DNA of 64,000 nucleotides from the NCBI GenBank assembly GCA_963696385.1, contig CAVOKF010000008.1, forward strand, positions 384,001 through 448,000. The letters run 5' to 3'. The notes beneath the pieces are model-generated. The model had not been told where the DNA came from and ran no database searches. It saw nothing but the letters and a program-made list of their open reading frames with translations. Positions 1-64,000 of this stretch are shown piece after piece; positions within the stretch are counted from its first letter, which is position 1, and each line of letters begins with the position of its first letter. Made by a program: the position numbers and the translations under genes. This DNA is from an uncultured delta proteobacterium. GTDB taxonomy: Bacteria > Myxococcota_A > Polyangia > Polyangiales > Polyangiaceae.

Positions 1-1266
1 TCTTGAAGGCGCGCGGATCTCCGAGCTCACCCGTCGCCACGGCGTAGGCAATCGTCTCCGCCGACGCAACCACCGTTTGGCCCCTGCCGGGTATTCGGGG
101 CTCCGGATCGCAGGTACGAAGAGCGACGCCGGAGGCGGGAGGCGGATACAATTCGCCCGAGAGCACGCGCGGGTCGGGCTCGACCAGGCGCCCGCCGGTC
201 GCGATGAGATCGGTCAACGCTCCCGCGCCTGCGAGCACCTCGAGCATCTGTCGCGAAGGCGTCGCGATCAGGAAATCGAGGCGCTGGGGAACGCGTTTGC
301 TCTTGAGGAGCATCGCGACGGCAAACAGATCGCGCAGCGTGACGCCGCTGTCGCCGCCGAGCAGGGCTTGGGCCACCGGCTTGCCGGCGAGATCGCGGAC
401 CGCGCGCACTTGTCCGTTCGTATCGAGAAGCAAGGGGTCGACCGCCCCGAGGTCGATGTTGACGACCTCCTCGCAAGGGGCACCGGCGTCGGGCACGAGC
501 GCTCGATAGGCCTTGGAACGTCGCTCGTCACGCAAGAAGACTTCGGTGCGCTCGTCGCTGACGAAGAGACACGCCGCAGCCCCAACCTGCGCGGCCAGTC
601 CGGCCATGACGCTGCGCTCCGAAACCGAGAGAAGCCGCGCACTCGGACCGCCGAATTCGACGATCACCGGTGCGCTTTGCGCGTCCTCGACGCGGCGCAC
701 CACGTCGCTCAAGCCACGGCGCAAAAGCTCGAGGGCGACGTCGCGCGCGCAGACGAAAGGCCGCAGTCGCCCCCCAAGCAGCACTTGGATGCTCACCGGA
801 CGCCGGATGATCACGCGCCCGGTCGCGAGTGCGCGTCCGAGCGAAGCCGTCGGCACGACGAGCGAGAGCATCCCCACGCCTCCGACACCCGCGAGGCGTG
901 GCTCGTCGGTCAAACACAGGCGGGCCGGGCTTGCAAAGCGCTCCAGGTGGACGGGCGCGGCGAACCCCACGCCGGCCTTGGCGAACAGCAATCCATGCGC
1001 GAGCATTTCTCCGGCCGCCGATCGGACGTCGTCATCACCGTCGCTCGGCGTCATGCATCGGCCGTCGTAGGCAATGGCCACTTCGGCGCGCGTCTTCTTC
1101 AGGCCCGCCGCGAGTCCATCGGCATACGCACGAACGGGCGAGCGCGCCAGCACGATCTGGTCCACCTGAACCTCGATCGAGTCGCCCGAAAGCGCGGCCT
1201 CGCCCGATCGCGCGGCGAGGATTTTTGGGCCATGGTGCGGGGTGGATCCCCGGCTCGTGCGCGCAT
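1..1266 (-). CDS. Aconitase/isopropylmalate isomerase large-subunit family protein, Fe-S ligands absent (partial, runs off window start; 1-nt frameshift near 1222)
   Basis: Not in the ORF track; hand translation of the minus frame gives ILAARSGEAALSGDSIEVQVDQIVL...VVNIDLGAVDPLL...VRDLAGKPVAQALLGG...IATPSRQMLEVLA...VASAETIAYAVATGELGDPRAFK, collinear with single-chain aconitases. The start (MAQK-IL) is offset by one base in the T5 run 1222-1226. Confidence 0.75.
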
Positions 1267-1408
1267 GGTCGGATGGCTCTCGCCCACGGGGGCGCGGAGC
1301 GCGGCAAGGTAAACCGTCCGAGCTTTGTTGTCACGCGCCCGGGCGGCTGCCCCCCGTCCCGGCGCGTCCCGGCGGCGGTCCCGGCGCGCCCGGCGCGCCC
1401 GGCGCGAA

Positions 1409-1480
1409 GACGGCCGGCAACGGCGAACCGCGACGGCCGGCAACGGCGAACCGCGACGGCCGGCAACGGCGAACCGCGAC
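1409..1480. repeat. Three perfect tandem copies of a 23-bp unit GACGGCCGGCAACGGCGAACCGC
   Basis: Copies at 1409-1431, 1432-1454, 1455-1477 plus GAC; preceded by short CCGGCGCGC repeats at about 1381-1406. Confidence 0.95.
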
Positions 1481-1523
1481 GCATGGACACGCCGCTCTTG
1501 GCCGCGCTACTCTCGGGGAAATC

Positions 1524-1883
1524 ATGTTCCGCGATACGCTCCGCGATATCGTCGACGAGACCGAGGGCGGCGTCGCCGGCCTGGTCATGGATTCCGAGGG
1601 GATTGCGCTCGAAACGTACGCTCGCGACGGCGCTCCGTTCGATATCACGACGATCGGCATCGAGTTCGGAGTCGTCCTCGGATCCATCAAGCGGGCCGCC
1701 GACTCGCTCGACGCGGGCAGGACGCACGAAGTCGCCATCGCGACCGACAAGATGATTGCGCTCATTCGCACGCTCGGCGACACCTACTTTCTCGCGGTCG
1801 CGATGCGCCCGGACGGCAACATCGGCAAGGGACGCTTTTTGATGCGGACCGCCGTCCCCAAGCTCGTAGGCGAGCTCGGGTGA
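1524..1883 (+). CDS. mglC: Roadblock/LC7 domain protein, MglC/MglB-like
   Basis: 119 aa MFRDTLRDIVDETEGGVAGLVMDSEGIALE...DGNIGKGRFLMR; roadblock pattern; position upstream of accBC matches the mglC neighbourhood as I recall it in Myxococcus. Confidence 0.75.
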   Translation: MFRDTLRDIVDETEGGVAGLVMDSEGIALETYARDGAPFDITTIGIEFGVVLGSIKRAADSLDAGRTHEVAIATDKMIALIRTLGDTYFLAVAMRPDGNIGKGRFLMRTAVPKLVGELG

Positions 1884-2386
1884 GTCCGCGTCCGAGCGAC
1901 GAACCCGCCGGCGCCGCGACGCGCATCATTTGCATCTCAGGCCCCAACCTTCAGTTGCTCGGAACGCGCGAGCCGGACGTGTACGGTCGAGAGTCGCTCG
2001 CCGAGATCCATTCGCGGCTCGCGGCCCGTGCTCGCGCGATCGGTGTCGAGATCGACGCGAGGCAGACCAATCACGAGGGCACGATCGTCGATTGGATCGG
2101 CGACGCGGCGAAGCAAGGTTTTGCCGGCATTCTGATCAACCCCGGAGCGTATACGCACACGTCGATCGCGACCCTGGACGCGATCCGCGCCAGCGGACTG
2201 CCTTGCATCGAGGTCCATCTGTCCAATCCCGATGCACGCGAAGCATTTCGCCGCCGGTCCTGGATCGCTCGCGCAGCCGTCGGGCGAGTCGCCGGATTCG
2301 GAGGGGACAGCTACGAGCTCGCCCTCGAGGGGCTCGCGCGTCTGCTCGCACGACGCAAGACGTCGGGCGGCGATGCGCCGCGCTGA
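1880..2386 (+). CDS. aroQ: Type II 3-dehydroquinate dehydratase
   Basis: GPNLQLLGTREPDVYG, QTNHEG, INPGAYTHTS, EVHLSN..REAFR motifs; GTG start overlaps upstream TGA (GTGA). Confidence 0.95.
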   Translation: MSPRPSDEPAGAATRIICISGPNLQLLGTREPDVYGRESLAEIHSRLAARARAIGVEIDARQTNHEGTIVDWIGDAAKQGFAGILINPGAYTHTSIATLDAIRASGLPCIEVHLSNPDAREAFRRRSWIARAAVGRVAGFGGDSYELALEGLARLLARRKTSGGDAPR

Positions 2387-2510
2387 GGGGCGCTCTACCA
2401 AGGGACCCATCGCGCCGACGGATACAGGGCCAAAGCCGGGTATGAGCGCGGGCGTAAGCCGCTTCCCAGCGAGGGGGCTTCCGGCCTAAGGTGCCGGAGG
2501 CCGAGAAGAC

Positions 2511-2972
2511 ATGAGTTTCGATCTGGATCAGTTGAGTGCACTTTTCGATCTTCTGACCGCCAAGGACATCGCCGAGTTCGAGCACGAGGAAGGCGGCGTC
2601 CGCATTCGCGTCGCACGCGCGACCAGCACGGACCCCACCGGCGCGCTTGCCGCGACGGCTTCGATTCCACACGCGCCGTCTTCCTCCTTGCGTCTCGCCA
2701 AGGAGGACTCGGATGACGCGGCGGGCGGCGATTGGGTCGACGTGACGAGCCCGTTCGTGGGCAGCTTCTACCGAGCGCCTTCACCGGATACACCCCCGTT
2801 CGTCGAGGTCGGGTCGGTCGTGCGTCCGGGCCAAACCCTTTGCATCATCGAAGCGATGAAGCTGATGAACGAAATCGAGTCGGAATGCGCCGGGACCGTC
2901 ACGGAGGTATTTGCGCAAAACGGCAAGAGTGTGGAGTACGGACAGAAGCTCTTTCGCATCAAGAAAGCTTGA
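2511..2972 (+). CDS. accB: Acetyl-CoA carboxylase biotin carboxyl carrier protein
   Basis: SPFVGSFYRAPSP and EAMKLMNEI biotinylation motif. Confidence 0.97.
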   Translation: MSFDLDQLSALFDLLTAKDIAEFEHEEGGVRIRVARATSTDPTGALAATASIPHAPSSSLRLAKEDSDDAAGGDWVDVTSPFVGSFYRAPSPDTPPFVEVGSVVRPGQTLCIIEAMKLMNEIESECAGTVTEVFAQNGKSVEYGQKLFRIKKA

Positions 2973-3065
2973 AGGATCAGGGCGTTCGCACGGGTCCCGA
3001 GCCTTGCTCCCTCGCTCCGACGCGAGTCATGCCCCAAGGGCCCCCGACCCACCCCACGTGCGACC

Positions 3066-4412
3066 ATGTTCAAAAAGGTCCTGATTGCGAACCGAGGCGA
3101 AATCGCGCTGCGCGTCCTGCGGGCCTGCCGCGAGCTCGGCGTCAAGACCGTAGCGGTGCATTCCGAGGTCGACGCGCGCGCGCTGCACGTGCGCTTCGCC
3201 GACGAGGCGGTCTGCATCGGTCCCGCACCCGCCATCAAGAGCTATCTCAACGTCCCGGCCATCATCAGCGCGGCGGAAATCACCGCCGCCGACGCCATCC
3301 ACCCCGGCTACGGGTTCCTCTCCGAGAACGCCGAATTTGCCCGCATCTGCGACAAATGCGGCATCACCTTCATCGGGCCCACCCCGGAGGCCATGCGGGT
3401 GTGGGGCGACAAGGTGACGGCCCGCGCGAGCGCCGAGAAGTTCGGGCTGCCCCTCTTGCCGGGCAGCGGCGTGCTCGAAAGCGCCGATCACGCCGTGCGC
3501 GAGGCACGGCGCATCGGCTATCCGGTCATCCTCAAAGCGAGCGGCGGCGGGGGCGGACGCGGGATGCGCATCGTGCGCGGGGATCTCGAAGTCCCCGACG
3601 CGTTCGGCAGCGCCCAGCGCGAAGCCGAAACGGGCTTCAAGAACCCCGACGTGTACTGCGAGAAATTCGTCGAGCGACCTCGCCACATCGAGTTTCAAGT
3701 CCTGGCCGACAACCACGCGGGCGTGTGGACGCTCGGGGAACGCGAATGCTCGCTGCAGAGGCGCCACCAGAAACTCATCGAAGAGGCTCCCAGCCCAGCC
3801 ATGACGGCCGAGATGCGCCAGGCCATGGCCGAGGTCATCCGCAAGGCCGTGAAAGAGACCGGCTACACGTCGCTCGGCACGTTCGAGTTTCTCATGGATG
3901 AGCAACGCAGTTTGTATTTTCTGGAGATGAACACGCGCGTGCAAGTCGAGCACCCCGTCACCGAGATGGTCACCGGGCAGGACCTCGTGATGCTCCAGAT
4001 CCGAGCGGCCGCCGGAGACAAGCTCGACCTACCGGACACCCGGCCTTGGAGCTTCCGGGGACATGCTATCGAGTGCCGAATCAATGCGGAGGACCCGAAG
4101 ACGTTTGCGCCCTGGCCGGGGCTCATCACCGAATGGAATCCTCCAGGTGGAGCCGGCGTTCGCGTCGACTCGGGTGTCTACGGGGGCTGGCGAGTGCCTT
4201 CCGACTACGATTCGCTGCTCGCCAAGCTCATCGTGCATGCCGCCACGCGGCATGACGCGATCCGGCGCATGCGCGGAGCACTCGACGAGTTCATCGTCGC
4301 CGGGATCCGCACCAACGTCGATCTCCATAAAGCGCTTCTCGCCGACCGCGACGTCGTCGAAGGCACGATGACCACACGAACGGTGGAGCGCGTGACCGGC
4401 AGGAGCCATTAG
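3066..4412 (+). CDS. accC: Acetyl-CoA carboxylase biotin carboxylase subunit
   Basis: [52 protein letters not shown]. Confidence 0.98.
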
Positions 4413-4445
4413 GCTGAAGTTTCCGCCTCGGACTTCAGCGATTTT
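4413..4445 (+). terminator. Putative intrinsic terminator after accC
   Basis: GCTGAAGT (4413-4420) / ACTTCAGC (4432-4439) inverted repeat followed by GATTTT immediately after the stop. Confidence 0.45.
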
Positions 4446-4478
4446 GGTTCAGCAATTTCCAGATTAGGAGAACGGGTC

Positions 4479-5063
4479 TTGAGCTCACCCCCTACCCACC
4501 TTGCAGCCGGCACCGGCGTTCGGACGCTATCGGCCTTGCTGTTCCTTTTTGGGTCGGGGTGCGGCCAGTCCACGACCCTGCCCTACACGCCGTATTCGGG
4601 CGTCGAGATACCGTCCTCGGACGTCGTCGCCGGCGTCGGATGCGGAGCGGCACCCGGCCAGGTGTTCGGATACGCAGCCGTTCTTGGCGATCCGAGCGAC
4701 GCGTCGTCGCCGAGTCTCACTCCGCTTCCGGACGGCGCCCCACCGGTCTACGCGAGCGTATTCTCGTGTTTCACGGACGGGGCTTTTTCGGGCGTCTCGA
4801 CCTCTCCCGGGGGCGGTGCCACCGTCGAACTTTGGATCTACGCCTACGACGAAGCCAAGTTCGAAGCGGCGCAGGCGACGGTGGCGGATTTCAACTGCGG
4901 CAACCCGACCTGCCCGCTGTCGGTCGATGCCGGGATCCCATGGGTATTGCACGCGCCCAGCACGTACGTGACCACCTGCACGGCCACTCTGGAATCGGGC
5001 GACCACGTGTTGCCCGTGTGCAATCCGCTCGAGCCGTGGCCCGACGCCGGCCGCGACGAGTGA
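4479..5063 (+). CDS. Hypothetical Cys-containing lipoprotein
   Basis: Hydrophobic N-terminus ending in GSGC; fills the gap between accC and the rhomboid gene; start uncertain. Confidence 0.65.
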   Translation: MSSPPTHLAAGTGVRTLSALLFLFGSGCGQSTTLPYTPYSGVEIPSSDVVAGVGCGAAPGQVFGYAAVLGDPSDASSPSLTPLPDGAPPVYASVFSCFTDGAFSGVSTSPGGGATVELWIYAYDEAKFEAAQATVADFNCGNPTCPLSVDAGIPWVLHAPSTYVTTCTATLESGDHVLPVCNPLEPWPDAGRDE

Positions 5064-5118
5064 ACGTCGCGTCCACCGGGCTGGCACCGTCTTGGGCACC
5101 CCACTAAAGTACCCAAGC

Positions 5119-5958
5119 ATGGACGGCCCGCGGGCGATTTCGTTCACGTTCCCGAGGCCCGGCCGGGCCCTGTGGATCGTGCTCGGCGCGATGACCGCCT
5201 TGGGCCTTTTTAGCGCGATCCTCGCGACGTGGGCGCCGGACGCGAGCATCGTCTTCGACTGGCTTGGCTGCGAGCCGAGCCGCGCCTTCACCCAGCCGTG
5301 GCGACTGGTGACGTCGGGCCTGTTGACGAGCCCCGCTCACTTCAGCCATCTGCTTTTTTCGCTCGTCGGTCTGTATTTTTTGGGGGCCCCACTGGAGCGG
5401 CGGTTCCGCGGGTGGCGCTTCGCGCGCTTCTTGGCCGTCTCGGTCGTGATGGGAAACCTCGCCACGATTGCGGTCGACAAGATCGTCCCGGAGTATGGCC
5501 AGGCGCGCTTCCACCCGGACTTCGTCTATGGACCGGCGGCCGCCATCGCCGCGGTCGCCGTGGCATGGTCGCGCGAGTACCCCGATTCGACCGTCAATCT
5601 TTTTTTCTTCGTCCCGATGCAGGGCAAGATTCTTTTGTGGATCACGATCGGGTTCTGCGTGCTCGACCTCGTCTACCCGAGTGCGATGCCGGAAGGCGTC
5701 GTCGCCCCGTTCGGGGGCGTTTTGGCGGGCTTGCTTTTCGCCGGCACCCCGCCGCTCAGCCGAACCGCGTGGCTGCACCTGCGGCTCGCGCTGCTGCGGC
5801 GACGCGCCGGCGGAAATCTCCGATCCCAGGACGTGCTCTCTCCCATGCCCCCGCGGCGTCCTCGTCCGGGAGGCCCTCCGCTCCGGGTGGTGTCGGGAGG
5901 TCTCGATGACGTGCTGAAAAAGCGAAACCCGCCGAAGGACAAGCGCTACTTGAACTGA
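5119..5958 (+). CDS. Rhomboid-family membrane protein, catalytic dyad absent
   Basis: QPWRLVTSGLL (WR loop), HFSHLLFS, LGAPLE, multiple TM helices; GxSG is GPAA and AHxGG is APFGG. Confidence 0.8.
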   Translation: MDGPRAISFTFPRPGRALWIVLGAMTALGLFSAILATWAPDASIVFDWLGCEPSRAFTQPWRLVTSGLLTSPAHFSHLLFSLVGLYFLGAPLERRFRGWRFARFLAVSVVMGNLATIAVDKIVPEYGQARFHPDFVYGPAAAIAAVAVAWSREYPDSTVNLFFFVPMQGKILLWITIGFCVLDLVYPSAMPEGVVAPFGGVLAGLLFAGTPPLSRTAWLHLRLALLRRRAGGNLRSQDVLSPMPPRRPRPGGPPLRVVSGGLDDVLKKRNPPKDKRYLN

Positions 5959-5970
5959 ACGTTCTCGCCG

Positions 5971-6915
5971 ATGTGGAGCCATCGTCACCTATTGGGCATC
6001 GCGCACCTGTCGCGCCAAGACATTGTGACGTTGCTCGACTCCGCGGAGCGCTGGTTTGCCATCTCTCGCGACGAGGCCAAAACCTCGCGGGTGCTCCACG
6101 GCAGGACCATCGTCAATCTATTCTACGAGTCCTCCACCCGCACCCGCACCTCGTTCGAGGTGGCGGGCAAACGCCTCGGCGCCGATGTGGTGAACGTCAG
6201 TCCCCAGACGTCCAGCGTGACGAAAGGGGAAACGCTTCTCGATACGCTCCGCAACCTCGAGTCCTTGCGAGCCGACGCGATCGTGCTCCGCCATGCGAGT
6301 TCGGGGGCGGCCGAGTTCGTATCGGGCCATACGCGCACCTCCATCGTCAATGCAGGCGACGGTGCCCACGAGCATCCGACACAAGCGTTGCTCGATGCGT
6401 TCACGATCCGTCGCCGCCGGGGCGCGATCGAAGGCGTCGTGGTCGCCATCTGCGGCGACATTCTGCATTCGCGCGTGGCGCGATCGAACGCGCTTTTGCT
6501 CGGGCTGCTCGGAGCGGAGGTGCGTCTGTGCGGACCCCGGACGCTCCTTCCACGCGAGGCCGAGGTTCTCGGGCCGACCGTCCGGGTCTTCGGCAACATC
6601 GACGCCGCGGTCGCAGGGGCCGACGCCGTCATGATGCTGCGGATTCAGACCGAACGTCTGAGCGGAGCGATGATTGCGAGCACGCGTGAATATGCGCGGA
6701 CCTTCGGCTTGAGTCCGCGCGTGCTGGCCCTGGCCAAGACCGGTGCGCTCGTCATGCACCCCGGGCCCATCAACCGAGGCGTCGAGATCGATCCATCGGT
6801 CGCGGACGGCCCGCAAAGCGTCATCTTGGAGCAGGTGGAGGCCGGGGTGGCGATGCGGATGGCGGTGCTCGACCACGTGATCGCGGCGGGCGACGCCGAG
6901 CGCGCCCACCCATGA
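5971..6915 (+). CDS. pyrB: Aspartate carbamoyltransferase catalytic subunit
   Basis: [44 protein letters not shown]. Confidence 0.97.
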
Positions 6916-7730
6916 TGCGGGCGGACGCACCTCTCGGCGTCTTCGACTCGGGTCTCGGCGGCTTGACGGTCGTGCGGGCTCTTCGCGCGGCTCTTCCCAA
7001 CGAGCGCATCGTGTATCTCGGTGACACGGCGCGGGTGCCTTACGGCACGAAGGGCGCCAACACCGTCGTCAAGTATGCCCTAACCTGTGCTCGATACCTG
7101 GTCGGGGAAAACGTCAAGGCCCTCGTCATCGCATGCAACACGGTGAGCGCCGTCGCTCCCGAACGGCTTCGTATCGAACTGGACGTTCCGGTGCTCGGGG
7201 TCGTCGAGCCCGGCGCGCGTGCGGCGCTGGCCGCCACGAAAACCGGCCGCATCGGCGTGCTCGCAACGGCAGGCACCATCGGGTCTCATGCGTATCCCCG
7301 GGCCGTGGCGCAACTGTCGACACGGGCCGAGGTCGTGGGTCAGGCCGCGCCGCTCTTGGTCCCCCTGGCCGAGGAGGGCTGGGTCGAAGGCGAGGTCCCG
7401 CGCCTGGTCGTTCGCCGTTACCTCGAGCCGCTCGCGTCCGCCGAAGTCGACGTCGTCGTCTTGGGGTGCACCCACTATCCTATCCTGCGACCGCTCATCG
7501 AGAGCGAGGTGCACGATCTCGTCGGCCACGACGTCGCGGTGGTCGACAGCGCGCACGCCACGGCGAACGACGTGCGACAGTTTCTCTTGGCGAGGGAGCT
7601 CACCAACCCCCGTCCCTGTTCGGCATCGCCCGTGCGACTGATCGTGACCGACCTTCCGCGCACGTTCAGAGAGGTCGCGTCGCGCTTTCTGGGCGACGAC
7701 GTCGGCGAGGTCGAGCAAGTCGATCTGTAG
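6912..7730 (+). CDS. murI: Glutamate racemase
   Basis: [18 protein letters not shown] and LGCTHYP catalytic Cys motifs; ATGA overlap with pyrB. Confidence 0.97.
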
Positions 7731-7738
7731 CGGACCGA

Positions 7739-9035
7739 TTACTCTTGAATGCGGATGACCCGCGGCGGGCTCGCGACGACGCCGCTGCGCGAGATGTCGG
7801 CGAGCGCACGACGCACGTCCCGCTCCGTCGCCTCGTGCGTCAGCATGACGATGTCGACCGCGACGCCGCTCGATCCGGCTCCGCCGTCCTGCACCATTTG
7901 CTCGATCGAGACTCGGGCGTCGCCGAGCGCCCCCGCCAGCCGGGCGAGCACTCCCGGCCGATCATGGACTTGAAAACGCAAATAATCGCGGCCGCGAACA
8001 TCGTCGAGGGACGTGAGCGTCCGCGCCACCATTTGGATGCCGCGCGTCGCAAGGCCGGAAACGCCGCTCAGGCGGGCGCGAGCGACGTCGAGTACGTCGG
8101 CGACGACACTGACCGCCGTCGGCATGTCCCCCGCGCCCCGTCCGGACAACAGCGTGGGACCGAGAGCACGGCCCTCCAAGGCAATCGCATTGAGAACACC
8201 GTTGACGTTCGCGAGCTGCGTGTCGCGACGCACGAGCGCGGGGTGGACCCGAAGCTCCACCCCGTCGCCTCGGTCGCATCCGATGGCCAAGTGCTTAATC
8301 ACGAAGCCAAAGCGCTCGGCGAACCGATGATCGATGGGATCCACACCCCGAATGCCCTCGGTGGGCACGTCTCCGGCACGGACGCGCGCGCCAAACGCCA
8401 GCATCGCGAGAACCACCAGTTTGTGGGCCGCGTCGTGACCGTCCACGTCCAGACTCGGGTCCGCCTCCGCGTATCCCTTTTCCTGGGCCTCTCGAACGGC
8501 GTCATCGAAGGAGAGACCATCGGAACGCATCCGCGTCAACACGTAGTTGCACGTGCCGTTGACGATGCCTTCGAGACGCACGACCCAATCGCTCGCGAGC
8601 GCCTCGCGCAAGACACGGATCACCGGAATGCCGCCCCCCACGGACCCCTCGAAGGCGAGAATCGACTCCGTTCGCAATCGCCCGATCCACCAGGCAGGGG
8701 CCGTGCAACGCGAGAAGCATCTTGTTGGCCGTCACGACGCTCCGCTTCGTGTCGATGGCGCGCTCCACGTAGCCTTTGGCCGGGACCACACCTCCCATCA
8801 CCTCGATGACGACGTCGATGGATGGATCGCCGAGAATCGCTTCGGGATCGGTCGTGACCCGGGAGTGATCGAGCTCCGGGACACGACCCTTGTTCGGGTT
8901 GCGGACCAGGACGCGCGCCACCTCGAGCGGGGCGCCTACGCTTTGCGCCACGTACTGGGCGTTCGCGTGCAGAAGTTGCACCACGCCACCGCCGACAGTG
9001 CCGCAGCCGAGAAGGCCGAGCCGTACCGGTTTCAT
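7739..9035 (-). CDS. hom: Homoserine dehydrogenase with C-terminal ACT domain (1-nt frameshift near 8661)
   Basis: N-part GLLGCGTVGGGV...VVTANK (ORF 8502-9053) continues in ORF 7739-8677 as FEGSVGGGIP, GIVNGTCNY, GYAEADP, GRGAG..PTA, DRPGVLA; junction GAT-T-CTC has one extra base. Confidence 0.93.
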
Positions 9036-9072
9036 CGGCGGCAGTGTACACACCGCCTCGCAGCGGACCGCC

Positions 9073-11487
9073 TCAATTCGAGGAGACGGCCGGCTGAACG
9101 CCCTTTTCTTCGGCCTTGGGCTTGGGCATTTCTTCGAGCGCTCCCTCGAGGACTTGATCCATCTTGCTGACGAAGACGAAGTCGAGGTCGTTTTTTACTT
9201 CGGCCGGCACCTCGTCCAGATCCGCCTTGTTGCGCTCGGGCACCAAGACCCGCTTGATGCCGGCCCTGTGGGCGGCAAGCACCTTTTCCTTGAGGCCACC
9301 GATGGGCAGCACGCGGCCGCGCAACGTGATTTCGCCCGTCATCGCGACGTCGTGCCGAACGCGAATCCCGGTGAGCATCGATACCAACGCCGTGAACATC
9401 GTCACTCCGGCGCTCGGCCCGTCCTTGGGCATCCCCCCCGCTGGAATGTGGATGTGGATGTCGCTCTTCTCGAGGAAGTCTTTGCTGATTCCGTACTTCT
9501 CCGCGTTCGTACGCACGTACGACAAGGCGGCCTGCGCGGACTCCTTCATGACGTCGCCGAGCTGACCGGTGAGCTGCAGCTTTCCCGATCCGTACATGCG
9601 GGTGGCTTCGATGAACAGGATCTCGCCACCGACACTCGTCCAGGCCAGACCCGTCGCCACGCCGGCCTCCTCCGTGCGCTCCGCCACTTCGCTCGTGAAC
9701 TTCTGAGGACCGAGAAATTCGCGGACCTGCTCTTCGTCGTCGACTTGGCGCGCCGTCGCGTCGCCTTCGGCGATCTTCACCGCCACACCCCGGATGATGC
9801 TGGCGATCTGCCGCTCGAGAGTACGGACGCCGGCTTCGCGGGTATAGGTGTCGATGACGACGTCGACGGCCTTGTCGGTAATGTCGAGCTGCTCCTTGGT
9901 GATTCCGTGCTCCTCAAGCTGCTTCGGGATGAGGTGGCGCCGCGCGATCGCGAGCTTTTCGCGCCGCGTGTATCCGGGAATTTCGAGAATTTCCATGCGG
10001 TCGCGCAGCGGAGCCGGAATCGGATCGGCGATATTGGCCGTGGCGACGAACATCACGTTCGACAGGTCGTAGGGGATTTCGAGGTAGTGGTCGGCGAACG
10101 TATTGTTCTGCTCTGGGTCGAGCACCTCGAGCAGCGCCGCTGCCGGGTCGCCCCGGAAGTCGTGCCCAATCTTGTCGACCTCGTCCATCATGAAGACGGG
10201 GTTGATCGTGCCCGATTTTTTCATGCCCTGAATGATCTGTCCGGGCAACGCACCGACGTAGGTCCGCCGGTGACCGCGAATCGCGGCTTCGTCGTGCACA
10301 CCTCCGAGCGAGATTCGGACGAACTTGCGCCCGAGGGCGCGAGCGATGCTGCGTCCGAGCGACGTCTTGCCGACTCCAGGGGGCCCGATCAGGCAGAGAA
10401 TCGGCCCCTTCTTGTCTTTTTTCAGCTTGCGAACGGCCAAGTACTCCAGGATCCGTTTTTTGACCTTTTCGAGCCCGTAATGGTCCTCGTCGAGCACCTT
10501 GCGCACCGCGCCGATATCCATGTTGTCGGGCGTCTGCAGATGCCACGGCAGGTCCAAGATCCAATCGAGGTACGTTCGTACGACCGTGTATTCGGCGCTT
10601 CCGACCTGCATGTTGCGCAGGCGCTTGAGTTGCTTCTTGGCGACCTGTTCGGCCTCATGGGGGAGGTTCGCCTTGGCGATTCGCTCCTCCAATCCGTCGA
10701 GATCGCCTTGATCCCCGTCGTCCTCCCCGAGCTCTTCCTTAATGGCCTTCAGCTGCTGACGAAGGACGTACTCGCGCTGATTTTTGCCCATCTCCTCCTT
10801 GATTTGCGAGTTGATGCGCTCGCGCATTTTGAGGATTTCCAGCTGGCGCGTGAGAAGCTTGAGAACCTTGCGAATCCGGTCTTTGACGTCGATCGTCTCC
10901 AGCAGGGTCGCCTTTTCGTCGACGGGCGCATCGAGATTGCCGGCGACCAAGTCCGCCAGGGCGCCCGGAGCTTGGATCGAGTCCATCAAGGACGCCGCCT
11001 CGCGCGGAAGCTCGGGCATCAGCTGAATGACCTGCTTGGCGATGTCGCGCAGGCTCATGCTCAGGGCTTCCGCCTCGTCGTCGCCCGAATTCGTTTCCTG
11101 CAGGCGGCCCACCTTCGCCTTCAAGTACGGAGAGGACTGCGTAATCTCGTCCAGGCGAATGCGCTCGAGCCCCTGGAGAATGAGCGAGTAATTTCCCGAG
11201 CTGTGCTTGAGCGCCTTGAGGACGCGCGCCGCACAGCCGACCTGATGCAGGTCGTCCTTGCCCGGATCGTCGGTCGAAGGATCGCGCTGGGCAAAGATCG
11301 CGATGACGGGCGACGAAAGATTGTCGACATCCTCGACCAGCGCGACCGACTTCTCCCGGCCCACGTCGAACGGTGCGACGGCACCGGGGAAAAGCACGGC
11401 GTTGCGGATGGGAAGAACCGGCAGCTCATCGGCGAACTGGATGGCCTCCTCTTCTTGCCGCGCTGGATTCTGTTTCTTTTCGGACAT
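9073..11487 (-). CDS. lon: ATP-dependent Lon protease (LonD/BsgA-like N-terminus)
   Basis: 804 aa; LPVLPIRN N-domain, GPPGVGKTS Walker A, DEVDK, PKDGPSAG catalytic Ser, IGGLKEK Lys. Confidence 0.98.
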   Translation of the reverse strand: MSEKKQNPARQEEEAIQFADELPVLPIRNAVLFPGAVAPFDVGREKSVALVEDVDNLSSPVIAIFAQRDPSTDDPGKDDLHQVGCAARVLKALKHSSGNYSLILQGLERIRLDEITQSSPYLKAKVGRLQETNSGDDEAEALSMSLRDIAKQVIQLMPELPREAASLMDSIQAPGALADLVAGNLDAPVDEKATLLETIDVKDRIRKVLKLLTRQLEILKMRERINSQIKEEMGKNQREYVLRQQLKAIKEELGEDDGDQGDLDGLEERIAKANLPHEAEQVAKKQLKRLRNMQVGSAEYTVVRTYLDWILDLPWHLQTPDNMDIGAVRKVLDEDHYGLEKVKKRILEYLAVRKLKKDKKGPILCLIGPPGVGKTSLGRSIARALGRKFVRISLGGVHDEAAIRGHRRTYVGALPGQIIQGMKKSGTINPVFMMDEVDKIGHDFRGDPAAALLEVLDPEQNNTFADHYLEIPYDLSNVMFVATANIADPIPAPLRDRMEILEIPGYTRREKLAIARRHLIPKQLEEHGITKEQLDITDKAVDVVIDTYTREAGVRTLERQIASIIRGVAVKIAEGDATARQVDDEEQVREFLGPQKFTSEVAERTEEAGVATGLAWTSVGGEILFIEATRMYGSGKLQLTGQLGDVMKESAQAALSYVRTNAEKYGISKDFLEKSDIHIHIPAGGMPKDGPSAGVTMFTALVSMLTGIRVRHDVAMTGEITLRGRVLPIGGLKEKVLAAHRAGIKRVLVPERNKADLDEVPAEVKNDLDFVFVSKMDQVLEGALEEMPKPKAEEKGVQPAVSSN

Positions 11488-11837
11488 GGCTCGCTACCTC
11501 TCGCAGGGACTGCCCAGGGGGCCGTTGGTTCGAGCTTCGCGTTTCGTACTAAAACGAATAGGGCCTGACCGCGAATGATGCACGTTCGATTGTGTGCGTC
11601 GATTCTTGCCCATACGACACGACGGCTGAAACCGCCAGGATCGCATCCTAAGCATGCATTTTGGCGCGCGCCATTGCCGCGGCAAAGTCGGCTAATCCGT
11701 CCGGAACCATCCACCCTGCCGATCGAACGTCCGCGACGAATTGGGCCGAATTCGCACGAATTCGGGTCTCGAATCCGCGCGAAAGTCTCCGACGGCTCGC
11801 GATACGACACCGTCGGCCAAGGTGACCCCAGCGGCCC

Positions 11838-13169
11838 TCAGCCAAGCGCCACCGTTCGGGTCGGGTCGAGCGTATGAATCGCGAGCCCGGTCAGCACCTT
11901 CGGGAAGAAGAAGGTGCTTTTTTGCGGCATCACCTCCCCCGCCTCCGCCACGGCGCGGACGTCGGCGACCGGCGTCCCACGCATCAAAAATAGCACTTGG
12001 CCGCGGCCAGCCCGAACGGCGCCGAGCGATTCTCGCGCGTCTTGCGGGTACCAGAGGTTCGTTTTTGCGGCCTGGGCTTCGGGCGTAATACCGAGGACGT
12101 GCTCGAGCAGTCCGGCATGCAGCACCACGACATCGGTTTTGCGCAGCGCGGGTGCCTTCGGCCCCAGCGTCGGGTGCGCCGCGACGTCGAGGTCGGATCG
12201 CAGCCTCAAGAGTGCCACCCTTCCGTCCCCCACGGCCGCCGCGACGGTGGGGCCGATCTCACCCGAGCGGCGCAAGGCCGCGAGGATCCGGTCGACGTCG
12301 CAGCCCGACTCGAGTTCTTCGATCTCGAACGCGTCACGCGCGCCGCGAAGCAGATCCGCATACGAAAATGAGGAAAGTGAGTGAACGTGACGGTGCGTCG
12401 GAAAGACCAAAAGGCTCGGCGAATCCCCGTTCGCCAGAAACGTCATGAAATAGGCTGGTTCGGTCTCGCGCGCGTCGCCGCCTCGGCCGCCCGTCCCGAG
12501 GACCTCCTGCGAATAACGCAGGGCCGTCTCGTACCTGTGATGTCCGTCCGCGATGAGGAGCGTCGAACCCCCAAGGCCGCGGACGATCGCCTGGACGGCA
12601 TTCCGATCGGAAATCTTCGACAACGCGTGCTGGATCCCGTCGGGGGTTTTGAAATCCGCGATCGGCGTGGCGGCGTCGAGGAGTCCATCGAGAACGCCGC
12701 GCGGGTCACGATACAGCATGAAGCCCGGGCTCAGGTTGGCGCGCGTCGCTCGGAACAGCTTGAGTCGGTCCTCCTTGGGTCCCGAGAGCGTTCGTTCGTG
12801 GGGCAGCACGACCCGTTCGGAGAACGGGACCAGTCGAACGAGCCCGAGAAATCCTCGCCGTGTCATCCGATCCACGCCGCCCGGCGGCACGAACGTCTGA
12901 TCGTAGCGATAGAAAGCCGGCTGCGGGTCGCGAACGAGCACCCCTTCGCGACACCACTGTTCGAGCCTCTGGCCCGCGAGCGCGTACTTCTCGTCTCCGT
13001 GCCCTTCGGGCAAAATGAGGCGAACGACATTGTGCGGATCGCGGGCAGCGAGCGCTTCGCGCTGATCGGCCGAGATGACGTCGTACGGTGGGGCCACCAC
13101 GCTCTCGAGACCGGCCGCAAGCCGGGTCAGGTCGTAGCGAAGCGGGGTCAGCGGGCAGACTTGGGCCAT
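11838..13169 (-). CDS. DUF1015 family protein
   Basis: APPYDVIS, LPHERT, IADGHHRYETA, MPQKSTFFFPK motifs. Confidence 0.9.
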   Translation of the reverse strand: MAQVCPLTPLRYDLTRLAAGLESVVAPPYDVISADQREALAARDPHNVVRLILPEGHGDEKYALAGQRLEQWCREGVLVRDPQPAFYRYDQTFVPPGGVDRMTRRGFLGLVRLVPFSERVVLPHERTLSGPKEDRLKLFRATRANLSPGFMLYRDPRGVLDGLLDAATPIADFKTPDGIQHALSKISDRNAVQAIVRGLGGSTLLIADGHHRYETALRYSQEVLGTGGRGGDARETEPAYFMTFLANGDSPSLLVFPTHRHVHSLSSFSYADLLRGARDAFEIEELESGCDVDRILAALRRSGEIGPTVAAAVGDGRVALLRLRSDLDVAAHPTLGPKAPALRKTDVVVLHAGLLEHVLGITPEAQAAKTNLWYPQDARESLGAVRAGRGQVLFLMRGTPVADVRAVAEAGEVMPQKSTFFFPKVLTGLAIHTLDPTRTVALG

Positions 13170-13181
13170 GTCACGCCCAGA

Positions 13182-14474
13182 TCAACCGAGAAGCGGGGTC
13201 TTGTCGAGCGCGCGGCCGCCGATGTCGCGTCTGTGATGCTCGCCGGGCCAATGAATTCGAGCGACGGCGTCGTAGGCGGCGAGGGCCGCGTCGCGCAGAA
13301 CCGCCGCATGGGCGCCCACGGCGAGGACTCGCCCCCCGGCGGTCACGATGCTGCCGTCCGGCGCGCACATCGTTGCCGCATGCATGACCCACGCGCCGTC
13401 CGGCATCGGCTGGTCGAGCCCCACGATGCGATCCCCGGTACGCACCCTGTCGGGATAACCGGCCGCGGCCATGACGACCGAAAGCGCTGCGCCCTTGGGG
13501 GGAGGCGCTTGCACCCCCGAAAGGTCGCCCCGCGCAGCCCTATCGAGGAGATCGAACCAGTCTCCGCCGTAGGTGGGCACGAGCACGGTGGTCTCGGGAT
13601 CCCCGAAACGCACGTTGAACTCCAGCACCCGTGGCACGCCGGCGTCGATCATCACGCCCACGAACAGCACGCCCCGAAAGGGGCTGCCTTCTGCGGCCAT
13701 TCCTTCGAGAGTCGGCCGAACGATTTCGCGCATCACCCGATCGTGCACCACGGAGTCGACGATCGGCGCGGGCGCGTAAGCACCCATACCTCCCGTATTG
13801 GGCCCCGTGTCGCCGTCGCCCACCCTCTTGTGGTCCTGCGCGGGCGCGAGAGCCACAGCGCGGGAACCGTCGCATACCACGTGGAAGCTCGCCTCCTCGC
13901 CCGCGAGACGCTCTTCCAAGACCACCGTGCGCCCGGCCTCGCCGAACTGCCCCTTTCGCATCATCCGGTCGATGGCCGACGACGATTCATCGATGGTGTC
14001 GGCGACGACCACGCCCTTGCCTGCCGCGAGCCCGTCGGCTTTGACGACCAGCGGTCGACGAGCGGCCCGGGCATGGCGGTCCGCGGCGTCGGCGTCGTCG
14101 AACACGGCGAACGACGCCGTCGGGATGCCGTGGCGCTCGCAGAAGCGCTTCATGAAGGCCTTCGATGACTCGAGCCGCGACGCAGCCCGGCTTGGGCCGA
14201 AGGCACGCACACCGCGACGGATCAAGGCATCCACCAACCCGAGCGCGAGTGGCATTTCGGGACCGATGACCACGAGGTCCACCCGATCCGCGACTGCGCG
14301 ATCGACCAGGCCCCCGATGTCGTCGCTCCGCAGCGGCAAATTCTCGCCGACGCGTTGCGTGCCGGCATTGCCGGGGGCGACCGAGACGCGATGGCCGCCC
14401 GCGACGATCGCCGTCGCGAGAGCGTGCTCGCGCGACCCCGATCCCACGATCATCACTCGTGCCCGGCTCGTCAT
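13182..14474 (-). CDS. purD: Phosphoribosylamine--glycine ligase
   Basis: GSGSREHALA, KADGLAAGKGV, QDHKR..DGDTGPNTGGMGAY, EFNVRFGDPE. Confidence 0.97.
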   Translation of the reverse strand: MTSRARVMIVGSGSREHALATAIVAGGHRVSVAPGNAGTQRVGENLPLRSDDIGGLVDRAVADRVDLVVIGPEMPLALGLVDALIRRGVRAFGPSRAASRLESSKAFMKRFCERHGIPTASFAVFDDADAADRHARAARRPLVVKADGLAAGKGVVVADTIDESSSAIDRMMRKGQFGEAGRTVVLEERLAGEEASFHVVCDGSRAVALAPAQDHKRVGDGDTGPNTGGMGAYAPAPIVDSVVHDRVMREIVRPTLEGMAAEGSPFRGVLFVGVMIDAGVPRVLEFNVRFGDPETTVLVPTYGGDWFDLLDRAARGDLSGVQAPPPKGAALSVVMAAAGYPDRVRTGDRIVGLDQPMPDGAWVMHAATMCAPDGSIVTAGGRVLAVGAHAAVLRDAALAAYDAVARIHWPGEHHRRDIGGRALDKTPLLG

Positions 14475-14534
14475 CCGACGGCTGCGCGCGTAACACGGTG
14501 CCGCCCGACCTGCCAGCGGTGTATCCTGCCAAAC

Positions 14535-15257
14535 GTGGCCGCCGACGTCCGCCCGCCCGTCGCCATCCGTATTACGCGCCCTTACGCTACGGAGGACGAG
14601 TATCTCGAGCACGAGCTCGAGACGCTCACGCGCGCGAGCATCACGCTGGTCGGCGCGCAACCTCGCGCCGAGGGCGTAGTTCTACGCTTCGAACTCGCCC
14701 TCGCCTCGGGAGCCGTGCTCCTGCGGGGCGAGGGGCGCGTGACGGGGTTCAAGCCCAACGCATTTCAGGGAGTCGGCGGCCTCGCGCTGCGGTTCACGCG
14801 GGTCGACACGCGATCGAAGGCGCTCATCGACAAGGCGGCCTCGCTCCGCGAGAAGCGCCGACCTTCGCTGCGCACCCCCGATTCCGTTTCCGTGTTGCCC
14901 CCACGGGCGTCCACCCCGGCTGCGGCGCCGTCGAGCCTTTCGGTCACGCCCGCTCTGCCGTCGTCGTTGCCACCGCCGGCTGCGGCGCCGTCGAGCCTTT
15001 CGGTCGCGCCCGCTCTGCCGTCGTCGTTGCCACCGCCGCCGCCGACGCGCTCGTCGGCTGCACCCGCGGCCGTGAACCCCTCGCCCAGCCAGCCGCCCGC
15101 CGACGCCGTGAATGCGATCGTACGCGGTCGGCGGGACGAAGGCAGGCGCCCGGATCGAGACGAGCTGCTCGGCCGGCTTCGAGCCCGCGCCAAGGCGCTC
15201 CATCCGAGCGCCATTCGAAGCATTCTAATGCATCGCGGCTCCACTTCGACGTCGTAG
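14535..15257 (+). CDS. Myxobacterial PilZ-like (TIGR02266-type) domain protein with Pro/Ser linker
   Basis: GVVLRFELALASG..LLRGEGRV...GLALRFTRVD barrel pattern followed by low-complexity linker; GTG start inferred. Confidence 0.6.
   Translation: MAADVRPPVAIRITRPYATEDEYLEHELETLTRASITLVGAQPRAEGVVLRFELALASGAVLLRGEGRVTGFKPNAFQGVGGLALRFTRVDTRSKALIDKAASLREKRRPSLRTPDSVSVLPPRASTPAAAPSSLSVTPALPSSLPPPAAAPSSLSVAPALPSSLPPPPPTRSSAAPAAVNPSPSQPPADAVNAIVRGRRDEGRRPDRDELLGRLRARAKALHPSAIRSILMHRGSTSTS
14916..15038 (+). repeat. Two near-identical 60-bp in-frame tandem repeats (PAAAPSSLSVxPALPSSLPP)
   Basis: Period-60 duplication, one mismatch, visible in adjacent sequence lines. Confidence 0.9.
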
Positions 15258-15348
15258 TGCACCGCCGTCGAGGTCGCGACACGCCTCTACGGCGCCGCCC
15301 ATCGAGGTCGCGACGAGCCTCGTCGCGGGCGGGCCGCGACAACCCGGA

Positions 15349-16338
15349 TCACCTCGAGGACGGGAAAAAATCGAGGTGTCCGAGGGCCCCGCGCACGTTC
15401 CAGCCGTAGAATCCATCGGCGCGCTTGGCAGCCTTGATCTTCGGATCCGCCAATTCGAACAAAGCCGGCGCGTTCGAACCAGGCGATCCGAAGAGGCTCT
15501 TGGTGATGTCGTTCTTGGAGCGATAGACGTCATTGATGCGAAAACGGACCTGCAGGTCGCAAAGCGACTCGGTCACCGTGTCTCGCAGGGTGACCCTTCC
15601 CTCGCCCAGGACGTCGACATCCTTGCCCGACGCGAAGAACTTTCCGACCTTCATCACCCCGTCCTTCACCTCCGCAGCCACGGTGATGGCGCCGACGTCA
15701 ATCCTCGGGAGCGCGAGAGCGCCCTTGATCTTGGCCTTCCCGTCGCCCACCGCCGCGGCTTTCACGTCGAGAGAGAGGTCTCCCGTTCCCTTCGAAGCCC
15801 TTCCGTCCGGCATGACCATATGCAGGCTGCCGGAGAGTCTCCCGTCGATCGGAACACCGAGCAGCTGAACGAGAGGCCCCACTTTGCCGAGATCGAGCGA
15901 ATCGAGGGTGAGATCGATCGACTTCTCCTTGCTCTGCGCGCCCACTTCTCCCCGCGCTTCGCCGCCGAACAGGTCCAAGTCGAAGTCGACGTCGCTGTTC
16001 CCGACGAGCATCGAGAGCAACGAGAAGTGAATCGTCGCGGCATCGACCACCAGCCGGCTCGGCGGCTTGCCCGGTTCGGCAGGAGCGCCGAGCAGTGTGA
16101 CGCCGGTCATTCGGACTCCGCTCAGACCGCGGCCGGTCATCGCGTCGATCTGCAGCTCCTGCTGGCCACCGCTCGCACGCTGGTCGGCATTGAAGGACGC
16201 CACGATGCGCTCCCGTAGCTTGTCGTAGGGGAACGTGAGGGACGCGGATATCATCAAGCAGAAGAGGTAGAATACCGGATAGCCGACCGCGCCCGCGTAT
16301 TTCGCGTACGGAGCGAGCCGTTGGAGCAGCTCTTTCAT
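15349..16338 (-). CDS. gspN: Type II secretion system protein N
   Basis: N-terminal TM then TFPYDKLRERI motif of deltaproteobacterial GspN; last gene of the gsp operon. Confidence 0.85.
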   Translation of the reverse strand: MKELLQRLAPYAKYAGAVGYPVFYLFCLMISASLTFPYDKLRERIVASFNADQRASGGQQELQIDAMTGRGLSGVRMTGVTLLGAPAEPGKPPSRLVVDAATIHFSLLSMLVGNSDVDFDLDLFGGEARGEVGAQSKEKSIDLTLDSLDLGKVGPLVQLLGVPIDGRLSGSLHMVMPDGRASKGTGDLSLDVKAAAVGDGKAKIKGALALPRIDVGAITVAAEVKDGVMKVGKFFASGKDVDVLGEGRVTLRDTVTESLCDLQVRFRINDVYRSKNDITKSLFGSPGSNAPALFELADPKIKAAKRADGFYGWNVRGALGHLDFFPSSR

Positions 16339-16889
16339 GGCGCCGAGCTGCCGGACGGCGGCTCCTCGGCCCGATCGTAGGACGAGACGCCGACCTCGAC
16401 GTCGTACGAATCGTTCTCGCCGCTTCGCTTTCGAATGTTGAGCCGGGTGACGGCAATCGGGTAATTGCTTTTTTCGATCGCCTCGAGAAAACGCGCGATG
16501 GGCAGCATGCCGGCCTTCTTCAAATGAATGTTCGTTCCGTGTTCGGAGTAGCGCTTTCCGTGCGGGAGGTCCGGAAGCGGAGTCGACTCGGTCACCTCGA
16601 GTTTTTGTTGCCGCGCCGTCTGCTCGAGATATCCCGCCAAAGACGGCGCCTTGTGGACGTACCGGGCGAGGATGGCGTCTTTGCGCGCTTGTCCTTGGCG
16701 GACGCGACCGCGCGCATCTTGAACGTCGGAGAGCGCCTGTCGAATCTCGTCGTTGTCGGTGGCCTCGGAGCGGACGAACGCATCGAACCCGAACGGAATG
16801 GCGCCGAGCGCGAGAAGCGCCCCGATGAAGCCGAGGACACCGACGAGCTTGCGCTCGCGCGCATTCATCTGAAGCAGCGGTCCGGCCAT
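16335..16889 (-). CDS. gspM: Type II secretion system protein M
   Basis: MNARERKLV + single TM + coiled coil + RFLEAIE domain; lies between gspL and gspN. Confidence 0.8.
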   Translation of the reverse strand: MAGPLLQMNARERKLVGVLGFIGALLALGAIPFGFDAFVRSEATDNDEIRQALSDVQDARGRVRQGQARKDAILARYVHKAPSLAGYLEQTARQQKLEVTESTPLPDLPHGKRYSEHGTNIHLKKAGMLPIARFLEAIEKSNYPIAVTRLNIRKRSGENDSYDVEVGVSSYDRAEEPPSGSSAP

Positions 16890-16890
16890 C

Positions 16891-18445
16891 TCACTTGCCT
16901 CCCGTGCCCGCGCCCGGAGCGTTGGACCCGGACCCCGAATCGGTCTTCTTCTTGGGTGTGGCCTTGACGTCTTCCGGGCACCGCAAATCGAATTCCAACG
17001 TGTACTTCTGCCGATCGCCCCCGACGGCCTGCGTGGTGCTCTTGATCTTCACGTCGGACAGACACGGATCTTCCGAGAGCGTCGAAGAGATCGACTGAGC
17101 ATCCGGAATCGACCCGACGACGCCGCGCACGACCACGTGCGCCTTCTGCACATCGAGCTCTTCGATGTCGTGCGTCATCGAAGTTCGGAATCGCCTCGGA
17201 CAGGCGCACCATCACGTCGAAGGCGTCGGCGTGGGGCATCGGATCCTCGTCGGTGAGCGCGGCCTGCTTGGACAGAAGATCCTGAGCGTCCTGCGCCGCC
17301 GTGGCCGAGGTGCCCAAGACCTCCAACGTCACGGCCCCGAGCGCAGCCTGCAAGACGCCGCGGTCCTTGTGCACCGAAACCAGGCGCGTCCAGGCGCTGA
17401 ACACGAAACTGACGAGGATGACCGCGGCCATGCCGCCGAGCAGCGGAATTTTCTCGCGAACCCAGCTGAACCCCCGCTCGAAGGCAAGCGCGCCCCGCCG
17501 CACGTTCAACCCCGTGCCTCGTCCCGCCAGACTCAGCGCGAGCGCCAGCGCCTTGGCATACCGGGGCAAATCCCGGACGCCGTCGCCGAGGGCCGAGGTG
17601 TCGATCGTCGGGTCGCGCAACAGCTGCACCGGGATCTCGAGCTCGCCCGAAAGAAACCCCTCGGCGCCCGAGACGAACGCCCCGCCGCCGCACAGGAATA
17701 CGCGCGCCGGAGGCGCGCCGCCCTGCGCCTGGTGCGCCGAGAGGCTCACCCGAATGTCGCGTGCCAACCGCGTCGCCGTCGCCGGTAGGCCGTCGGTTCC
17801 GGTGGATAAGGTGCGGGCGAAGACAGGCTCGCCGCGTTCGATGACGAGCACCTCACTGCCCTTCGACCCGAGATCGACGATGGCGACCGTCTCGTCTTGG
17901 GCGAGCCCCGCGATGTAGGGAACGAGCGCGCCGAGCGTCAGCGCACCGACGCCCACCCGCTCCGGTTCTTGACCGACCGCGCTCTTGACGAGATCGATGC
18001 GCGCACGCACGTCCTCGATGCGCGCCACGGCGGCCACGATCGACAGCTGCGCGTCCGGCGCGGCAGCGCCGCCGGCGGCGGCCTGGGGGGCGACGTCGCG
18101 ACCGATCAGGCGCCAATCGAATACGGCACCCTCGATGTCGAACGGGATCTGCGCTTCGAGCTCGTAGGTGAGAACCTCCTCGAGCTGCCGCTGCGCGGTG
18201 GCGGGGACGACCAGGCGGTGGATGGCGGCACGGTTGCCGTCGATCGCGGTCGCGATCGAGTCGGCCGCGTGGGCCTCGCCCTCGAGCGCCTTGGTCACGG
18301 CTTCGCGCACGGCCTCGAGCGTGCCGCCGCTCGTCGCCACGTCCGCGGAAGCGAGCCGGACCACCGCGATCTTGCGGTACGCCGAACGGACGACGGCCGC
18401 TTTGACCGCCACGCTCCCTATGTCGATTCCCAACCATGTCGGCAT
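16891..18445 (-). CDS. gspL: Type II secretion system protein L, PilM-like actin fold (1-nt frameshift near 17184)
   Basis: LGIDIGSVAVK, ELEAQIPF, VDLGSK, FLCGGG, TM; C-terminal domain continues in ORF 16891-17178 after removing one A in CCG-A-ACT-TCG-ATG. Confidence 0.88.
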
Positions 18446-18467
18446 GAACCCAGAGCCTCCAATCTCG

Positions 18468-19940
18468 TCACTCGATGCCGAAGTACAGCAGCTGGCCGCC
18501 AATGCCGACCTGCAGCGCCAGGGCGATGGCGTTCGGATCTTGGCGCCCGCTCGAGCCGGATTGACCGGAGGCGGACGATGAGGACGACGACGCAGACCCA
18601 CCCGAGAGGTCGGCGATCGTCGGCGCCTGGCGAAAGTCGATGACCGCGTGAATGCGCACCCGAGTCTCTCTCTTGTATCCCTTCACGGCGCCGATCGCGT
18701 ACACGGAGAACACTTTGCTCTCGGTCGAAATGCTTTTGGCGAAATCGCTCTCGGATTGAAACTTGACCGGCTTCATTCCGAGCGTCGTCAACAGCGGGCC
18801 GAGCGTTCCCTGCCCCTTCATGGTGGAGATGAACTCGGCGGGTGAGCCGAACAGCGGTGCGCCCATCGTGATCGATTGGGCCATGAGGACTCCGGTAACG
18901 AAGAGCTGCATTTGCGCCGGATCGGTGCAGATGTCGGCCTGCGGCGCGCCCGAACAGACGACCGCGTAGAGCGTCAGCGGATTCGCCGTGTTCACGTTGA
19001 TCGTGCCCTGACCCCAAACCGTCATCTCGCGCTTGGTCGGATCGGCTGGACTGGGGTCGACGAACGTCGCCCAAAAATCGTCGCTGATCCCCCGCACCAT
19101 GTGCAGCTCCTCGAGCGAATCGTAGGGAGCGTTCTTGCGGCGGTAGGGCTTCGCCAGCAGTTGGTACCACGCGTCCTCGACCGCGTTGGACGATGGCGCG
19201 GCGGTCAGATCGCACGAGTAGAGCTGCTCGTCGGAGTCGGCCCAGTCGATGATGGCGGAGCAAATGGTGAGACGGTCGTTGTAGTTGCCCGTCGAGTCGC
19301 GCTGCGAAAATAGCGGATCGTATTGGATCGGCGCCATGCGCCCCATCAGTTGCCTGGCGAGGCGGAGATGGGCGATCTCGTTGGACGCGCCCATGTTGAC
19401 GTTGATCTTCGCGTCCTCGTCCACGATGAGGACCTCGAAGCGGCCTCCCACGAGACCCAGGTTCTTGCCTCCCGACAAATCCAGGCCCGACAGCCCCGTG
19501 AAATCCTTGCCCGACTCCTTGTCGTTGAAGGCGCCGAGGATGCGGTCGGCGTAGAGCCACACGGGCAGCTGCGGGACCGTCCTCTTCATGAGCGTGAAGA
19601 GAGGCGAGATGGCGCGGCGCATCGTCGGCTCGGCGGCGACGAGCAAGCGCGAGAGGTTGATGGCGCTGCGCGCGAAGTATTCGGCTTGAACGCCGTCGCG
19701 CACCGCCGTGGCGGCCGCGAACTCCGCGCTCGCGTCGTCTTGCAACTCGGCGAGCATCACGATCATGACCGCGATGGCGCCGAGGACCATGATGAGCGCG
19801 ACGCCCTGCTCGCGCCTTCTCTTGCGAGCCCGCCGGAGCGCCCCTGCCGACCCCCCTGCCGGTAGGTCGGAGAGCCCTCGGGACGGCGCAGCCGAACCGC
19901 CGCCTGCCTTCGGGGACGTCGCTTCCGAGTCCGGCGTCAT
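18468..19940 (-). CDS. gspK: T2SS minor pseudopilin K
   Basis: EQG|VALIMVL prepilin motif, DEDAKININ-like motif, IIDWAD.D, KNAPYDSLEEL..VRG, INVNTA. Confidence 0.93.
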   Translation of the reverse strand: MTPDSEATSPKAGGGSAAPSRGLSDLPAGGSAGALRRARKRRREQGVALIMVLGAIAVMIVMLAELQDDASAEFAAATAVRDGVQAEYFARSAINLSRLLVAAEPTMRRAISPLFTLMKRTVPQLPVWLYADRILGAFNDKESGKDFTGLSGLDLSGGKNLGLVGGRFEVLIVDEDAKINVNMGASNEIAHLRLARQLMGRMAPIQYDPLFSQRDSTGNYNDRLTICSAIIDWADSDEQLYSCDLTAAPSSNAVEDAWYQLLAKPYRRKNAPYDSLEELHMVRGISDDFWATFVDPSPADPTKREMTVWGQGTINVNTANPLTLYAVVCSGAPQADICTDPAQMQLFVTGVLMAQSITMGAPLFGSPAEFISTMKGQGTLGPLLTTLGMKPVKFQSESDFAKSISTESKVFSVYAIGAVKGYKRETRVRIHAVIDFRQAPTIADLSGGSASSSSSSASGQSGSSGRQDPNAIALALQVGIGGQLLYFGIE

Positions 19941-20638
19941 TGGCGGGGGATCCCGAAGGACAAGGGCTGTTGAATGGGGACCATCACCTTGGTCGTGTAC
20001 GCGTACGGCCGGCCGTCGCCGACCCCCTTGAGCACGAGCCGAATGCTGACCTCGAACGGCACCCGGTTCGGCTGACCGCTGACTTGCATCGAGTCCCACG
20101 TGTCGACCCACTGCCCGGTGGCCGGCTCGAGGTAGCGAAGGTGAAACTCCGAAACGTCCTCGGCCACCACGTCGACGATTCCGCCCTTGAGCGGGTCGAT
20201 GTCGATCGGCGTCTGCTCGCGACGGACGAGGTCCATTTTTCCCGGGACGTCCGGATCGCCCACGACGAAATAGCCCACTTCCGCCTGATCGGACTCGTGC
20301 GAATCGCGTTCGGTACGGCGGTGCGCGAATGCCGTGAAGTCGACTCGGTCGAACGGAATGGAGCTGCGGCCCACGAACGCGGTCTTCGAAGTGATGAGCG
20401 CCTGGACCGCCGGCACGTGAAGCGACAGGTAGGCGGACGACAAATCGCGCACGATTCGTTGAAGGGCTTCGCGGCCCTCGTGCGCCCGGTCGGACCGCAT
20501 CCCTTCCGCCTTCTTGCCGCGCGACAGCGAATCGATCACGCCGTGAATCAAGACGGCGACCATCGCCAGAATGCCCATGGCGACGACCACTTCGATCATC
20601 GTCATCCCGCGCGAAGCGGCCTTCACGCGCGGCGTCAT
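19937..20638 (-). CDS. gspJ: T2SS minor pseudopilin J
   Basis: RG|MTMIEVVVAM prepilin motif, RDLSSAY, WVDTWDS. Confidence 0.88.
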   Translation of the reverse strand: MTPRVKAASRGMTMIEVVVAMGILAMVAVLIHGVIDSLSRGKKAEGMRSDRAHEGREALQRIVRDLSSAYLSLHVPAVQALITSKTAFVGRSSIPFDRVDFTAFAHRRTERDSHESDQAEVGYFVVGDPDVPGKMDLVRREQTPIDIDPLKGGIVDVVAEDVSEFHLRYLEPATGQWVDTWDSMQVSGQPNRVPFEVSIRLVLKGVGDGRPYAYTTKVMVPIQQPLSFGIPRQ

Positions 20639-21453
20639 CAATGCCCCGCCGGGGTCAATACCGAGCTTGCGGCGTTCAAGGCCCCGCTCAACGCGGGCGC
20701 CGCCGAAACGACGTTCGGCGACGTGCCCCCGTCGCCGGACGCGCCCGCGTCGCCCATGGACGCGGCGAGCCCCGCGCGCGACGGATTCGTCACGTACTGG
20801 GTGAGCGTAAAATCGCGAGCGATCGCCCCTTCCTTCCACCGAACCACCACAGTGATCCGACGAATCGCCGCTTCGAGCACCGGCTTGAGCGACGGATAGA
20901 CAATCGAAAACACCATCGACAGGAGCCCCTGGGCCCCGGCGCCGCCGAACGACTGTTGCAGCGCGGAGCCGACGTTCTGGAGTCCGGTGCCGGCGTCGAA
21001 GTCCATCTGCGCGCCGCCCAGGGGATTGACGAGCACCGATCCGGTCTGACCCAGAGAACCCGTTACGCCGGGACCGCCGTCGGCATCGAGACCGAGCCCC
21101 CCGCCGAGCAGCGATCCGCCGCCGTCGCCTCCGAGTGTCGTGACCTCCGGAAGCTTGACGCGATCGACGTGCCACTCGCAGGAGAACGGGGGCACGTCCT
21201 TGTCCTCACAACAGATCGCGCTCGTGTCCTTCTCTTCGATCTCGGGAAACCCGAGTCTCAGCTGCTCTTCTTCGAGCTCGCTCATCCGACAGCGCCCGAG
21301 ATCCATGGCCTGGCTCATGTTCGCGGCGGTCTGATTGCCCGCGACCAGTCCCGCTTGAGCCGACAGAATGAACGTCACCACCGCGCCGAACAGGGCCACG
21401 GCGAAGAGCACCTCGAGCAGCGAGAATCCGGCGGACGGCAAGGAACGCAGCAT
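20638..21453 (-). CDS. gspI: T2SS minor pseudopilin I
   Basis: AG|FSLLEVLFAV prepilin motif, IRRITVVVRWKEG; Gly-rich insert. Confidence 0.85.
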   Translation of the reverse strand: MLRSLPSAGFSLLEVLFAVALFGAVVTFILSAQAGLVAGNQTAANMSQAMDLGRCRMSELEEEQLRLGFPEIEEKDTSAICCEDKDVPPFSCEWHVDRVKLPEVTTLGGDGGGSLLGGGLGLDADGGPGVTGSLGQTGSVLVNPLGGAQMDFDAGTGLQNVGSALQQSFGGAGAQGLLSMVFSIVYPSLKPVLEAAIRRITVVVRWKEGAIARDFTLTQYVTNPSRAGLAASMGDAGASGDGGTSPNVVSAAPALSGALNAASSVLTPAGH

Positions 21454-21456
21454 GGC

Positions 21457-22191
21457 TCAATATCCGTTGTCGACGCGATCGGATGCCGTCGTGTCGTCGG
21501 TCGGCATCTTGAGGTCCGCGGCGCCGCCCTTCACCGTCACTTTGCCGGTGAGCGGGGACACGAGCAGGGTGAGCACGGTCTCCGTCGCGCCGGTGCCGAT
21601 GCGCAGCTGGATGGACGCCCGCTCGGTCAGTCCACCCGCCCAAAAGTACAGATACGCTCGGCCCGATCGCCGCGGCTCGTCGTCGTGCGCCGTCTGGACG
21701 GCGCGGAAGGCCACGGCGCGCCCGAGACTCTTGCCCCCTTTGCCCGCCTCGACGTCTCCGAAGCCGTACGTGTCGATGGGATGAAACAGCGGTCGCGGCA
21801 CCGGCGGCCCCTTGAGCAGCCGGTCTCCGTCCTCGAGCGCGGCCTTCTCCGCCTCGGTGACCGGATCGGCACCGCCGGTTCCCGTCTTGTCCTTGACCTG
21901 CACGAGCATCGGAACGTCGGTCTCCTCGAGCCAGATTTTCTGATGGTCGAGGTCCATCACGAGCCGAAGTTCTCGCGAGGTCGCGGTCGCCCGGGTGTAG
22001 GCCACCTTGATGGCGCTCGTGATCATCGTCACCGAACCGCGCAGCCGCGCCGACGGCAGTTGCATCGAACCGGTGACGGCCATACCCGTCACCACCGCTA
22101 TGAGCGACAGGACTACGAGGATTTCGATGAGCGTGAGCCCGCGTCGCGAACGGCGCACCCAAATCCTTTCGACGGGCGTCGTGCGGGCCAC
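21457..22191 (-). CDS. gspH: T2SS minor pseudopilin H
   Basis: RG|LTLIEILVVL prepilin motif, AYLYFW.GG, VSPLTGKV; GTG start inferred. Confidence 0.87.
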   Translation of the reverse strand: MARTTPVERIWVRRSRRGLTLIEILVVLSLIAVVTGMAVTGSMQLPSARLRGSVTMITSAIKVAYTRATATSRELRLVMDLDHQKIWLEETDVPMLVQVKDKTGTGGADPVTEAEKAALEDGDRLLKGPPVPRPLFHPIDTYGFGDVEAGKGGKSLGRAVAFRAVQTAHDDEPRRSGRAYLYFWAGGLTERASIQLRIGTGATETVLTLLVSPLTGKVTVKGGAADLKMPTDDTTASDRVDNGY

Positions 22192-22201
22192 GAGACTCGA
22201 C

Positions 22202-22669
22202 TCACTTCCCGCCCGTCGGCGTGTCCACTTGCGGAACGCGAATGTCGTCGTCGGTACCTTCCTTGCGATCCGGACCGGCGCTCGTGCACGTGATCTCGTC
22301 GGCATCGCAGGACAGCTTGTACGGGCTGCCCCACGGGTCCTTGAGATTGAACCCCGTATCGAGGTCCTTCTCCGTCTTGAGCTGCTCGACGGTCGGACAA
22401 TCCTCGCTCGGGTGCACGGCCTTCCATTGCATGGTCGCCTGACGAGCCGTGCTGCAGGCCGTCTTCCCGGCCGAGACGTTCGCCCTCTTCTGCGCCCCGA
22501 TGACGCCGATCGAAATCGCGGCGGTCAGCACGCCGATGAGGGTGATCGTAATGACGAGCTCGACCAGAGTGAGCCCCCGAGTCGCAGCCCGCAAGGCTGC
22601 ACGAGTGACCGGTTCGCGCTGGGTTTGCGGCCGCAGCTCGGCCGCACCGTTGCAAGGGACCTTGTGCAT
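22202..22669 (-). CDS. gspG: T2SS major pseudopilin G
   Basis: RG|LTLVELVI prepilin motif, KDPWGSPY, SAGPDRKEGTDDDI; GGAGGA SD before ATG 22669. Confidence 0.9.
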   Translation of the reverse strand: MHKVPCNGAAELRPQTQREPVTRAALRAATRGLTLVELVITITLIGVLTAAISIGVIGAQKRANVSAGKTACSTARQATMQWKAVHPSEDCPTVEQLKTEKDLDTGFNLKDPWGSPYKLSCDADEITCTSAGPDRKEGTDDDIRVPQVDTPTGGK

Positions 22670-22728
22670 GATTCGCTCCTCCGATGAGCTCTTGTTCGTT
22701 GTTGTCGGCGCCACACGAGCGACCTTAA

Positions 22729-23139
22729 TCATTCGACTCGGTCGAGTCCTTCGGGCTGGCCGTCGGGACCGTCGCTCGAGACGTCGAAACCGCGCGGATC
22801 TCTGCGCCCGGGACAGGTAACGCGGATGGGCCGGCCCCACGCGTCGCGGGGCAACACCTTGAGGTACCCCGCCGCCACGACCTCCGCCAGCGAGGGTGGA
22901 CAGGCACGGTCGTGGTCCGCGCGCCAGGCGGCCACCGCATTGATCGCCGTGGTGATGGCGGCGCGCGTTGCCCGCACGTTCGACTCGTACCGCTCGAGCC
23001 GGCCGAGAAGCAGGAACACCGCGAGGCACCCCAAGACGATCAACGCTTGGCGCGCGCGAGCTCGGCCGAGCACCGAGCGCACGCCACGGCGCCTCTCCCA
23101 CGGAAAGAAGACGTTGCGCTGATCGCGCTGGATGGGCAT
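22729..23139 (-). CDS. Second GspG-like pseudopilin without canonical prepilin motif
   Basis: PRDAWGRP and SSDGPDGQPEGLD T2SG-type motifs; TM lacks G|FxxxE. Confidence 0.75.
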   Translation of the reverse strand: MPIQRDQRNVFFPWERRRGVRSVLGRARARQALIVLGCLAVFLLLGRLERYESNVRATRAAITTAINAVAAWRADHDRACPPSLAEVVAAGYLKVLPRDAWGRPIRVTCPGRRDPRGFDVSSDGPDGQPEGLDRVE

Positions 23140-23151
23140 GGGACAAGGCCT

Positions 23152-24555
23152 TCATTGCTGCACGAACTCGTTCATCTGGATGAGCGGCATCAAGATCGCA
23201 AAGGCGATGAAGCCCACACCACCGCCCATGACGACCATCATGAGCGGCTCGAGCAGGCTGGTGAGCGCTTGGACTCGCGTCTCGACCTGCGTGTCGTAGG
23301 CTCTCGCGACGTTCTCGAGCATTTGCTCGAGCTGTCCGCTCCGCTCGCCGACGGCGATCATGTGCGTGACGATGGGTGGAAAGTCGCCGCTGCGCTTGAG
23401 GGGGCCGGCGATCGACTCTCCCTCTCGGATGCTGCCGGTGGCCGTCTCGATGACCTTCTCGAGCTTGCCGTTGTCGAGCACGTTCTTGACGATCTCCATG
23501 GCCTTGAGAAGCGGCACGCCGCTCCGCAGAAGCGTCGACAGCGTTCGCGCGAAGCGCGACACGGCCAGCATGCGCACCAGCGAACCGAACACGGGAACGC
23601 GCAAGAGAAACGAGTCCTTCGAAAGACGCCCGGAGGGAGTCGCGACCCATGCCGTAAGCCACGCGATAGCCAGCCCCGCGATCACGCCGAACGCCACGCC
23701 CAAGGCGTAGAGGCCGAGGGAGTCGACGCTGAAGGCGCACATCACGAGCACCCCGGCCGCGAGGAACGCGACGACGACGAACAGAAGGTGCTTGACCCGA
23801 TCGCCAGGCTTGTATTCGCGCAGAGCCGATCGCGTGAGCGTAAATGTCACGAGAGACACGACGAATCCGAGCATTTCGTTCGATCCGATGAAATGCGACG
23901 TGCCGATGAGCAGCTGCGTGTACCAGGGCAGCGCTCGGTCCATGCTCTCGAAGATCGACGTCACTTTGGGCACGACGACGATCATCATGACGGTGACGAG
24001 CACCGATCCGATGACGAGCATGAGCGCCGGGTACGCGAGCGCCGCCCCGACCTTGCCGCGCAACTTCGATTGCGACTCGAGAAAGTCGGCGAGCCGTTCG
24101 AGCACCCCCTCGAGGGTACCGGAGGCTTCGCCCGCGGCGACCATGCTCACGTACAACTTGGAGAAGACGTGAGGATAGGGTTCCAACGCTTTTGCGAGCG
24201 AGCTGCCCTCGTTGAGCCGATCGACGATTTGGGTCAAAACGCGCTTGAGCTCGAGCTTCTCCATCTGCTCGATGAGGGCCCCCACGGCTTCGACCAGAGG
24301 GATGCCCGCGGCCACGAGCGTCGCGAGCTGACGCGTCATCATCGAAACGTCGTCGACGCTCACACGACGGACGAACAGGCTGGCCGGCGCGGCCCGATCG
24401 CCCGCGCGGGCCTTGTGCTCCTCGCGTGCGCTCGTCAGCAGAACACCCTCGCGCTTGAGCACGGCGCGCAGCGACTTGGCGTTGTCCGCGTCGCGCACGC
24501 CGTGAGCGTTCTTGCCGGTCGACGCGAAAATCCCCCTGTACTCGAAGACTGCCAT
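23152..24555 (-). CDS. gspF: T2SS inner-membrane platform protein F
   Basis: TRQLATLVAAGIPL, AGEASGTL, ALAYP, GERSGQLEQML, LLEP. Confidence 0.95.
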   Translation of the reverse strand: MAVFEYRGIFASTGKNAHGVRDADNAKSLRAVLKREGVLLTSAREEHKARAGDRAAPASLFVRRVSVDDVSMMTRQLATLVAAGIPLVEAVGALIEQMEKLELKRVLTQIVDRLNEGSSLAKALEPYPHVFSKLYVSMVAAGEASGTLEGVLERLADFLESQSKLRGKVGAALAYPALMLVIGSVLVTVMMIVVVPKVTSIFESMDRALPWYTQLLIGTSHFIGSNEMLGFVVSLVTFTLTRSALREYKPGDRVKHLLFVVVAFLAAGVLVMCAFSVDSLGLYALGVAFGVIAGLAIAWLTAWVATPSGRLSKDSFLLRVPVFGSLVRMLAVSRFARTLSTLLRSGVPLLKAMEIVKNVLDNGKLEKVIETATGSIREGESIAGPLKRSGDFPPIVTHMIAVGERSGQLEQMLENVARAYDTQVETRVQALTSLLEPLMMVVMGGGVGFIAFAILMPLIQMNEFVQQ

Positions 24556-24588
24556 GGCCTTTTCGCTCCGGGATCGTTGCCGCCGGCG

Positions 24589-26424
24589 TCAGGCCCCGAC
24601 GGCGACAGCCTCGCGATGGGTGGGCGGCGGCGCCGCCGCCTCCGATTCCACATCCTCCTGGGTTGCCGCGAGGACCTCTTCGACGCTCGTCATGCCTGCG
24701 ATGACTTTGCGCGCGCCGTCGTCTCGCAAGCTGTCCATGCCCATCTCCCAGGCCACGCGCTTGATCGTTTGCGCGTCCGACTTGCGCAGGATGAGCGGAC
24801 CGACGGCGTCGTCGATGAGCAGCAGCTCATAGATGCCCCGGCGGCCGCTGAACCCCGTGTTCGCGCATCGATCACACCCCGGAGCCTTGAAAAACGTCGG
24901 ACGCCTGTCCGGGTCGAACGTCTCGAGCGGATCGGGCTCCGAGAGCGTGCGCGGGAAGTAGCGGGATGCCGGGTTCGAACGCCGCGCAACCCGCGCTCGA
25001 CAGCGATCGGCCGTCAGGCTGAGCTCCTCGAGTTCGGACTCCTCGGCGGGATAAGGGTACTTGCAATGAGCGCACAGCACGCGCACGAGCCGCTGCGCTA
25101 AAATGCCAATCACGCTCGAGCGAAGGAGAAACGGCTCGGCCCCCATGTCGATCGTGCGCGTGATGGCGCCGGCCGCATCGTTCGTGTGTATGGTCGACAG
25201 GACGAGGTGGCCCGTGAGCGAGGCGTTGATCGCGATCTCGAGCGTCTCGCTGTCGCGGATCTCGCCCACCATGACGATGTCCGGGTCTTGACGGAGGAAG
25301 GCGCGAAGCGCACTGGCGAACGTCAGCCCGATCTTGGGCTGGACGTGGACCTGGTGGATCCCCTGAATCTCGTATTCGACCGGATCCTCGGCCGTCAAGA
25401 TGTTCAAGTTGGGCTGATTGATCCGATTGATGCAAGCATACAGGGTCGTCGTCTTTCCGCTGCCGGTCGGGCCCGTGACGAGAATGATCCCGTCGGGTCG
25501 GCGGATCAGCCCGTCCATCAGCGCGTACTCGCGCGGGCTGAACCCGAGGTCGGGCAGATCGAGAAGAACGCTCGACTTGTTCAAGAGGCGCATCACGATG
25601 CGCTCGTAGCCTCGGCTCGTGGGTATGGTGCTCACGCGGATGTCGAAGCTCTTGCCGGCGATCTTCTTGGCGATGCGTCCGTCCTGCGGGAGCCGTTTTT
25701 CCGCGATGTTCAGCGAGCTCTCGATCTTGAGGCGGCTGATGATGCTGTTCATGAAGGCGCGCGGCGCGCGGCGCGCCACATAGAGCTCGCCGTCAATCCG
25801 ATAGCGGACGATGACCTCTTTTTCTTCCGGCTCGATGTGGATATCGCTCGCGCGCTCCTTCATCGCCTGCAAGAAGAGCGAATTGACCCAACGAATGACG
25901 GGCGCTTCGTCGTCGGAGTCGAGAATGTCGCTCGCGGCCTCCTCGTCGACGCTCGACTCGTCACTCTCGAGCTGCTCCTCGCCGGCCTGCTTCTCGTAGA
26001 CGCGGTTGATCGCGTCCTCGATCCGCTCCCTGCCACCGACGAACGCTTCGGTCGGCTTGCCGAAAATGACCCGGATGTCGTCGAGCGCCTGGGTGTCGAA
26101 CGGGTCGCAACAGACGACGTAGACCGCCGCATCGTCCTCGCGCAAGACGAGCACCTTGTGCGCTTTGGCGAACGCGATCGGAACGCGCGTCGCCACCGCA
26201 GTGGAAATCGTCGCCGGATCGATCCGTTCGATCAGCGGCAGTTGGGCCTCCTCGCCGAGCACCCGCGCCAGGGCCATCTCGTCGACCCCTCCCGCGTTCA
26301 CGAGCAAATCGAGCAGATCGGTGCCACGCTCGCGCTGAACGGCCCACAATCCCTCGAGCTTGTCGGCGGCGATGACGCCCCGACGCGCGAGCAAATCGCC
26401 CAGGAAGCGTTCCTCGGCAGCCAT
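24589..26424 (-). CDS. gspE: T2SS ATPase E
   Basis: RASDIHIEP, EKRLPQDGRI, GPTGSGKTTT, LRQDPDIVMVGEIRD, TGHLVLSTIHTN, CxxC...CxxC. Confidence 0.97.
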   Translation of the reverse strand: MAAEERFLGDLLARRGVIAADKLEGLWAVQRERGTDLLDLLVNAGGVDEMALARVLGEEAQLPLIERIDPATISTAVATRVPIAFAKAHKVLVLREDDAAVYVVCCDPFDTQALDDIRVIFGKPTEAFVGGRERIEDAINRVYEKQAGEEQLESDESSVDEEAASDILDSDDEAPVIRWVNSLFLQAMKERASDIHIEPEEKEVIVRYRIDGELYVARRAPRAFMNSIISRLKIESSLNIAEKRLPQDGRIAKKIAGKSFDIRVSTIPTSRGYERIVMRLLNKSSVLLDLPDLGFSPREYALMDGLIRRPDGIILVTGPTGSGKTTTLYACINRINQPNLNILTAEDPVEYEIQGIHQVHVQPKIGLTFASALRAFLRQDPDIVMVGEIRDSETLEIAINASLTGHLVLSTIHTNDAAGAITRTIDMGAEPFLLRSSVIGILAQRLVRVLCAHCKYPYPAEESELEELSLTADRCRARVARRSNPASRYFPRTLSEPDPLETFDPDRRPTFFKAPGCDRCANTGFSGRRGIYELLLIDDAVGPLILRKSDAQTIKRVAWEMGMDSLRDDGARKVIAGMTSVEEVLAATQEDVESEAAAPPPTHREAVAVGA

Positions 26425-26427
26425 CGC

Positions 26428-28914
26428 CTACTTCTCGATCCTTTCGACGCCGCGGTGCAGCGGAGCCACGTTGATCGTAGGCGGGGCGGGCGGTGCCGGA
26501 GCCGCGGTCGATGCCGCCCCGATCGGCGGGGCCGCCGCCGCCCCGCCCGTCGCGTCCGGCCCGTTGACCGGCGCCGGTAGCTCGATCGGCTGACTCGGCT
26601 CGTGCGTCAGCACGTCGCGCGGGCGCGTCAGTTCGTCGAGCCGGCGTTGCTCGTCCGCGGTCGCGTACGACTGCCGGATGTCCTCGAGCAGCCCGTTGGT
26701 CCGCGAATAGTCCTTGGGCGCCTGATATTCGTTCTTTTCGGCAAATACGAAATAGTGATCCAGAAATTCTTGCCGTTCCTGCATCTTGCGCTCGAACACC
26801 GTGCGAAGATCGGATTGTTCGCGAATGATGTAAGGGGTCAGCACCAGGATCAAATTCGACTTCTGCATCGACGAGCTGCTCGACCGGAAGAACGCGCCGA
26901 GAACCGGGATATCGCCCAAAAGGGGAATCTTGGTCTGCGTAATCGCGACGCGATTGCGCACCAAGCCGCCGATGACGACCGTCTCCTGGTCTTTGACGAC
27001 CAGCTGGGTCTGCGCGGTACGCTTCGAAAACGGGACGGCGCCGAGAGAGCCGACCGGCGACAGGCCGGTGACGTCGCTGATCTCCTCGGTCACCTCGAGC
27101 CGGACTTCGTCGGAATCGTTCAGATGCGGGACGATCTTTATTTTGGTTCCGATGTCCTGGCGCGGGGCCGTTCCGAAGCCCTGGCCGAGCGCGCCGAGCG
27201 CACCCAAAGGACTCGCGCCGGCCGCGGTGGGCAGCGACCCAATCCCGCCGACGTTCGTCTGCAGCGGGATGTTCTGGCCGACGCTGATCTCGGCGGGGAT
27301 GTTGTCGGTCGCCAGGATATGAGGCGTCGAAAGAATGTCCGCGTCGTTGGTCTGCTCCATGGCATTGAGCAGAATGCCGAACGCCGGAATGGTAATTCCC
27401 GTGCCCAGGAAGTTTTCGCTTCCGGGCAGCCCAGGGCCGCGTATGCCGAGCGCGAAGGCGTTCAACGACGAGTCGGTCGGGCTCGGGAGCGAGATCGATC
27501 GGAACGGATTGAGACCGCCGTACAGGAGCGTCTGACCCGCGCTCGATGGCCCATTGGCGATATCGCCACCGTGGAAGGAGACGCCCAGCTGACTTTCGCG
27601 ATCGATGGTGAGATCCATGATCACCGCCTCGATGAACACCTGACGGCGCGGCTGATCGAGCTGGTCGATGACGGTGCGCAGATTGGCGAAGTCGCGCAGG
27701 CTCGACGTCACCACGATCGAATTGGTGGCCTTGTCTGCGCTGACCTTCACGCCCGATTCGAAGATCGTCAGCGGCGTGCCATGGCCCGCCGCTTGCCCGG
27801 CGGTCCCTGCGGCCGCGACGGCGCCGGTCACGATCTCGGTGAGCGTCTTGGCGAGTTCGACGGCGTCGGCGTGCTGCAGCGCGAGGACATGGATCTCGCC
27901 CTCTCCGCTATGCGGGACGTCGAGCCGCTTGATGAACTCGAGAATTCTCAAATAGCCGCGTTCGGTGCCGATCACGACGACGGAATTGCTGCGATCGTCG
28001 GCGAGGACCTTGGTGACGTGCACGTCGCCGGCGAGCGTCGTCGGCGGACCGGCTCCCGGCTTGCCCCCGGGCGCGGCCCCTTTGAGGTCGAAGACCTCGT
28101 TCAGCCTGGCCGCGATGTCGGTCGCGACGCCATAATGGATGGGTTCGATCCAGATTTGGTCGCCCACTCCGCCGACGTCGACGTCCTCGAGAATGCGCAT
28201 CATGCGCTGAATGTTTGCGCCGGTGTCGGTAATGATGAGCAGGTTGCCCGGCGCGTACACGGTAATGTCGCCGTCCTTCGACTTGAAATGTCCGAGGACG
28301 TTCGCGATCTCCTCGGCGCTCGCGTTGCGGAGCCGATGAATGCGCGTGATGTACCGGTCTTCGCCCGTGGCCGCTTGCCCCGCCACGTAGACCGGAACGC
28401 CCATCTTCGCGTCGGGCGAATCGATGATCTTGTAGAAGCGCCCGTGCGGCACGACCGTCAGGCCGTTGGCCTCGAGGATCGAGAGGAACGCTTGATAGGC
28501 TTCCGCGACCGTCACCTTCTGCGGCGAAAAGACCGTGGCCTTGAGGTTGTGGACCTTGCCGCCGAAAATGAAGCGCTTGCCCGTCAGTTCGCCGATGACG
28601 CGAACGAGCTCCGGCAGGTCCGCATCTTCGAGCGAGAAGGAAACCTTTTCGGCACCCCCGCGTGGCGTGTACTCGACCCCGGGCTCGAACTGTTGAAGTC
28701 CTTGGGTGTCTCCGGCGGCACGGGGGGAGCCCGGCGGCGATTCGGCGCCGGGGTTCTGCGCCGGATTGGCAGCGCCCGGCGGACCGGGCGCCGGCGCCGG
28801 AGGAGTCACGGGACGGCCATTGGGGCGAGGCTGGGGCTGGGCCGCGGCTTCGCCGGCCTGACCCACGATGGCGGCGCTGCAAAAAACGAGGCGGCAAAGG
28901 GTCTTCGATCGCAT
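26428..28914 (-). CDS. gspD: T2SS secretin D
   Basis: Signal peptide, N0 (FSLEDADL...LTGKRF), N-domains, RRQVFIEAVI, VVIGGL, KIPLLGDIPVLGAFF. Confidence 0.96.
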   Translation of the reverse strand: MRSKTLCRLVFCSAAIVGQAGEAAAQPQPRPNGRPVTPPAPAPGPPGAANPAQNPGAESPPGSPRAAGDTQGLQQFEPGVEYTPRGGAEKVSFSLEDADLPELVRVIGELTGKRFIFGGKVHNLKATVFSPQKVTVAEAYQAFLSILEANGLTVVPHGRFYKIIDSPDAKMGVPVYVAGQAATGEDRYITRIHRLRNASAEEIANVLGHFKSKDGDITVYAPGNLLIITDTGANIQRMMRILEDVDVGGVGDQIWIEPIHYGVATDIAARLNEVFDLKGAAPGGKPGAGPPTTLAGDVHVTKVLADDRSNSVVVIGTERGYLRILEFIKRLDVPHSGEGEIHVLALQHADAVELAKTLTEIVTGAVAAAGTAGQAAGHGTPLTIFESGVKVSADKATNSIVVTSSLRDFANLRTVIDQLDQPRRQVFIEAVIMDLTIDRESQLGVSFHGGDIANGPSSAGQTLLYGGLNPFRSISLPSPTDSSLNAFALGIRGPGLPGSENFLGTGITIPAFGILLNAMEQTNDADILSTPHILATDNIPAEISVGQNIPLQTNVGGIGSLPTAAGASPLGALGALGQGFGTAPRQDIGTKIKIVPHLNDSDEVRLEVTEEISDVTGLSPVGSLGAVPFSKRTAQTQLVVKDQETVVIGGLVRNRVAITQTKIPLLGDIPVLGAFFRSSSSSMQKSNLILVLTPYIIREQSDLRTVFERKMQERQEFLDHYFVFAEKNEYQAPKDYSRTNGLLEDIRQSYATADEQRRLDELTRPRDVLTHEPSQPIELPAPVNGPDATGGAAAAPPIGAASTAAPAPPAPPTINVAPLHRGVERIEK

Positions 28915-28932
28915 CGGGGACTCGGAAGGTCG

Positions 28933-29193
28933 TTACTTCGTCTTCTGCGGCGTGCCCGCCTGGAGCGGCCTGACGCCCGGAGCGGGGGAGCGTGTCGGAC
29001 GCGCGGACGGCGCCGGCTCGGCCACCGACTCGCCCGAAGACGGAGCGAGGGCGTGGCCGACGACGAGGGACGCGAGCAGCGTGAGCGCCGAAACCACGAC
29101 CACGCATGCTCCCACGAGAGCCCCCATCGCGACGAGGGTCCGCTTGAGCAGCATTCGGTTGTCCATCGGTGCGTCAGGCATCGCCGTCGTCAT
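28933..29193 (-). CDS. Small single-TM protein with Pro-rich tail inside the gsp operon
   Basis: 86 aa, fills the gspC-gspD gap on the same strand (4 and 18 nt spacers), one long hydrophobic helix. Confidence 0.6.
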   Translation of the reverse strand: MTTAMPDAPMDNRMLLKRTLVAMGALVGACVVVVSALTLLASLVVGHALAPSSGESVAEPAPSARPTRSPAPGVRPLQAGTPQKTK

Positions 29194-29197
29194 CTCG

Positions 29198-30160
29198 TCA
29201 TTGAATGTTGTAATCGAGGTTGGTGTCCTGACCCTGCCGGTTCACCGACACGGTCAAGTGGTCCGCCGTGCGCAGTCGCGCGTAGGCCTCGAGCGCCTTT
29301 TCGGGACTCGTCATGTCGAAGCCGTTGATTTTTTCGAGTCGGTCTCCGTTGTTCATGCCGAGGGTACCGAGCAGGCTGTCGGGTTTGACCCCGAACAGCC
29401 GAATGCCGACGACCTTGCCGTTCTCTTGCTCGGGCACGATGCGCGCCTGTCGCATCAACTCGGCTTGGTTTTCGAGAATCTTGTCGACGACGCTGCGATC
29501 GATGTTGAATTCCGTCGCGCTGACCCTCTGAATGCCTTTCTTGATGTCTGCGGACACCCCGGGGCCGCCCGAGGGCGGAGGGGCGGGCGGGGGTGCGGCC
29601 GCGCTGCTGGCGGCCGGAGGCGGCCTGAACATCTCAGATTGGCAGAGCTGACTGCCGCTGGTCAGCCAGACGCGATCCCAACCGATGAACTTGACCGTCT
29701 TGCCGCCGAGATCTCCCCCGCGCCGCCGCAGGACGCTCTTGCCCTTGTCCTGCGACGTCTCGAGCGCCGCGAAGGACCAATCCGGGTCGGAGGACGCCGC
29801 GATGACCAGCACCTGTACGCCGTCGCATTCCGGGGCGCTGTACGGATCGGTCAGGTCCGGCGGGGGCGGCTCAGCCGCTTTCGCGTCCTCGATCAGCGCG
29901 ACGGCGTTGAGCGGACCGGTGACCGAATCAAACGGATTTCGAGAGAGGATGGACTCGGCGCTCGTGACGTGTCGACTCGACGACATCGGCGGCGGCGGCA
30001 ACCGTGCCGTGAGTGGCGGCACGGCAAGCTGCTTGTCGTCCGGAGCCAGGCTCGCACCGACGATCTGCATGATCCCCTGCGCATCGAGGAAGGCGGCGAT
30101 GGCGACCAAGAGAAGGACCACCGCCCAGAAGTGCCTTTTGAGGAGCTTGTCGATGGCCAT
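29198..30160 (-). CDS. gspC: T2SS protein C with PDZ domain
   Basis: N-terminal TM, ILSRNPFDS, C-terminal PDZ (ARIVP...GIRLFGVKPDSL..LGMNNGD..INGF). Confidence 0.92.
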   Translation of the reverse strand: MAIDKLLKRHFWAVVLLLVAIAAFLDAQGIMQIVGASLAPDDKQLAVPPLTARLPPPPMSSSRHVTSAESILSRNPFDSVTGPLNAVALIEDAKAAEPPPPDLTDPYSAPECDGVQVLVIAASSDPDWSFAALETSQDKGKSVLRRRGGDLGGKTVKFIGWDRVWLTSGSQLCQSEMFRPPPAASSAAAPPPAPPPSGGPGVSADIKKGIQRVSATEFNIDRSVVDKILENQAELMRQARIVPEQENGKVVGIRLFGVKPDSLLGTLGMNNGDRLEKINGFDMTSPEKALEAYARLRTADHLTVSVNRQGQDTNLDYNIQ

Positions 30161-30199
30161 GCGGGTCGCGAACCGGGACAGGGTGCCCCGCGTCGAGAG

Positions 30200-30215
30200 T
30201 GCGAGGCACGTGCCA
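30200..30215 (-). promoter_or_regulatory. Sigma54 -24/-12 promoter for the gsp operon
   Basis: Minus strand TGGCACGTGCCTCGCA matches TGGCAC-N5-TTGCW (one mismatch) with exact GG-N10-GC spacing, 40 nt upstream of the gspC ATG. Confidence 0.7.
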
Positions 30216-30310
30216 TGACAGAAACACTCGAAGTTTCAATATGTTTCCAATTTCGACGGCCTCGTCCTTCGCCAGCTTGGCGAGGGGCTCGAAGCGGGGC
30301 TGCAGACCGT

Positions 30311-30323
30311 TGACAAAATGTCA
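30311..30323. promoter_or_regulatory. Candidate enhancer palindrome TGACA-AAA-TGTCA
   Basis: Inverted repeat about 100 bp upstream of the sigma54 box, with an AT-rich IHF-like tract (30231-30253) between them. Confidence 0.45.
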
Positions 30324-30454
30324 GTCGACCCGCGCCGGACGAGACGGGCGAGGCTCCTCTTCTCTCGACGTCGTCCCCTTCGCGAGCCGACGCTCCGACG
30401 CCGACGAGCTCGGCGAGAGAACGTGGCGCGAGCTACCGCGCACTCCAAGGAGTT

Positions 30455-31909
30455 TCATTCGGTGATCCCATCGAGCTTCCGGTAGATCGTGCGCGTCGAG
30501 ATTCCGAGAAGCTGAGCGGCCAAGGACTTGTCGCCTCGGGTGTTGCGCAACGTCTCCCGAATGACGCGCAGCTCGATCTCCTCGAGCGGAGTTCCGATCT
30601 CGAACGTGAGCTGCGTCGTCGTACTGGCCGGAGCGGTCGCGATGTGATCCGGCAAGTCCCCTTCGGCGAGCGCATCGCTGCGCGAGAGCACCACGGCCCT
30701 TTCGACCGCGTTCTCGAGCTCCCGGACGTTTCCAGGCCACGAGTAGTCGGCCAGACGCTCGAGGGCACCGCGGGTCGGTTGCAGCCGGGGGCGACCGTTT
30801 TTGGCGCAGTAAAGACCGAGGAAATGATCGACGAGCAGAGGGATATCTTCGCGGCGGGCGCGTAACGGCGGAGCCGTAATCGCGATCACGTTCAGTCGAT
30901 AATACAGGTCCTCTCGAAAGCGCGAGGCCCCCACCTCCGCGACCAGATCCCGATTGGTCGCCGCGACGATGCGGACGTCGGCCTTCGCCGTATTGCCGCC
31001 GAGCGGCTCGTACTCGCCCTCTTGCAGCACGCGGAGCAGCTTGACCTGCACGCTGGGCGAGAGCTCACCGATTTCGTCGAGAAAGAGGGTGCCTCCGGCC
31101 GCCTTGGCGAACCGACCGTCCTTTTTGGCCATCGCCCCCGTGAACGCGCCCCGTTCGTGTCCGAAGAGCTCACTTTCGAGGATCGTCTCGGGAATGGCCG
31201 CGCAATTGACGGCGACGAACGGGCCGCGCGAACGCGCCGAACGCTCGTGAATGTAGCGGGCCAGAAGCTCCTTTCCGGTGCCGCTTTCGCCCAGAACGAG
31301 CACCGTCGCCTGGCTCGGCGCCGCTTGCGTTGCGACGTCGATGACGCGACGCAGCGCTTGAGAGCTGCCGATGATTTCGCGATGCGCCAGGCGCTTGATC
31401 TCGGCTTTGAGGGAGCGATTCTCGGCAACGAGCTTTTGCTTCTCGGCCGCCTTGCGGACGCTCTTGACAATCGAGATGCGCTTGAGCGGTTTCTCGACGA
31501 AGTCGTAAGCTCCGTCGCGCATCGCGTTCACGGCCACCTCGACCGATCCGTAAGCCGTCATGAGGACGACCTCGACGTCGGGCACCACCTGCTTGACGGC
31601 ACGCAGCAGCTCGAGTCCGGTCGTGCCCGGCATCATCAGGTCGCTCAGGACGACGTGCACCCGGTGCGACCGTACGAGTTCGAGCGCATGCTTGGCGTCG
31701 GGCGCGGAGAGCACCCGCATCCCTTCGCGTGCGAAGATCTTTTCGAGCGACTCGACGTTCGAACGCTCGTCGTCGACGACGAGAACCGTAATCGCGTCGG
31801 CCAGCGGGTTGTCCCGAACCGGCTCGTCCGGAGCGACCGTCGAGGGCGCGGGCGCGACCTCGGCGACTCCGATCGGCGAGGGCAGAGGAAAACTGGGCTT
31901 TTGCAGCAC
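30455..31909 (-). CDS. Sigma54-dependent NtrC-family response regulator (REC-AAA-HTH)
   Basis: VVDDE, SDLMMPG, GESGTGKE, ESELFGHERGAFTGA, FLDEIGE, FREDLYYRLNV, WPGNVREL, Fis-type HTH; start uncertain. Confidence 0.95.
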   Translation of the reverse strand: MLQKPSFPLPSPIGVAEVAPAPSTVAPDEPVRDNPLADAITVLVVDDERSNVESLEKIFAREGMRVLSAPDAKHALELVRSHRVHVVLSDLMMPGTTGLELLRAVKQVVPDVEVVLMTAYGSVEVAVNAMRDGAYDFVEKPLKRISIVKSVRKAAEKQKLVAENRSLKAEIKRLAHREIIGSSQALRRVIDVATQAAPSQATVLVLGESGTGKELLARYIHERSARSRGPFVAVNCAAIPETILESELFGHERGAFTGAMAKKDGRFAKAAGGTLFLDEIGELSPSVQVKLLRVLQEGEYEPLGGNTAKADVRIVAATNRDLVAEVGASRFREDLYYRLNVIAITAPPLRARREDIPLLVDHFLGLYCAKNGRPRLQPTRGALERLADYSWPGNVRELENAVERAVVLSRSDALAEGDLPDHIATAPASTTTQLTFEIGTPLEEIELRVIRETLRNTRGDKSLAAQLLGISTRTIYRKLDGITE

Positions 31910-31951
31910 CGTGACAAGATGGCAGAGTAAAGACAGATCGTCAAAGAAGGG

Positions 31952-32404
31952 TCAGAACTGGAGGCGGATATGCCGCAGCCAGCGCAAGCCGTCCGCTCTC
32001 GGGTCGAACCGCAACGTTGCACGCGCGACTTCCTCGCCGCGCCCGTCGTAGAGGCCGGCCGAAAGCAGAGTCAAGGACTCGAGCGGCGACAGACCGTGCC
32101 ACTCTTTGTGCCCGTTCAGCTCGTACGGGCGCCCGTCGTCGCCGCGAAACGCGAACCGGTACGGGATGCGCCCTTCATCCAAACGACGCAGGCAAATCGT
32201 CCCGGCGATCGACTGACCCTTGGCGAGCCGCTCGGCGTCGATCGTCCCCGACAGCTGCCAGACCTTGTGGCTCACGAGGGCGCGCAGGTCCGGCGTCGTG
32301 ACCTTCAAATCGACGCCCATGGCGAGCTCGTCTGTGGGCGCGTCGAGCATCCAGTAGCTTCCGGTCAGCCACTCGTGAAACGACGCGGCGGGGAACGACA
32401 ACAC
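31952..32404 (-). CDS. Hypothetical beta-rich protein
   Basis: Protein-like C-terminal 150 aa of ORF 31952-32725; GTG at 32404 follows the ferredoxin stop by 5 nt. Confidence 0.65.
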   Translation of the reverse strand: MLSFPAASFHEWLTGSYWMLDAPTDELAMGVDLKVTTPDLRALVSHKVWQLSGTIDAERLAKGQSIAGTICLRRLDEGRIPYRFAFRGDDGRPYELNGHKEWHGLSPLESLTLLSAGLYDGRGEEVARATLRFDPRADGLRWLRHIRLQF

Positions 32405-32409
32405 GGCGG

Positions 32410-32754
32410 CTAGAGCGGGCCGCCGGCGCCATTTTTCGCGCCTGTGCGGTCGATGAGCCGATGGACGACCTCTCCCGACGCCGCGGCGGCCGCGATCTCC
32501 TCGACGTCCGCAAGGACGACGCCGCCGTACGCGACGTGCTCGGGCTCCTGAAGGACCGTCACTCCGGTTTCGCAAAGATCGAGGCAGGTCGACCCGCAGG
32601 CCCGCACCCTGTCTTTGGCCACGCCGCGGCGCATAAGCTCCTCCTTCAGCCGGCCGAGGATCTCTTCGGATCCCTTCTCGCCGCACGATCCTTTCGGATG
32701 CCCGTCGGGGCGGCGGTTGGTGCACACGAAGAGGTAGCGCTCACGAAAAGGCAT
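32410..32754 (-). CDS. Thioredoxin-like [2Fe-2S] ferredoxin
   Basis: FVCTNRR..GHPKGSC...CLDLCETG...YGGV four-Cys pattern. Confidence 0.9.
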   Translation of the reverse strand: MPFRERYLFVCTNRRPDGHPKGSCGEKGSEEILGRLKEELMRRGVAKDRVRACGSTCLDLCETGVTVLQEPEHVAYGGVVLADVEEIAAAAASGEVVHRLIDRTGAKNGAGGPL

Positions 32755-32881
32755 GGCCGACCTTGCCCCGAAACTTGACGCGGCCCCGCAAGCGGCGTCA
32801 AGCGCCGGTTTTCCGTCCGACCGCGTTCGACGCCATTCCCACCTTGCACTTCGGCCGCGACCGGACGATCCTCCGCCCCCC

Positions 32882-33817
32882 ATGAACGCGCGAATTCTTG
32901 CTCTGGTGATTTCACTCTCCCTTGCCGCAACCGCTTCGGCGTGCGGCGGGGCCAACGACAACCTGCCGCCTCCGCCGCCTCCGCCGCCTCCGCCGCCGGC
33001 AACGGCATCGGCGGCGCCCTCCGCCTCGGCCGCCCCGCCGCCGGCTGCGACCGCCGCTCCTGCGCCGCCGCCGCCCGTGGAGTTGACCGAGGGATTGGCT
33101 AGCCCCGATCCCGCTCCTCCGACGCCGACCGTCACGTTCGTCTCCCCGACGAAAGACCAGGTCGTGCCGACGGCCAAGGCCTCGGACCTTGAAATCAAGC
33201 TCGACGTCAAGAATTGGAAGACGGCGCCGGGCGACGCCCACGTTCACCTCATCTTGGACGCGTTCCCGTACAAGCCCATTTTCGATCCCAAAACCCCCGT
33301 CAAGATTTCCGATCTGACCGGCGGCCAGGCGCTCGCGGAAGGGCAGCACGTGCTCGCGGCATTTCCGAGCCGCGCGAACCACGAGAGCGTCAAGACCAAG
33401 GGGGCCGTCGCGCTGCTGGAGTTCTGGGTCGGCAAGAAGGGCGAAAAGCAGCAGGACATCTCGAAGCCCTTGGTCATCTACAGCCGTCCCAAAGGCGAAT
33501 ACAAGGGCGACATGGCCAACCACGTGTTGGTCGACTTCCAGATCGCGAACACGACGCTCGCCCCGGGCAAAAACCACGTTCACATCGCGGTCAGCGGCCC
33601 CGGGATCGACGGCGAGAAGACCTCGGACGTGACCAAGTTCGGAGCCCCGTACTACCTCGACCATTTGCAGGACGGCTCGTACTCGGTGAAGCTCGATTTG
33701 CTCGGCGCCGACGGGAAAGTGTTGCCGGGAACGTGGAACTCGACAACGCGACAATTCACCGTCTCCCACGCGGCCTCGGCCACGTCGCCCGCACCGGCCG
33801 CGGCCGCGACTCCTTAA
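32882..33817 (+). CDS. Pro-rich lipoprotein of unknown function
   Basis: Signal peptide ending ASAC, poly-Pro linker, globular domain with HVHLILD and AFPSRANHESVK. Confidence 0.8.
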   Translation: MNARILALVISLSLAATASACGGANDNLPPPPPPPPPPPATASAAPSASAAPPPAATAAPAPPPPVELTEGLASPDPAPPTPTVTFVSPTKDQVVPTAKASDLEIKLDVKNWKTAPGDAHVHLILDAFPYKPIFDPKTPVKISDLTGGQALAEGQHVLAAFPSRANHESVKTKGAVALLEFWVGKKGEKQQDISKPLVIYSRPKGEYKGDMANHVLVDFQIANTTLAPGKNHVHIAVSGPGIDGEKTSDVTKFGAPYYLDHLQDGSYSVKLDLLGADGKVLPGTWNSTTRQFTVSHAASATSPAPAAAATP

Positions 33818-34001
33818 AGTCGTGTTCCCCAGCCTGCCGCGCGATTCGATGCGGCGGCCGGTCGCGCGGATCGTACCCCCGTACGGCAGCCGAGCGACTT
33901 TGCTCGCATCGAATCGCTCGCGGCGGCATCCGTGCCGGCACGGCCCGCCGAAGCCTGAGGCGTGCCCACGAACGTCGAGCGGTCGTGTAAGGTAAAGGCC
34001 C

Positions 34002-35513
34002 GTGCAGTTGCTCGCCATCGTCCAGTCGGCGACGGCCGCGATGGATCTGTTCGCGGCACTCGTGCTGGCGCTGACTTTCCTGCGCCACCGTACCGATCGC
34101 GAGTATTCGCTCGCGGCGTTGGTCGCGCTCGCCGCCGCGCTGCACGCGGCCGGCACCTCGTTTTCGACGCACCCGATCTCGGGCATGTCCGCGCCCCTGG
34201 CCCATCTCGTCGCATCGTCGGGTCTGGTCGCGGCGCTGCCGCTCGCCGTTCACTTCGCGATCGAGTACTCGGCCGTCCAGGCACCGCGAACCCTGATCGG
34301 GGTCATTTACGGCGCCGCGGCCCTCGTCGAAGCCGTCGACCTCAGAGGGCCGCTCGGGGGTCGCGGGGCTCACGGTTCGCGGTTCTTCTTCGATGTGCCC
34401 GGTGCGATTTCGCACGCGCTCGTTCGAACCGACTCGCTCGTCGCCTCCGCTGCCGCCATCGTCGCCGCCGCTGCGGTCTGCGTGCTCGTTGGACGCCCAC
34501 ACCCGAGCGGTCGTCGCGAAGGACTCGCCATCGTCGCCGGATCGGGGGTGCTGCTCGCGGCGGCCCTTCACGACGTGGCGGTGGCGATCGGGGCGATCTC
34601 GTCCGGGCCCCTGGTCGACGTCGGGCTCACGGCGTTCGTCGTGGGCATCGCGACCACGCCAAGCGCGCGCTACGCGCAAGTCTCGCTCGATCTGGATCGA
34701 CGGACCCGGGAGCTTCGAACGCGGACCAGCGAACTACGGCGCTCGTACGAAGAGCTCCGCACCGCCGAAGAAGAGCTCGTCAAGAAGGAACAGCTCGCCG
34801 TCGTCGGCGAGCTCGCTGCCGTCATCGCGCATGAAGTTCGAAATCCGCTCGCGATCATCGCCAACGCGGTGGCAGGCCTGCGCAAGCAGGCCATGTCGCG
34901 CGAAAACTACGACGTCTTGCTGGCGATCCTCGATGAAGAGACCAGCCGTCTCAATCGATTGGTCACGGACCTGCTTCGGTACGCCCGCCCGGTCAACGTC
35001 CAGCGCACGTACGTCCCCCTCGAGGACTTGCTCGAGCGCGCGCTCGCACTCGCCGACACGGGCACGAAGAGCATCCGCATGGGTCTTACGATGGAGGTCG
35101 ACGAGGGGCACTACTGGGGCGACGCAAACCTGTTGCGTCAGGTATTCGACAATTTGATCGACAATGCCGTGCAGGCCATGACCGTCGGCGGCAGCCTGAC
35201 GATCTGCGTCCGCGCGGCCATCGAGGAAGGACTCGACGGGCTCGCGGTGGACATCATCGATACGGGCGAGGGCATGGACACGCAGGTGCGATCGCGCGCG
35301 CTCGACCCGTTCTTCACGACCCGCCCGAGCGGCACGGGCTTGGGCCTCGCCATCGTGGACCGTATCGTCGAGGCACACGGGGGGCGTCTGTCGATCGAGA
35401 GCCGCGCCGGCGAAGGAACCACCGTGACGGTGTTTCTGCCGCGGCATTCGGCGAGCGAGCCACCGAGAGCCTTGCAGACCGGGCCGCAGGACGGAAGCGA
35501 CGCCAGCGCATGA
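34002..35513 (+). CDS. Multi-TM sensor histidine kinase (NtrB-like core)
   Basis: About 7 TM segments, coiled coil, AHEVRNPL H-box, NAVQAM, DTGEGM, PFFTT, GTGLGL. Confidence 0.92.
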   Translation: MQLLAIVQSATAAMDLFAALVLALTFLRHRTDREYSLAALVALAAALHAAGTSFSTHPISGMSAPLAHLVASSGLVAALPLAVHFAIEYSAVQAPRTLIGVIYGAAALVEAVDLRGPLGGRGAHGSRFFFDVPGAISHALVRTDSLVASAAAIVAAAAVCVLVGRPHPSGRREGLAIVAGSGVLLAAALHDVAVAIGAISSGPLVDVGLTAFVVGIATTPSARYAQVSLDLDRRTRELRTRTSELRRSYEELRTAEEELVKKEQLAVVGELAAVIAHEVRNPLAIIANAVAGLRKQAMSRENYDVLLAILDEETSRLNRLVTDLLRYARPVNVQRTYVPLEDLLERALALADTGTKSIRMGLTMEVDEGHYWGDANLLRQVFDNLIDNAVQAMTVGGSLTICVRAAIEEGLDGLAVDIIDTGEGMDTQVRSRALDPFFTTRPSGTGLGLAIVDRIVEAHGGRLSIESRAGEGTTVTVFLPRHSASEPPRALQTGPQDGSDASA

Positions 35514-35682
35514 GCGGCGACGCGCCCGTCGCCAAGGCAGACATACGACATCGTCGGCCAGGCTCTCTACGGCCCGTCGACCGGACGCGGCTTGACTCCG
35601 AACGTCAAGCGCCCTCATACACGGGGTCCGCGGGACGGCGATCGACTGCCGGGGTCAGCAACCGGTAGCCCAATCTGCGATT

Positions 35683-35700
35683 CCGTCACGCGAACGTAAC
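35683..35700 (+). promoter_or_regulatory. Pho-box-like direct repeat upstream of the PhoB-like regulator
   Basis: GTCAC (35685) and GTAAC (35696) at 11-bp spacing. Confidence 0.4.
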
Positions 35701-35722
35701 TCCATCTCGATAGAGGGCACCC

Positions 35723-36415
35723 ATGGCGCGCATCTTGGTCGTCGAGGACGAAAGCGATATCCAGGAGGTCCTCGAGTACAATTTGAAGCGCGACGGCCAC
35801 GACGTCATGTTGACCTCGACCGCGAAGGATGGCCTGCGTCACGCGCGCGAGCGCCGCCCCGACCTGGTGCTCCTCGACTTGATGCTTCCCGACGGTTCGG
35901 GAACGGACCTGTGCAAGTCGCTGCGCCAGGACTCCGCCACGCGCGGCGTGCGGGTCATGATGCTCACCGCAAAGGGCGAGGAGATCGACCGGGTGCTCGG
36001 CTTCGAACTCGGCGCGGACGACTACGTGGTCAAGCCGTTCAGCGTGCGCGAGCTCTTGTTACGCGTTCAAGCCGTCCTGCGTCGTACGACGTCCGACGAG
36101 ACGGGCGAAACGATGCAGTTCGGAACCCTTCGCGTCGATCGGGGTGCGCACCGTATCTGGGTCGAGGGCCAAGAGGTGGAGCTTACCGCGCTCGAGTTCA
36201 AGCTGCTCGTCACGCTTTACGACCGCCGCAACCGCGTGCAGACTCGTGATGCGTTGCTGAGCGATGTCTGGAAGATCGACGCGGACGTGACGACCCGCAC
36301 CGTCGATACGCACGTCAAACGGCTGCGCGAAAAGCTCGGAACCGCTGGGATCTACATCCAAACCGTGCGCGGGGTGGGTTACCGCTTCGCCGAGAGGCCC
36401 GACGAGGTCAGTTGA
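35723..36415 (+). CDS. OmpR/PhoB-family response regulator (PhoB/PhoP-like)
   Basis: LLDLMLP, MLTAKGEEIDRVLGFELGADDYVVKPFS, RTVDTHVKRLREKLG, TVRGVGYRF. Confidence 0.93.
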   Translation: MARILVVEDESDIQEVLEYNLKRDGHDVMLTSTAKDGLRHARERRPDLVLLDLMLPDGSGTDLCKSLRQDSATRGVRVMMLTAKGEEIDRVLGFELGADDYVVKPFSVRELLLRVQAVLRRTTSDETGETMQFGTLRVDRGAHRIWVEGQEVELTALEFKLLVTLYDRRNRVQTRDALLSDVWKIDADVTTRTVDTHVKRLREKLGTAGIYIQTVRGVGYRFAERPDEVS

Positions 36416-36500
36416 CGGCCACCGGGCCGCTGGCCGCGTCTCGACGAGCGGGCCAGGGCCGGCGACCACGCCGGCACCGTCTCGACAAGGGGCCTCGCTC

Positions 36501-36974
36501 TCAGTCCGATTCGCTGGCGTCCGGAGCCGCGTCGGTCGCGTCGGGAGTCGCGTCGGTCGCGTCGGAAGTCGCGTCGGTCGCGTCTGGAGTCGCATCGCCC
36601 ACCTCGACGTCCGGAGCCGCGTCGGACGCGTCCGGAGTGGCATCGCCCACCTCGACGTCGGAAGCCGCGTCGGACGCGTCGGGCTTAGCGTCCGGGGCCG
36701 CATCGGCAACCTCGACGTCCGAAGCCGCGTCGGACGCGTCCGGAGTCGCATCGACAACCTCGACGTCCGAAGCCGCGTCGGACGCGTCGGTCCCCGCATC
36801 CGCCACACCACTGTCGACGCCGGTGTCTGTCCCCGAGTCAGCGACGACGCCCGTCTCCAACGGAGCGTCCGTCCCGCTATCGGTGCCGGGCCCGCTGGAA
36901 GTGCTGCTGCTGCAGCCGACGGCGAGGAAAAGAAATGAAAGCGAAAGCGACCTCAAGACCTGATGCGAACGCAT
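36501..36974 (-). CDS. Acidic low-complexity lipoprotein built of DASDAASDVEVxDAxP repeats
   Basis: AGAGGAGGA SD, lipobox LAVGC, four 16-20-aa repeats then DAT(P/S) repeats. Confidence 0.75.
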   Translation of the reverse strand: MRSHQVLRSLSLSFLFLAVGCSSSTSSGPGTDSGTDAPLETGVVADSGTDTGVDSGVADAGTDASDAASDVEVVDATPDASDAASDVEVADAAPDAKPDASDAASDVEVGDATPDASDAAPDVEVGDATPDATDATSDATDATPDATDAAPDASESD

Positions 36975-37189
36975 GAGTCCTCCTCTACGTTAAAAAAGTA
37001 CCGGGCCAGCTCAGTGGGTACCGGACACGCGTATCTAGCAGGCGGCCGCATTGTTGCCAGGATGTAACGCACCACGCTTTCGCTTTTTTCTTTCACCGAG
37101 AGCGCACACCCCGGACGAATGCACCACGATGCGGCCTGATGCTTTGACTCCCTCCGAATCCGCCGCTCGTCGGCTCGGCGCGCGCTTGC

Positions 37190-39139
37190 ATGCAGCGCGC
37201 GCTCGAGAACCTGTCTCGGCGCCAATCCCCCGACGGCGCATGGTCGGGCGACTACGGCGGACCGATGTTCCTCCTGCCGATGTACGTTGCGCTGGCGTAC
37301 TCGGCCGGCGCGATTCCCGAGCGGCATCGCGCCGGCTTTGTCGACCACTTCCGAAATGTCCAAGGACAAGGCGATCGGATCGGCTTGCACGCCGAGGACC
37401 CGCGCGGGTCGATGTTCGCCACGGTTCTCGGCTACGTGGCGCAGCGTTTGTTGGGCGTCGAGCCCGACGAACCCCGGATGATCCGACTGCGAGCGTGGAT
37501 CCACCGCGAAGGGTCGCCTCTCGGCGCCCCATCGTGGGGCAAGTTCACGCTCTGTCTCTTGGGCCTCTACGACTGGAGCGGAATCCACCCCGTCCTGCCG
37601 GAGCTTTGGTTGCTGCCCCCCGCAGTCGCATTTCACCCGCGGCGGCTCTGGTGCCACTGCCGGCAAGCGTATCTGCCCATGGCGTGGCTTTACGGCCGCC
37701 GGGCGACCACTCCCGAAAACGCGCTCATCCGAGCCTTGCGTGACGAGATTTATGGGGCCGACGTTTACCCGCGCATTGCTTGGGCGGCACACCGGGACAC
37801 GATCGCCGCGACGGATGCGTGCCGTCCCCCAAACGCCGCCCTTCGAGCGGCGAACGGCCTGCAAGACCTCTTCGAGCCCATTTGCCCTGCGCGGTTGCGA
37901 CGGCGCGCCATGGATCGCGTCCTCGATCACGTTCGCTACGAGGACCGCGCGACTCAGTGGATCAACCTCGGGCCGGTGAACAAAGTGCTCAACGGCTTCG
38001 TCCACCACTTCAACGATCCGGGCGGCGACGATTTTCGGCGCGCGTTCGCCGCGTGCGAACCGTATCTATGGCCCGGCCACGACGGCACGAAGATGCAGGG
38101 CTACAACAGCAGCAAGCTCTGGGACACGGCGTTCGCCATCCAGGCTGCGCTGGCCGCCGGCGCCCCGCACTCTCACGGATCGCACCGCGCCATGGTCGAG
38201 CGTGCACACGGCTACCTCTGCGACAATCAGATCCTCGAGGACGTCCCGGATGCGGAGCGCTACTACCGTCACGCCTCTCGCGGCGGCTGGCCCTTCTCCA
38301 ACCGGGCGCACGGATGGCCCGTCACCGACTGCACGGCCGAGGGGCTCAAGTGTGCGCTCGCCCTCGAGGGCCAAACCGCCACGGACATTCCCGAAGCGCT
38401 CCTGCGCGACGCCCTCGCCTTGATCCTGTCGTGGCAGAACGACGACGGAGGATGGGCGACCTATGAACGGCAGCGCGGAGGCGCGTGGCTCGAGCTTTTG
38501 AATCCCTCCCAGGTGTTCGGCGACATCATGGTCGATTATTCGTACGTCGAGTGCACGAGCGCTTGTCTTCAGGCGATCGCCCGAGCGCGCATCCGGTTCA
38601 AGGAGACTGCCCTCGGCGAGCGAATCGACCAGGCCGTGAGACGCGGGGCGCGCTTTCTTCGCGGCGCGCAGCGTGCCGACGGCAGCTTCGAGGGATCCTG
38701 GGGCGTCTGCTTCACCTACGGAACATGGTTCGGCGTCAGTGGACTGCTGGCGGCCGGCGTGGCCCCGAGCGACTCGGCCATCGATCGTGCGTGCGCCTTT
38801 CTCCTACGCAAACAGCGCGCCGACGGCAGTTGGGGCGAGCACGGCGACTCCTGCCGCGAGCGGCGGTACATCGATGCCCCCGCGGGGGGCGCCGCCCAAA
38901 CGGCCTGGGCGTTGTCGACGCTCGTGCGCGCACGACACGCCAGCCGACCGGCGCAGGAGAGCGCGGTCCGATGGATCGTGGCTCGGCAACGACCGGACGG
39001 GGCATGGCCTCGTGAACCGCTCGTCGGAGTCTTCAACAAGACGTGCTTGATCAACTACGACAACTACCGCCACTATTTCCCGCTATGGGCCGTGGCCGAG
39101 TGGTACGCTACAGTCGCGGAGCCGCGATTCGATCGGTGA
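37190..39139 (+). CDS. osc: 2,3-oxidosqualene cyclase (sterol cyclase)
   Basis: DYGGPMFL, PELWLLP, WCHCR..YLPM, GPVNK, MQGYN, catalytic DCTAE (not the DXDD of hopene cyclases), LNPSQVFGDIMVDYSYVECTS, WGVCFTYGTWF, QW repeats, GVFN. Confidence 0.96.
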   Translation: MQRALENLSRRQSPDGAWSGDYGGPMFLLPMYVALAYSAGAIPERHRAGFVDHFRNVQGQGDRIGLHAEDPRGSMFATVLGYVAQRLLGVEPDEPRMIRLRAWIHREGSPLGAPSWGKFTLCLLGLYDWSGIHPVLPELWLLPPAVAFHPRRLWCHCRQAYLPMAWLYGRRATTPENALIRALRDEIYGADVYPRIAWAAHRDTIAATDACRPPNAALRAANGLQDLFEPICPARLRRRAMDRVLDHVRYEDRATQWINLGPVNKVLNGFVHHFNDPGGDDFRRAFAACEPYLWPGHDGTKMQGYNSSKLWDTAFAIQAALAAGAPHSHGSHRAMVERAHGYLCDNQILEDVPDAERYYRHASRGGWPFSNRAHGWPVTDCTAEGLKCALALEGQTATDIPEALLRDALALILSWQNDDGGWATYERQRGGAWLELLNPSQVFGDIMVDYSYVECTSACLQAIARARIRFKETALGERIDQAVRRGARFLRGAQRADGSFEGSWGVCFTYGTWFGVSGLLAAGVAPSDSAIDRACAFLLRKQRADGSWGEHGDSCRERRYIDAPAGGAAQTAWALSTLVRARHASRPAQESAVRWIVARQRPDGAWPREPLVGVFNKTCLINYDNYRHYFPLWAVAEWYATVAEPRFDR

Positions 39140-40001
39140 TGCGCGCCAGCATCTGAAGGACGGTCGCGCGCGGCACCTTGGCGCCTGCCCCGTCCTTCTC
39201 CAGACGATCGAGCGTCGCGTCCGCGAGGTCGGCGGAAAGCGTCGTGAAGCCGACGAAGCCCCGCGGCGCCCCACCCCGCTCGAGCGCAGCGATGTATGCG
39301 CGAGCCTTGTCCATATCGGCGCGGGCGATCGCGAGGACGTCCGACCGGGCCACCGTCGACGGCACGTACGCGCGCCCGTCCACCGCGTCGACCGATTCGT
39401 CCTTGAGGATATTCACGAGCTGCAGCCCTTCGCCGAAAGCGACCTGATTTTCGACCAGGGTCGCGCGAACCGCCTCGAGACTCGGCGCATCGTGCACGAA
39501 GATCTCGGTCAGAAGCTCGCCGACGATTCCGGCAACCACGTAGCAATACGCGCGCAGCTCTTCGAGGCTACCCAGTTGCAGGCCTCCCGCTTCGTCCATG
39601 CCTGCGACCGTCGTGCGCATGCCCCGAGCGGTGCGGCTTGCGTGTTCGAGCAGGATCTTCTGCGTCGCGGGATCCAGGCGCCGGACGTTCTCGAGCACCT
39701 CGGGCATGGCCCCCAACAGATCGAGGCACGATTGGTTCTTCGTCGGCGGATGCGCCAGCCACGTGCGAGCGTGCTCAGCCGAACGCGCCTCGGAAGGGTC
39801 GCCGAGAAGGGCCGCGAAGGTGTCGAGCGCCGTCACCCTGGCAGGCCGCGACCACAGCTCGGCATCCTCGAGCGTGTCGGCGATCCGAAAGAGCAGGTAA
39901 GCCAGGCAGGTGCTTCGCCGGGTCGGTTCCGGAAGAAGCGGAATCGCCAACGCGAACGTGCGGCTCGTCTTCGTGAGCAGTTCATCGAGAGAAACAGGCA
40001 T
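39108..40001 (-). CDS. sqs: Squalene synthase (single-enzyme FDFT1-type)
   Basis: TSRTFALAI, YLLFRIADTLED, YCYVVAGIVG, GLQLVNILKDESVD; GAGGAGG SD before ATG 40001. Confidence 0.9.
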   Translation of the reverse strand: MPVSLDELLTKTSRTFALAIPLLPEPTRRSTCLAYLLFRIADTLEDAELWSRPARVTALDTFAALLGDPSEARSAEHARTWLAHPPTKNQSCLDLLGAMPEVLENVRRLDPATQKILLEHASRTARGMRTTVAGMDEAGGLQLGSLEELRAYCYVVAGIVGELLTEIFVHDAPSLEAVRATLVENQVAFGEGLQLVNILKDESVDAVDGRAYVPSTVARSDVLAIARADMDKARAYIAALERGGAPRGFVGFTTLSADLADATLDRLEKDGAGAKVPRATVLQMLARITDRIAAPRL

Positions 40002-40142
40002 TCGCCAGAGCCTCCTCGGCACGTGGGGGTGTTCGCGAGCGCAAAACGTACGATCGGGTTTCTCCGAACCCGTTAGCTATCCGCCATACTATCGTTTTGA
40101 ACGTGGGCGATCGCCGAAACCGGCGCAAACGCACTTACGCAC

Positions 40143-41603
40143 ATGACCGAACGCACGGACGTTGTCATCGTCGGGGGAGGGTTTGTCGGCCTGGCCACCG
40201 CCGCGGCACTCGACGACGCCGGCGTGCGCGTGACCCTTCTCGAGGCCCTCGTCGGTCCGAACCCGGCGTTCCGCGGCGAGTTGATTCACCCAAGGGGCGT
40301 GCGCGCGCTCGCGTCGCTGCGCCTTTTGGATCCGCTGCTTGCCGCGGGAGCCGTGCGCGTACGCGGGTTCGCGGTCTTCCCCCCGCGATGCGCCGATCCC
40401 ATCACGCTGCCGTACCCGACCGACCGGCTTTCGGCCGAAGGGCCCGGGCTCGCGCTCGATCACAGGACGTTGGTCGATGCCATGCGCCAGGCCGTCGCGA
40501 CCCGGCCGCGCATCACGCTGGTCCGCGGCGCACGCGTAGACGACCTCGTTACGAGCGGCGATCGCGTCGTGGGCGTGCGATGGAGCGGCGGCCGCGAAAC
40601 CCGTGCCGGACTCGTCGTGGCCGCGGACGGGAGACACTCGCGGCTCCGAAAATTGCTCCGAATTCCGACGACCACCGAGCTTGTATCGCACTCGGTCGCG
40701 CTCGGATTCGAACGCGATGTCCTCGTCGCGCCGGCCCACGGCCATGTGTTCGTCGACGCCCCGGGACCCACGCTCGCCTATCCGTGCGGTCCGGAGCGCG
40801 TGCGCATGACCATCGACGTGCCTCTCGACCGAGCGAAAGGACGCGCCGAGATCCGGACCACCTTGCGGGAGGGCTACGCGGCGCAACTCCCCGACCGGAT
40901 GCGACGAGCCCTGATCGACGCTCTCGACCGCGACGATCTGGCGGGTGCGGCCAACCACGCCATCTCGACCCGCGCGTGCGCCGTGCCGGGCGCCGCTCTG
41001 GTCGGCGACGCGGGCGGATGCTCGCATCCGATCACGGCGACGGGCATGACGACCGGCATGCACGACGTCGTGACCCTCGCTGCCGCCATCGCACAAGACG
41101 GGCTGACCGACCGCGCGCTGTGCCGCTACCAGAGACGCCGGTATCGCTTCGTGCGCACCCGCGAGGCCTTCACGCACGCTCTTTACGACGTGCTGCGCGG
41201 AGCGGACAGCGGCGCCCGTGCGCTCCGCGAGGCCATGTTCGCCTACTGGTCGGCGAGCGGACGCGCACGGATCGCGTCGATGGGCGTGCTCTCGGGCGAC
41301 GACGAACGCGTCGCGACGTTCGCTCTGGAATACGCGCGGGTGGTCGCAACCTCGACCTCGATGATCGTCGGCCGCAGGATTGCGGATCGAAAGGGCGGTG
41401 CGATGTGGGCCGAGCTCCGATCCATGCTCCGGGCGGCCGGCGGGGCACTCGACGTCGCCATCGAAAAAGCGTCGTCCGTTCTGGCCCTCGAGCGCACGTT
41501 GAGCCTCCGGGCGCCGTCGGATCGGACGACCCCCGCCGGCGGGCGTTCGACGGGCGGCATCCCCGACGGCCGATCCGAAAGATCCGGGACCACGCACCCC
41601 TGA
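40143..41603 (+). CDS. Squalene epoxidase (FAD monooxygenase)
   Basis: GGGFVG Rossmann motif, GELIHPRGV, VAADGRHSRLR, GDAGGCSHPITATGMT (cf. GDA...HPLTGGGMT), LREAMFAYW; clustered with osc and sqs. Confidence 0.88.
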   Translation: MTERTDVVIVGGGFVGLATAAALDDAGVRVTLLEALVGPNPAFRGELIHPRGVRALASLRLLDPLLAAGAVRVRGFAVFPPRCADPITLPYPTDRLSAEGPGLALDHRTLVDAMRQAVATRPRITLVRGARVDDLVTSGDRVVGVRWSGGRETRAGLVVAADGRHSRLRKLLRIPTTTELVSHSVALGFERDVLVAPAHGHVFVDAPGPTLAYPCGPERVRMTIDVPLDRAKGRAEIRTTLREGYAAQLPDRMRRALIDALDRDDLAGAANHAISTRACAVPGAALVGDAGGCSHPITATGMTTGMHDVVTLAAAIAQDGLTDRALCRYQRRRYRFVRTREAFTHALYDVLRGADSGARALREAMFAYWSASGRARIASMGVLSGDDERVATFALEYARVVATSTSMIVGRRIADRKGGAMWAELRSMLRAAGGALDVAIEKASSVLALERTLSLRAPSDRTTPAGGRSTGGIPDGRSERSGTTHP

Positions 41604-41710
41604 ACGACGTCGACCAAGCAGAGTTCCCCCGGAAAGCTTCACTGGGGCGCTGTACTCGCTGGACGGAGAGACGTCGCGACGACGCGTCGCACCCCGGCCA
41701 CCGCGAACCG

Positions 41711-41722
41711 CCCCCCCCCCCC
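41711..41722. repeat. C12 homopolymer between epoxidase and MMPL genes
   Basis: Twelve consecutive C at 41711-41722. Confidence 0.9.
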
Positions 41723-41808
41723 GGCGCGCGCTCGAAGGGGGTGGCGCCAAGACACCCTGGGCCACGAAGGTGTGTACACTACGCCCCCCGCCCGCTCGGG
41801 CGACCGGC

Positions 41809-44028
41809 ATGCTCGACGCGCTTTGCGGCTTCACGGTTCGACATCGAAAGTCCATCCTGGTGTTCGCCGGCCTGTGGTTCGCCCTGGCCGTCACGGTGCT
41901 GTCGTCTGGAATCGGCCGGCTGTCGACCGGTTCCATCCGCGGGCTCGAATCGGATCGCGCCGGTCGGATCGTCGACGGGATCCTGCGGCGCGCGCCCGAC
42001 ACGACGTTCATCGCCGTCTTCACGTCGTCCACGCTCGACCCGACGGGCGACGCATTTCGCGAAGCGATGCAGGCCGCGCTCTCGCCTTTGGCACACGACC
42101 CGAGGGTCGGGTCCATCACGACGCCGTATAACGCCGGACCGCTCCGCGCGTTCGCCATGACCAACGAGCGGACGCACGCGGCCTACGCGTACATCTCGGT
42201 CGGGGGCGACTTCGGTCAAGCCGCGCATGCGTATCCGGCGCTGCGCCGTGAGCTTCGTTCCGACACTCTATCGATCACCTGCACCGGCCGCCTGCCGTTC
42301 GCCCGCGACCTCGACGACACGCTCGAGCACGACCTGCTGCGCGCCGAGGCCATTTCCCTGCCCGGTTGCGTGCTTTTGCTGTGCGTGGTCTTCGGGACCG
42401 CGGTCGCCGCGCTGCTGCCCGTCTGCGTCGGCGCCCTGGCCGTCGCGAGCGGCCTGGCGTCGATCCTGTTGCTGTCGCGCTTCGTCGATCTCGCTCAATA
42501 CACGCTCAACGTATGTTCGCTCATCGGCCTGGGCGTCGCGATCGATTACTCGCTCTTCATCGTGAGCCGGTACCGCGAGGAGCTCGCGGCGGGACACGAC
42601 ACCGTGGCCGCGCTTCGGTTGTCGGTGATTCGGGCTGGACGCGTCGTCTTGTTCTCCGGCTTTGCGGTGATGGTCGGTCTGTTCGGACTGCTCTTCTTCT
42701 CGCGCTCCTACCTCATGGGCATGGGCATCGGCGGAGCGATCGTGGTGGGCTTCTCCGTGGTCTTCGCGCTCACGTTCTTGCCGGCGCTCTTGGCGGTACT
42801 CGGCCCGAGGATTCACGCCGGCCGCGTGCCCTTCACGCGCCGGCGAGCCGCTGGCGGCGGTTTTCGGCGTACCGCGCTGTGGGTGATGAAGCGCCCGGTC
42901 GCCGTGCTCCTGCCGTGCCTGCTGCTGCTTGCGTGGATGGGCGCGCCCTTCGCGCATTTGCGCATGGCGGCCTCCGACGTCCGGATTCTGCCGCTCGAAG
43001 CCGAAGCACGGCACGGATTCGAGATCCTCCGCGTCGACTTTCCGGACGCGGCCGCCAACCATGTTCTCGCCGCCGTCGAGTTCCCGAGCGCGCCGGCTCT
43101 CAATCGCGCCCGCATCGAAGCGCTCTACGATTTCACCCACCGAGTCGCCCACCTGCCGTTCGTCGCGAACGTCCAAAGCATCGTCGACCCGAACCAATCG
43201 ATCGAACGCGACCAATGGGCGGATCTGCTGCTGTCGCCGCCCCCGGCGCTCGGCGCGACCATCGACCTTGCCAAGCAAATCAGCGTCGGCAGCCGCGCCG
43301 TCCTGGTGGACATCACCACCGACCGCGCGCCCGAGAGCGATCCGGCGCGGTCGATCGTCGCCGCCCTACGCGATCAGCGCCGCGTCGGAGACGGCACCGT
43401 TTACGTCGGGGGCCAGACGGCCACCGACGTCGACACGACCCAATACATCCGCGAGCGATTGCCTTACGTCGTCGGATCCGTCGTCCTCATCACCTACGTG
43501 GTCCTCTTTTTCCTGCTCGGGTCCGTCCTCTTGCCGCTCAAGGCGGTCCTCATGAATTTCCTCTCGATGGCCGGATCGTTCGGCGCGCTCGTTTGGATCT
43601 TCCAGGAAGGGCACGCCTTCGTCCACACGCCACGGCCCGTCGAGCCGTCGCTTCCGGTGCTTCTCTTCTGTACGCTCTTCGGCCTCTCCATGGACTACGA
43701 GGTCCTCATGCTGACCCGCATGAAGGAGGCGTACGATCGGACGGGAGACAACCGCACGGCCGTCGCAACGGGTCTCGAGAAAAGCGCGGGGCTCATCACG
43801 AGCGCCGCCGCCATCATGGTGTGTGTTTTTGCGGCGTTCGCGCTCGCCCAAATCGTGGTCATCCAAGCGGTCGGGTTCGGGATGGCGTTGGCCGTCGCGC
43901 TCGATGCCACCATCGTTCGGGTCCTGGTCGTCCCGGCGACGATGCGCCTTCTCGGGCAAGTCAACTGGTGGGCGCCACGTCCCTTGGCGCGTCTGGTCCG
44001 GGCGGTGGCCCTGGGCCGGACGCATTGA
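41809..44028 (+). CDS. MMPL-family (RND) lipid transporter
   Basis: Two repeats of TM + periplasmic domain + TM bundle with GVAIDYSLFIVSRYREE and GLSMDYEVLMLTRMKE Asp-Tyr pairs, LDATIVR, NWWAP. Confidence 0.93.
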   Translation: MLDALCGFTVRHRKSILVFAGLWFALAVTVLSSGIGRLSTGSIRGLESDRAGRIVDGILRRAPDTTFIAVFTSSTLDPTGDAFREAMQAALSPLAHDPRVGSITTPYNAGPLRAFAMTNERTHAAYAYISVGGDFGQAAHAYPALRRELRSDTLSITCTGRLPFARDLDDTLEHDLLRAEAISLPGCVLLLCVVFGTAVAALLPVCVGALAVASGLASILLLSRFVDLAQYTLNVCSLIGLGVAIDYSLFIVSRYREELAAGHDTVAALRLSVIRAGRVVLFSGFAVMVGLFGLLFFSRSYLMGMGIGGAIVVGFSVVFALTFLPALLAVLGPRIHAGRVPFTRRRAAGGGFRRTALWVMKRPVAVLLPCLLLLAWMGAPFAHLRMAASDVRILPLEAEARHGFEILRVDFPDAAANHVLAAVEFPSAPALNRARIEALYDFTHRVAHLPFVANVQSIVDPNQSIERDQWADLLLSPPPALGATIDLAKQISVGSRAVLVDITTDRAPESDPARSIVAALRDQRRVGDGTVYVGGQTATDVDTTQYIRERLPYVVGSVVLITYVVLFFLLGSVLLPLKAVLMNFLSMAGSFGALVWIFQEGHAFVHTPRPVEPSLPVLLFCTLFGLSMDYEVLMLTRMKEAYDRTGDNRTAVATGLEKSAGLITSAAAIMVCVFAAFALAQIVVIQAVGFGMALAVALDATIVRVLVVPATMRLLGQVNWWAPRPLARLVRAVALGRTH

Positions 44029-44037
44029 TCGGAGCGG

Positions 44038-47000
44038 CTACTGGATGGGTCCGTAGCCAAAGAAGAGAGTGAGCTGCCGCACGACGTCGAGGTTCGAAGC
44101 ATACGCCGTGAGCATCGTGGCCGCGTATTGAGCGCTCTGTGCGGTATTGGGGATCGAGTTGCCCTGGGCGTCCACCGCGTACGTGAGCTCGCCCGACACG
44201 GGGTCGGGGGTGCCCACCACCTGGTAGGCGATCTGAGCGAGCGTGTTGGCGTATTGGATCATGCGCGCGCCGATGGTCTTGGCGACGTCGAAGCCGATGG
44301 CCGGATTCACGACTTCCGTTCCGTAGTTTTTTGCGACGTACTCGATGCCCGTGAGCGGGTCCCGGTAGGCCACCAACTGATCGGTCGGGATCGACAGAGT
44401 CGCGGCGTCCCCGGGTGAGAAGATGCGCATCTGATCGATGAGATTCATCGTCAACGTCGTCGGCCCGAACCAGAAGAGGGAGATGAGCGCCGGGTACTGC
44501 TGCTCCCAACCCACCAGCGGGTCGAGCAGCACGGATCCGGCCGGGTAGGCCAGCGACGTCGTCGTCGTGTCGGTCGGATCGTATTTGTCCCACGGAAGGT
44601 ATTGAACCGGGGTGAGCGCACCGGGGGTGGTCGCGGGCATCGCGTACGGCGCGAGCGTGAAGATTTGAGCCACGGTGCCGCTGTCCATCACTTGCGTCGC
44701 ACTCTGGTTGGCCATCAGGTTGGCGAACAAACGTCGTATTTGATTCGGATAGACCGACGCAAAGTTCAGGTTCTTGTAGCGCCCGTCGACGTAGTCGTCC
44801 TCGGAATTCAGAATGAACTGGTTGTAGGCCTCGGTCATGTACATGGGAGCCAGGACTTTCTCGTAGTAGCTCCCGACCTGCGATTGGTAATAAGCCCACC
44901 AGTAGCCTTGGGTGTAGTCGTAGTTGTTCTCGATGTATCGGCCCTGCCCGTTTCCGAGCGCGACGTTGATCAGACTGGTGGGGGTCGTCAGCGAGTTCGC
45001 GTCGCCGATTTGCCACTCGCCCCCCCACGCGTTCGGCGGGCCGCCGGTTGCCGGCGTCCCCGCCGGAGTGACGACGTAGGCTCCCGGCGCCGGCCGCGTC
45101 ATGGCGCGGACGAACAGGGCAAGGCCGTCGTCGCCGGCCATCGCCAGGGGCATGAGCGCTCCCGGGTCGCTCATCGCAGCGGCACCGTCGAGCTCCGCTC
45201 CGAATGCGAGGGTCTTGACGAGCTGTTGGACCTTGTCGAAATACCGAGACTCGATGCGTTTGACGACCGCGTCCGTGTTGAAGAGGACCAGATCGCGTCG
45301 AAAATTGTTGAAGATGTACCGGTTCTCGTAGGTCGAGATGAAAAACTGCATCTGTTCGTACGAGTCGGCGCCCGCATCGAACCGAAACAGAGGCACGTTG
45401 CCGGCGTCCGCGTACTCGTCCCCTCCAAACATGTACGGGTGCCGGACCCGACCTGCAAACGACGGATTCGCCTGCTGCCGCGCTTTGGGCAGTCCGCTGT
45501 CCACCGCGAAATTCGCCACGAGATCCGGCCGAATGGCCGTGACGGCAGGCGAGTACTTGTCGACGGTCAGCATGTCGCGGGTGGCCACGTAGTCGAGGTC
45601 GGGCCCGCTGCACTGCTGAGCCAGCGGGTCGCTCGGATCGCCGGTCCAACCGGGCCGGGGCGTGCAGGTGCCGAGAATCGGGTACTTGTCGGCGTACGTG
45701 CTGTAGTGATTGCCGCCGATCGAATTGCCGAAGACCCCGTTGAATCCGTCGAGAGCCAGAAGGTAGTCGAGACCGCCCCGGCCGCCCTCGGCGACGCCGC
45801 TGGCTTCGGTGTACGTCATGTTGGTTTCGACGTCGCAGAGGTCGGCGTACGCGAACCGCATCGCCGCCTTGTCGTACGACCCAATGTCGTTCATGTCTTG
45901 GGTCTGGTCGCCCGGGTAGTCCATGACGCTCGTCGAGCCCCACTTCCAGATGAAGTCGTTGCCTTCCTGGGCCGTGACCGGATCCACCCATCGCGGTCCC
46001 ACGCACGTGCCCCCGCTCGCCTGAGGCGTCGTGGCGTCGAGCGTGCCCGGGTACCCGCAATAGTGCTCGGTGCCGTTTTGCGTCCGAAGCTGCCAGTATT
46101 CGGTGTGGTAGTTGAGCGCGTCGAAGCTTCCGGCGAAGTTGTGGCGAAGCCCCATCGAATGGCCCATCTCGTGGGCGATGACCGAGAGGTGAAGCTGTTG
46201 GCGGATCCAGGCGTAAAGCGCCGCATCCCGCTGGGCGTTCGCCGCCGCGCTCCCGGAGGTCGGCGCCGGGAAAAGCATTTGCGCCTGCCGAGCGAGACCC
46301 ACGAGCGAGTCCGGCTCCGGAACGCCGTCGTCGATGCTCATGTCCTTCTGGAGCAGCGCGGTGTTGATGACGCCGTTGCTCCATTTGCGAAGCTGGGGAT
46401 CCAGGCCCTGCAGCGGAGAGGCCAGCGCCACGGTGCTCGGAGATCCGGCGATCGGCTCCTGGGGGTTGAACCCGGCCCATTGAAGCACGTCGGGGGTGAC
46501 GAGCTGCGTTTCCCACGTCGAGCCGATGAGCTGCCCGCGAATCGACTCGAACTGAGAGTCCATCGTCGGGCCCAGAGCGCTCAGGTTCGTGGCCGCCACC
46601 TGGCGCCGGATCGGAAGCGGTAGGTTGTTCGAGGGCGTCTGTTGCGCCAAAAGCCGCAGTGCGTTGCCGTTGACTCCGGACAAGGCCGGCGACGACGTCA
46701 CGGCGCCTGCGGCCGTCAGGCCGTTCTGCTGGGCCATGGATGTGTCGATCGAATTGATGCGCGACGCGATCTCGGCCGTGGACAACACCGAGGGCGAGTA
46801 CTGAGCCAGTCCCATCTGGCTGCCCGAAGCCCATTGACTGAGGTACTGGCCGTTGGCGATCTGCTGGTTATTGATCTCTCCGTTGAGCCAGCGAATGAGA
46901 TCTTCGATGCTCTGCGAAGCGGTGTCGAGGACAGCGATCCACTCGTTGATGCTCGACTGGACCTTTTCGCCCGTGAGCGGGTCGTCGAAGTCGACGTCGA

Positions 47001-48645
47001 TGCCCCACGCCGACGGGAGCTGGGGGTTCGCGATGAGATCCACCACGTTGTAGCGCAGGTCTCCGAGGCGAACCGCCAGGCCCGCGGCGCCGCACGCCGG
47101 GCTGTCGCCTTGGACGACCGGATTGTGGCAGAGGACGAAAATGTCCGGGACCGTCAATCCATTCTGCTGATCGGCGAGCAGCTGGGCTTCGGTGGTCAGA
47201 ACCTCGGTGACCGGCGCGGCGCCATTCGGCTCGACGACGACCGGCGCGCCCACGCGATTCGCCTCGACGACCTTGCCGAGCTGCACGGCTCGCTTGACGG
47301 CGATGTTCCACGAATTCAGCGCTTGCGACGTCGTCGCGAACAGATCGGGGTCCGCGGTCGGACCGATGTAAAACGGCGTCGTCTTGGTGGATCTGAGGTA
47401 AAGCGGGATGTCGCATTTGTTGGTGAATTCGTCGCACCGCGAACCCGGATTCACGACGTCGCCGGCCGAGTCCTTGAACTCGCACTCGTCTTCCGTCCCG
47501 TCTTGGTCGGTATCGCGGTGGACGTTGGCGCCGACGGCGCTCTTGGTGAAAGGTTGACCGGCAGGGTCCGCAATCGGCAGTCCGGTCGCCGAGTCGAACA
47601 CGTAGTTGCCGCTGGCGTCGACCTGGTAGTTTTGCACGTTGCCGTTCGCATCGCGCCACGCGTCGATCGCGCACTGCGTCCCGGAGATGTGGCTCTGTTG
47701 CCAGATGTTGTACCGGGTGACGAAGCGGTTCCAATTCTGGTCCAGGATGCCGTAGTTTTGGGTGTAGCCGAATCGGTCGACGCTGAAGAACCCGAAGGCG
47801 TCCATCTTGGTTCCGTCCCAATTTTCGGGCTCGTAGTCGTCGTCGACCACTTTTTTGAACGAAAGGCGGATCGTGACTTCGGCCGGGTCGCAGGTGATGG
47901 CCGGATAACTGCCGAAAAGCCAGCACACCGGGAGATTTCCATAGGGCGTGTTGACGATCTGCGGATTGGCCGTGAGCATCGTCGTCACGTCGAAGTAGCC
48001 CTCTTCCGCATTGAAGACCGGGGCGTTCGGATCGCTCGGGTCCTCGATGTAATACGACACGGGGCTATACGTCAGGCCGTCGAGGGCGGCGCCCACGGAA
48101 AAAAGGTCGAAGTCGTAGGCATCGGTCACCAGGTTCTTCGACCAGTCCACGCGGAAGTACTGCCGTTCGTACCATGGACGATCCGTCGTGTTCTCCACGA
48201 TGACATTGAGCTGCTCGCCGGTCTGCAAATTGTAATCGTGAATGATGTCGAATTGGCTCTCGATGTTGAACTCCGCGACAATCTGGCCGTCGGTCGTGCT
48301 CGTGGCGCCGTTGTAGCCGCTGTTCGCAATGCGGTCGTAGGTCAGGCGAGCTACGAGAAGATTCTCTTGAATCTCCCATTTGACCCGGGCCAGCGACCCG
48401 ATCGCCTGAAACATCGCGAAGTCTTGTCCGAGCCCGTACGGTTCGCCGATGATCCGAGTGCCAAAGTAAAATTCCGGGTCGTCGGCCGGATCGCTCAGGT
48501 TCGGGCCCACGAAGAAACCCTTGTCGAGCGCGCCGGCCTGCACGCGATTGATCGGAGGTCGTGACTCGGCGCAGCTACTCGACAGAGCACACACGGAGCC
48601 GACGAGAACGAAGAAGGCGAGCCACCTCAAGAACTTCAACTTCAT
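44038..48645 (-). CDS. Very large (1535 aa) zinc metalloprotease lipoprotein, metzincin type
   Basis: Signal MKLKFLRWLAFF...LSSSC; HEMGHSMGLRHNF zinc motif and TSVMDYPG Met-turn. Confidence 0.88.
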   Translation of the reverse strand: MKLKFLRWLAFFVLVGSVCALSSSCAESRPPINRVQAGALDKGFFVGPNLSDPADDPEFYFGTRIIGEPYGLGQDFAMFQAIGSLARVKWEIQENLLVARLTYDRIANSGYNGATSTTDGQIVAEFNIESQFDIIHDYNLQTGEQLNVIVENTTDRPWYERQYFRVDWSKNLVTDAYDFDLFSVGAALDGLTYSPVSYYIEDPSDPNAPVFNAEEGYFDVTTMLTANPQIVNTPYGNLPVCWLFGSYPAITCDPAEVTIRLSFKKVVDDDYEPENWDGTKMDAFGFFSVDRFGYTQNYGILDQNWNRFVTRYNIWQQSHISGTQCAIDAWRDANGNVQNYQVDASGNYVFDSATGLPIADPAGQPFTKSAVGANVHRDTDQDGTEDECEFKDSAGDVVNPGSRCDEFTNKCDIPLYLRSTKTTPFYIGPTADPDLFATTSQALNSWNIAVKRAVQLGKVVEANRVGAPVVVEPNGAAPVTEVLTTEAQLLADQQNGLTVPDIFVLCHNPVVQGDSPACGAAGLAVRLGDLRYNVVDLIANPQLPSAWGIDVDFDDPLTGEKVQSSINEWIAVLDTASQSIEDLIRWLNGEINNQQIANGQYLSQWASGSQMGLAQYSPSVLSTAEIASRINSIDTSMAQQNGLTAAGAVTSSPALSGVNGNALRLLAQQTPSNNLPLPIRRQVAATNLSALGPTMDSQFESIRGQLIGSTWETQLVTPDVLQWAGFNPQEPIAGSPSTVALASPLQGLDPQLRKWSNGVINTALLQKDMSIDDGVPEPDSLVGLARQAQMLFPAPTSGSAAANAQRDAALYAWIRQQLHLSVIAHEMGHSMGLRHNFAGSFDALNYHTEYWQLRTQNGTEHYCGYPGTLDATTPQASGGTCVGPRWVDPVTAQEGNDFIWKWGSTSVMDYPGDQTQDMNDIGSYDKAAMRFAYADLCDVETNMTYTEASGVAEGGRGGLDYLLALDGFNGVFGNSIGGNHYSTYADKYPILGTCTPRPGWTGDPSDPLAQQCSGPDLDYVATRDMLTVDKYSPAVTAIRPDLVANFAVDSGLPKARQQANPSFAGRVRHPYMFGGDEYADAGNVPLFRFDAGADSYEQMQFFISTYENRYIFNNFRRDLVLFNTDAVVKRIESRYFDKVQQLVKTLAFGAELDGAAAMSDPGALMPLAMAGDDGLALFVRAMTRPAPGAYVVTPAGTPATGGPPNAWGGEWQIGDANSLTTPTSLINVALGNGQGRYIENNYDYTQGYWWAYYQSQVGSYYEKVLAPMYMTEAYNQFILNSEDDYVDGRYKNLNFASVYPNQIRRLFANLMANQSATQVMDSGTVAQIFTLAPYAMPATTPGALTPVQYLPWDKYDPTDTTTTSLAYPAGSVLLDPLVGWEQQYPALISLFWFGPTTLTMNLIDQMRIFSPGDAATLSIPTDQLVAYRDPLTGIEYVAKNYGTEVVNPAIGFDVAKTIGARMIQYANTLAQIAYQVVGTPDPVSGELTYAVDAQGNSIPNTAQSAQYAATMLTAYASNLDVVRQLTLFFGYGPIQ

Positions 48646-48682
48646 GTTTCCCGATCTCCCTCGAAACCAACCAAGCCGTTGC

Positions 48683-49864
48683 CTACGGGACACTTTGGCC
48701 CACCAGCCGGGCCTCGCGCGCACGCCGCGCCGCTTCGATCGAGTCGCCGACGCGTGCGCGATCCTTGGCGCCACCCATCGATCGCTCCCAGATTTTGTCC
48801 AGGTTCGCCGTCACGTCGACGAAAAGGCACGCATTCGGACTCCAAAACGCGTTGTCCTCGCCGCCGAGGAACGGCGAGCGCAACTGGCCGTTCATGCCGA
48901 CGACGTTGGCGAGGTCGTAGTAGCCGGCGCCCACCGACACCTCGTCCATCAGTTCGTAGTCGACCGACGCCACGATCCAGATGAACTGAGTGAATTGCTC
49001 GTCGTTCACGCGCGAGACGCTGGCCAGGCCCGTCAGTGTACCCACCGAGGAAGGAGGCGGAATGTAGTGCCACTGGTCGATCCAAATGGCGGTCGCGGCG
49101 ACTCCGAGCCGGGGCAGAATCTGCAGGCTCGCGTCCGCGATGGAGAAAAGGGCGTCTTTCGTCAGAGGGTACCCCGTCAACTGATCGGTCAGGGACGCGG
49201 CCCCCGAGTCGGTCTGGGAGAGAAACTGGGGATGGCAGTAGCCGGTCGCGGTGATCGCGCACGTGAACGGGTGAAGGTAGACAAAGCTCAGGCCCAGGCG
49301 GGCCGAGTTGAGCGCGGGCGCGTCATCGCCGCGGAGGGGAATTTTTTGAGACAGAGCCGCGAGACCGCCGAGCGTCACGTAGATGCCCGAGCCTAGGCTC
49401 TGCTGGGACGTGGGCCAGAGCGCGCGAAGCCCGAGTGACCATTTGCTGTTCTTGCCCATGCCGGAATCGGCAAGACGGCGCGAGTAGACGAGATCGGTTC
49501 CGATGTCGCCGAAGACATCCTGGCGATAGTAGGTCGTGTCCTCGCTGTTCGTGAACTCCTTGTAGTAATCGAATCGGGCTTGCACTCTCAGGTTGTCGTT
49601 GAAGTTCCATCGGGGTCGAAAAGACAACCACCAGCCGTAGTACGGAACGTACGAAAGCGGCAGCGAGGGATCGAGACGGATGGTTTGAGTCGACACGGCC
49701 TGGTCGAAGATGAACGTCGACCCGCGGAGTGGATCGCTGCTTTCGGACGGAGCCCGCTGGCCGCGCGCATCGTCCTCCGCATGCGCGAACGGATCGGCGC
49801 GAGCGCCGGAGGTCACGGTCGCGGCAGCGAGGAGCCAAGCCCCGGCGCCCCAGAGACGACTCAA
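48683..49864 (-). CDS. Putative outer-membrane beta-barrel protein
   Basis: Sec signal ending ARA; amphipathic aromatic-rich strands (WLSFRPRWNF, LRVQARFDYYKEF, IVASVDYEL, VSVGAGYY). Confidence 0.65.
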   Translation of the reverse strand: MSRLWGAGAWLLAAATVTSGARADPFAHAEDDARGQRAPSESSDPLRGSTFIFDQAVSTQTIRLDPSLPLSYVPYYGWWLSFRPRWNFNDNLRVQARFDYYKEFTNSEDTTYYRQDVFGDIGTDLVYSRRLADSGMGKNSKWSLGLRALWPTSQQSLGSGIYVTLGGLAALSQKIPLRGDDAPALNSARLGLSFVYLHPFTCAITATGYCHPQFLSQTDSGAASLTDQLTGYPLTKDALFSIADASLQILPRLGVAATAIWIDQWHYIPPPSSVGTLTGLASVSRVNDEQFTQFIWIVASVDYELMDEVSVGAGYYDLANVVGMNGQLRSPFLGGEDNAFWSPNACLFVDVTANLDKIWERSMGGAKDRARVGDSIEAARRAREARLVGQSVP

Positions 49865-50970
49865 GGCTGGCAGTCCGCTCCGACTGCGTCAGACGTGTTG
49901 CAGGCGGAATTCGGCGGGCACATGGCGGAGCCCCCCTCTGCCGTTCCCGCGTCCGCCGTGGGGCAGACGGCGAAACACGATCCTTCGAGACCCGGATTCT
50001 GCGTGGTGAACGCGGCCTCTGTGCCGCCATCGACGCCGGGCAACTCACCGGGTTCGGTCGCGTCGCAGACGTAGCCGGCTGGGCAGGTGGCCGTCGTCGA
50101 TCCCGTGACGCAGAACTGGGTGCAGTAGCCCGCGGTGCCCTGTTCATTCAAGTTGCAATCGCACGGCGCATTGGCCCCCGCCGAGGTGCACGCCGCACCG
50201 GTCGCCAGAGTCGTGCTGACGGTCGTCACACAGATGCCTTCGTTCGTCTGGCAAGAATTGCCAGCCGGGCACTGGGAGTTTTCGGTGCAGCCGCCCCAGC
50301 AATATCCGATGCCGAGGGATGGGAGCGCCTCCGCGCCGGCGTCGGTGTCCACCGTTTCGGCGGGGAAAAAGACAAAGGGCGCACACGTGTCGTTCGTTTG
50401 GCAGGCCTGGGATGTCCCGCTGGAGCTCAGGGGAGCGCCCCCGCCCGCGGTAAACTGACACCACGGCAAACACGTGCCCGGCTGGCTCGAGTTCAGGGCG
50501 CCAACCGGACCGCCCGGGATGCACACGCCGGGCGACGACGCCGACGTCGGGTCGCCGTCGCAAAAATGAAGCGTATTGTCGTTGACGAAGGTGCACTTGC
50601 CGATGCAAACCGGCGTCGGGTAAACGACCACGGAAAAGAGCGAGAGCGAATTGGAGCACGTATTCAGCCCTGGACCGTTGGCCGGCTGGCAGTCGAGATC
50701 GGATTGGCAAACTTTTCCCGTCGTTCCGTCATAAACCATTTTGGAGGAGTTGCTCGACGAGCCGCCGGTGGATGACGAGCCGCTCGACGACGAGCTGCCA
50801 CTGGATGTGGACCCATCGGGATGGACTGTGTAGGCAAGTGCGTCGCTACCGCTATCGGCCGGCTCTTCCTTGCTGCTGCTGCTCCCGCAGCCTCCCGCCA
50901 CGAACGGCACGGGACCGGCGAGGATCGCGTAGGTGATGATCTGTCGTGTACTTTTCGATAATAGCGCCAT
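49861..50970 (-). CDS. Cys-rich lipoprotein
   Basis: Lipobox-like AGGC, Ser-rich linker, 28 further Cys with five CxxxC units. Confidence 0.8.
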   Translation of the reverse strand: MALLSKSTRQIITYAILAGPVPFVAGGCGSSSSKEEPADSGSDALAYTVHPDGSTSSGSSSSSGSSSTGGSSSNSSKMVYDGTTGKVCQSDLDCQPANGPGLNTCSNSLSLFSVVVYPTPVCIGKCTFVNDNTLHFCDGDPTSASSPGVCIPGGPVGALNSSQPGTCLPWCQFTAGGGAPLSSSGTSQACQTNDTCAPFVFFPAETVDTDAGAEALPSLGIGYCWGGCTENSQCPAGNSCQTNEGICVTTVSTTLATGAACTSAGANAPCDCNLNEQGTAGYCTQFCVTGSTTATCPAGYVCDATEPGELPGVDGGTEAAFTTQNPGLEGSCFAVCPTADAGTAEGGSAMCPPNSACNTSDAVGADCQP

Positions 50971-51073
50971 GCGATGCCTCCGGCTGGCCCGACCTTCCGT
51001 CTCGTCCCGAACCGCTTTTAGCGGAACGGGCCCGCAGCTTATACGCAAATGATTGCGCCTAGGGTGCCCGATC

Positions 51074-52447
51074 TCACGCGATTCGGTCCCGACCCGGTCG
51101 ACGCCGGACGCGTTGCGGCAAACGGCGACGCAGGAAATAGCCGATCACGAAAGCCATGGCGCCGATCGACCCGCCCGCCGGGCGACGGGATGCGCCTGCC
51201 GCCACGCTGCACCCTTGACTCGACGAACTCGGAGCCGCCCCGCCGGCGGAACCCACTGCGGTGACGGTCGTGGAGGCTTGGGGGCTCGAAGCCAGTCCCG
51301 GGCCGGCGTCGGCGTCGAAGACACACGTTCCTTGATTGCACTGGTAGCCGACATCGCAGGGGTTATCGGCATTGCAGTTGACACACAAAAAGGTGGCTCC
51401 GTTGTCGTGCGAAATGCAATTGGCCGAGCAGCACTCGGTATCCGTACCGCAGGCCGAGCCGGACGAAAGGCAAGTCGGGGCGGCGGGCTGACCGCCCTCG
51501 GCCGGCACGCCGCCCTCGGCGCCGATGGCCACCGCCCAGGCCGGGGTGGGGTACCCTCCGATCTGCGCGGCTTGAGCGGCCGTGTCGGCGAGCAGGGAAC
51601 CCCACGCCCCGAATTGCGTGTAAATCGAATTCACACACACACTGCCGTCGGCATCCGTCGCGCCGCGCGATAAGACTCCGAAGCTCGTCCAGGTCCCGGC
51701 GTTGAAGCTTCTTTGCTCGAAGGCACCCGAGCCGGAGTCTCCTGAGCAGACTCCGTCGGTCGCTTCGAACTCGTTCGCGGAAATGAATTCGGACGCTCCG
51801 GGGGTCCCCAAACAGTTGGGCACCGTCACATCGTTCGGGACGCACACCAGGTCGATGTCTTCGCGAATCCGTCGAATCCCGGCCGTTTGGCCCGTCGTGT
51901 CCAGGGGAGAGTCGATCCCGTATCCGATGGCCGTGATCGTGGTCGAGTAGAGACTGTGGTCCGTCATGGGAGGGTCGATGACGGGGGTCACGTATTCGGG
52001 CACGCTGATCGGCTGCTGGAGAATCAGCAGGGCGAGGTCATTGCCACAAAACGACGTGGTGCCGGCACCCGAGGGCACGATGATCTGTTCGACCCCGATC
52101 GCTTCGGTCATGTTCAAGTTCGCGAGGTCCGCGACGTTCGTCACCTGCAGTTCGCTCGCCGGGACGGTGTCGCCGAAGGACGATTTGGTACAGTCGATGG
52201 GTTGAGAGATCACCTGCGCAACGCAGTGGCGTGCGGTGGCCACCAGATTGGGCGCCAATAGCGAGCCCGAGCACAGCCCAAAACCCTGCGAAACCTGCTC
52301 GGCCACGGCGACCACGAAGTTGTGTGTGGTATCGGGGGTCCCTCCTTGGATCGGGCTGCTCAGCGACGCCGTTCGTTCGGAGGGCCCTGCCGCGCTGCAA
52401 GCCACGACCGACGCGGCAAGGACAAGGGCAGCGCTTCGCATGGGCAT
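51074..52447 (-). CDS. Trypsin-like S1 serine protease with Cys-rich region and MYXO-CTERM-like tail
   Basis: PIQGG activation site, TARHC, DLALL, GDSGS triad; C-terminal GCSV + hydrophobic stretch + LRRR. Confidence 0.88.
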   Translation of the reverse strand: MPMRSAALVLAASVVACSAAGPSERTASLSSPIQGGTPDTTHNFVVAVAEQVSQGFGLCSGSLLAPNLVATARHCVAQVISQPIDCTKSSFGDTVPASELQVTNVADLANLNMTEAIGVEQIIVPSGAGTTSFCGNDLALLILQQPISVPEYVTPVIDPPMTDHSLYSTTITAIGYGIDSPLDTTGQTAGIRRIREDIDLVCVPNDVTVPNCLGTPGASEFISANEFEATDGVCSGDSGSGAFEQRSFNAGTWTSFGVLSRGATDADGSVCVNSIYTQFGAWGSLLADTAAQAAQIGGYPTPAWAVAIGAEGGVPAEGGQPAAPTCLSSGSACGTDTECCSANCISHDNGATFLCVNCNADNPCDVGYQCNQGTCVFDADAGPGLASSPQASTTVTAVGSAGGAAPSSSSQGCSVAAGASRRPAGGSIGAMAFVIGYFLRRRLPQRVRRRPGRDRIA

Positions 52448-52535
52448 TAGCGTACGCGAGTTTTTGCTGCGGGCGACCGGAAACTCGTATTCCGAGACGG
52501 CAAACGCCCTTCCGAACGAGCGCATCCAGGCCGCG

Positions 52536-53684
52536 TCAATGCGCGGTGGCCGGCATGGCGGGGCACGCAATCATCGCATCGCCCCCGAGCGCCACGTCGT
52601 CGATCCACATGTCGACGACGGCGGTCGTCGCTTGATAATTGGCCCAGCCGAGGCGAACCGCGCCGAACGTCGGGGCCGTCCATACGGTACTGGCGGGCCC
52701 TTCGGTGCATCCCCCGCCGGTGTTGACCACCTTCGCCTGTAATTGTCCGCCAATATAGAATTCGATCGTGTTCGCCGAGCCGTCGAAAACCCATTGCCAA
52801 CACGTCCACATGTCATGGGGCATGGGATTGCTCGGATGATCGTAGCAATCATTGGGCTGGTAATTGAGCAGGATGGTGCCCATGCCCCCAATCCTGTACT
52901 GAGGCGTCATGGTGGTCCCGGGGTCCCCCTGAATGTTGTCGTAGTGGACGCCGGCCGCCGGCAAGTTGGTCATGTAGACCATCATGCGGCCCCAGAGCTG
53001 ATCCTGGGCGACGGGAAAGAGCGGGGCGCCCGTGCGCGCCATTTGCGCGGTGTTGTTGGCGCCCGCATTGATATTGAACTTGACGGCTTGTTTGCCGCTG
53101 TAGACGTGGGTCGAGTCGATCATCAGCGTGGCGTTGGCCATGGTGAGGACCCACGGAGCCAGGTTCGTGGGCGACGTGTAACTCTCGAAGTCATCGCACA
53201 CGACCGCGTCTCCGCACGCCGATTGCAAAGAACCGTCGGAGCTCGCCGCGACCTCGGCATCCGACGGATTGCCGGCGGTCCCGGAGCCGTCGCTCCCCGC
53301 GTCGTTTGCCGACGCGCTGCCGCCGTCGCCCGGCCCGGTCGCCGTCCCTCCACTTCCGCTGTCAGCCGGTCCGCCCGTGCTGCTGGATGAGGCGGACGAC
53401 GGGTTGGCGCCCGAGTCTTGACCGTACCCCGACGCCCCCGGTCCGCTGAGCCCCGAGCCGGAGCCGCTGCTCGTCGCCCCCGATTGCCCGCTCAACCCCG
53501 ACCCGGGGGTCCCCGTCGACGTAGCCCCGGAATCCGTGGCTGCGGTGCCCGACGTCGATGAGACAGCTGAGCTGCAAGCGGAGAGGGACGCTACCCCCAC
53601 CCAGGCTAGCCGCGACCAACCTACATGAGCCCATGCGTGCCCGAGCGTCGAAAGCACAGTGTAGTTGGGCGGGAAAATTCTCAC
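52536..53684 (-). CDS. Lipoprotein with Ser/Gly linker and Cip1/polysaccharide-lyase-like beta-jelly-roll domain
   Basis: AAGGAG SD before GTG 53684; LSAC lipobox; CDDFES...YSGKQAVK...WGRMMVY...WTCWQW...MWIDDVAL. Confidence 0.7.
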   Translation of the reverse strand: MRIFPPNYTVLSTLGHAWAHVGWSRLAWVGVASLSACSSAVSSTSGTAATDSGATSTGTPGSGLSGQSGATSSGSGSGLSGPGASGYGQDSGANPSSASSSSTGGPADSGSGGTATGPGDGGSASANDAGSDGSGTAGNPSDAEVAASSDGSLQSACGDAVVCDDFESYTSPTNLAPWVLTMANATLMIDSTHVYSGKQAVKFNINAGANNTAQMARTGAPLFPVAQDQLWGRMMVYMTNLPAAGVHYDNIQGDPGTTMTPQYRIGGMGTILLNYQPNDCYDHPSNPMPHDMWTCWQWVFDGSANTIEFYIGGQLQAKVVNTGGGCTEGPASTVWTAPTFGAVRLGWANYQATTAVVDMWIDDVALGGDAMIACPAMPATAH

Positions 53685-53905
53685 CGGCGTCTCCTTGGGG
53701 TGCAACACGCCCTGCGCAATGCGCGCGTTGAGATCGTTAAGAGAGGTGGCCGATGCCAAACGGCTCACCGAACGCCCAGGCGAATGCCACCGTCGCCGAC
53801 ATCGGTGATGCGAGTGACCCAACGTCCGCCCTCCGCGCCGCCCGCCGACGGCGACCGGCCTCCGAGCGCCGAACGCGCCCGGTCCGGTAGGCCGGAGCCT
53901 TTGGG

Positions 53906-54946
53906 CTATTTGTCGACGAAATAAATGTCGTCGACCCAGAGGTCGAACGCGACTCCCTGATCCACTTGAAATTGGCATCCCATGAGGTTCGAGGGATCGA
54001 AGGGCAAGCCGTCCGACAATGCGTACGACGGGCGTTCGAGATCCGCATAAGTGACGGTGAAGGTCTGCCATGCGTTCGTCAACGTGAGATTCATGCCGTA
54101 GTAGGCATTGCACGTGCCGCCGTCGCAGACGCCACCGCCCGAAACCAGAGTCGTATTCTTGTCCGGCACATTGAAACGCACGATCGTGGTCGCGGCGTCG
54201 CCCAGGGCACGGGCCGAGAATGTGAAACCTTGGTACGCCGACGCATCGTAGGGGTGTGGCGTCGTACCCAAGACGCTCAAGCTGAAGCCCATACCGGCGC
54301 CGTAAACGGTGAATCCGCTATTGCCGGTGATGTGGGCCGCATGGGCGCTCGTGCCGGGGATCAGGGAAATGATCATCGCCGAAACGCTCCCGGCGGCAGG
54401 GACCAAGACGCCCCCCGCCGTGCCGTCGTCGAAATCGAACCAGCCGCCCGTGAGGCCCGGCCCATCCAGATAGCCGTAGGCGGGGACTCCCACCGCTTGC
54501 ATGTCGTCGATGAGCACCAACCCGGCACCGGTCGCATCTTGCGGCCCATCCGCCGGCGCGTCGAGCCCGGCCCCATCGGCGAACCCGCCTGCATCCGCCG
54601 GCGCGTCGGTCGCGTACGCGTCGCTCGCGTACGCGTCACTCGCGTCTGCGTCGGGCGTCGCGTCGCTGGCCGCCCCGTCGGTCGAGGCGTCGGTTGCATC
54701 GCCGGGCGACGGCGAATCGCCCACGTCCGCCGCGACCGGAGCGTCGCTCGCGTCGATCGATGGGACCGAACTGCTGCCGGATGCCTCCGTCGTGGCATCC
54801 GCATCGGGATTGCCGGCGTCGCCGGATCCCGCGTCGTCTGCTGGCCCGGAGATCTGCAGGTCTTCGATGCCGGCCACGATCTCACAGCCCCCGAGTACGG
54901 TGACCACCGCCAGTGCGAACAATGCCCTTTTCGTCTTCACGGACAC
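53906..54946 (-). CDS. Lipoprotein with Asp/Ala linker and CBM11/galactose-binding-like domain
   Basis: LGGC lipobox; LIDDM...GWFDFDD...YDASAYQGFTF...WQTFTVTYADL...FDLWVDDIYF. Confidence 0.72.
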   Translation of the reverse strand: MSVKTKRALFALAVVTVLGGCEIVAGIEDLQISGPADDAGSGDAGNPDADATTEASGSSSVPSIDASDAPVAADVGDSPSPGDATDASTDGAASDATPDADASDAYASDAYATDAPADAGGFADGAGLDAPADGPQDATGAGLVLIDDMQAVGVPAYGYLDGPGLTGGWFDFDDGTAGGVLVPAAGSVSAMIISLIPGTSAHAAHITGNSGFTVYGAGMGFSLSVLGTTPHPYDASAYQGFTFSARALGDAATTIVRFNVPDKNTTLVSGGGVCDGGTCNAYYGMNLTLTNAWQTFTVTYADLERPSYALSDGLPFDPSNLMGCQFQVDQGVAFDLWVDDIYFVDK

Positions 54947-55224
54947 GGACTTTCGCCTACGTTTTGCACGTGAAGGAAACGTACCATCGACGCGGCGACC
55001 CACCAGCACCGTCTTCGGCTCACCGAGCACCCTGTCGACGCGAGCGCTCGCTTACAGTGTGAGCGGGAATCAGCGATGCATCCCCACGAGATCCGCATCC
55101 ACGAGCGCTGCTCGGGGTCGAACCGTCGAACGCGACTTGGACGGCTCGCGGCGCACCCCCGTCGCGACCTCCGACGGCCGGGGCGCCCGTGCCCGGCATC
55201 GAGCGCGGCGAGCGGCACGGGGTC

Positions 55225-56376
55225 ATGACGACTCTTCGCTGGTGTCTTCCGGCGTTGGTACCGGTCGGGCTTTTCGCGTGGCTGCTCTGGCGCACGGACC
55301 CGCGTCGCGAGCCGCACCTGCTCGTCGGGATCACGTTCGTGCTCGGCATGCTGGGCGCCGCGGGCGCGTTGCTCGTCACGTCCCGCGCGGAGCGCTGGAC
55401 CGGCCTCGACGTGCGCGTCTCCGACGTCGGTCCAGGCGGCGCGTTGATGTTTCTCTTCTTCGTGGCTGCGCCCGTCCAAGAGGCCGCCAAGGTCGCGGCA
55501 GCGTGGCCGGCTTTCGTGTCCAAACACATCGACGAGCCCTACGACGGAGTCGTCCACGCGGCGGCCGCGTCGCTCGGGTTCGCCGCCGTCGAGACCGCGG
55601 TCGTGCTCCACGCCAACCCCGTCGGAGCGATCTGGTTCGCCCGCGCGGCGCTCGCGCTCCCCGCGCACGTCTTCTTCGCTTGCCTTTGGGGCTACGCGCT
55701 CGGACGGGCCAAGCACGCGCGCCGCGGACTGCCCATCTTCCCGGCAGCGTTCATCGGCGCCATCGCCGCGCATGGCCTGTACGCGCATTTCGTGTACGGA
55801 CGCGGTGGGGCCGCGTTGCTCGCCGTCACCCCGCTGCTCGCGGCCATGGGCTTCGTCGCCTCGTGGCTCGGGCGCGATCTGCGCGCGCGCGACGATCGGC
55901 CGTCGCGCATCCCTTCCCTGCCCAGCCGTCGCCTCCGTCGATCGCCGCCCTCTCTGTCGGCCGTGCGCGAGGCGCTGAGGGCGCACGACCAGCCCGTGCG
56001 CCTGGGCTGGATCGTCTTCGGAGCCTTCGTCACCCTCGGGGCGATGATCGCGGGAATCGGGGCGGGCGTCATGGCCGCCCGTTGGTTTCACCTGGACTTG
56101 GCCGCGGTCGACGAGCAGGACGTCGTGACCGCGTCGCCGGTGTTGCTGTTGGGCGTCGGGCCGCTCCTCTCGTTCCCGGCGAGCGGCTGGCTCATCGTGC
56201 GCGCCGCCGGCATGACCACTCTGCTCGAGCCGGCGCTTGCCACGGTCCTCGCGCTTTTGGTCACTCTGATCGCGCTCGGAATGGCGGCGCCCTCCACAGT
56301 GGTCTTTGCTCTCGCGCTGTCGCCCATCGCCTGGGTCCTGTCGTTCGTCGGGGCGTGGATCGGCCGCGAGGTCTGA
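55225..56376 (+). CDS. PrsW-family intramembrane metalloprotease-like protein with extra C-terminal TM domain
   Basis: DPRREP, QEAAK, DEPYDGVV, SLGFAAVET, PAHV, AHGLY. Confidence 0.82.
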   Translation: MTTLRWCLPALVPVGLFAWLLWRTDPRREPHLLVGITFVLGMLGAAGALLVTSRAERWTGLDVRVSDVGPGGALMFLFFVAAPVQEAAKVAAAWPAFVSKHIDEPYDGVVHAAAASLGFAAVETAVVLHANPVGAIWFARAALALPAHVFFACLWGYALGRAKHARRGLPIFPAAFIGAIAAHGLYAHFVYGRGGAALLAVTPLLAAMGFVASWLGRDLRARDDRPSRIPSLPSRRLRRSPPSLSAVREALRAHDQPVRLGWIVFGAFVTLGAMIAGIGAGVMAARWFHLDLAAVDEQDVVTASPVLLLGVGPLLSFPASGWLIVRAAGMTTLLEPALATVLALLVTLIALGMAAPSTVVFALALSPIAWVLSFVGAWIGREV

Positions 56377-56443
56377 CCGCGCCGCCGGGTCGCGCGAAAA
56401 GCAGCGCCTGCGCGAGGGCCGTGCCAGAATCTCGCCGGACCAC

Positions 56444-58564
56444 GTGCACATCCTGAAGAGCGCTCTCTTCTGGCGCATCCTCCTGAGCTCCCTGTTGGTC
56501 GTCGCTGTGCTGGGCGTCGGCCTGTACCGGGCCAACGCAGCCCACGAGCAGCTCGAGCAACAGTTCGAGCGCCTCGTTCAACACGACCTCAAGCTGGCCG
56601 ACGATGCCGAGCAACTGCTCCGATTGATGGTCGACCTCGAGACGGGCAAGCGAGGATACTTGCTGACCGACGACCGGTCATTTCTCGCACCGTACGAGCA
56701 GGCCCACAACGATCTCGAAGGCTTGCTGACCGAAGCTCAAGCGGTCGCCGAGAACGGCATGGAAGACGAGCGTGTCGCTGCGTTCGGACGCCTGGTGCAC
56801 GAGTGGATCGCGAACGTGAGCGAGCCCCAGATTCGCGACCGGGAGAAGGGCCGTGTGCCGGACCCCGCCGCCGCCGACGAAGGGAAATCACGCACCGACG
56901 AGATGCGCGCGATCCTGACGGACCTGCGCCGTCACGCGATCGACGAAGCCGACGCGCGCGAACACGCGGCGTTCGACTCCGCCAGCGCGTCCCAACGTGC
57001 CACGCGTACCGTGCTGCTCGTGGCGATCATCATCGCGCTCGGCAGCGGTGCCTGGATCGCGCGCGACATCGCCGGGACCACCGCGCAACTCGAGGACGCG
57101 CTTGCGGCGACCGGACGGCTCGAATCGGTGCAGCTTTTGCCCACGCGTCGCGACGAGCTCGGCGCCGTGGCCCGGAGCCTCTCCAAGATGAACGCCCTGC
57201 TGCTCGACAAGGACAGCCGGCTGCGCGCGGCCCTGGCCGATCGCGAACAGGCGCTCGCCGATCTGACGCGCGCCAACGAAGATCTGGCGATGCGCGACGC
57301 GCGCGCGCGCGCATTCGCCGACTTCGTTCGCGAACTGAAAGCGCTCGACGTCAGCGCGCTCGCGACCGGCGGCCTGCAGACGCTCGTACGACTCGCCGAC
57401 GCGCAGGTGGGGGCCGTGTACCTGCTCGACGACGCCGACCGGCTCGTGCCCGTCCAGGCGGCGGCTTCCGACGGGCGCGCCGTCGACCACCGGATCTTCG
57501 GCGCGGGCGGCTTGCCGAGGAGCGTGATGGATCGACGCGAGGCCGTCTTCTCGACAGCCGAGACTCTGGGCGATCCGCTGCCGACACTCGACTTGGGGGT
57601 CGGCAACGCTCCGCTCCGGTGGGCCCTCGCCTACCCGGTCGCGCTCGGAAGCGAGGGGGCGGGCGCCATCGTGCTCGCCGGAATCCGAACGCCGAGCGAG
57701 GATGCGGTGGATTCGGTCAGGGACGCGGCACGCCAGCTGTCCGCTGCCCTGCACAACGCGTGGACCCACAACCGTCTGCGCGACAAGAGCGTGGCGCTCG
57801 CCGAACAAGGGGAGCGGTTGGCGCGCGCGAACAAGGTCAAGACCGAGTTTCTCGCTTCGATGAGCCACGAGCTCCGCACGCCGCTGAGCGCGATCCTCGG
57901 CTTCGCGGATCTGCTGATCACGTCGCCCAAGGAGCAGCTGTCGGCGCGCGCGCGCGAGTCGCTCGAGCGCATTCAGCGCAACGGCGAGCATCTGCTGAGC
58001 CTCATCAACGACGTCCTCGATTTGGCGAAAGCCGAAGCGGGGCGCATCGACGTGCGGCTGGCGCCGGTCAACGTCGCGTTGCTGGCGCGCGCGTGCCTCG
58101 CGGAGGTGGACAGTCTGCGATCCGGCAAGGACATTCGACTCGTGGCCGACGTCGGCGATGGGCCGGTCGAGATGACGACCGATGCCCAACGGGTGCGGCA
58201 AATCCTTCTCAACCTGCTTGCCAACGCCATCAAGTTCACCGATCACGGCGAGGTGGCGATCGTCTTGCGGGCTACCGCGACGGAAGTACGGCTTTCGGTG
58301 CGGGATACGGGCATCGGCGTCCCGGCTCATGCCATGAACGAGCTCTTCCAGGAGTTCCACCAGCTGGAAGCCGGCGACGGGCGGCGGTACCACGGCACAG
58401 GCGTGGGACTCGCGCTGTCGCGCAGACTGGCTCGTGCACTCGGGGGCGAGATCGAGGTGCGGTCCCGCGAAGGACAGGGATCGACGTTCACGCTCGTCCT
58501 GCCGGGTGTCGGCGCGCACGCCCTTGCCGAGAGCCCCGTGACGACGACGCAGGCGCTGTCGTGA
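56444..58564 (+). CDS. CHASE3-HAMP-GAF sensor histidine kinase
   Basis: DLETGKRGYLLT..FLAPY (CHASE3), RDELGAVA (HAMP), GAF, MSHELRTPL, NAIKFT, DTGIG, GTGVGL. Confidence 0.93.
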   Translation: MHILKSALFWRILLSSLLVVAVLGVGLYRANAAHEQLEQQFERLVQHDLKLADDAEQLLRLMVDLETGKRGYLLTDDRSFLAPYEQAHNDLEGLLTEAQAVAENGMEDERVAAFGRLVHEWIANVSEPQIRDREKGRVPDPAAADEGKSRTDEMRAILTDLRRHAIDEADAREHAAFDSASASQRATRTVLLVAIIIALGSGAWIARDIAGTTAQLEDALAATGRLESVQLLPTRRDELGAVARSLSKMNALLLDKDSRLRAALADREQALADLTRANEDLAMRDARARAFADFVRELKALDVSALATGGLQTLVRLADAQVGAVYLLDDADRLVPVQAAASDGRAVDHRIFGAGGLPRSVMDRREAVFSTAETLGDPLPTLDLGVGNAPLRWALAYPVALGSEGAGAIVLAGIRTPSEDAVDSVRDAARQLSAALHNAWTHNRLRDKSVALAEQGERLARANKVKTEFLASMSHELRTPLSAILGFADLLITSPKEQLSARARESLERIQRNGEHLLSLINDVLDLAKAEAGRIDVRLAPVNVALLARACLAEVDSLRSGKDIRLVADVGDGPVEMTTDAQRVRQILLNLLANAIKFTDHGEVAIVLRATATEVRLSVRDTGIGVPAHAMNELFQEFHQLEAGDGRRYHGTGVGLALSRRLARALGGEIEVRSREGQGSTFTLVLPGVGAHALAESPVTTTQALS

Positions 58565-59661
58565 TCTCGCGAAGTCCCGTCGCGACGTTCGGTGACTCGT
58601 GCGGAGACCTGCTCATCGTCGACGATTTTGCCGATACCCTCGCGCTCTACGAGAGCCTGCTCACCGAAAACGGACACAGGGTGCGGACGGCCACCAGCGG
58701 CGCCGAGGCGCTGCACTGGGTCGAGGAGCAAGAGCCCGAGCTGGTCCTGCTCGACGTGTCGATGCCGGGGCTCGACGGCGTCGAGGTGCTCCGAAGGCTC
58801 CGCACGCGTCCCGGCGGCGGACCCGCCGTCATCATGTTGACGGCGGCGCGACGCGAGCCGCATGCCATCGAGTCGGGCCTCAAGGAAGGGGCGGACGCGT
58901 ACCTGACGAAGCCGATCGACTCCCGCGAGCTGCTCGCCCGCGTGCGCGCCGCCCTCGAGACGTTCCGCCTCAAGCGCATGCTCGAGGCCCAACGCCGCGA
59001 CCACGTGGCGATGCTGGTTCACGATCTGCGGCATCCCCTTTCGTCGATGGGCCTTCTGGCGGAACTGCTCGAGGCGGAGGACATGACCCCCGACGAGCGC
59101 CAATCCGCAGTCTCGCAAATGCGTGGACTCTGCTCCGAAATGGCTCGTCTCGTCGATGGAGTGCTCGCGGCGAGCCGGCTCGAGGCCGGCGTCTTCACGG
59201 TCGAGCCGCGTCCGATCCGGGTCGGCGCGGTCATCGAGCCGATGCTCGTCGTTTTCACACCCGTGGCGGCCCGTCGCCGCGTTGCGCTGGCGTTCGAGGG
59301 ATCCCTCGACCTGACGGTCCACGCCGACCCGCACAAGCTTCGGCAGGCGCTCGACAACCTCGTGGCCAACGCCCTGAAGTTCACGCCACGGGGCGGCCGG
59401 GTGGCCGTCCGCGTCGCGCACGACGATCGATTCACGATCTTCGAGATCACCGACAGCGGTCCGGGCGTGACCGCAAGCGAGCGAGAGACGATTTTCGATC
59501 GCTACAAGCAAGGCGCGCGCGGACGAGCGGCTGGCGGATTCGGGCTCGGCCTCGCCATCGCCCGAGGAATCGCCGAGGCCCACCATGGGTCCATTTCGGT
59601 CGCAGCGGGGGATCTCGGGGGCGCCGCGTTTCGGATCGCGCTGCCGTTGCGCGGTCCCTGA
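58561..59661 (+). CDS. Hybrid receiver-histidine kinase
   Basis: IVDD, LLDVSMPG, KP; HDLRHPL, NALKFT, DSGPG, GFGLGL; GTGA overlap with upstream kinase. Confidence 0.92.
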   Translation: MISRSPVATFGDSCGDLLIVDDFADTLALYESLLTENGHRVRTATSGAEALHWVEEQEPELVLLDVSMPGLDGVEVLRRLRTRPGGGPAVIMLTAARREPHAIESGLKEGADAYLTKPIDSRELLARVRAALETFRLKRMLEAQRRDHVAMLVHDLRHPLSSMGLLAELLEAEDMTPDERQSAVSQMRGLCSEMARLVDGVLAASRLEAGVFTVEPRPIRVGAVIEPMLVVFTPVAARRRVALAFEGSLDLTVHADPHKLRQALDNLVANALKFTPRGGRVAVRVAHDDRFTIFEITDSGPGVTASERETIFDRYKQGARGRAAGGFGLGLAIARGIAEAHHGSISVAAGDLGGAAFRIALPLRGP

Positions 59662-59711
59662 CCGCTCGGGGGTCGTGGCACGCGAGTCCCAAAGCGCTAG
59701 GGCGCGCTGCC

Positions 59712-59739
59712 TTGACAGGGCGGGTGCACCGAATACAGT
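59712..59739 (+). promoter_or_regulatory. Sigma70-type promoter of rpsT
   Basis: TTGACA-16 nt-TACAGT, 28 nt upstream of the start codon. Confidence 0.6.
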
Positions 59740-59767
59740 GCTCGCCTTTCCGAAGATCGAGGCACCC

Positions 59768-60037
59768 GTGGCCAATCATCCGTCCGCCGAAAAGCGCAAC
59801 CGCCAGAGAGTCAAACGAACGCTGCGCAATCGTGCGATCAAGAGTGCCGTTCGAACGCAAGTGAAGACCGTTCGCGCCGCGATTGCGGCCAAGGACGCCA
59901 AGGCGGCCGTCCTGGCCCTGGCGGAAGCGACGGTCGCGCTCGACAAGGCCGCGAGCAAGGGCGGTGTCGAACGGAAAATGGCCTCGCGAACGGTATCTCG
60001 CTTGGCCGCGCAAGTGCACAAGATCGCCACGGCGTAG
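59768..60037 (+). CDS. rpsT: 30S ribosomal protein S20
   Basis: GTG-ANHPSAEKRNRQ...RNRAIKSAVRT...LDKAASKG...ASRTVSRL. Confidence 0.96.
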   Translation: MANHPSAEKRNRQRVKRTLRNRAIKSAVRTQVKTVRAAIAAKDAKAAVLALAEATVALDKAASKGGVERKMASRTVSRLAAQVHKIATA

Positions 60038-60153
60038 GGCGTTCGAGAGCTTTGCGCATTCCGGCCACCGGTATGGATCGCTCGGGTGAACGTACGAGCG
60101 ATCTGGACAACGCAAGGCCCACGCGGCTATGAGCCGGTCGCGCACGGGTTCGA

Positions 60154-60226
60154 GTCCCCATCGTCTAGAGGCCCAGGACCGCGGCTTTTCACGTCGCTAA
60201 CGGGGGTTCGACTCCCCCTGGGGACG
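60154..60226 (+). tRNA. tRNA-Glu(TTC), CCA not encoded
   Basis: Acceptor GTCCCCA/TGGGGAC, D arm GTCTAGAGGCCCAGGAC, anticodon arm GCGGC-TTTTCAC-GTCGC, T arm GGGGG-TTCGACT-CCCCC. Confidence 0.96.
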
Positions 60227-60284
60227 CTTTGCAGTCTCGCACAATTGGCTCCGCCGTGAGTGATCCAACCCGAGCGCTCGTAGC

Positions 60285-60314
60285 AAGCCGCCCCAGCCGA
60301 CGGCCGCGGCTTTT
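60285..60314 (+). terminator. Putative terminator after tRNA-Glu
   Basis: AAGCCGC...GCGGCTT stem followed by a short T run. Confidence 0.4.
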
Positions 60315-60331
60315 ACGGGCTCGCTACGCGG

Positions 60332-62065
60332 ATGCAGAGGCGGCTCCGACGTGCTCTCTTGACGCGCCGGATGTCACGCTCGGGTGACTCTTCGTCTACG
60401 CCGTCGGGCGCCGTCGCGAACGCCATGCGCATCGCTCGGGGGCACCTCGAAGCCCACCGTTATGCGAACGCGATCACGGCGTTGAAGCAGGCAGCGCTGC
60501 TTGCGCCGAACGATCCGGCGATCCTCCACGAGCTCGGCGTCGCATGCCTCTTCGCGCAGCGTCTGCCCGAGGCGGTCGGCTGGCTGCGCCGTTCGATCGA
60601 GATCGAACCGACGGTCGCGCGCGTGCACTTCGAGCTCGGGATCGCGCTGGCGCAGACCGGCAACGACGACAGCGCTCTCCTGGCGCTGCGCACCGCGACG
60701 GCGCTCGACCCCGAGATCGCCGAGGCGCACGGCCAGGCGGGCGACATCCTGCGCCGCAAGAACCGCTTCGAAGAAGCCGCGTCATCCTACGAGGCTGCCT
60801 TCCAAGCGTCGCCAGCCAGCGCGTACGGCCGGCTCTGCAAGGCCAAGGCGCTCGGCGCTCAGGGTCGAGAGAGCGAGGCCGAGGCGCACCTGAAAGAGGT
60901 CGCCGCTCGGGCCCCCGCGGACGGATCGGACGCGTCCTGGCGCGTGGAAGCCGAGCTCGCACTCGGCCATCTGCTTCTCGAGGCGGGCCGTTTCGGCGAG
61001 GCCGGGGCGGCCTTCGAGCGGTCGATCGAGCTTGCCCCGTGGCAGGCGACGGGGCACTTGGGCCTCGTCACGTCAAAAAAGATGACCGACGACGACAGGC
61101 CCATCGTGGAGCGGGTCGTCAAGCGCCTCGAACGAAACGACCTTACGGATCGCCAGCGGATGATGCTGCACTTCGCCGCGGGCAAGGCGCTCGACGATCT
61201 GGGCGATTACGGCGCGGCGATGGATCACTTCGACGCCGCCAACCGGATCCGACACACGATCGCGCCCTTCGACCGGAACCAGTTTGCGCGCGGCGTCGAC
61301 GCGCTCATCGAGCGGTTCACGCGCGGCTTCTTCGTCGACAACGCCGCCCTCGGGACCGATGAAGAGACACCCGTCTTCGTCCTCGGCATGCCGCGATCCG
61401 GAACGACGCTCATCGAGCGCTTCATCTCGAGTCACCCAGAGGTCGGCGGAGGCGGAGAGCGTAGCTTCTGGAACCAGAATGCCCCGGCCTGGGTCGGCGC
61501 TGCGACCGGCCAAATCGCCGCCCGAGCGGAGAGCCTTCGGGGGAAATACCTCCGCATGCTCCGCGGCATCGCGCCGGACGCTCTACGCGTGACCGACAAG
61601 ATGCCGTTCAACTTCTTGTGGGTGGGCCTGGTGCACGTGCTTTTGCCGAAGGCGCGCATCGTTCATTGCCGCCGCAATCCGGTCGACACCTGCCTGTCGA
61701 TCTATTCGACCTATTTCGCGGAGCATTGGGGCTTCGCGAGCGATCGCGGGGACCTCGCCGCGTACTATCGTCAGTACGCGCGCCTGATGGACCACTGGCG
61801 CACGGTGATCCCCGCCGATCGGATGATCGACGTGGATTACGAGCAGGCGATCGCCGCCCCCGTGGAGACCGCGCGGCAGCTCATTGCGTTCTGCGGCCTC
61901 GAATGGGACCCCGCGTGCCTCCGTCCCGATCGCAACCCCGATGCCGTGCGGACGGCCAGCCGATGGCAGGCGCGCCAGCCCGTTTACCGCACCTCGGTCG
62001 AGCGTTGGCGCAACTACGAGCCGTGGCTCGGCGAGCTGCGGGGGCTTCAGGCGACAAGACCGTGA
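60332..62065 (+). CDS. TPR-repeat sulfotransferase family protein
   Basis: N-terminal TPRs; GMPRSGTTL PAPS loop, DKMPFN, RNPVDTCLS, RTASRWQARQP; start may be 60371. Confidence 0.92.
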   Translation: MQRRLRRALLTRRMSRSGDSSSTPSGAVANAMRIARGHLEAHRYANAITALKQAALLAPNDPAILHELGVACLFAQRLPEAVGWLRRSIEIEPTVARVHFELGIALAQTGNDDSALLALRTATALDPEIAEAHGQAGDILRRKNRFEEAASSYEAAFQASPASAYGRLCKAKALGAQGRESEAEAHLKEVAARAPADGSDASWRVEAELALGHLLLEAGRFGEAGAAFERSIELAPWQATGHLGLVTSKKMTDDDRPIVERVVKRLERNDLTDRQRMMLHFAAGKALDDLGDYGAAMDHFDAANRIRHTIAPFDRNQFARGVDALIERFTRGFFVDNAALGTDEETPVFVLGMPRSGTTLIERFISSHPEVGGGGERSFWNQNAPAWVGAATGQIAARAESLRGKYLRMLRGIAPDALRVTDKMPFNFLWVGLVHVLLPKARIVHCRRNPVDTCLSIYSTYFAEHWGFASDRGDLAAYYRQYARLMDHWRTVIPADRMIDVDYEQAIAAPVETARQLIAFCGLEWDPACLRPDRNPDAVRTASRWQARQPVYRTSVERWRNYEPWLGELRGLQATRP

Positions 62066-62097
62066 AGGCACAGATGACGTCGGCCGCGACCGCGACT

Positions 62098-62179
62098 ACC
62101 TCGACCTAACCTCGACCTCGACCTCGACCTCGACCTCGACCTCGACCTCGACCTCGACCTCGACCTAACCTCGACCTCG
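62098..62179. repeat. Hexanucleotide microsatellite (ACCTCG)n
   Basis: 12 perfect units (9 uninterrupted at 62109-62162) with two ACCTA interruptions. Confidence 0.95.
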
Positions 62180-62182
62180 CGC

Positions 62183-62208
62183 CCGGCCCCTCCCGAAGGA
62201 GAGGCCGG
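62183..62208 (-). terminator. GC-rich hairpin with C(UUCG)G tetraloop 3' of the phosphoesterase gene
   Basis: Minus strand CCGGCCTCTCC-TTCG-GGAGGGGCCGG; no U tract. Confidence 0.45.
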
Positions 62209-62240
62209 TGCCGGACACCCGTTCTACGAGGCGTGCGCGC

Positions 62241-64000
62241 TTACCAGTGGTATTGCTGGTCGGCCGGGTGATGGCCGAAGTCGAACTCGTCGGCGAGGTC
62301 GTCGATCGACGGCCCGTTCTGCGGAACATAGGGCAGAGCGTCGCTCGCGATCGGGTTCGGCAGATTGTCGCGGCTGCGGCCCGTGATCGGCGGCAGGCCC
62401 CAGTTCTTCTCGACGAACTTCAGGATCGACACGTGGTCGCCGTAGTCGTGGCTGATGTGACCGCCCGTCGCGTACGGAGACACCGTGATGAGCGGGATGC
62501 GCGTGCCGTCGCCGAAGAAGTCGAGCGGCTGCACGTAGCCGGAGTCCCAGTAGCCGCCGCCCTCGTCGAACGTGATGAAAATGGCGGTGTCCTTCCAGAG
62601 ATCGGGCTGCGCCTGGATCGCCTCGATGATCTTCTTCGTGTAGCCCTCGAAGAGGTCGAGCTTCGACGAGGCCGGGTGGCCGTCGAGCAGACCGCTCGGC
62701 TTGGTGATCGCGAAGGCCGGCAGAAAGCCGCTCGCGATGTCGGAGTACAGATCGGCCAGGTCCTTCAGGTTCGCGCGAGCCGTCGGAGTCCGTCATGATC
62801 GACCTGGTCATACTGGAACGGATTGCAGATGTTGCAGTACTCGTTGCCCGGCTCGTATCCCTCGGGGTCGGCGACGTAGGCGTTGAAGTCCTCGCCGTAG
62901 TAGCGCCACGAGATGTCGTGCGCCATCAAGAGCGTTGCCGATCGTGGGCGTCGTGGCGGGCGACATGGTGAAGGGGTCGACCGTGTCGAGTGTGCCGTCG
63001 CCGAAGTACCCGGGGTTGTAGTTGTTGAGCGAGGTAGTAGTCGTCCTTCTCGCAGTTCGGCTTGATGCCGAGCTCGTTCAGGTAAGCGCTGACTTCCTTC
63101 ACGCCCGGCTGCGTCTCGTCGGCGCAGTTGCTGTAGGTGCCGCCGGAGTAGCCGTCCTGCGTGTACCAGTTGTTCGTGCCGGTCTGCGGATCGGGGTCTT
63201 CGATGTCGAGGGCGGGCGGAACGGTCGCGATTGCCATTGCCGTCGCTGTACCAATCGGCGTCGCCGGTGCCCAGCGCGATATGGTTGGCGCATCGTGCCG
63301 CCCTCGATCGACTGGTGGAAGTTGTCGCTCATCGCGTAGGTGTCCGCGAGGTGCTTGAGGTACGGGGCGTCGCCCTTCTCGATGTTGTAGAAGCCCATGG
63401 ACGCCGACCCCTCTTTGGTGGTGAAGTCGGTGAGCAGATCCGGCGGGGGGCTGCCGTTGGCGCCCGCGCCGACGGTGACCTCGACCCACGGGAACAGGTC
63501 GGAGACGCACCCGGACGGGTTCCACTGCGTCGAGTGATCGAGGCTGCAGTCGAGCTGCTGCCACATCTGGTAAAAGCGGTGAACGGGGCTCGCAGAGTAG
63601 TCGTCGTCCGTGATGCCCGGCGAGAGCTGGAACGGCCCCGGCGCAACCGTCAGCGGGTTCTGCGCGAGGCGAGTGTCGGGCGTGCCGCTCGTCAGGCCCG
63701 TGGCGCCGGTGAGGAGCTTCGGAATGTAGTCGGCCGGCAGCGCGAGGCTTTCGGACGACTCGGCCTGGGCGAGCGACGACACGTACGGTGTCGTCGGGCC
63801 GCCGGCCGTGACGGGCGGCAGGACCGTGTACGGCGTCTGCTCCGGCGGGCTCAGCTCGAACGTGTCCGGGGGCGAGTCGACCGCGCTCTTCTGGATCGCG
63901 AGAGAGAAGTTCGGACCCGGCGATCCGTCCTCTTTGACGATTCCCTTCGACAAAATGTTGTCGACGCGTTGCCCGTTCTTCGGCTTGTAGGTCCCGAAGA
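62241..64000 (-). CDS. Phosphoesterase / phospholipase C / AcpA family protein (partial; multiple frameshifts)
   Basis: PVHRFYQMWQQ, YAMSDNFHQ, WRYYG, FITFDEGGGYWD, GDGTRIP..VSPY..GGHISHDYGDHVSILKF segments spread over all three minus frames; runs off window end. Confidence 0.85.

Follow-up and report, generated by a model that had tools for sequence, protein, structure and literature searches.

Which sterol would this myxobacterial locus yield, and do its genes suffice to make it? The window, by which we mean the whole 64,000-nucleotide stretch of DNA analysed, comes from a bacterium that inhabits soil and wetland. A sequence-only reading had proposed a self-contained module of four genes, leading from FPP through squalene and 2,3-oxidosqualene to an unmodified C30 sterol and its export, in an arrangement that it did not recognise from characterised clusters. 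The four open reading frames, in the order osc(+), sqs(-), epoxidase(+), MMPL(+), were found where that reading had placed them, on the same strands, and their families were confirmed with Pfam:

37190..39139, plus strand: osc, predicted 2,3-oxidosqualene cyclase (649 aa; SQHop_cyclase N and C over Pfam cut-offs)
39108..40022, minus strand: sqs, predicted squalene synthase (304 aa; likely start ATG at 40001; SQS_PSY over Pfam cut-off)
40002..40142: intergenic region from which sqs and the epoxidase gene diverge, presumed promoter region
40143..41603, plus strand: smo/sqmo, predicted FAD-dependent squalene epoxidase (486 aa; SE over Pfam cut-off)
41770..44028, plus strand: predicted MMPL/RND lipid transporter of the MmpL3 type (752 aa; likely start ATG at 41809; MMPL over Pfam cut-off)

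The 3′ ends of osc and sqs share 32 bp, and a promoter scan of 40002..40142 gave no sigma-70-like site and nothing above chance. In a synteny comparison, the order osc-sqs-epoxidase was found in 24 of 69 related loci, so the arrangement proved not to be unusual among relatives; MMPL was present in 10 of the 69 osc loci, including that of Labilithrix luteola. Against the 93%-identical sister locus L044, dN/dS was 0.17 for osc, 0.11 for sqs, 0.43 for the epoxidase gene (the highest of the four) and 0.16 for MMPL, and the four genes are under purifying selection. The recurrent order together with this selection indicates that the genes are not grouped by chance. A recent foreign origin was rejected, as GC (0.67-0.71 versus 0.66 for the genome) shows no sign of it.

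The osc product very probably closes the rings of 2,3-oxidosqualene. Its best solved relative was human lanosterol synthase (E 3e-181); the protonation motif at window residues 380-384 is DCTAE, not DxDD, and alignment to the human enzyme showed that the equivalents of H232/Y503/C456/C533 are kept (D380, C381, C455, H156, Y425). Family models gave 561 bits for TIGR01787 (cut-off 323) and 723 for TIGR03463 (cut-off 851). A hopene cyclase was rejected, as that model gave 220 bits against a cut-off of 431 and the window osc is the sole cyclase in the genome. The sqs product is predicted to be a single-step bacterial squalene synthase: its best solved relative was human squalene synthase (E 2e-9), and its first motif, aligned to the human enzyme, is DTLED, of the DTxxD type that marks single-step Sqs, DDxxD marking HpnC/HpnD/CrtB (PMC7306690). 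TIGR01559 was its best family, below the cut-off (71 vs 287 bits). A separate CrtB is encoded in a carotenoid cluster on contig C7. The epoxidase, predicted to be a squalene monooxygenase and again very probably what its name says, scored 110 bits with PF08491 (cut-off 20), contains FAD-binding motifs, adjoins osc, and was closest among solved proteins to human SQLE, the squalene monooxygenase (E 6e-33; next match E 1e-13); it is 45% identical to the osc-adjoining epoxidase of L. luteola (L058). These gene identities support the proposal that this myxobacterium takes FPP as far as a cyclised sterol.

The start of osc is affected by one feature of the assembled sequence:

37157..37158, plus strand: one additional A, absent from runs X1 and X11, loci L044, L147 and L148, and protein P0001

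This A is probably an assembly error or a strain variant upstream of the ATG at 37190. Without it, the cyclase frame starts 15 or 20 codons earlier, and the true start may be at 37129 (ATG) or 37144 (TTG), put out of frame by the additional A in the window. No indels were found inside osc in four runs.

The sequence-only reading had also noted that the window lacks CYP51 and reductases, and a scan of 23 window proteins brought up no P450 and no sterol reductase. For CYP51 this absence extends to the whole genome, which is 96% complete. A relative's CYP51, itself scoring 398 bits to M. capsulatus CYP51, found a single P450 at 24-27% identity; this P450 was rejected as CYP51, with 110 bits against 398 for the true one. 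The relatives' ERG24 and ERG2 matched nothing in the genome, and neither did PF01222, which was matched in 7 of 12 genomes, PF19298 or PF05241. PF04622 and PF08498 likewise had no match in the genome, nor in any positive control. PF18916, which we take to be the cyclopropyl isomerase family, was matched neither in the genome nor in the expected positive G047. As candidates for ERG25/ERG3, three PF04116 matches were recovered, one in a carotenoid cluster and two unlinked ones that reach the cut-off of no sterol family.

The genome search did recover a second locus, on another contig:

C6, 326076-329446 (genome G000): bsr-sdmB-sdmA homologs, predicted for C-24 reduction and C-4 demethylation

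The SdmA homolog carries the Rieske CxH..CxxH and iron DxxHxxxxH motifs and adjoins the SDR. NF052579 was its sole family at E<=1e-10, with 381 bits against a cut-off of 600, and four related SdmA-like proteins also fell below that cut-off (348-557 bits). The SDR, of the SdmB or SdmC type, had NF052578 (SdmB) as best family with 308 bits against a cut-off of 600, followed by HpnA with 256. The reductase belongs to the GGR family (a 75% ortholog in L070 passes TIGR02032) and shares 62% identity with WP_146645625 of L. luteola, a listed Bsr homolog; the comparison was made with that homolog, not with the Sandaracinus amylolyticus enzyme. The three genes thus resemble the Rieske oxygenase and SDR pair SdmAB of Methylococcus capsulatus, Enhygromyxa salina and Calothrix, and the GGR-family reductase Bsr of S. 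amylolyticus, whose characterised hosts have CYP51, unlike the window genome. A gene set with SdmAB and without CYP51 is not unprecedented, since CYP51 is blank beside SdmAB in a few cyanobacterial, Streptomyces and one Sandaracinus rows of Supplementary Data 1 of PMC10202945. In the same table, SdmAB is blank for L. luteola and for all Myxococcaceae rows, whereas it is present in the window genome. The cycloartenol clusters of those bacteria (smo + osc; PMC4919349, PMC12004948) hold epoxidase and cyclase together, as the window does, and L. luteola likewise has MMPL and a Bsr homolog; the window differs in its V453 cyclase (I453 in those clusters) and in the opposite-strand SQS between the two genes.

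It is likely that the C6 trio acts on the cyclase product. Of 61 relatives, 11 gave an SdmA match, and each of these 11 has a cyclase; among 34 further genomes with SdmA, 32 carry a cyclase too. Homologs of the trio adjoin osc in L032, L041, L042, L057, L073, L078, L084, L094, L101, L109 and others, and the trio itself is under purifying selection (dN/dS 0.13-0.28). Because this locus is present, conserved and associated with cyclases, neither the self-contained module nor the unmodified C30 sterol is supported. Both would hold if the window alone led to lanosterol and/or cycloartenol and the C6 genes were idle, served another substrate or acted on prey sterols. The location of the trio on another contig, its SdmA and SdmB scores below curated cut-offs, the cyclase-bearing genomes G025, G005 and G007 in which SdmA had no match, and a cultured Cystobacter that makes plain cycloartenol despite its Bsr homolog are all consistent with this; the co-occurrence, the place of trio homologs within relatives' osc clusters and the purifying selection argue against it, and we consider it unlikely. 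As to substrates, the SdmAB pair can use lanosterol itself in E. coli, the pair from E. salina took off no methyl on its own (PMC10202945), and Bsr was assayed solely on zymosterol and desmosterol. In G003, the sister genome, this C6 trio stands together with an I453 cyclase, which shows that the trio can do without the V453 switch. That cyclase was rejected as a pseudogene, its in-frame stop lying at position 644, six residues from the end.

Which sterol would reach the C6 enzymes depends on the cyclase triad, given here in human OSC numbering (381/449/453; window equivalents 305/374/378). One codon sets the window apart:

38321..38323, plus strand: Val codon GTC, equal to human OSC 453; ATC (Ile) in sister locus L044

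The window cyclase thus has Y381/H449/V453 (Y305/H374/V378), whereas Y381/H449/I453 is carried by 66 of 69 loci from genomes, by 118 of 119 proteins and, among metagenome loci, by 60 of the 64 that could be read. Among near kin, V453 is unique to the window species: within the 90% protein cluster, five members at 99.5-100% identity have V453 and ten at 92-94% have I453. A sequencing error was rejected, as contigs of two studies span position 38321 with no alternative letter and the five near-identical proteins all have Val. V453 is a derived, recent, species-level change from Ile to Val. V160A, V409L and L463I are fixed together with it in all five of these proteins; Y211C is polymorphic, with Tyr in X1, X4, X8 and three of the five. 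In the tree, the cyclase nests in the bacterial cycloartenol-synthase clade, surrounded by I453 rows (SH-aLRT 97-100), and the L. luteola cyclase of the same clade is 63% identical to it. It therefore has the clade descent, Y381 and H449 of a cycloartenol synthase without I453, and, of the canonical lanosterol-synthase triad T381, C/Q449, V453 as defined in PMC4919349, V453 without T381 or C/Q449.

Because the cyclase carries I453V, lanosterol plus some cycloartenol would be the most likely product; by analogy with tested enzymes, V453 likely yields much lanosterol, and the single change probably moves the ring product away from that of plants and closer to that of animals. Parkeol is a possible further product. 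In every bacterium that Wei et al. (PMC4919349) tested, V453 went with lanosterol, and the AtCAS1 mutant I481V, which shares the Y/H/V triad, gave lanosterol with residual cycloartenol (10.64898/2026.05.26.727834); that mutant was made in the laboratory, whereas the window V453 occurs naturally in a bacterium and is fixed in its wild species. The full switch in AtCAS lies at H477; with H477 intact, I481V switches the product only in part, and one passage of that paper calls the amount of lanosterol small. Plant LAS1 has taken the second step, H477N, which loci L185/L186 and L039 have and the window cyclase lacks. With Y381 and H449 intact, V453 might accordingly have a minor effect, leaving mostly cycloartenol and leading to the 4-desmethyl 9,19-cyclosterols predicted for the I453 sister, which has the same downstream genes. 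The unbroken match between V453 and lanosterol across tested bacteria and the three substitutions fixed alongside it speak against this, and we regard so small an effect as rather improbable.

V453 could also reflect drift, in a gene that is silent or losing its function within a pathway that is dispensable and decaying in the genus. Of the 30 other genomes in the genus, only 5 have the cyclase; its frame is split in L032/L070 and L035/L087, and the additional A upstream of osc and the epoxidase dN/dS of 0.43 point the same way. Among 189 conserved columns, the window cyclase departs at 12, and no relative over 53% identity departs at as many, which also fits loosening constraint; the excess on its branch is weak (p 0.018, or 0.096 after dropping one polymorphic and one shared site), and sqs departs at 0 of 96 conserved columns. 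Against decay, the osc dN/dS of 0.17 equals that measured against more distant kin (0.15-0.17), 10 of the 11 differences between strains on the long contigs that span 38321 are at third codon positions, the catalytic residues are intact and no run of the four shows an indel. We hold decay to be a slim prospect.

The last gene of the locus encodes a protein whose best solved relative was mycobacterial MmpL3 (E 4e-81), with 250 bits to PF03176 over two stretches and the Asp-Tyr pairs IDYSLF and MDYEVL. Such pairs are functionally relevant in MMPL/RND transporters. NF052608 gave 324 bits and the HpnN models 52 and 24, and HpnN was absent among the 20 PDB matches listed. BstABC of M. capsulatus (PMC10942540) and HpnN likewise place an MMPL-family RND protein beside sterol genes; BstA, however, is described as nearest to HpnN, and this description sets it apart from the window protein, which is MmpL3-like and stands alone, with no bstB/bstC partners beside it at the locus. 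PF16811 was matched neither in the genome nor in any positive control.

It may be that the MMPL protein carries sterol, a proposal we place a little short of even. MMPL adjoins osc or the epoxidase gene in one cyclase clade (L044, L057, L058, L070, L178, L184, L230, L231; the L. luteola homolog is WP_146653616) and, with different gene orders, in a second (L090-L093, L095, L098, L192, L193, L197), and it adjoins an SQS-hopene-cyclase fusion in L228. In the genus, it was found in 6 of 6 cyclase-bearing genomes and 5 of 25 others, kin that are not independent. Set against these links, a general lipid exporter with a substrate other than sterol stands at an even chance; sterol synthesis would otherwise stand, and this possibility overlaps with the others. 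In its favour, MmpL3 is a glycolipid/phospholipid exporter, bst partners are missing and most osc loci have no MMPL. Moreover, of the 61 genomes, seven that have no cyclase match also carry close homologs (49-57% identity), with no triterpene genes among the scanned flanking ORFs, and on the tree the copies linked to triterpene genes do not separate from the unlinked ones.

Taken together, the observed gene identities, Val codon and its derived state, C6 locus and absences are best explained, with roughly balanced confidence in the whole, by de novo sterol synthesis from two loci in a myxobacterium of Polyangiaceae type, for which we infer every activity and product from the genes. Mevalonate genes on contig C3 would supply FPP, the window SQS would make squalene, and the epoxidase would convert this with O2 to 2,3-oxidosqualene, which the I453V cyclase would turn into lanosterol and some cycloartenol. 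SdmA, as Rieske oxygenase, and SdmB, as reductase, would strip one or both C-4 methyls, Bsr would reduce the C-24 bond, and the 14-methyl would be retained because there is no CYP51. The end products would be 4,14-dimethyl- or 14-methyl-cholest-8-enols, with 9,19-cyclo counterparts from the cycloartenol share, and MMPL, the candidate exporter, would take the sterol from the inner membrane. A point against this pathway is that Corallococcus coralloides, which has epoxidase and cyclase, gave squalene alone.

Ten related genomes from five genera combine a cycloartenol-type cyclase and SdmA without CYP51, a route of which we did not find a description in the literature, nor did we find a report of bacterial cycloartenol modification. 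Tentatively, this could be an undescribed, widespread route with C-4 and C-24 tailoring and the 14-methyl kept, leading in at least ten Polyangiaceae-family genomes from cycloartenol to 9,19-cyclosterols that we presume to be of the type named 31-norcycloartanol and pollinastanol. The window species would be one mutation into a cycloartenol-to-lanosterol switch repeated in bacteria on the tree, and the MmpL3-type protein a second, unrelated bacterial sterol exporter. Such 9,19-cyclosterols are usually linked to plants. Lee and Welander infer that cycloartenol stays unmodified in Myxococcaceae and that the sterols of most Polyangiaceae are simple; the partly trimmed sterols predicted here from the three tailoring genes on C6 would be new for such bacteria. 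The 93%-identical sister cyclases, with Ile or Val at 453, form a natural pair for the one-residue rule that underlies bacterial cyclase annotation and the debate on the first sterol of the eukaryotic ancestor, and L. luteola is a cultured host suited to work on the transporter. If the route is real, common wetland and soil myxobacteria produce 14-methyl, C-4-trimmed sterols, which would affect the reading of such lipids and fossils as plant or eukaryote markers and would inform which sterol features bacterial membranes require.

All four open reading frames lie where the sequence-only reading had placed them, and profile and structure-relative matches agree with its naming of the protein families; that observation was borne out, and the interpretation built on it was supported in part only. 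The source genome, G000, comprises 6.9 Mb spread over 8 contigs, with completeness 96.4% and contamination 2.8%; mevalonate-pathway genes (HMG-CoA reductase, GHMP kinase and polyprenyl synthase) are on contig C3. The stretch is present in sequencing runs labelled metagenome, soil, wetland and peat, and a 93%-identical sister locus, L044, has the four genes and their flanks all as in the window. The cluster and its surroundings are as follows.

23152-30160, minus strand: type II secretion genes gspF, gspE and secretin gspD (Pfam), with a probable gspC lacking a Pfam match
34002-36415, plus strand: histidine kinase and OmpR-type regulator, upstream of osc also in L044, L045 and L070; the pair could reflect plain synteny or be a cluster regulator
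36501-36974, minus strand: Asp/Ala-rich repetitive ORF (157 aa) divergent from osc, without Pfam match, with an N-terminus judged lipoprotein-like by eye; otherwise found in the sister locus only
37190-39139, plus strand: osc, followed by sqs (minus) and the epoxidase (plus)
41770-44028, plus strand: MMPL transporter
44038-48774, minus strand: protein of 1578 aa containing a zincin metalloprotease motif; its gene converges on MMPL (9 bp between the ends), and the L044 copy is 96% identical

The arrangement had been taken as unfamiliar, a view the synteny survey did not uphold. The survey covered 69 cyclase loci, drawn from the best 80 of 191 confirmed matches in the genome collection, many of them on short contigs. 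The order osc(+), sqs(-), epoxidase(+) occurred in 24 of these loci, with intervening genes in some, and MMPL lay near the cyclase in 10. The complete four-gene order was seen again in L044, L070 (with an inserted reductase), L147, L148, L178 and L184. Cultured Labilithrix luteola carries osc, epoxidase, glycosyltransferase and MMPL, and in Myxococcaceae the cyclase and epoxidase are two locus tags apart in published tables (PMC4919349, in the part available; PMC10202945 Supplementary Data 1). The cluster thus belongs to a known type. Within the genus the cyclase is patchy (5 of 30 other genomes). Cyclase matches fell in two pieces in L032/L070 (residues 591-609), L035/L087 (550), L099 (368) and L110 (229-236), through either assembly error or decay. 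The L. luteola gene between MMPL and epoxidase (L058:12830-14545) encodes a family-4 glycosyltransferase, with G000 homologs at C6:272142-273266 (53%) and C6:264920-266425 (43%), some 55 kb away from the bsr-sdm locus described below; sterol glycosylation is possible, as is membership of a merely common family. Class III aminotransferases were found near sterol genes in three loci.

L070:2248-3555: upstream of osc
L230:4665-5960: after MMPL
L255:13-1452: adjoining sdmA

Aligned with human lanosterol synthase, the window cyclase has an intact catalytic set and the triad Y381/H449/V453. According to the available part of Wei et al., lanosterol synthases carry T/C-or-Q/V and cycloartenol synthases Y/H/I at these positions, and residue 453 by itself predicted the product in the bacteria tested (PMC4919349). 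Y/H/I was found in 66 of the 69 genome loci and 118 of 119 proteins. Of 73 metagenome loci, 9 did not cover the site, and 60 of the 64 that could be read had Y/H/I. In the window's own 90% cluster, valine was present in 5 of 15 members (99.5-100% identical; one is probably the window's own record) and isoleucine in 10 (92-94%). Two runs from different studies, X1 and X8, have long contigs across position 38321 that agree with the window there despite 9 and 7 differing letters elsewhere; the pieces listed for X4 and X11 leave it uncovered. In a quick IQ-TREE search (62 rows, L099 left out) the window nested among isoleucine rows, in a 23-row group including L. luteola (SH-aLRT 99), and dS to the sister cyclase was approximately 0.2. 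Valine in several records and runs, the nesting and the low dS together establish that I453V in the window lineage is real, recent and derived. V160A, V409L and L463I were fixed together with V453, by either selection or drift; V160 corresponds to human V236, neighbouring H232 and Y237, and is invariant elsewhere (67/67 loci, 119/119 proteins).

Further valine rows arose separately in the tree, namely L177/L209 (Y/H/V) and L185/L186 and L039 (Y/N/V), and more variants at 453 were observed in or near the cycloartenol clade (L099, Y/H/V; L103, Y/S/V; P0088, Y/H/T). These appear to be further independent changes at position 453. Plant lanosterol synthases have an H449N-type second change, shared by some of these variants (L185, L186, L039). 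The laboratory mutant AtCAS I481V, whose triad is identical to that of the window cyclase, gave a significant lanosterol level with residual cycloartenol, and H477N gave a full switch (10.64898/2026.05.26.727834, available part). No natural Y/H/V cyclase arising inside the bacterial cycloartenol clade was found reported in the open-licence PMC and bioRxiv literature. Eight family genomes (G132, G179, G212, G233, G249, G150, G277 and G287; loci L321, L322 and L324-L329) carry two oxidosqualene cyclases, the copy nearer the window cyclase being Y/Q/V, and the Y/H/I cyclase of Streptomyces griseocarneus (L086) forms a long branch beside the myxobacterial clade.

The cluster had also been read as self-contained, yielding an unmodified C30 sterol; a search of the remaining genome instead found bsr-sdmB-sdmA homologs on C6. 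Several relatives have a geranylgeranyl-reductase-family gene between MMPL and epoxidase, and its G000 ortholog (75-76%) lies on C6, with genes for an SDR and then a Rieske oxygenase after it; the NCBIfam matches of these two are SdmB and SdmA, both below cut-off. The reductase shares 62% identity with L. luteola WP_146645625, a Bsr homolog in Table S2 of Lee and Welander (PMC12004948, available part). The trio is conserved relative to the sister genome G003 (dN/dS 0.13-0.28).

G000:C6:326076-329446 (L232:8077-11450): bsr-sdmB-sdmA operon, not linked to the window and beyond its coordinates

The absence of CYP51 noted in the window extended to the genome-wide search with relatives' genes as queries, in which CYP51, ERG24 and ERG2 were not found in this 96.4%-complete, not closed genome. 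Two other loci were seen.

L234:3218-9767 (G000:C7): carotenoid cluster with B12-binding MerR regulator, phytoene desaturase-like gene, phytoene synthase, hydroxylase and polyprenyl synthase
L235:5522-6649 (G000:C6): hydroxylase fused to an SDR, scoring weakly (67 bits vs 336) against PRK07424, 'bifunctional sterol desaturase/short chain dehydrogenase'

SdmA matches occurred in 11 of 61 relatives, all 11 with a cyclase, and in 38 of 251 family genomes; a cyclase (E<=1e-60) was present in 32 of 34 further SdmA-bearing family genomes. The best cyclase copy, the only one counted, was readable in 35 of 39 SdmA-bearing family genomes (left out were G121 and G236, without cyclase match, G115 and G081). 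Ten of the 35 had I453, and none of these had CYP51 (G003, G017, G031, G086, G135, G151, G160, G197, G224 and G288; five genera, 80-100% complete); seven carry a Bsr-like gene. The other 25 had V453, and all of them except G000 and G194 (23 genomes) had CYP51. As these genomes are related to one another and so not independent, the p-value of the pattern carries no weight. A counter-example outside the family, G047 (78% complete, 6% contaminated), combines I453, SdmA, CYP51 and ERG24. In published work, five organisms with SdmAB have CYP51 blank (PMC10202945 Supplementary Data 1), the available part of Lee and Welander mentions cycloartenol synthases in Polyangiaceae MAGs (10.1101/2024.11.01.621555), and some of the gene combinations may already be in the gene-distribution or synteny figures of PMC8237579, PMC7306690 and PMC12004948.

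The window MMPL resembles MmpL3, not HpnN. Two cyclase clades of differing gene order have MMPL beside genes for sterols or hopanoids; within the genus, MMPL was present in all 6 genomes with a cyclase versus 5 of 25 others. Strong matches occurred in 14 genomes, seven without a cyclase match, and a 26-row tree did not separate linked from unlinked copies. The open-licence PMC and bioRxiv literature yielded no report that places a protein of MmpL3 type in a sterol cluster. The window MMPL is a plausible candidate sterol exporter. In G017, a stretch that looks rearranged or broken (L228:5475-11805) contains an ORF in which squalene synthase is joined with the N-terminal half of a hopene cyclase; next come part of an HMG-CoA reductase and another MMPL of the window type.

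The enzyme activities proposed here are inferred from these observed genes, residues, linkages and absences. SdmAB of three hosts, expressed in E. coli, removed none, one or two methyls from lanosterol depending on the host (PMC10202945, available part); C-4 demethylation therefore needs no earlier C-14 demethylation. Bsr activity is demonstrated for zymosterol and desmosterol only, in the available part of 10.1101/2024.11.01.621555, and no test of SdmAB or Bsr on cycloartenol was found in the open-licence PMC and bioRxiv literature. A lanosterol share of the cyclase product would be expected to yield 4,14-dimethyl- or 14-methyl-cholest-8-enols, and a cycloartenol share would give their 9,19-cyclo analogues. 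The cluster itself is ordinary for myxobacteria; the novelty lies in the proposed pathway to which it belongs.
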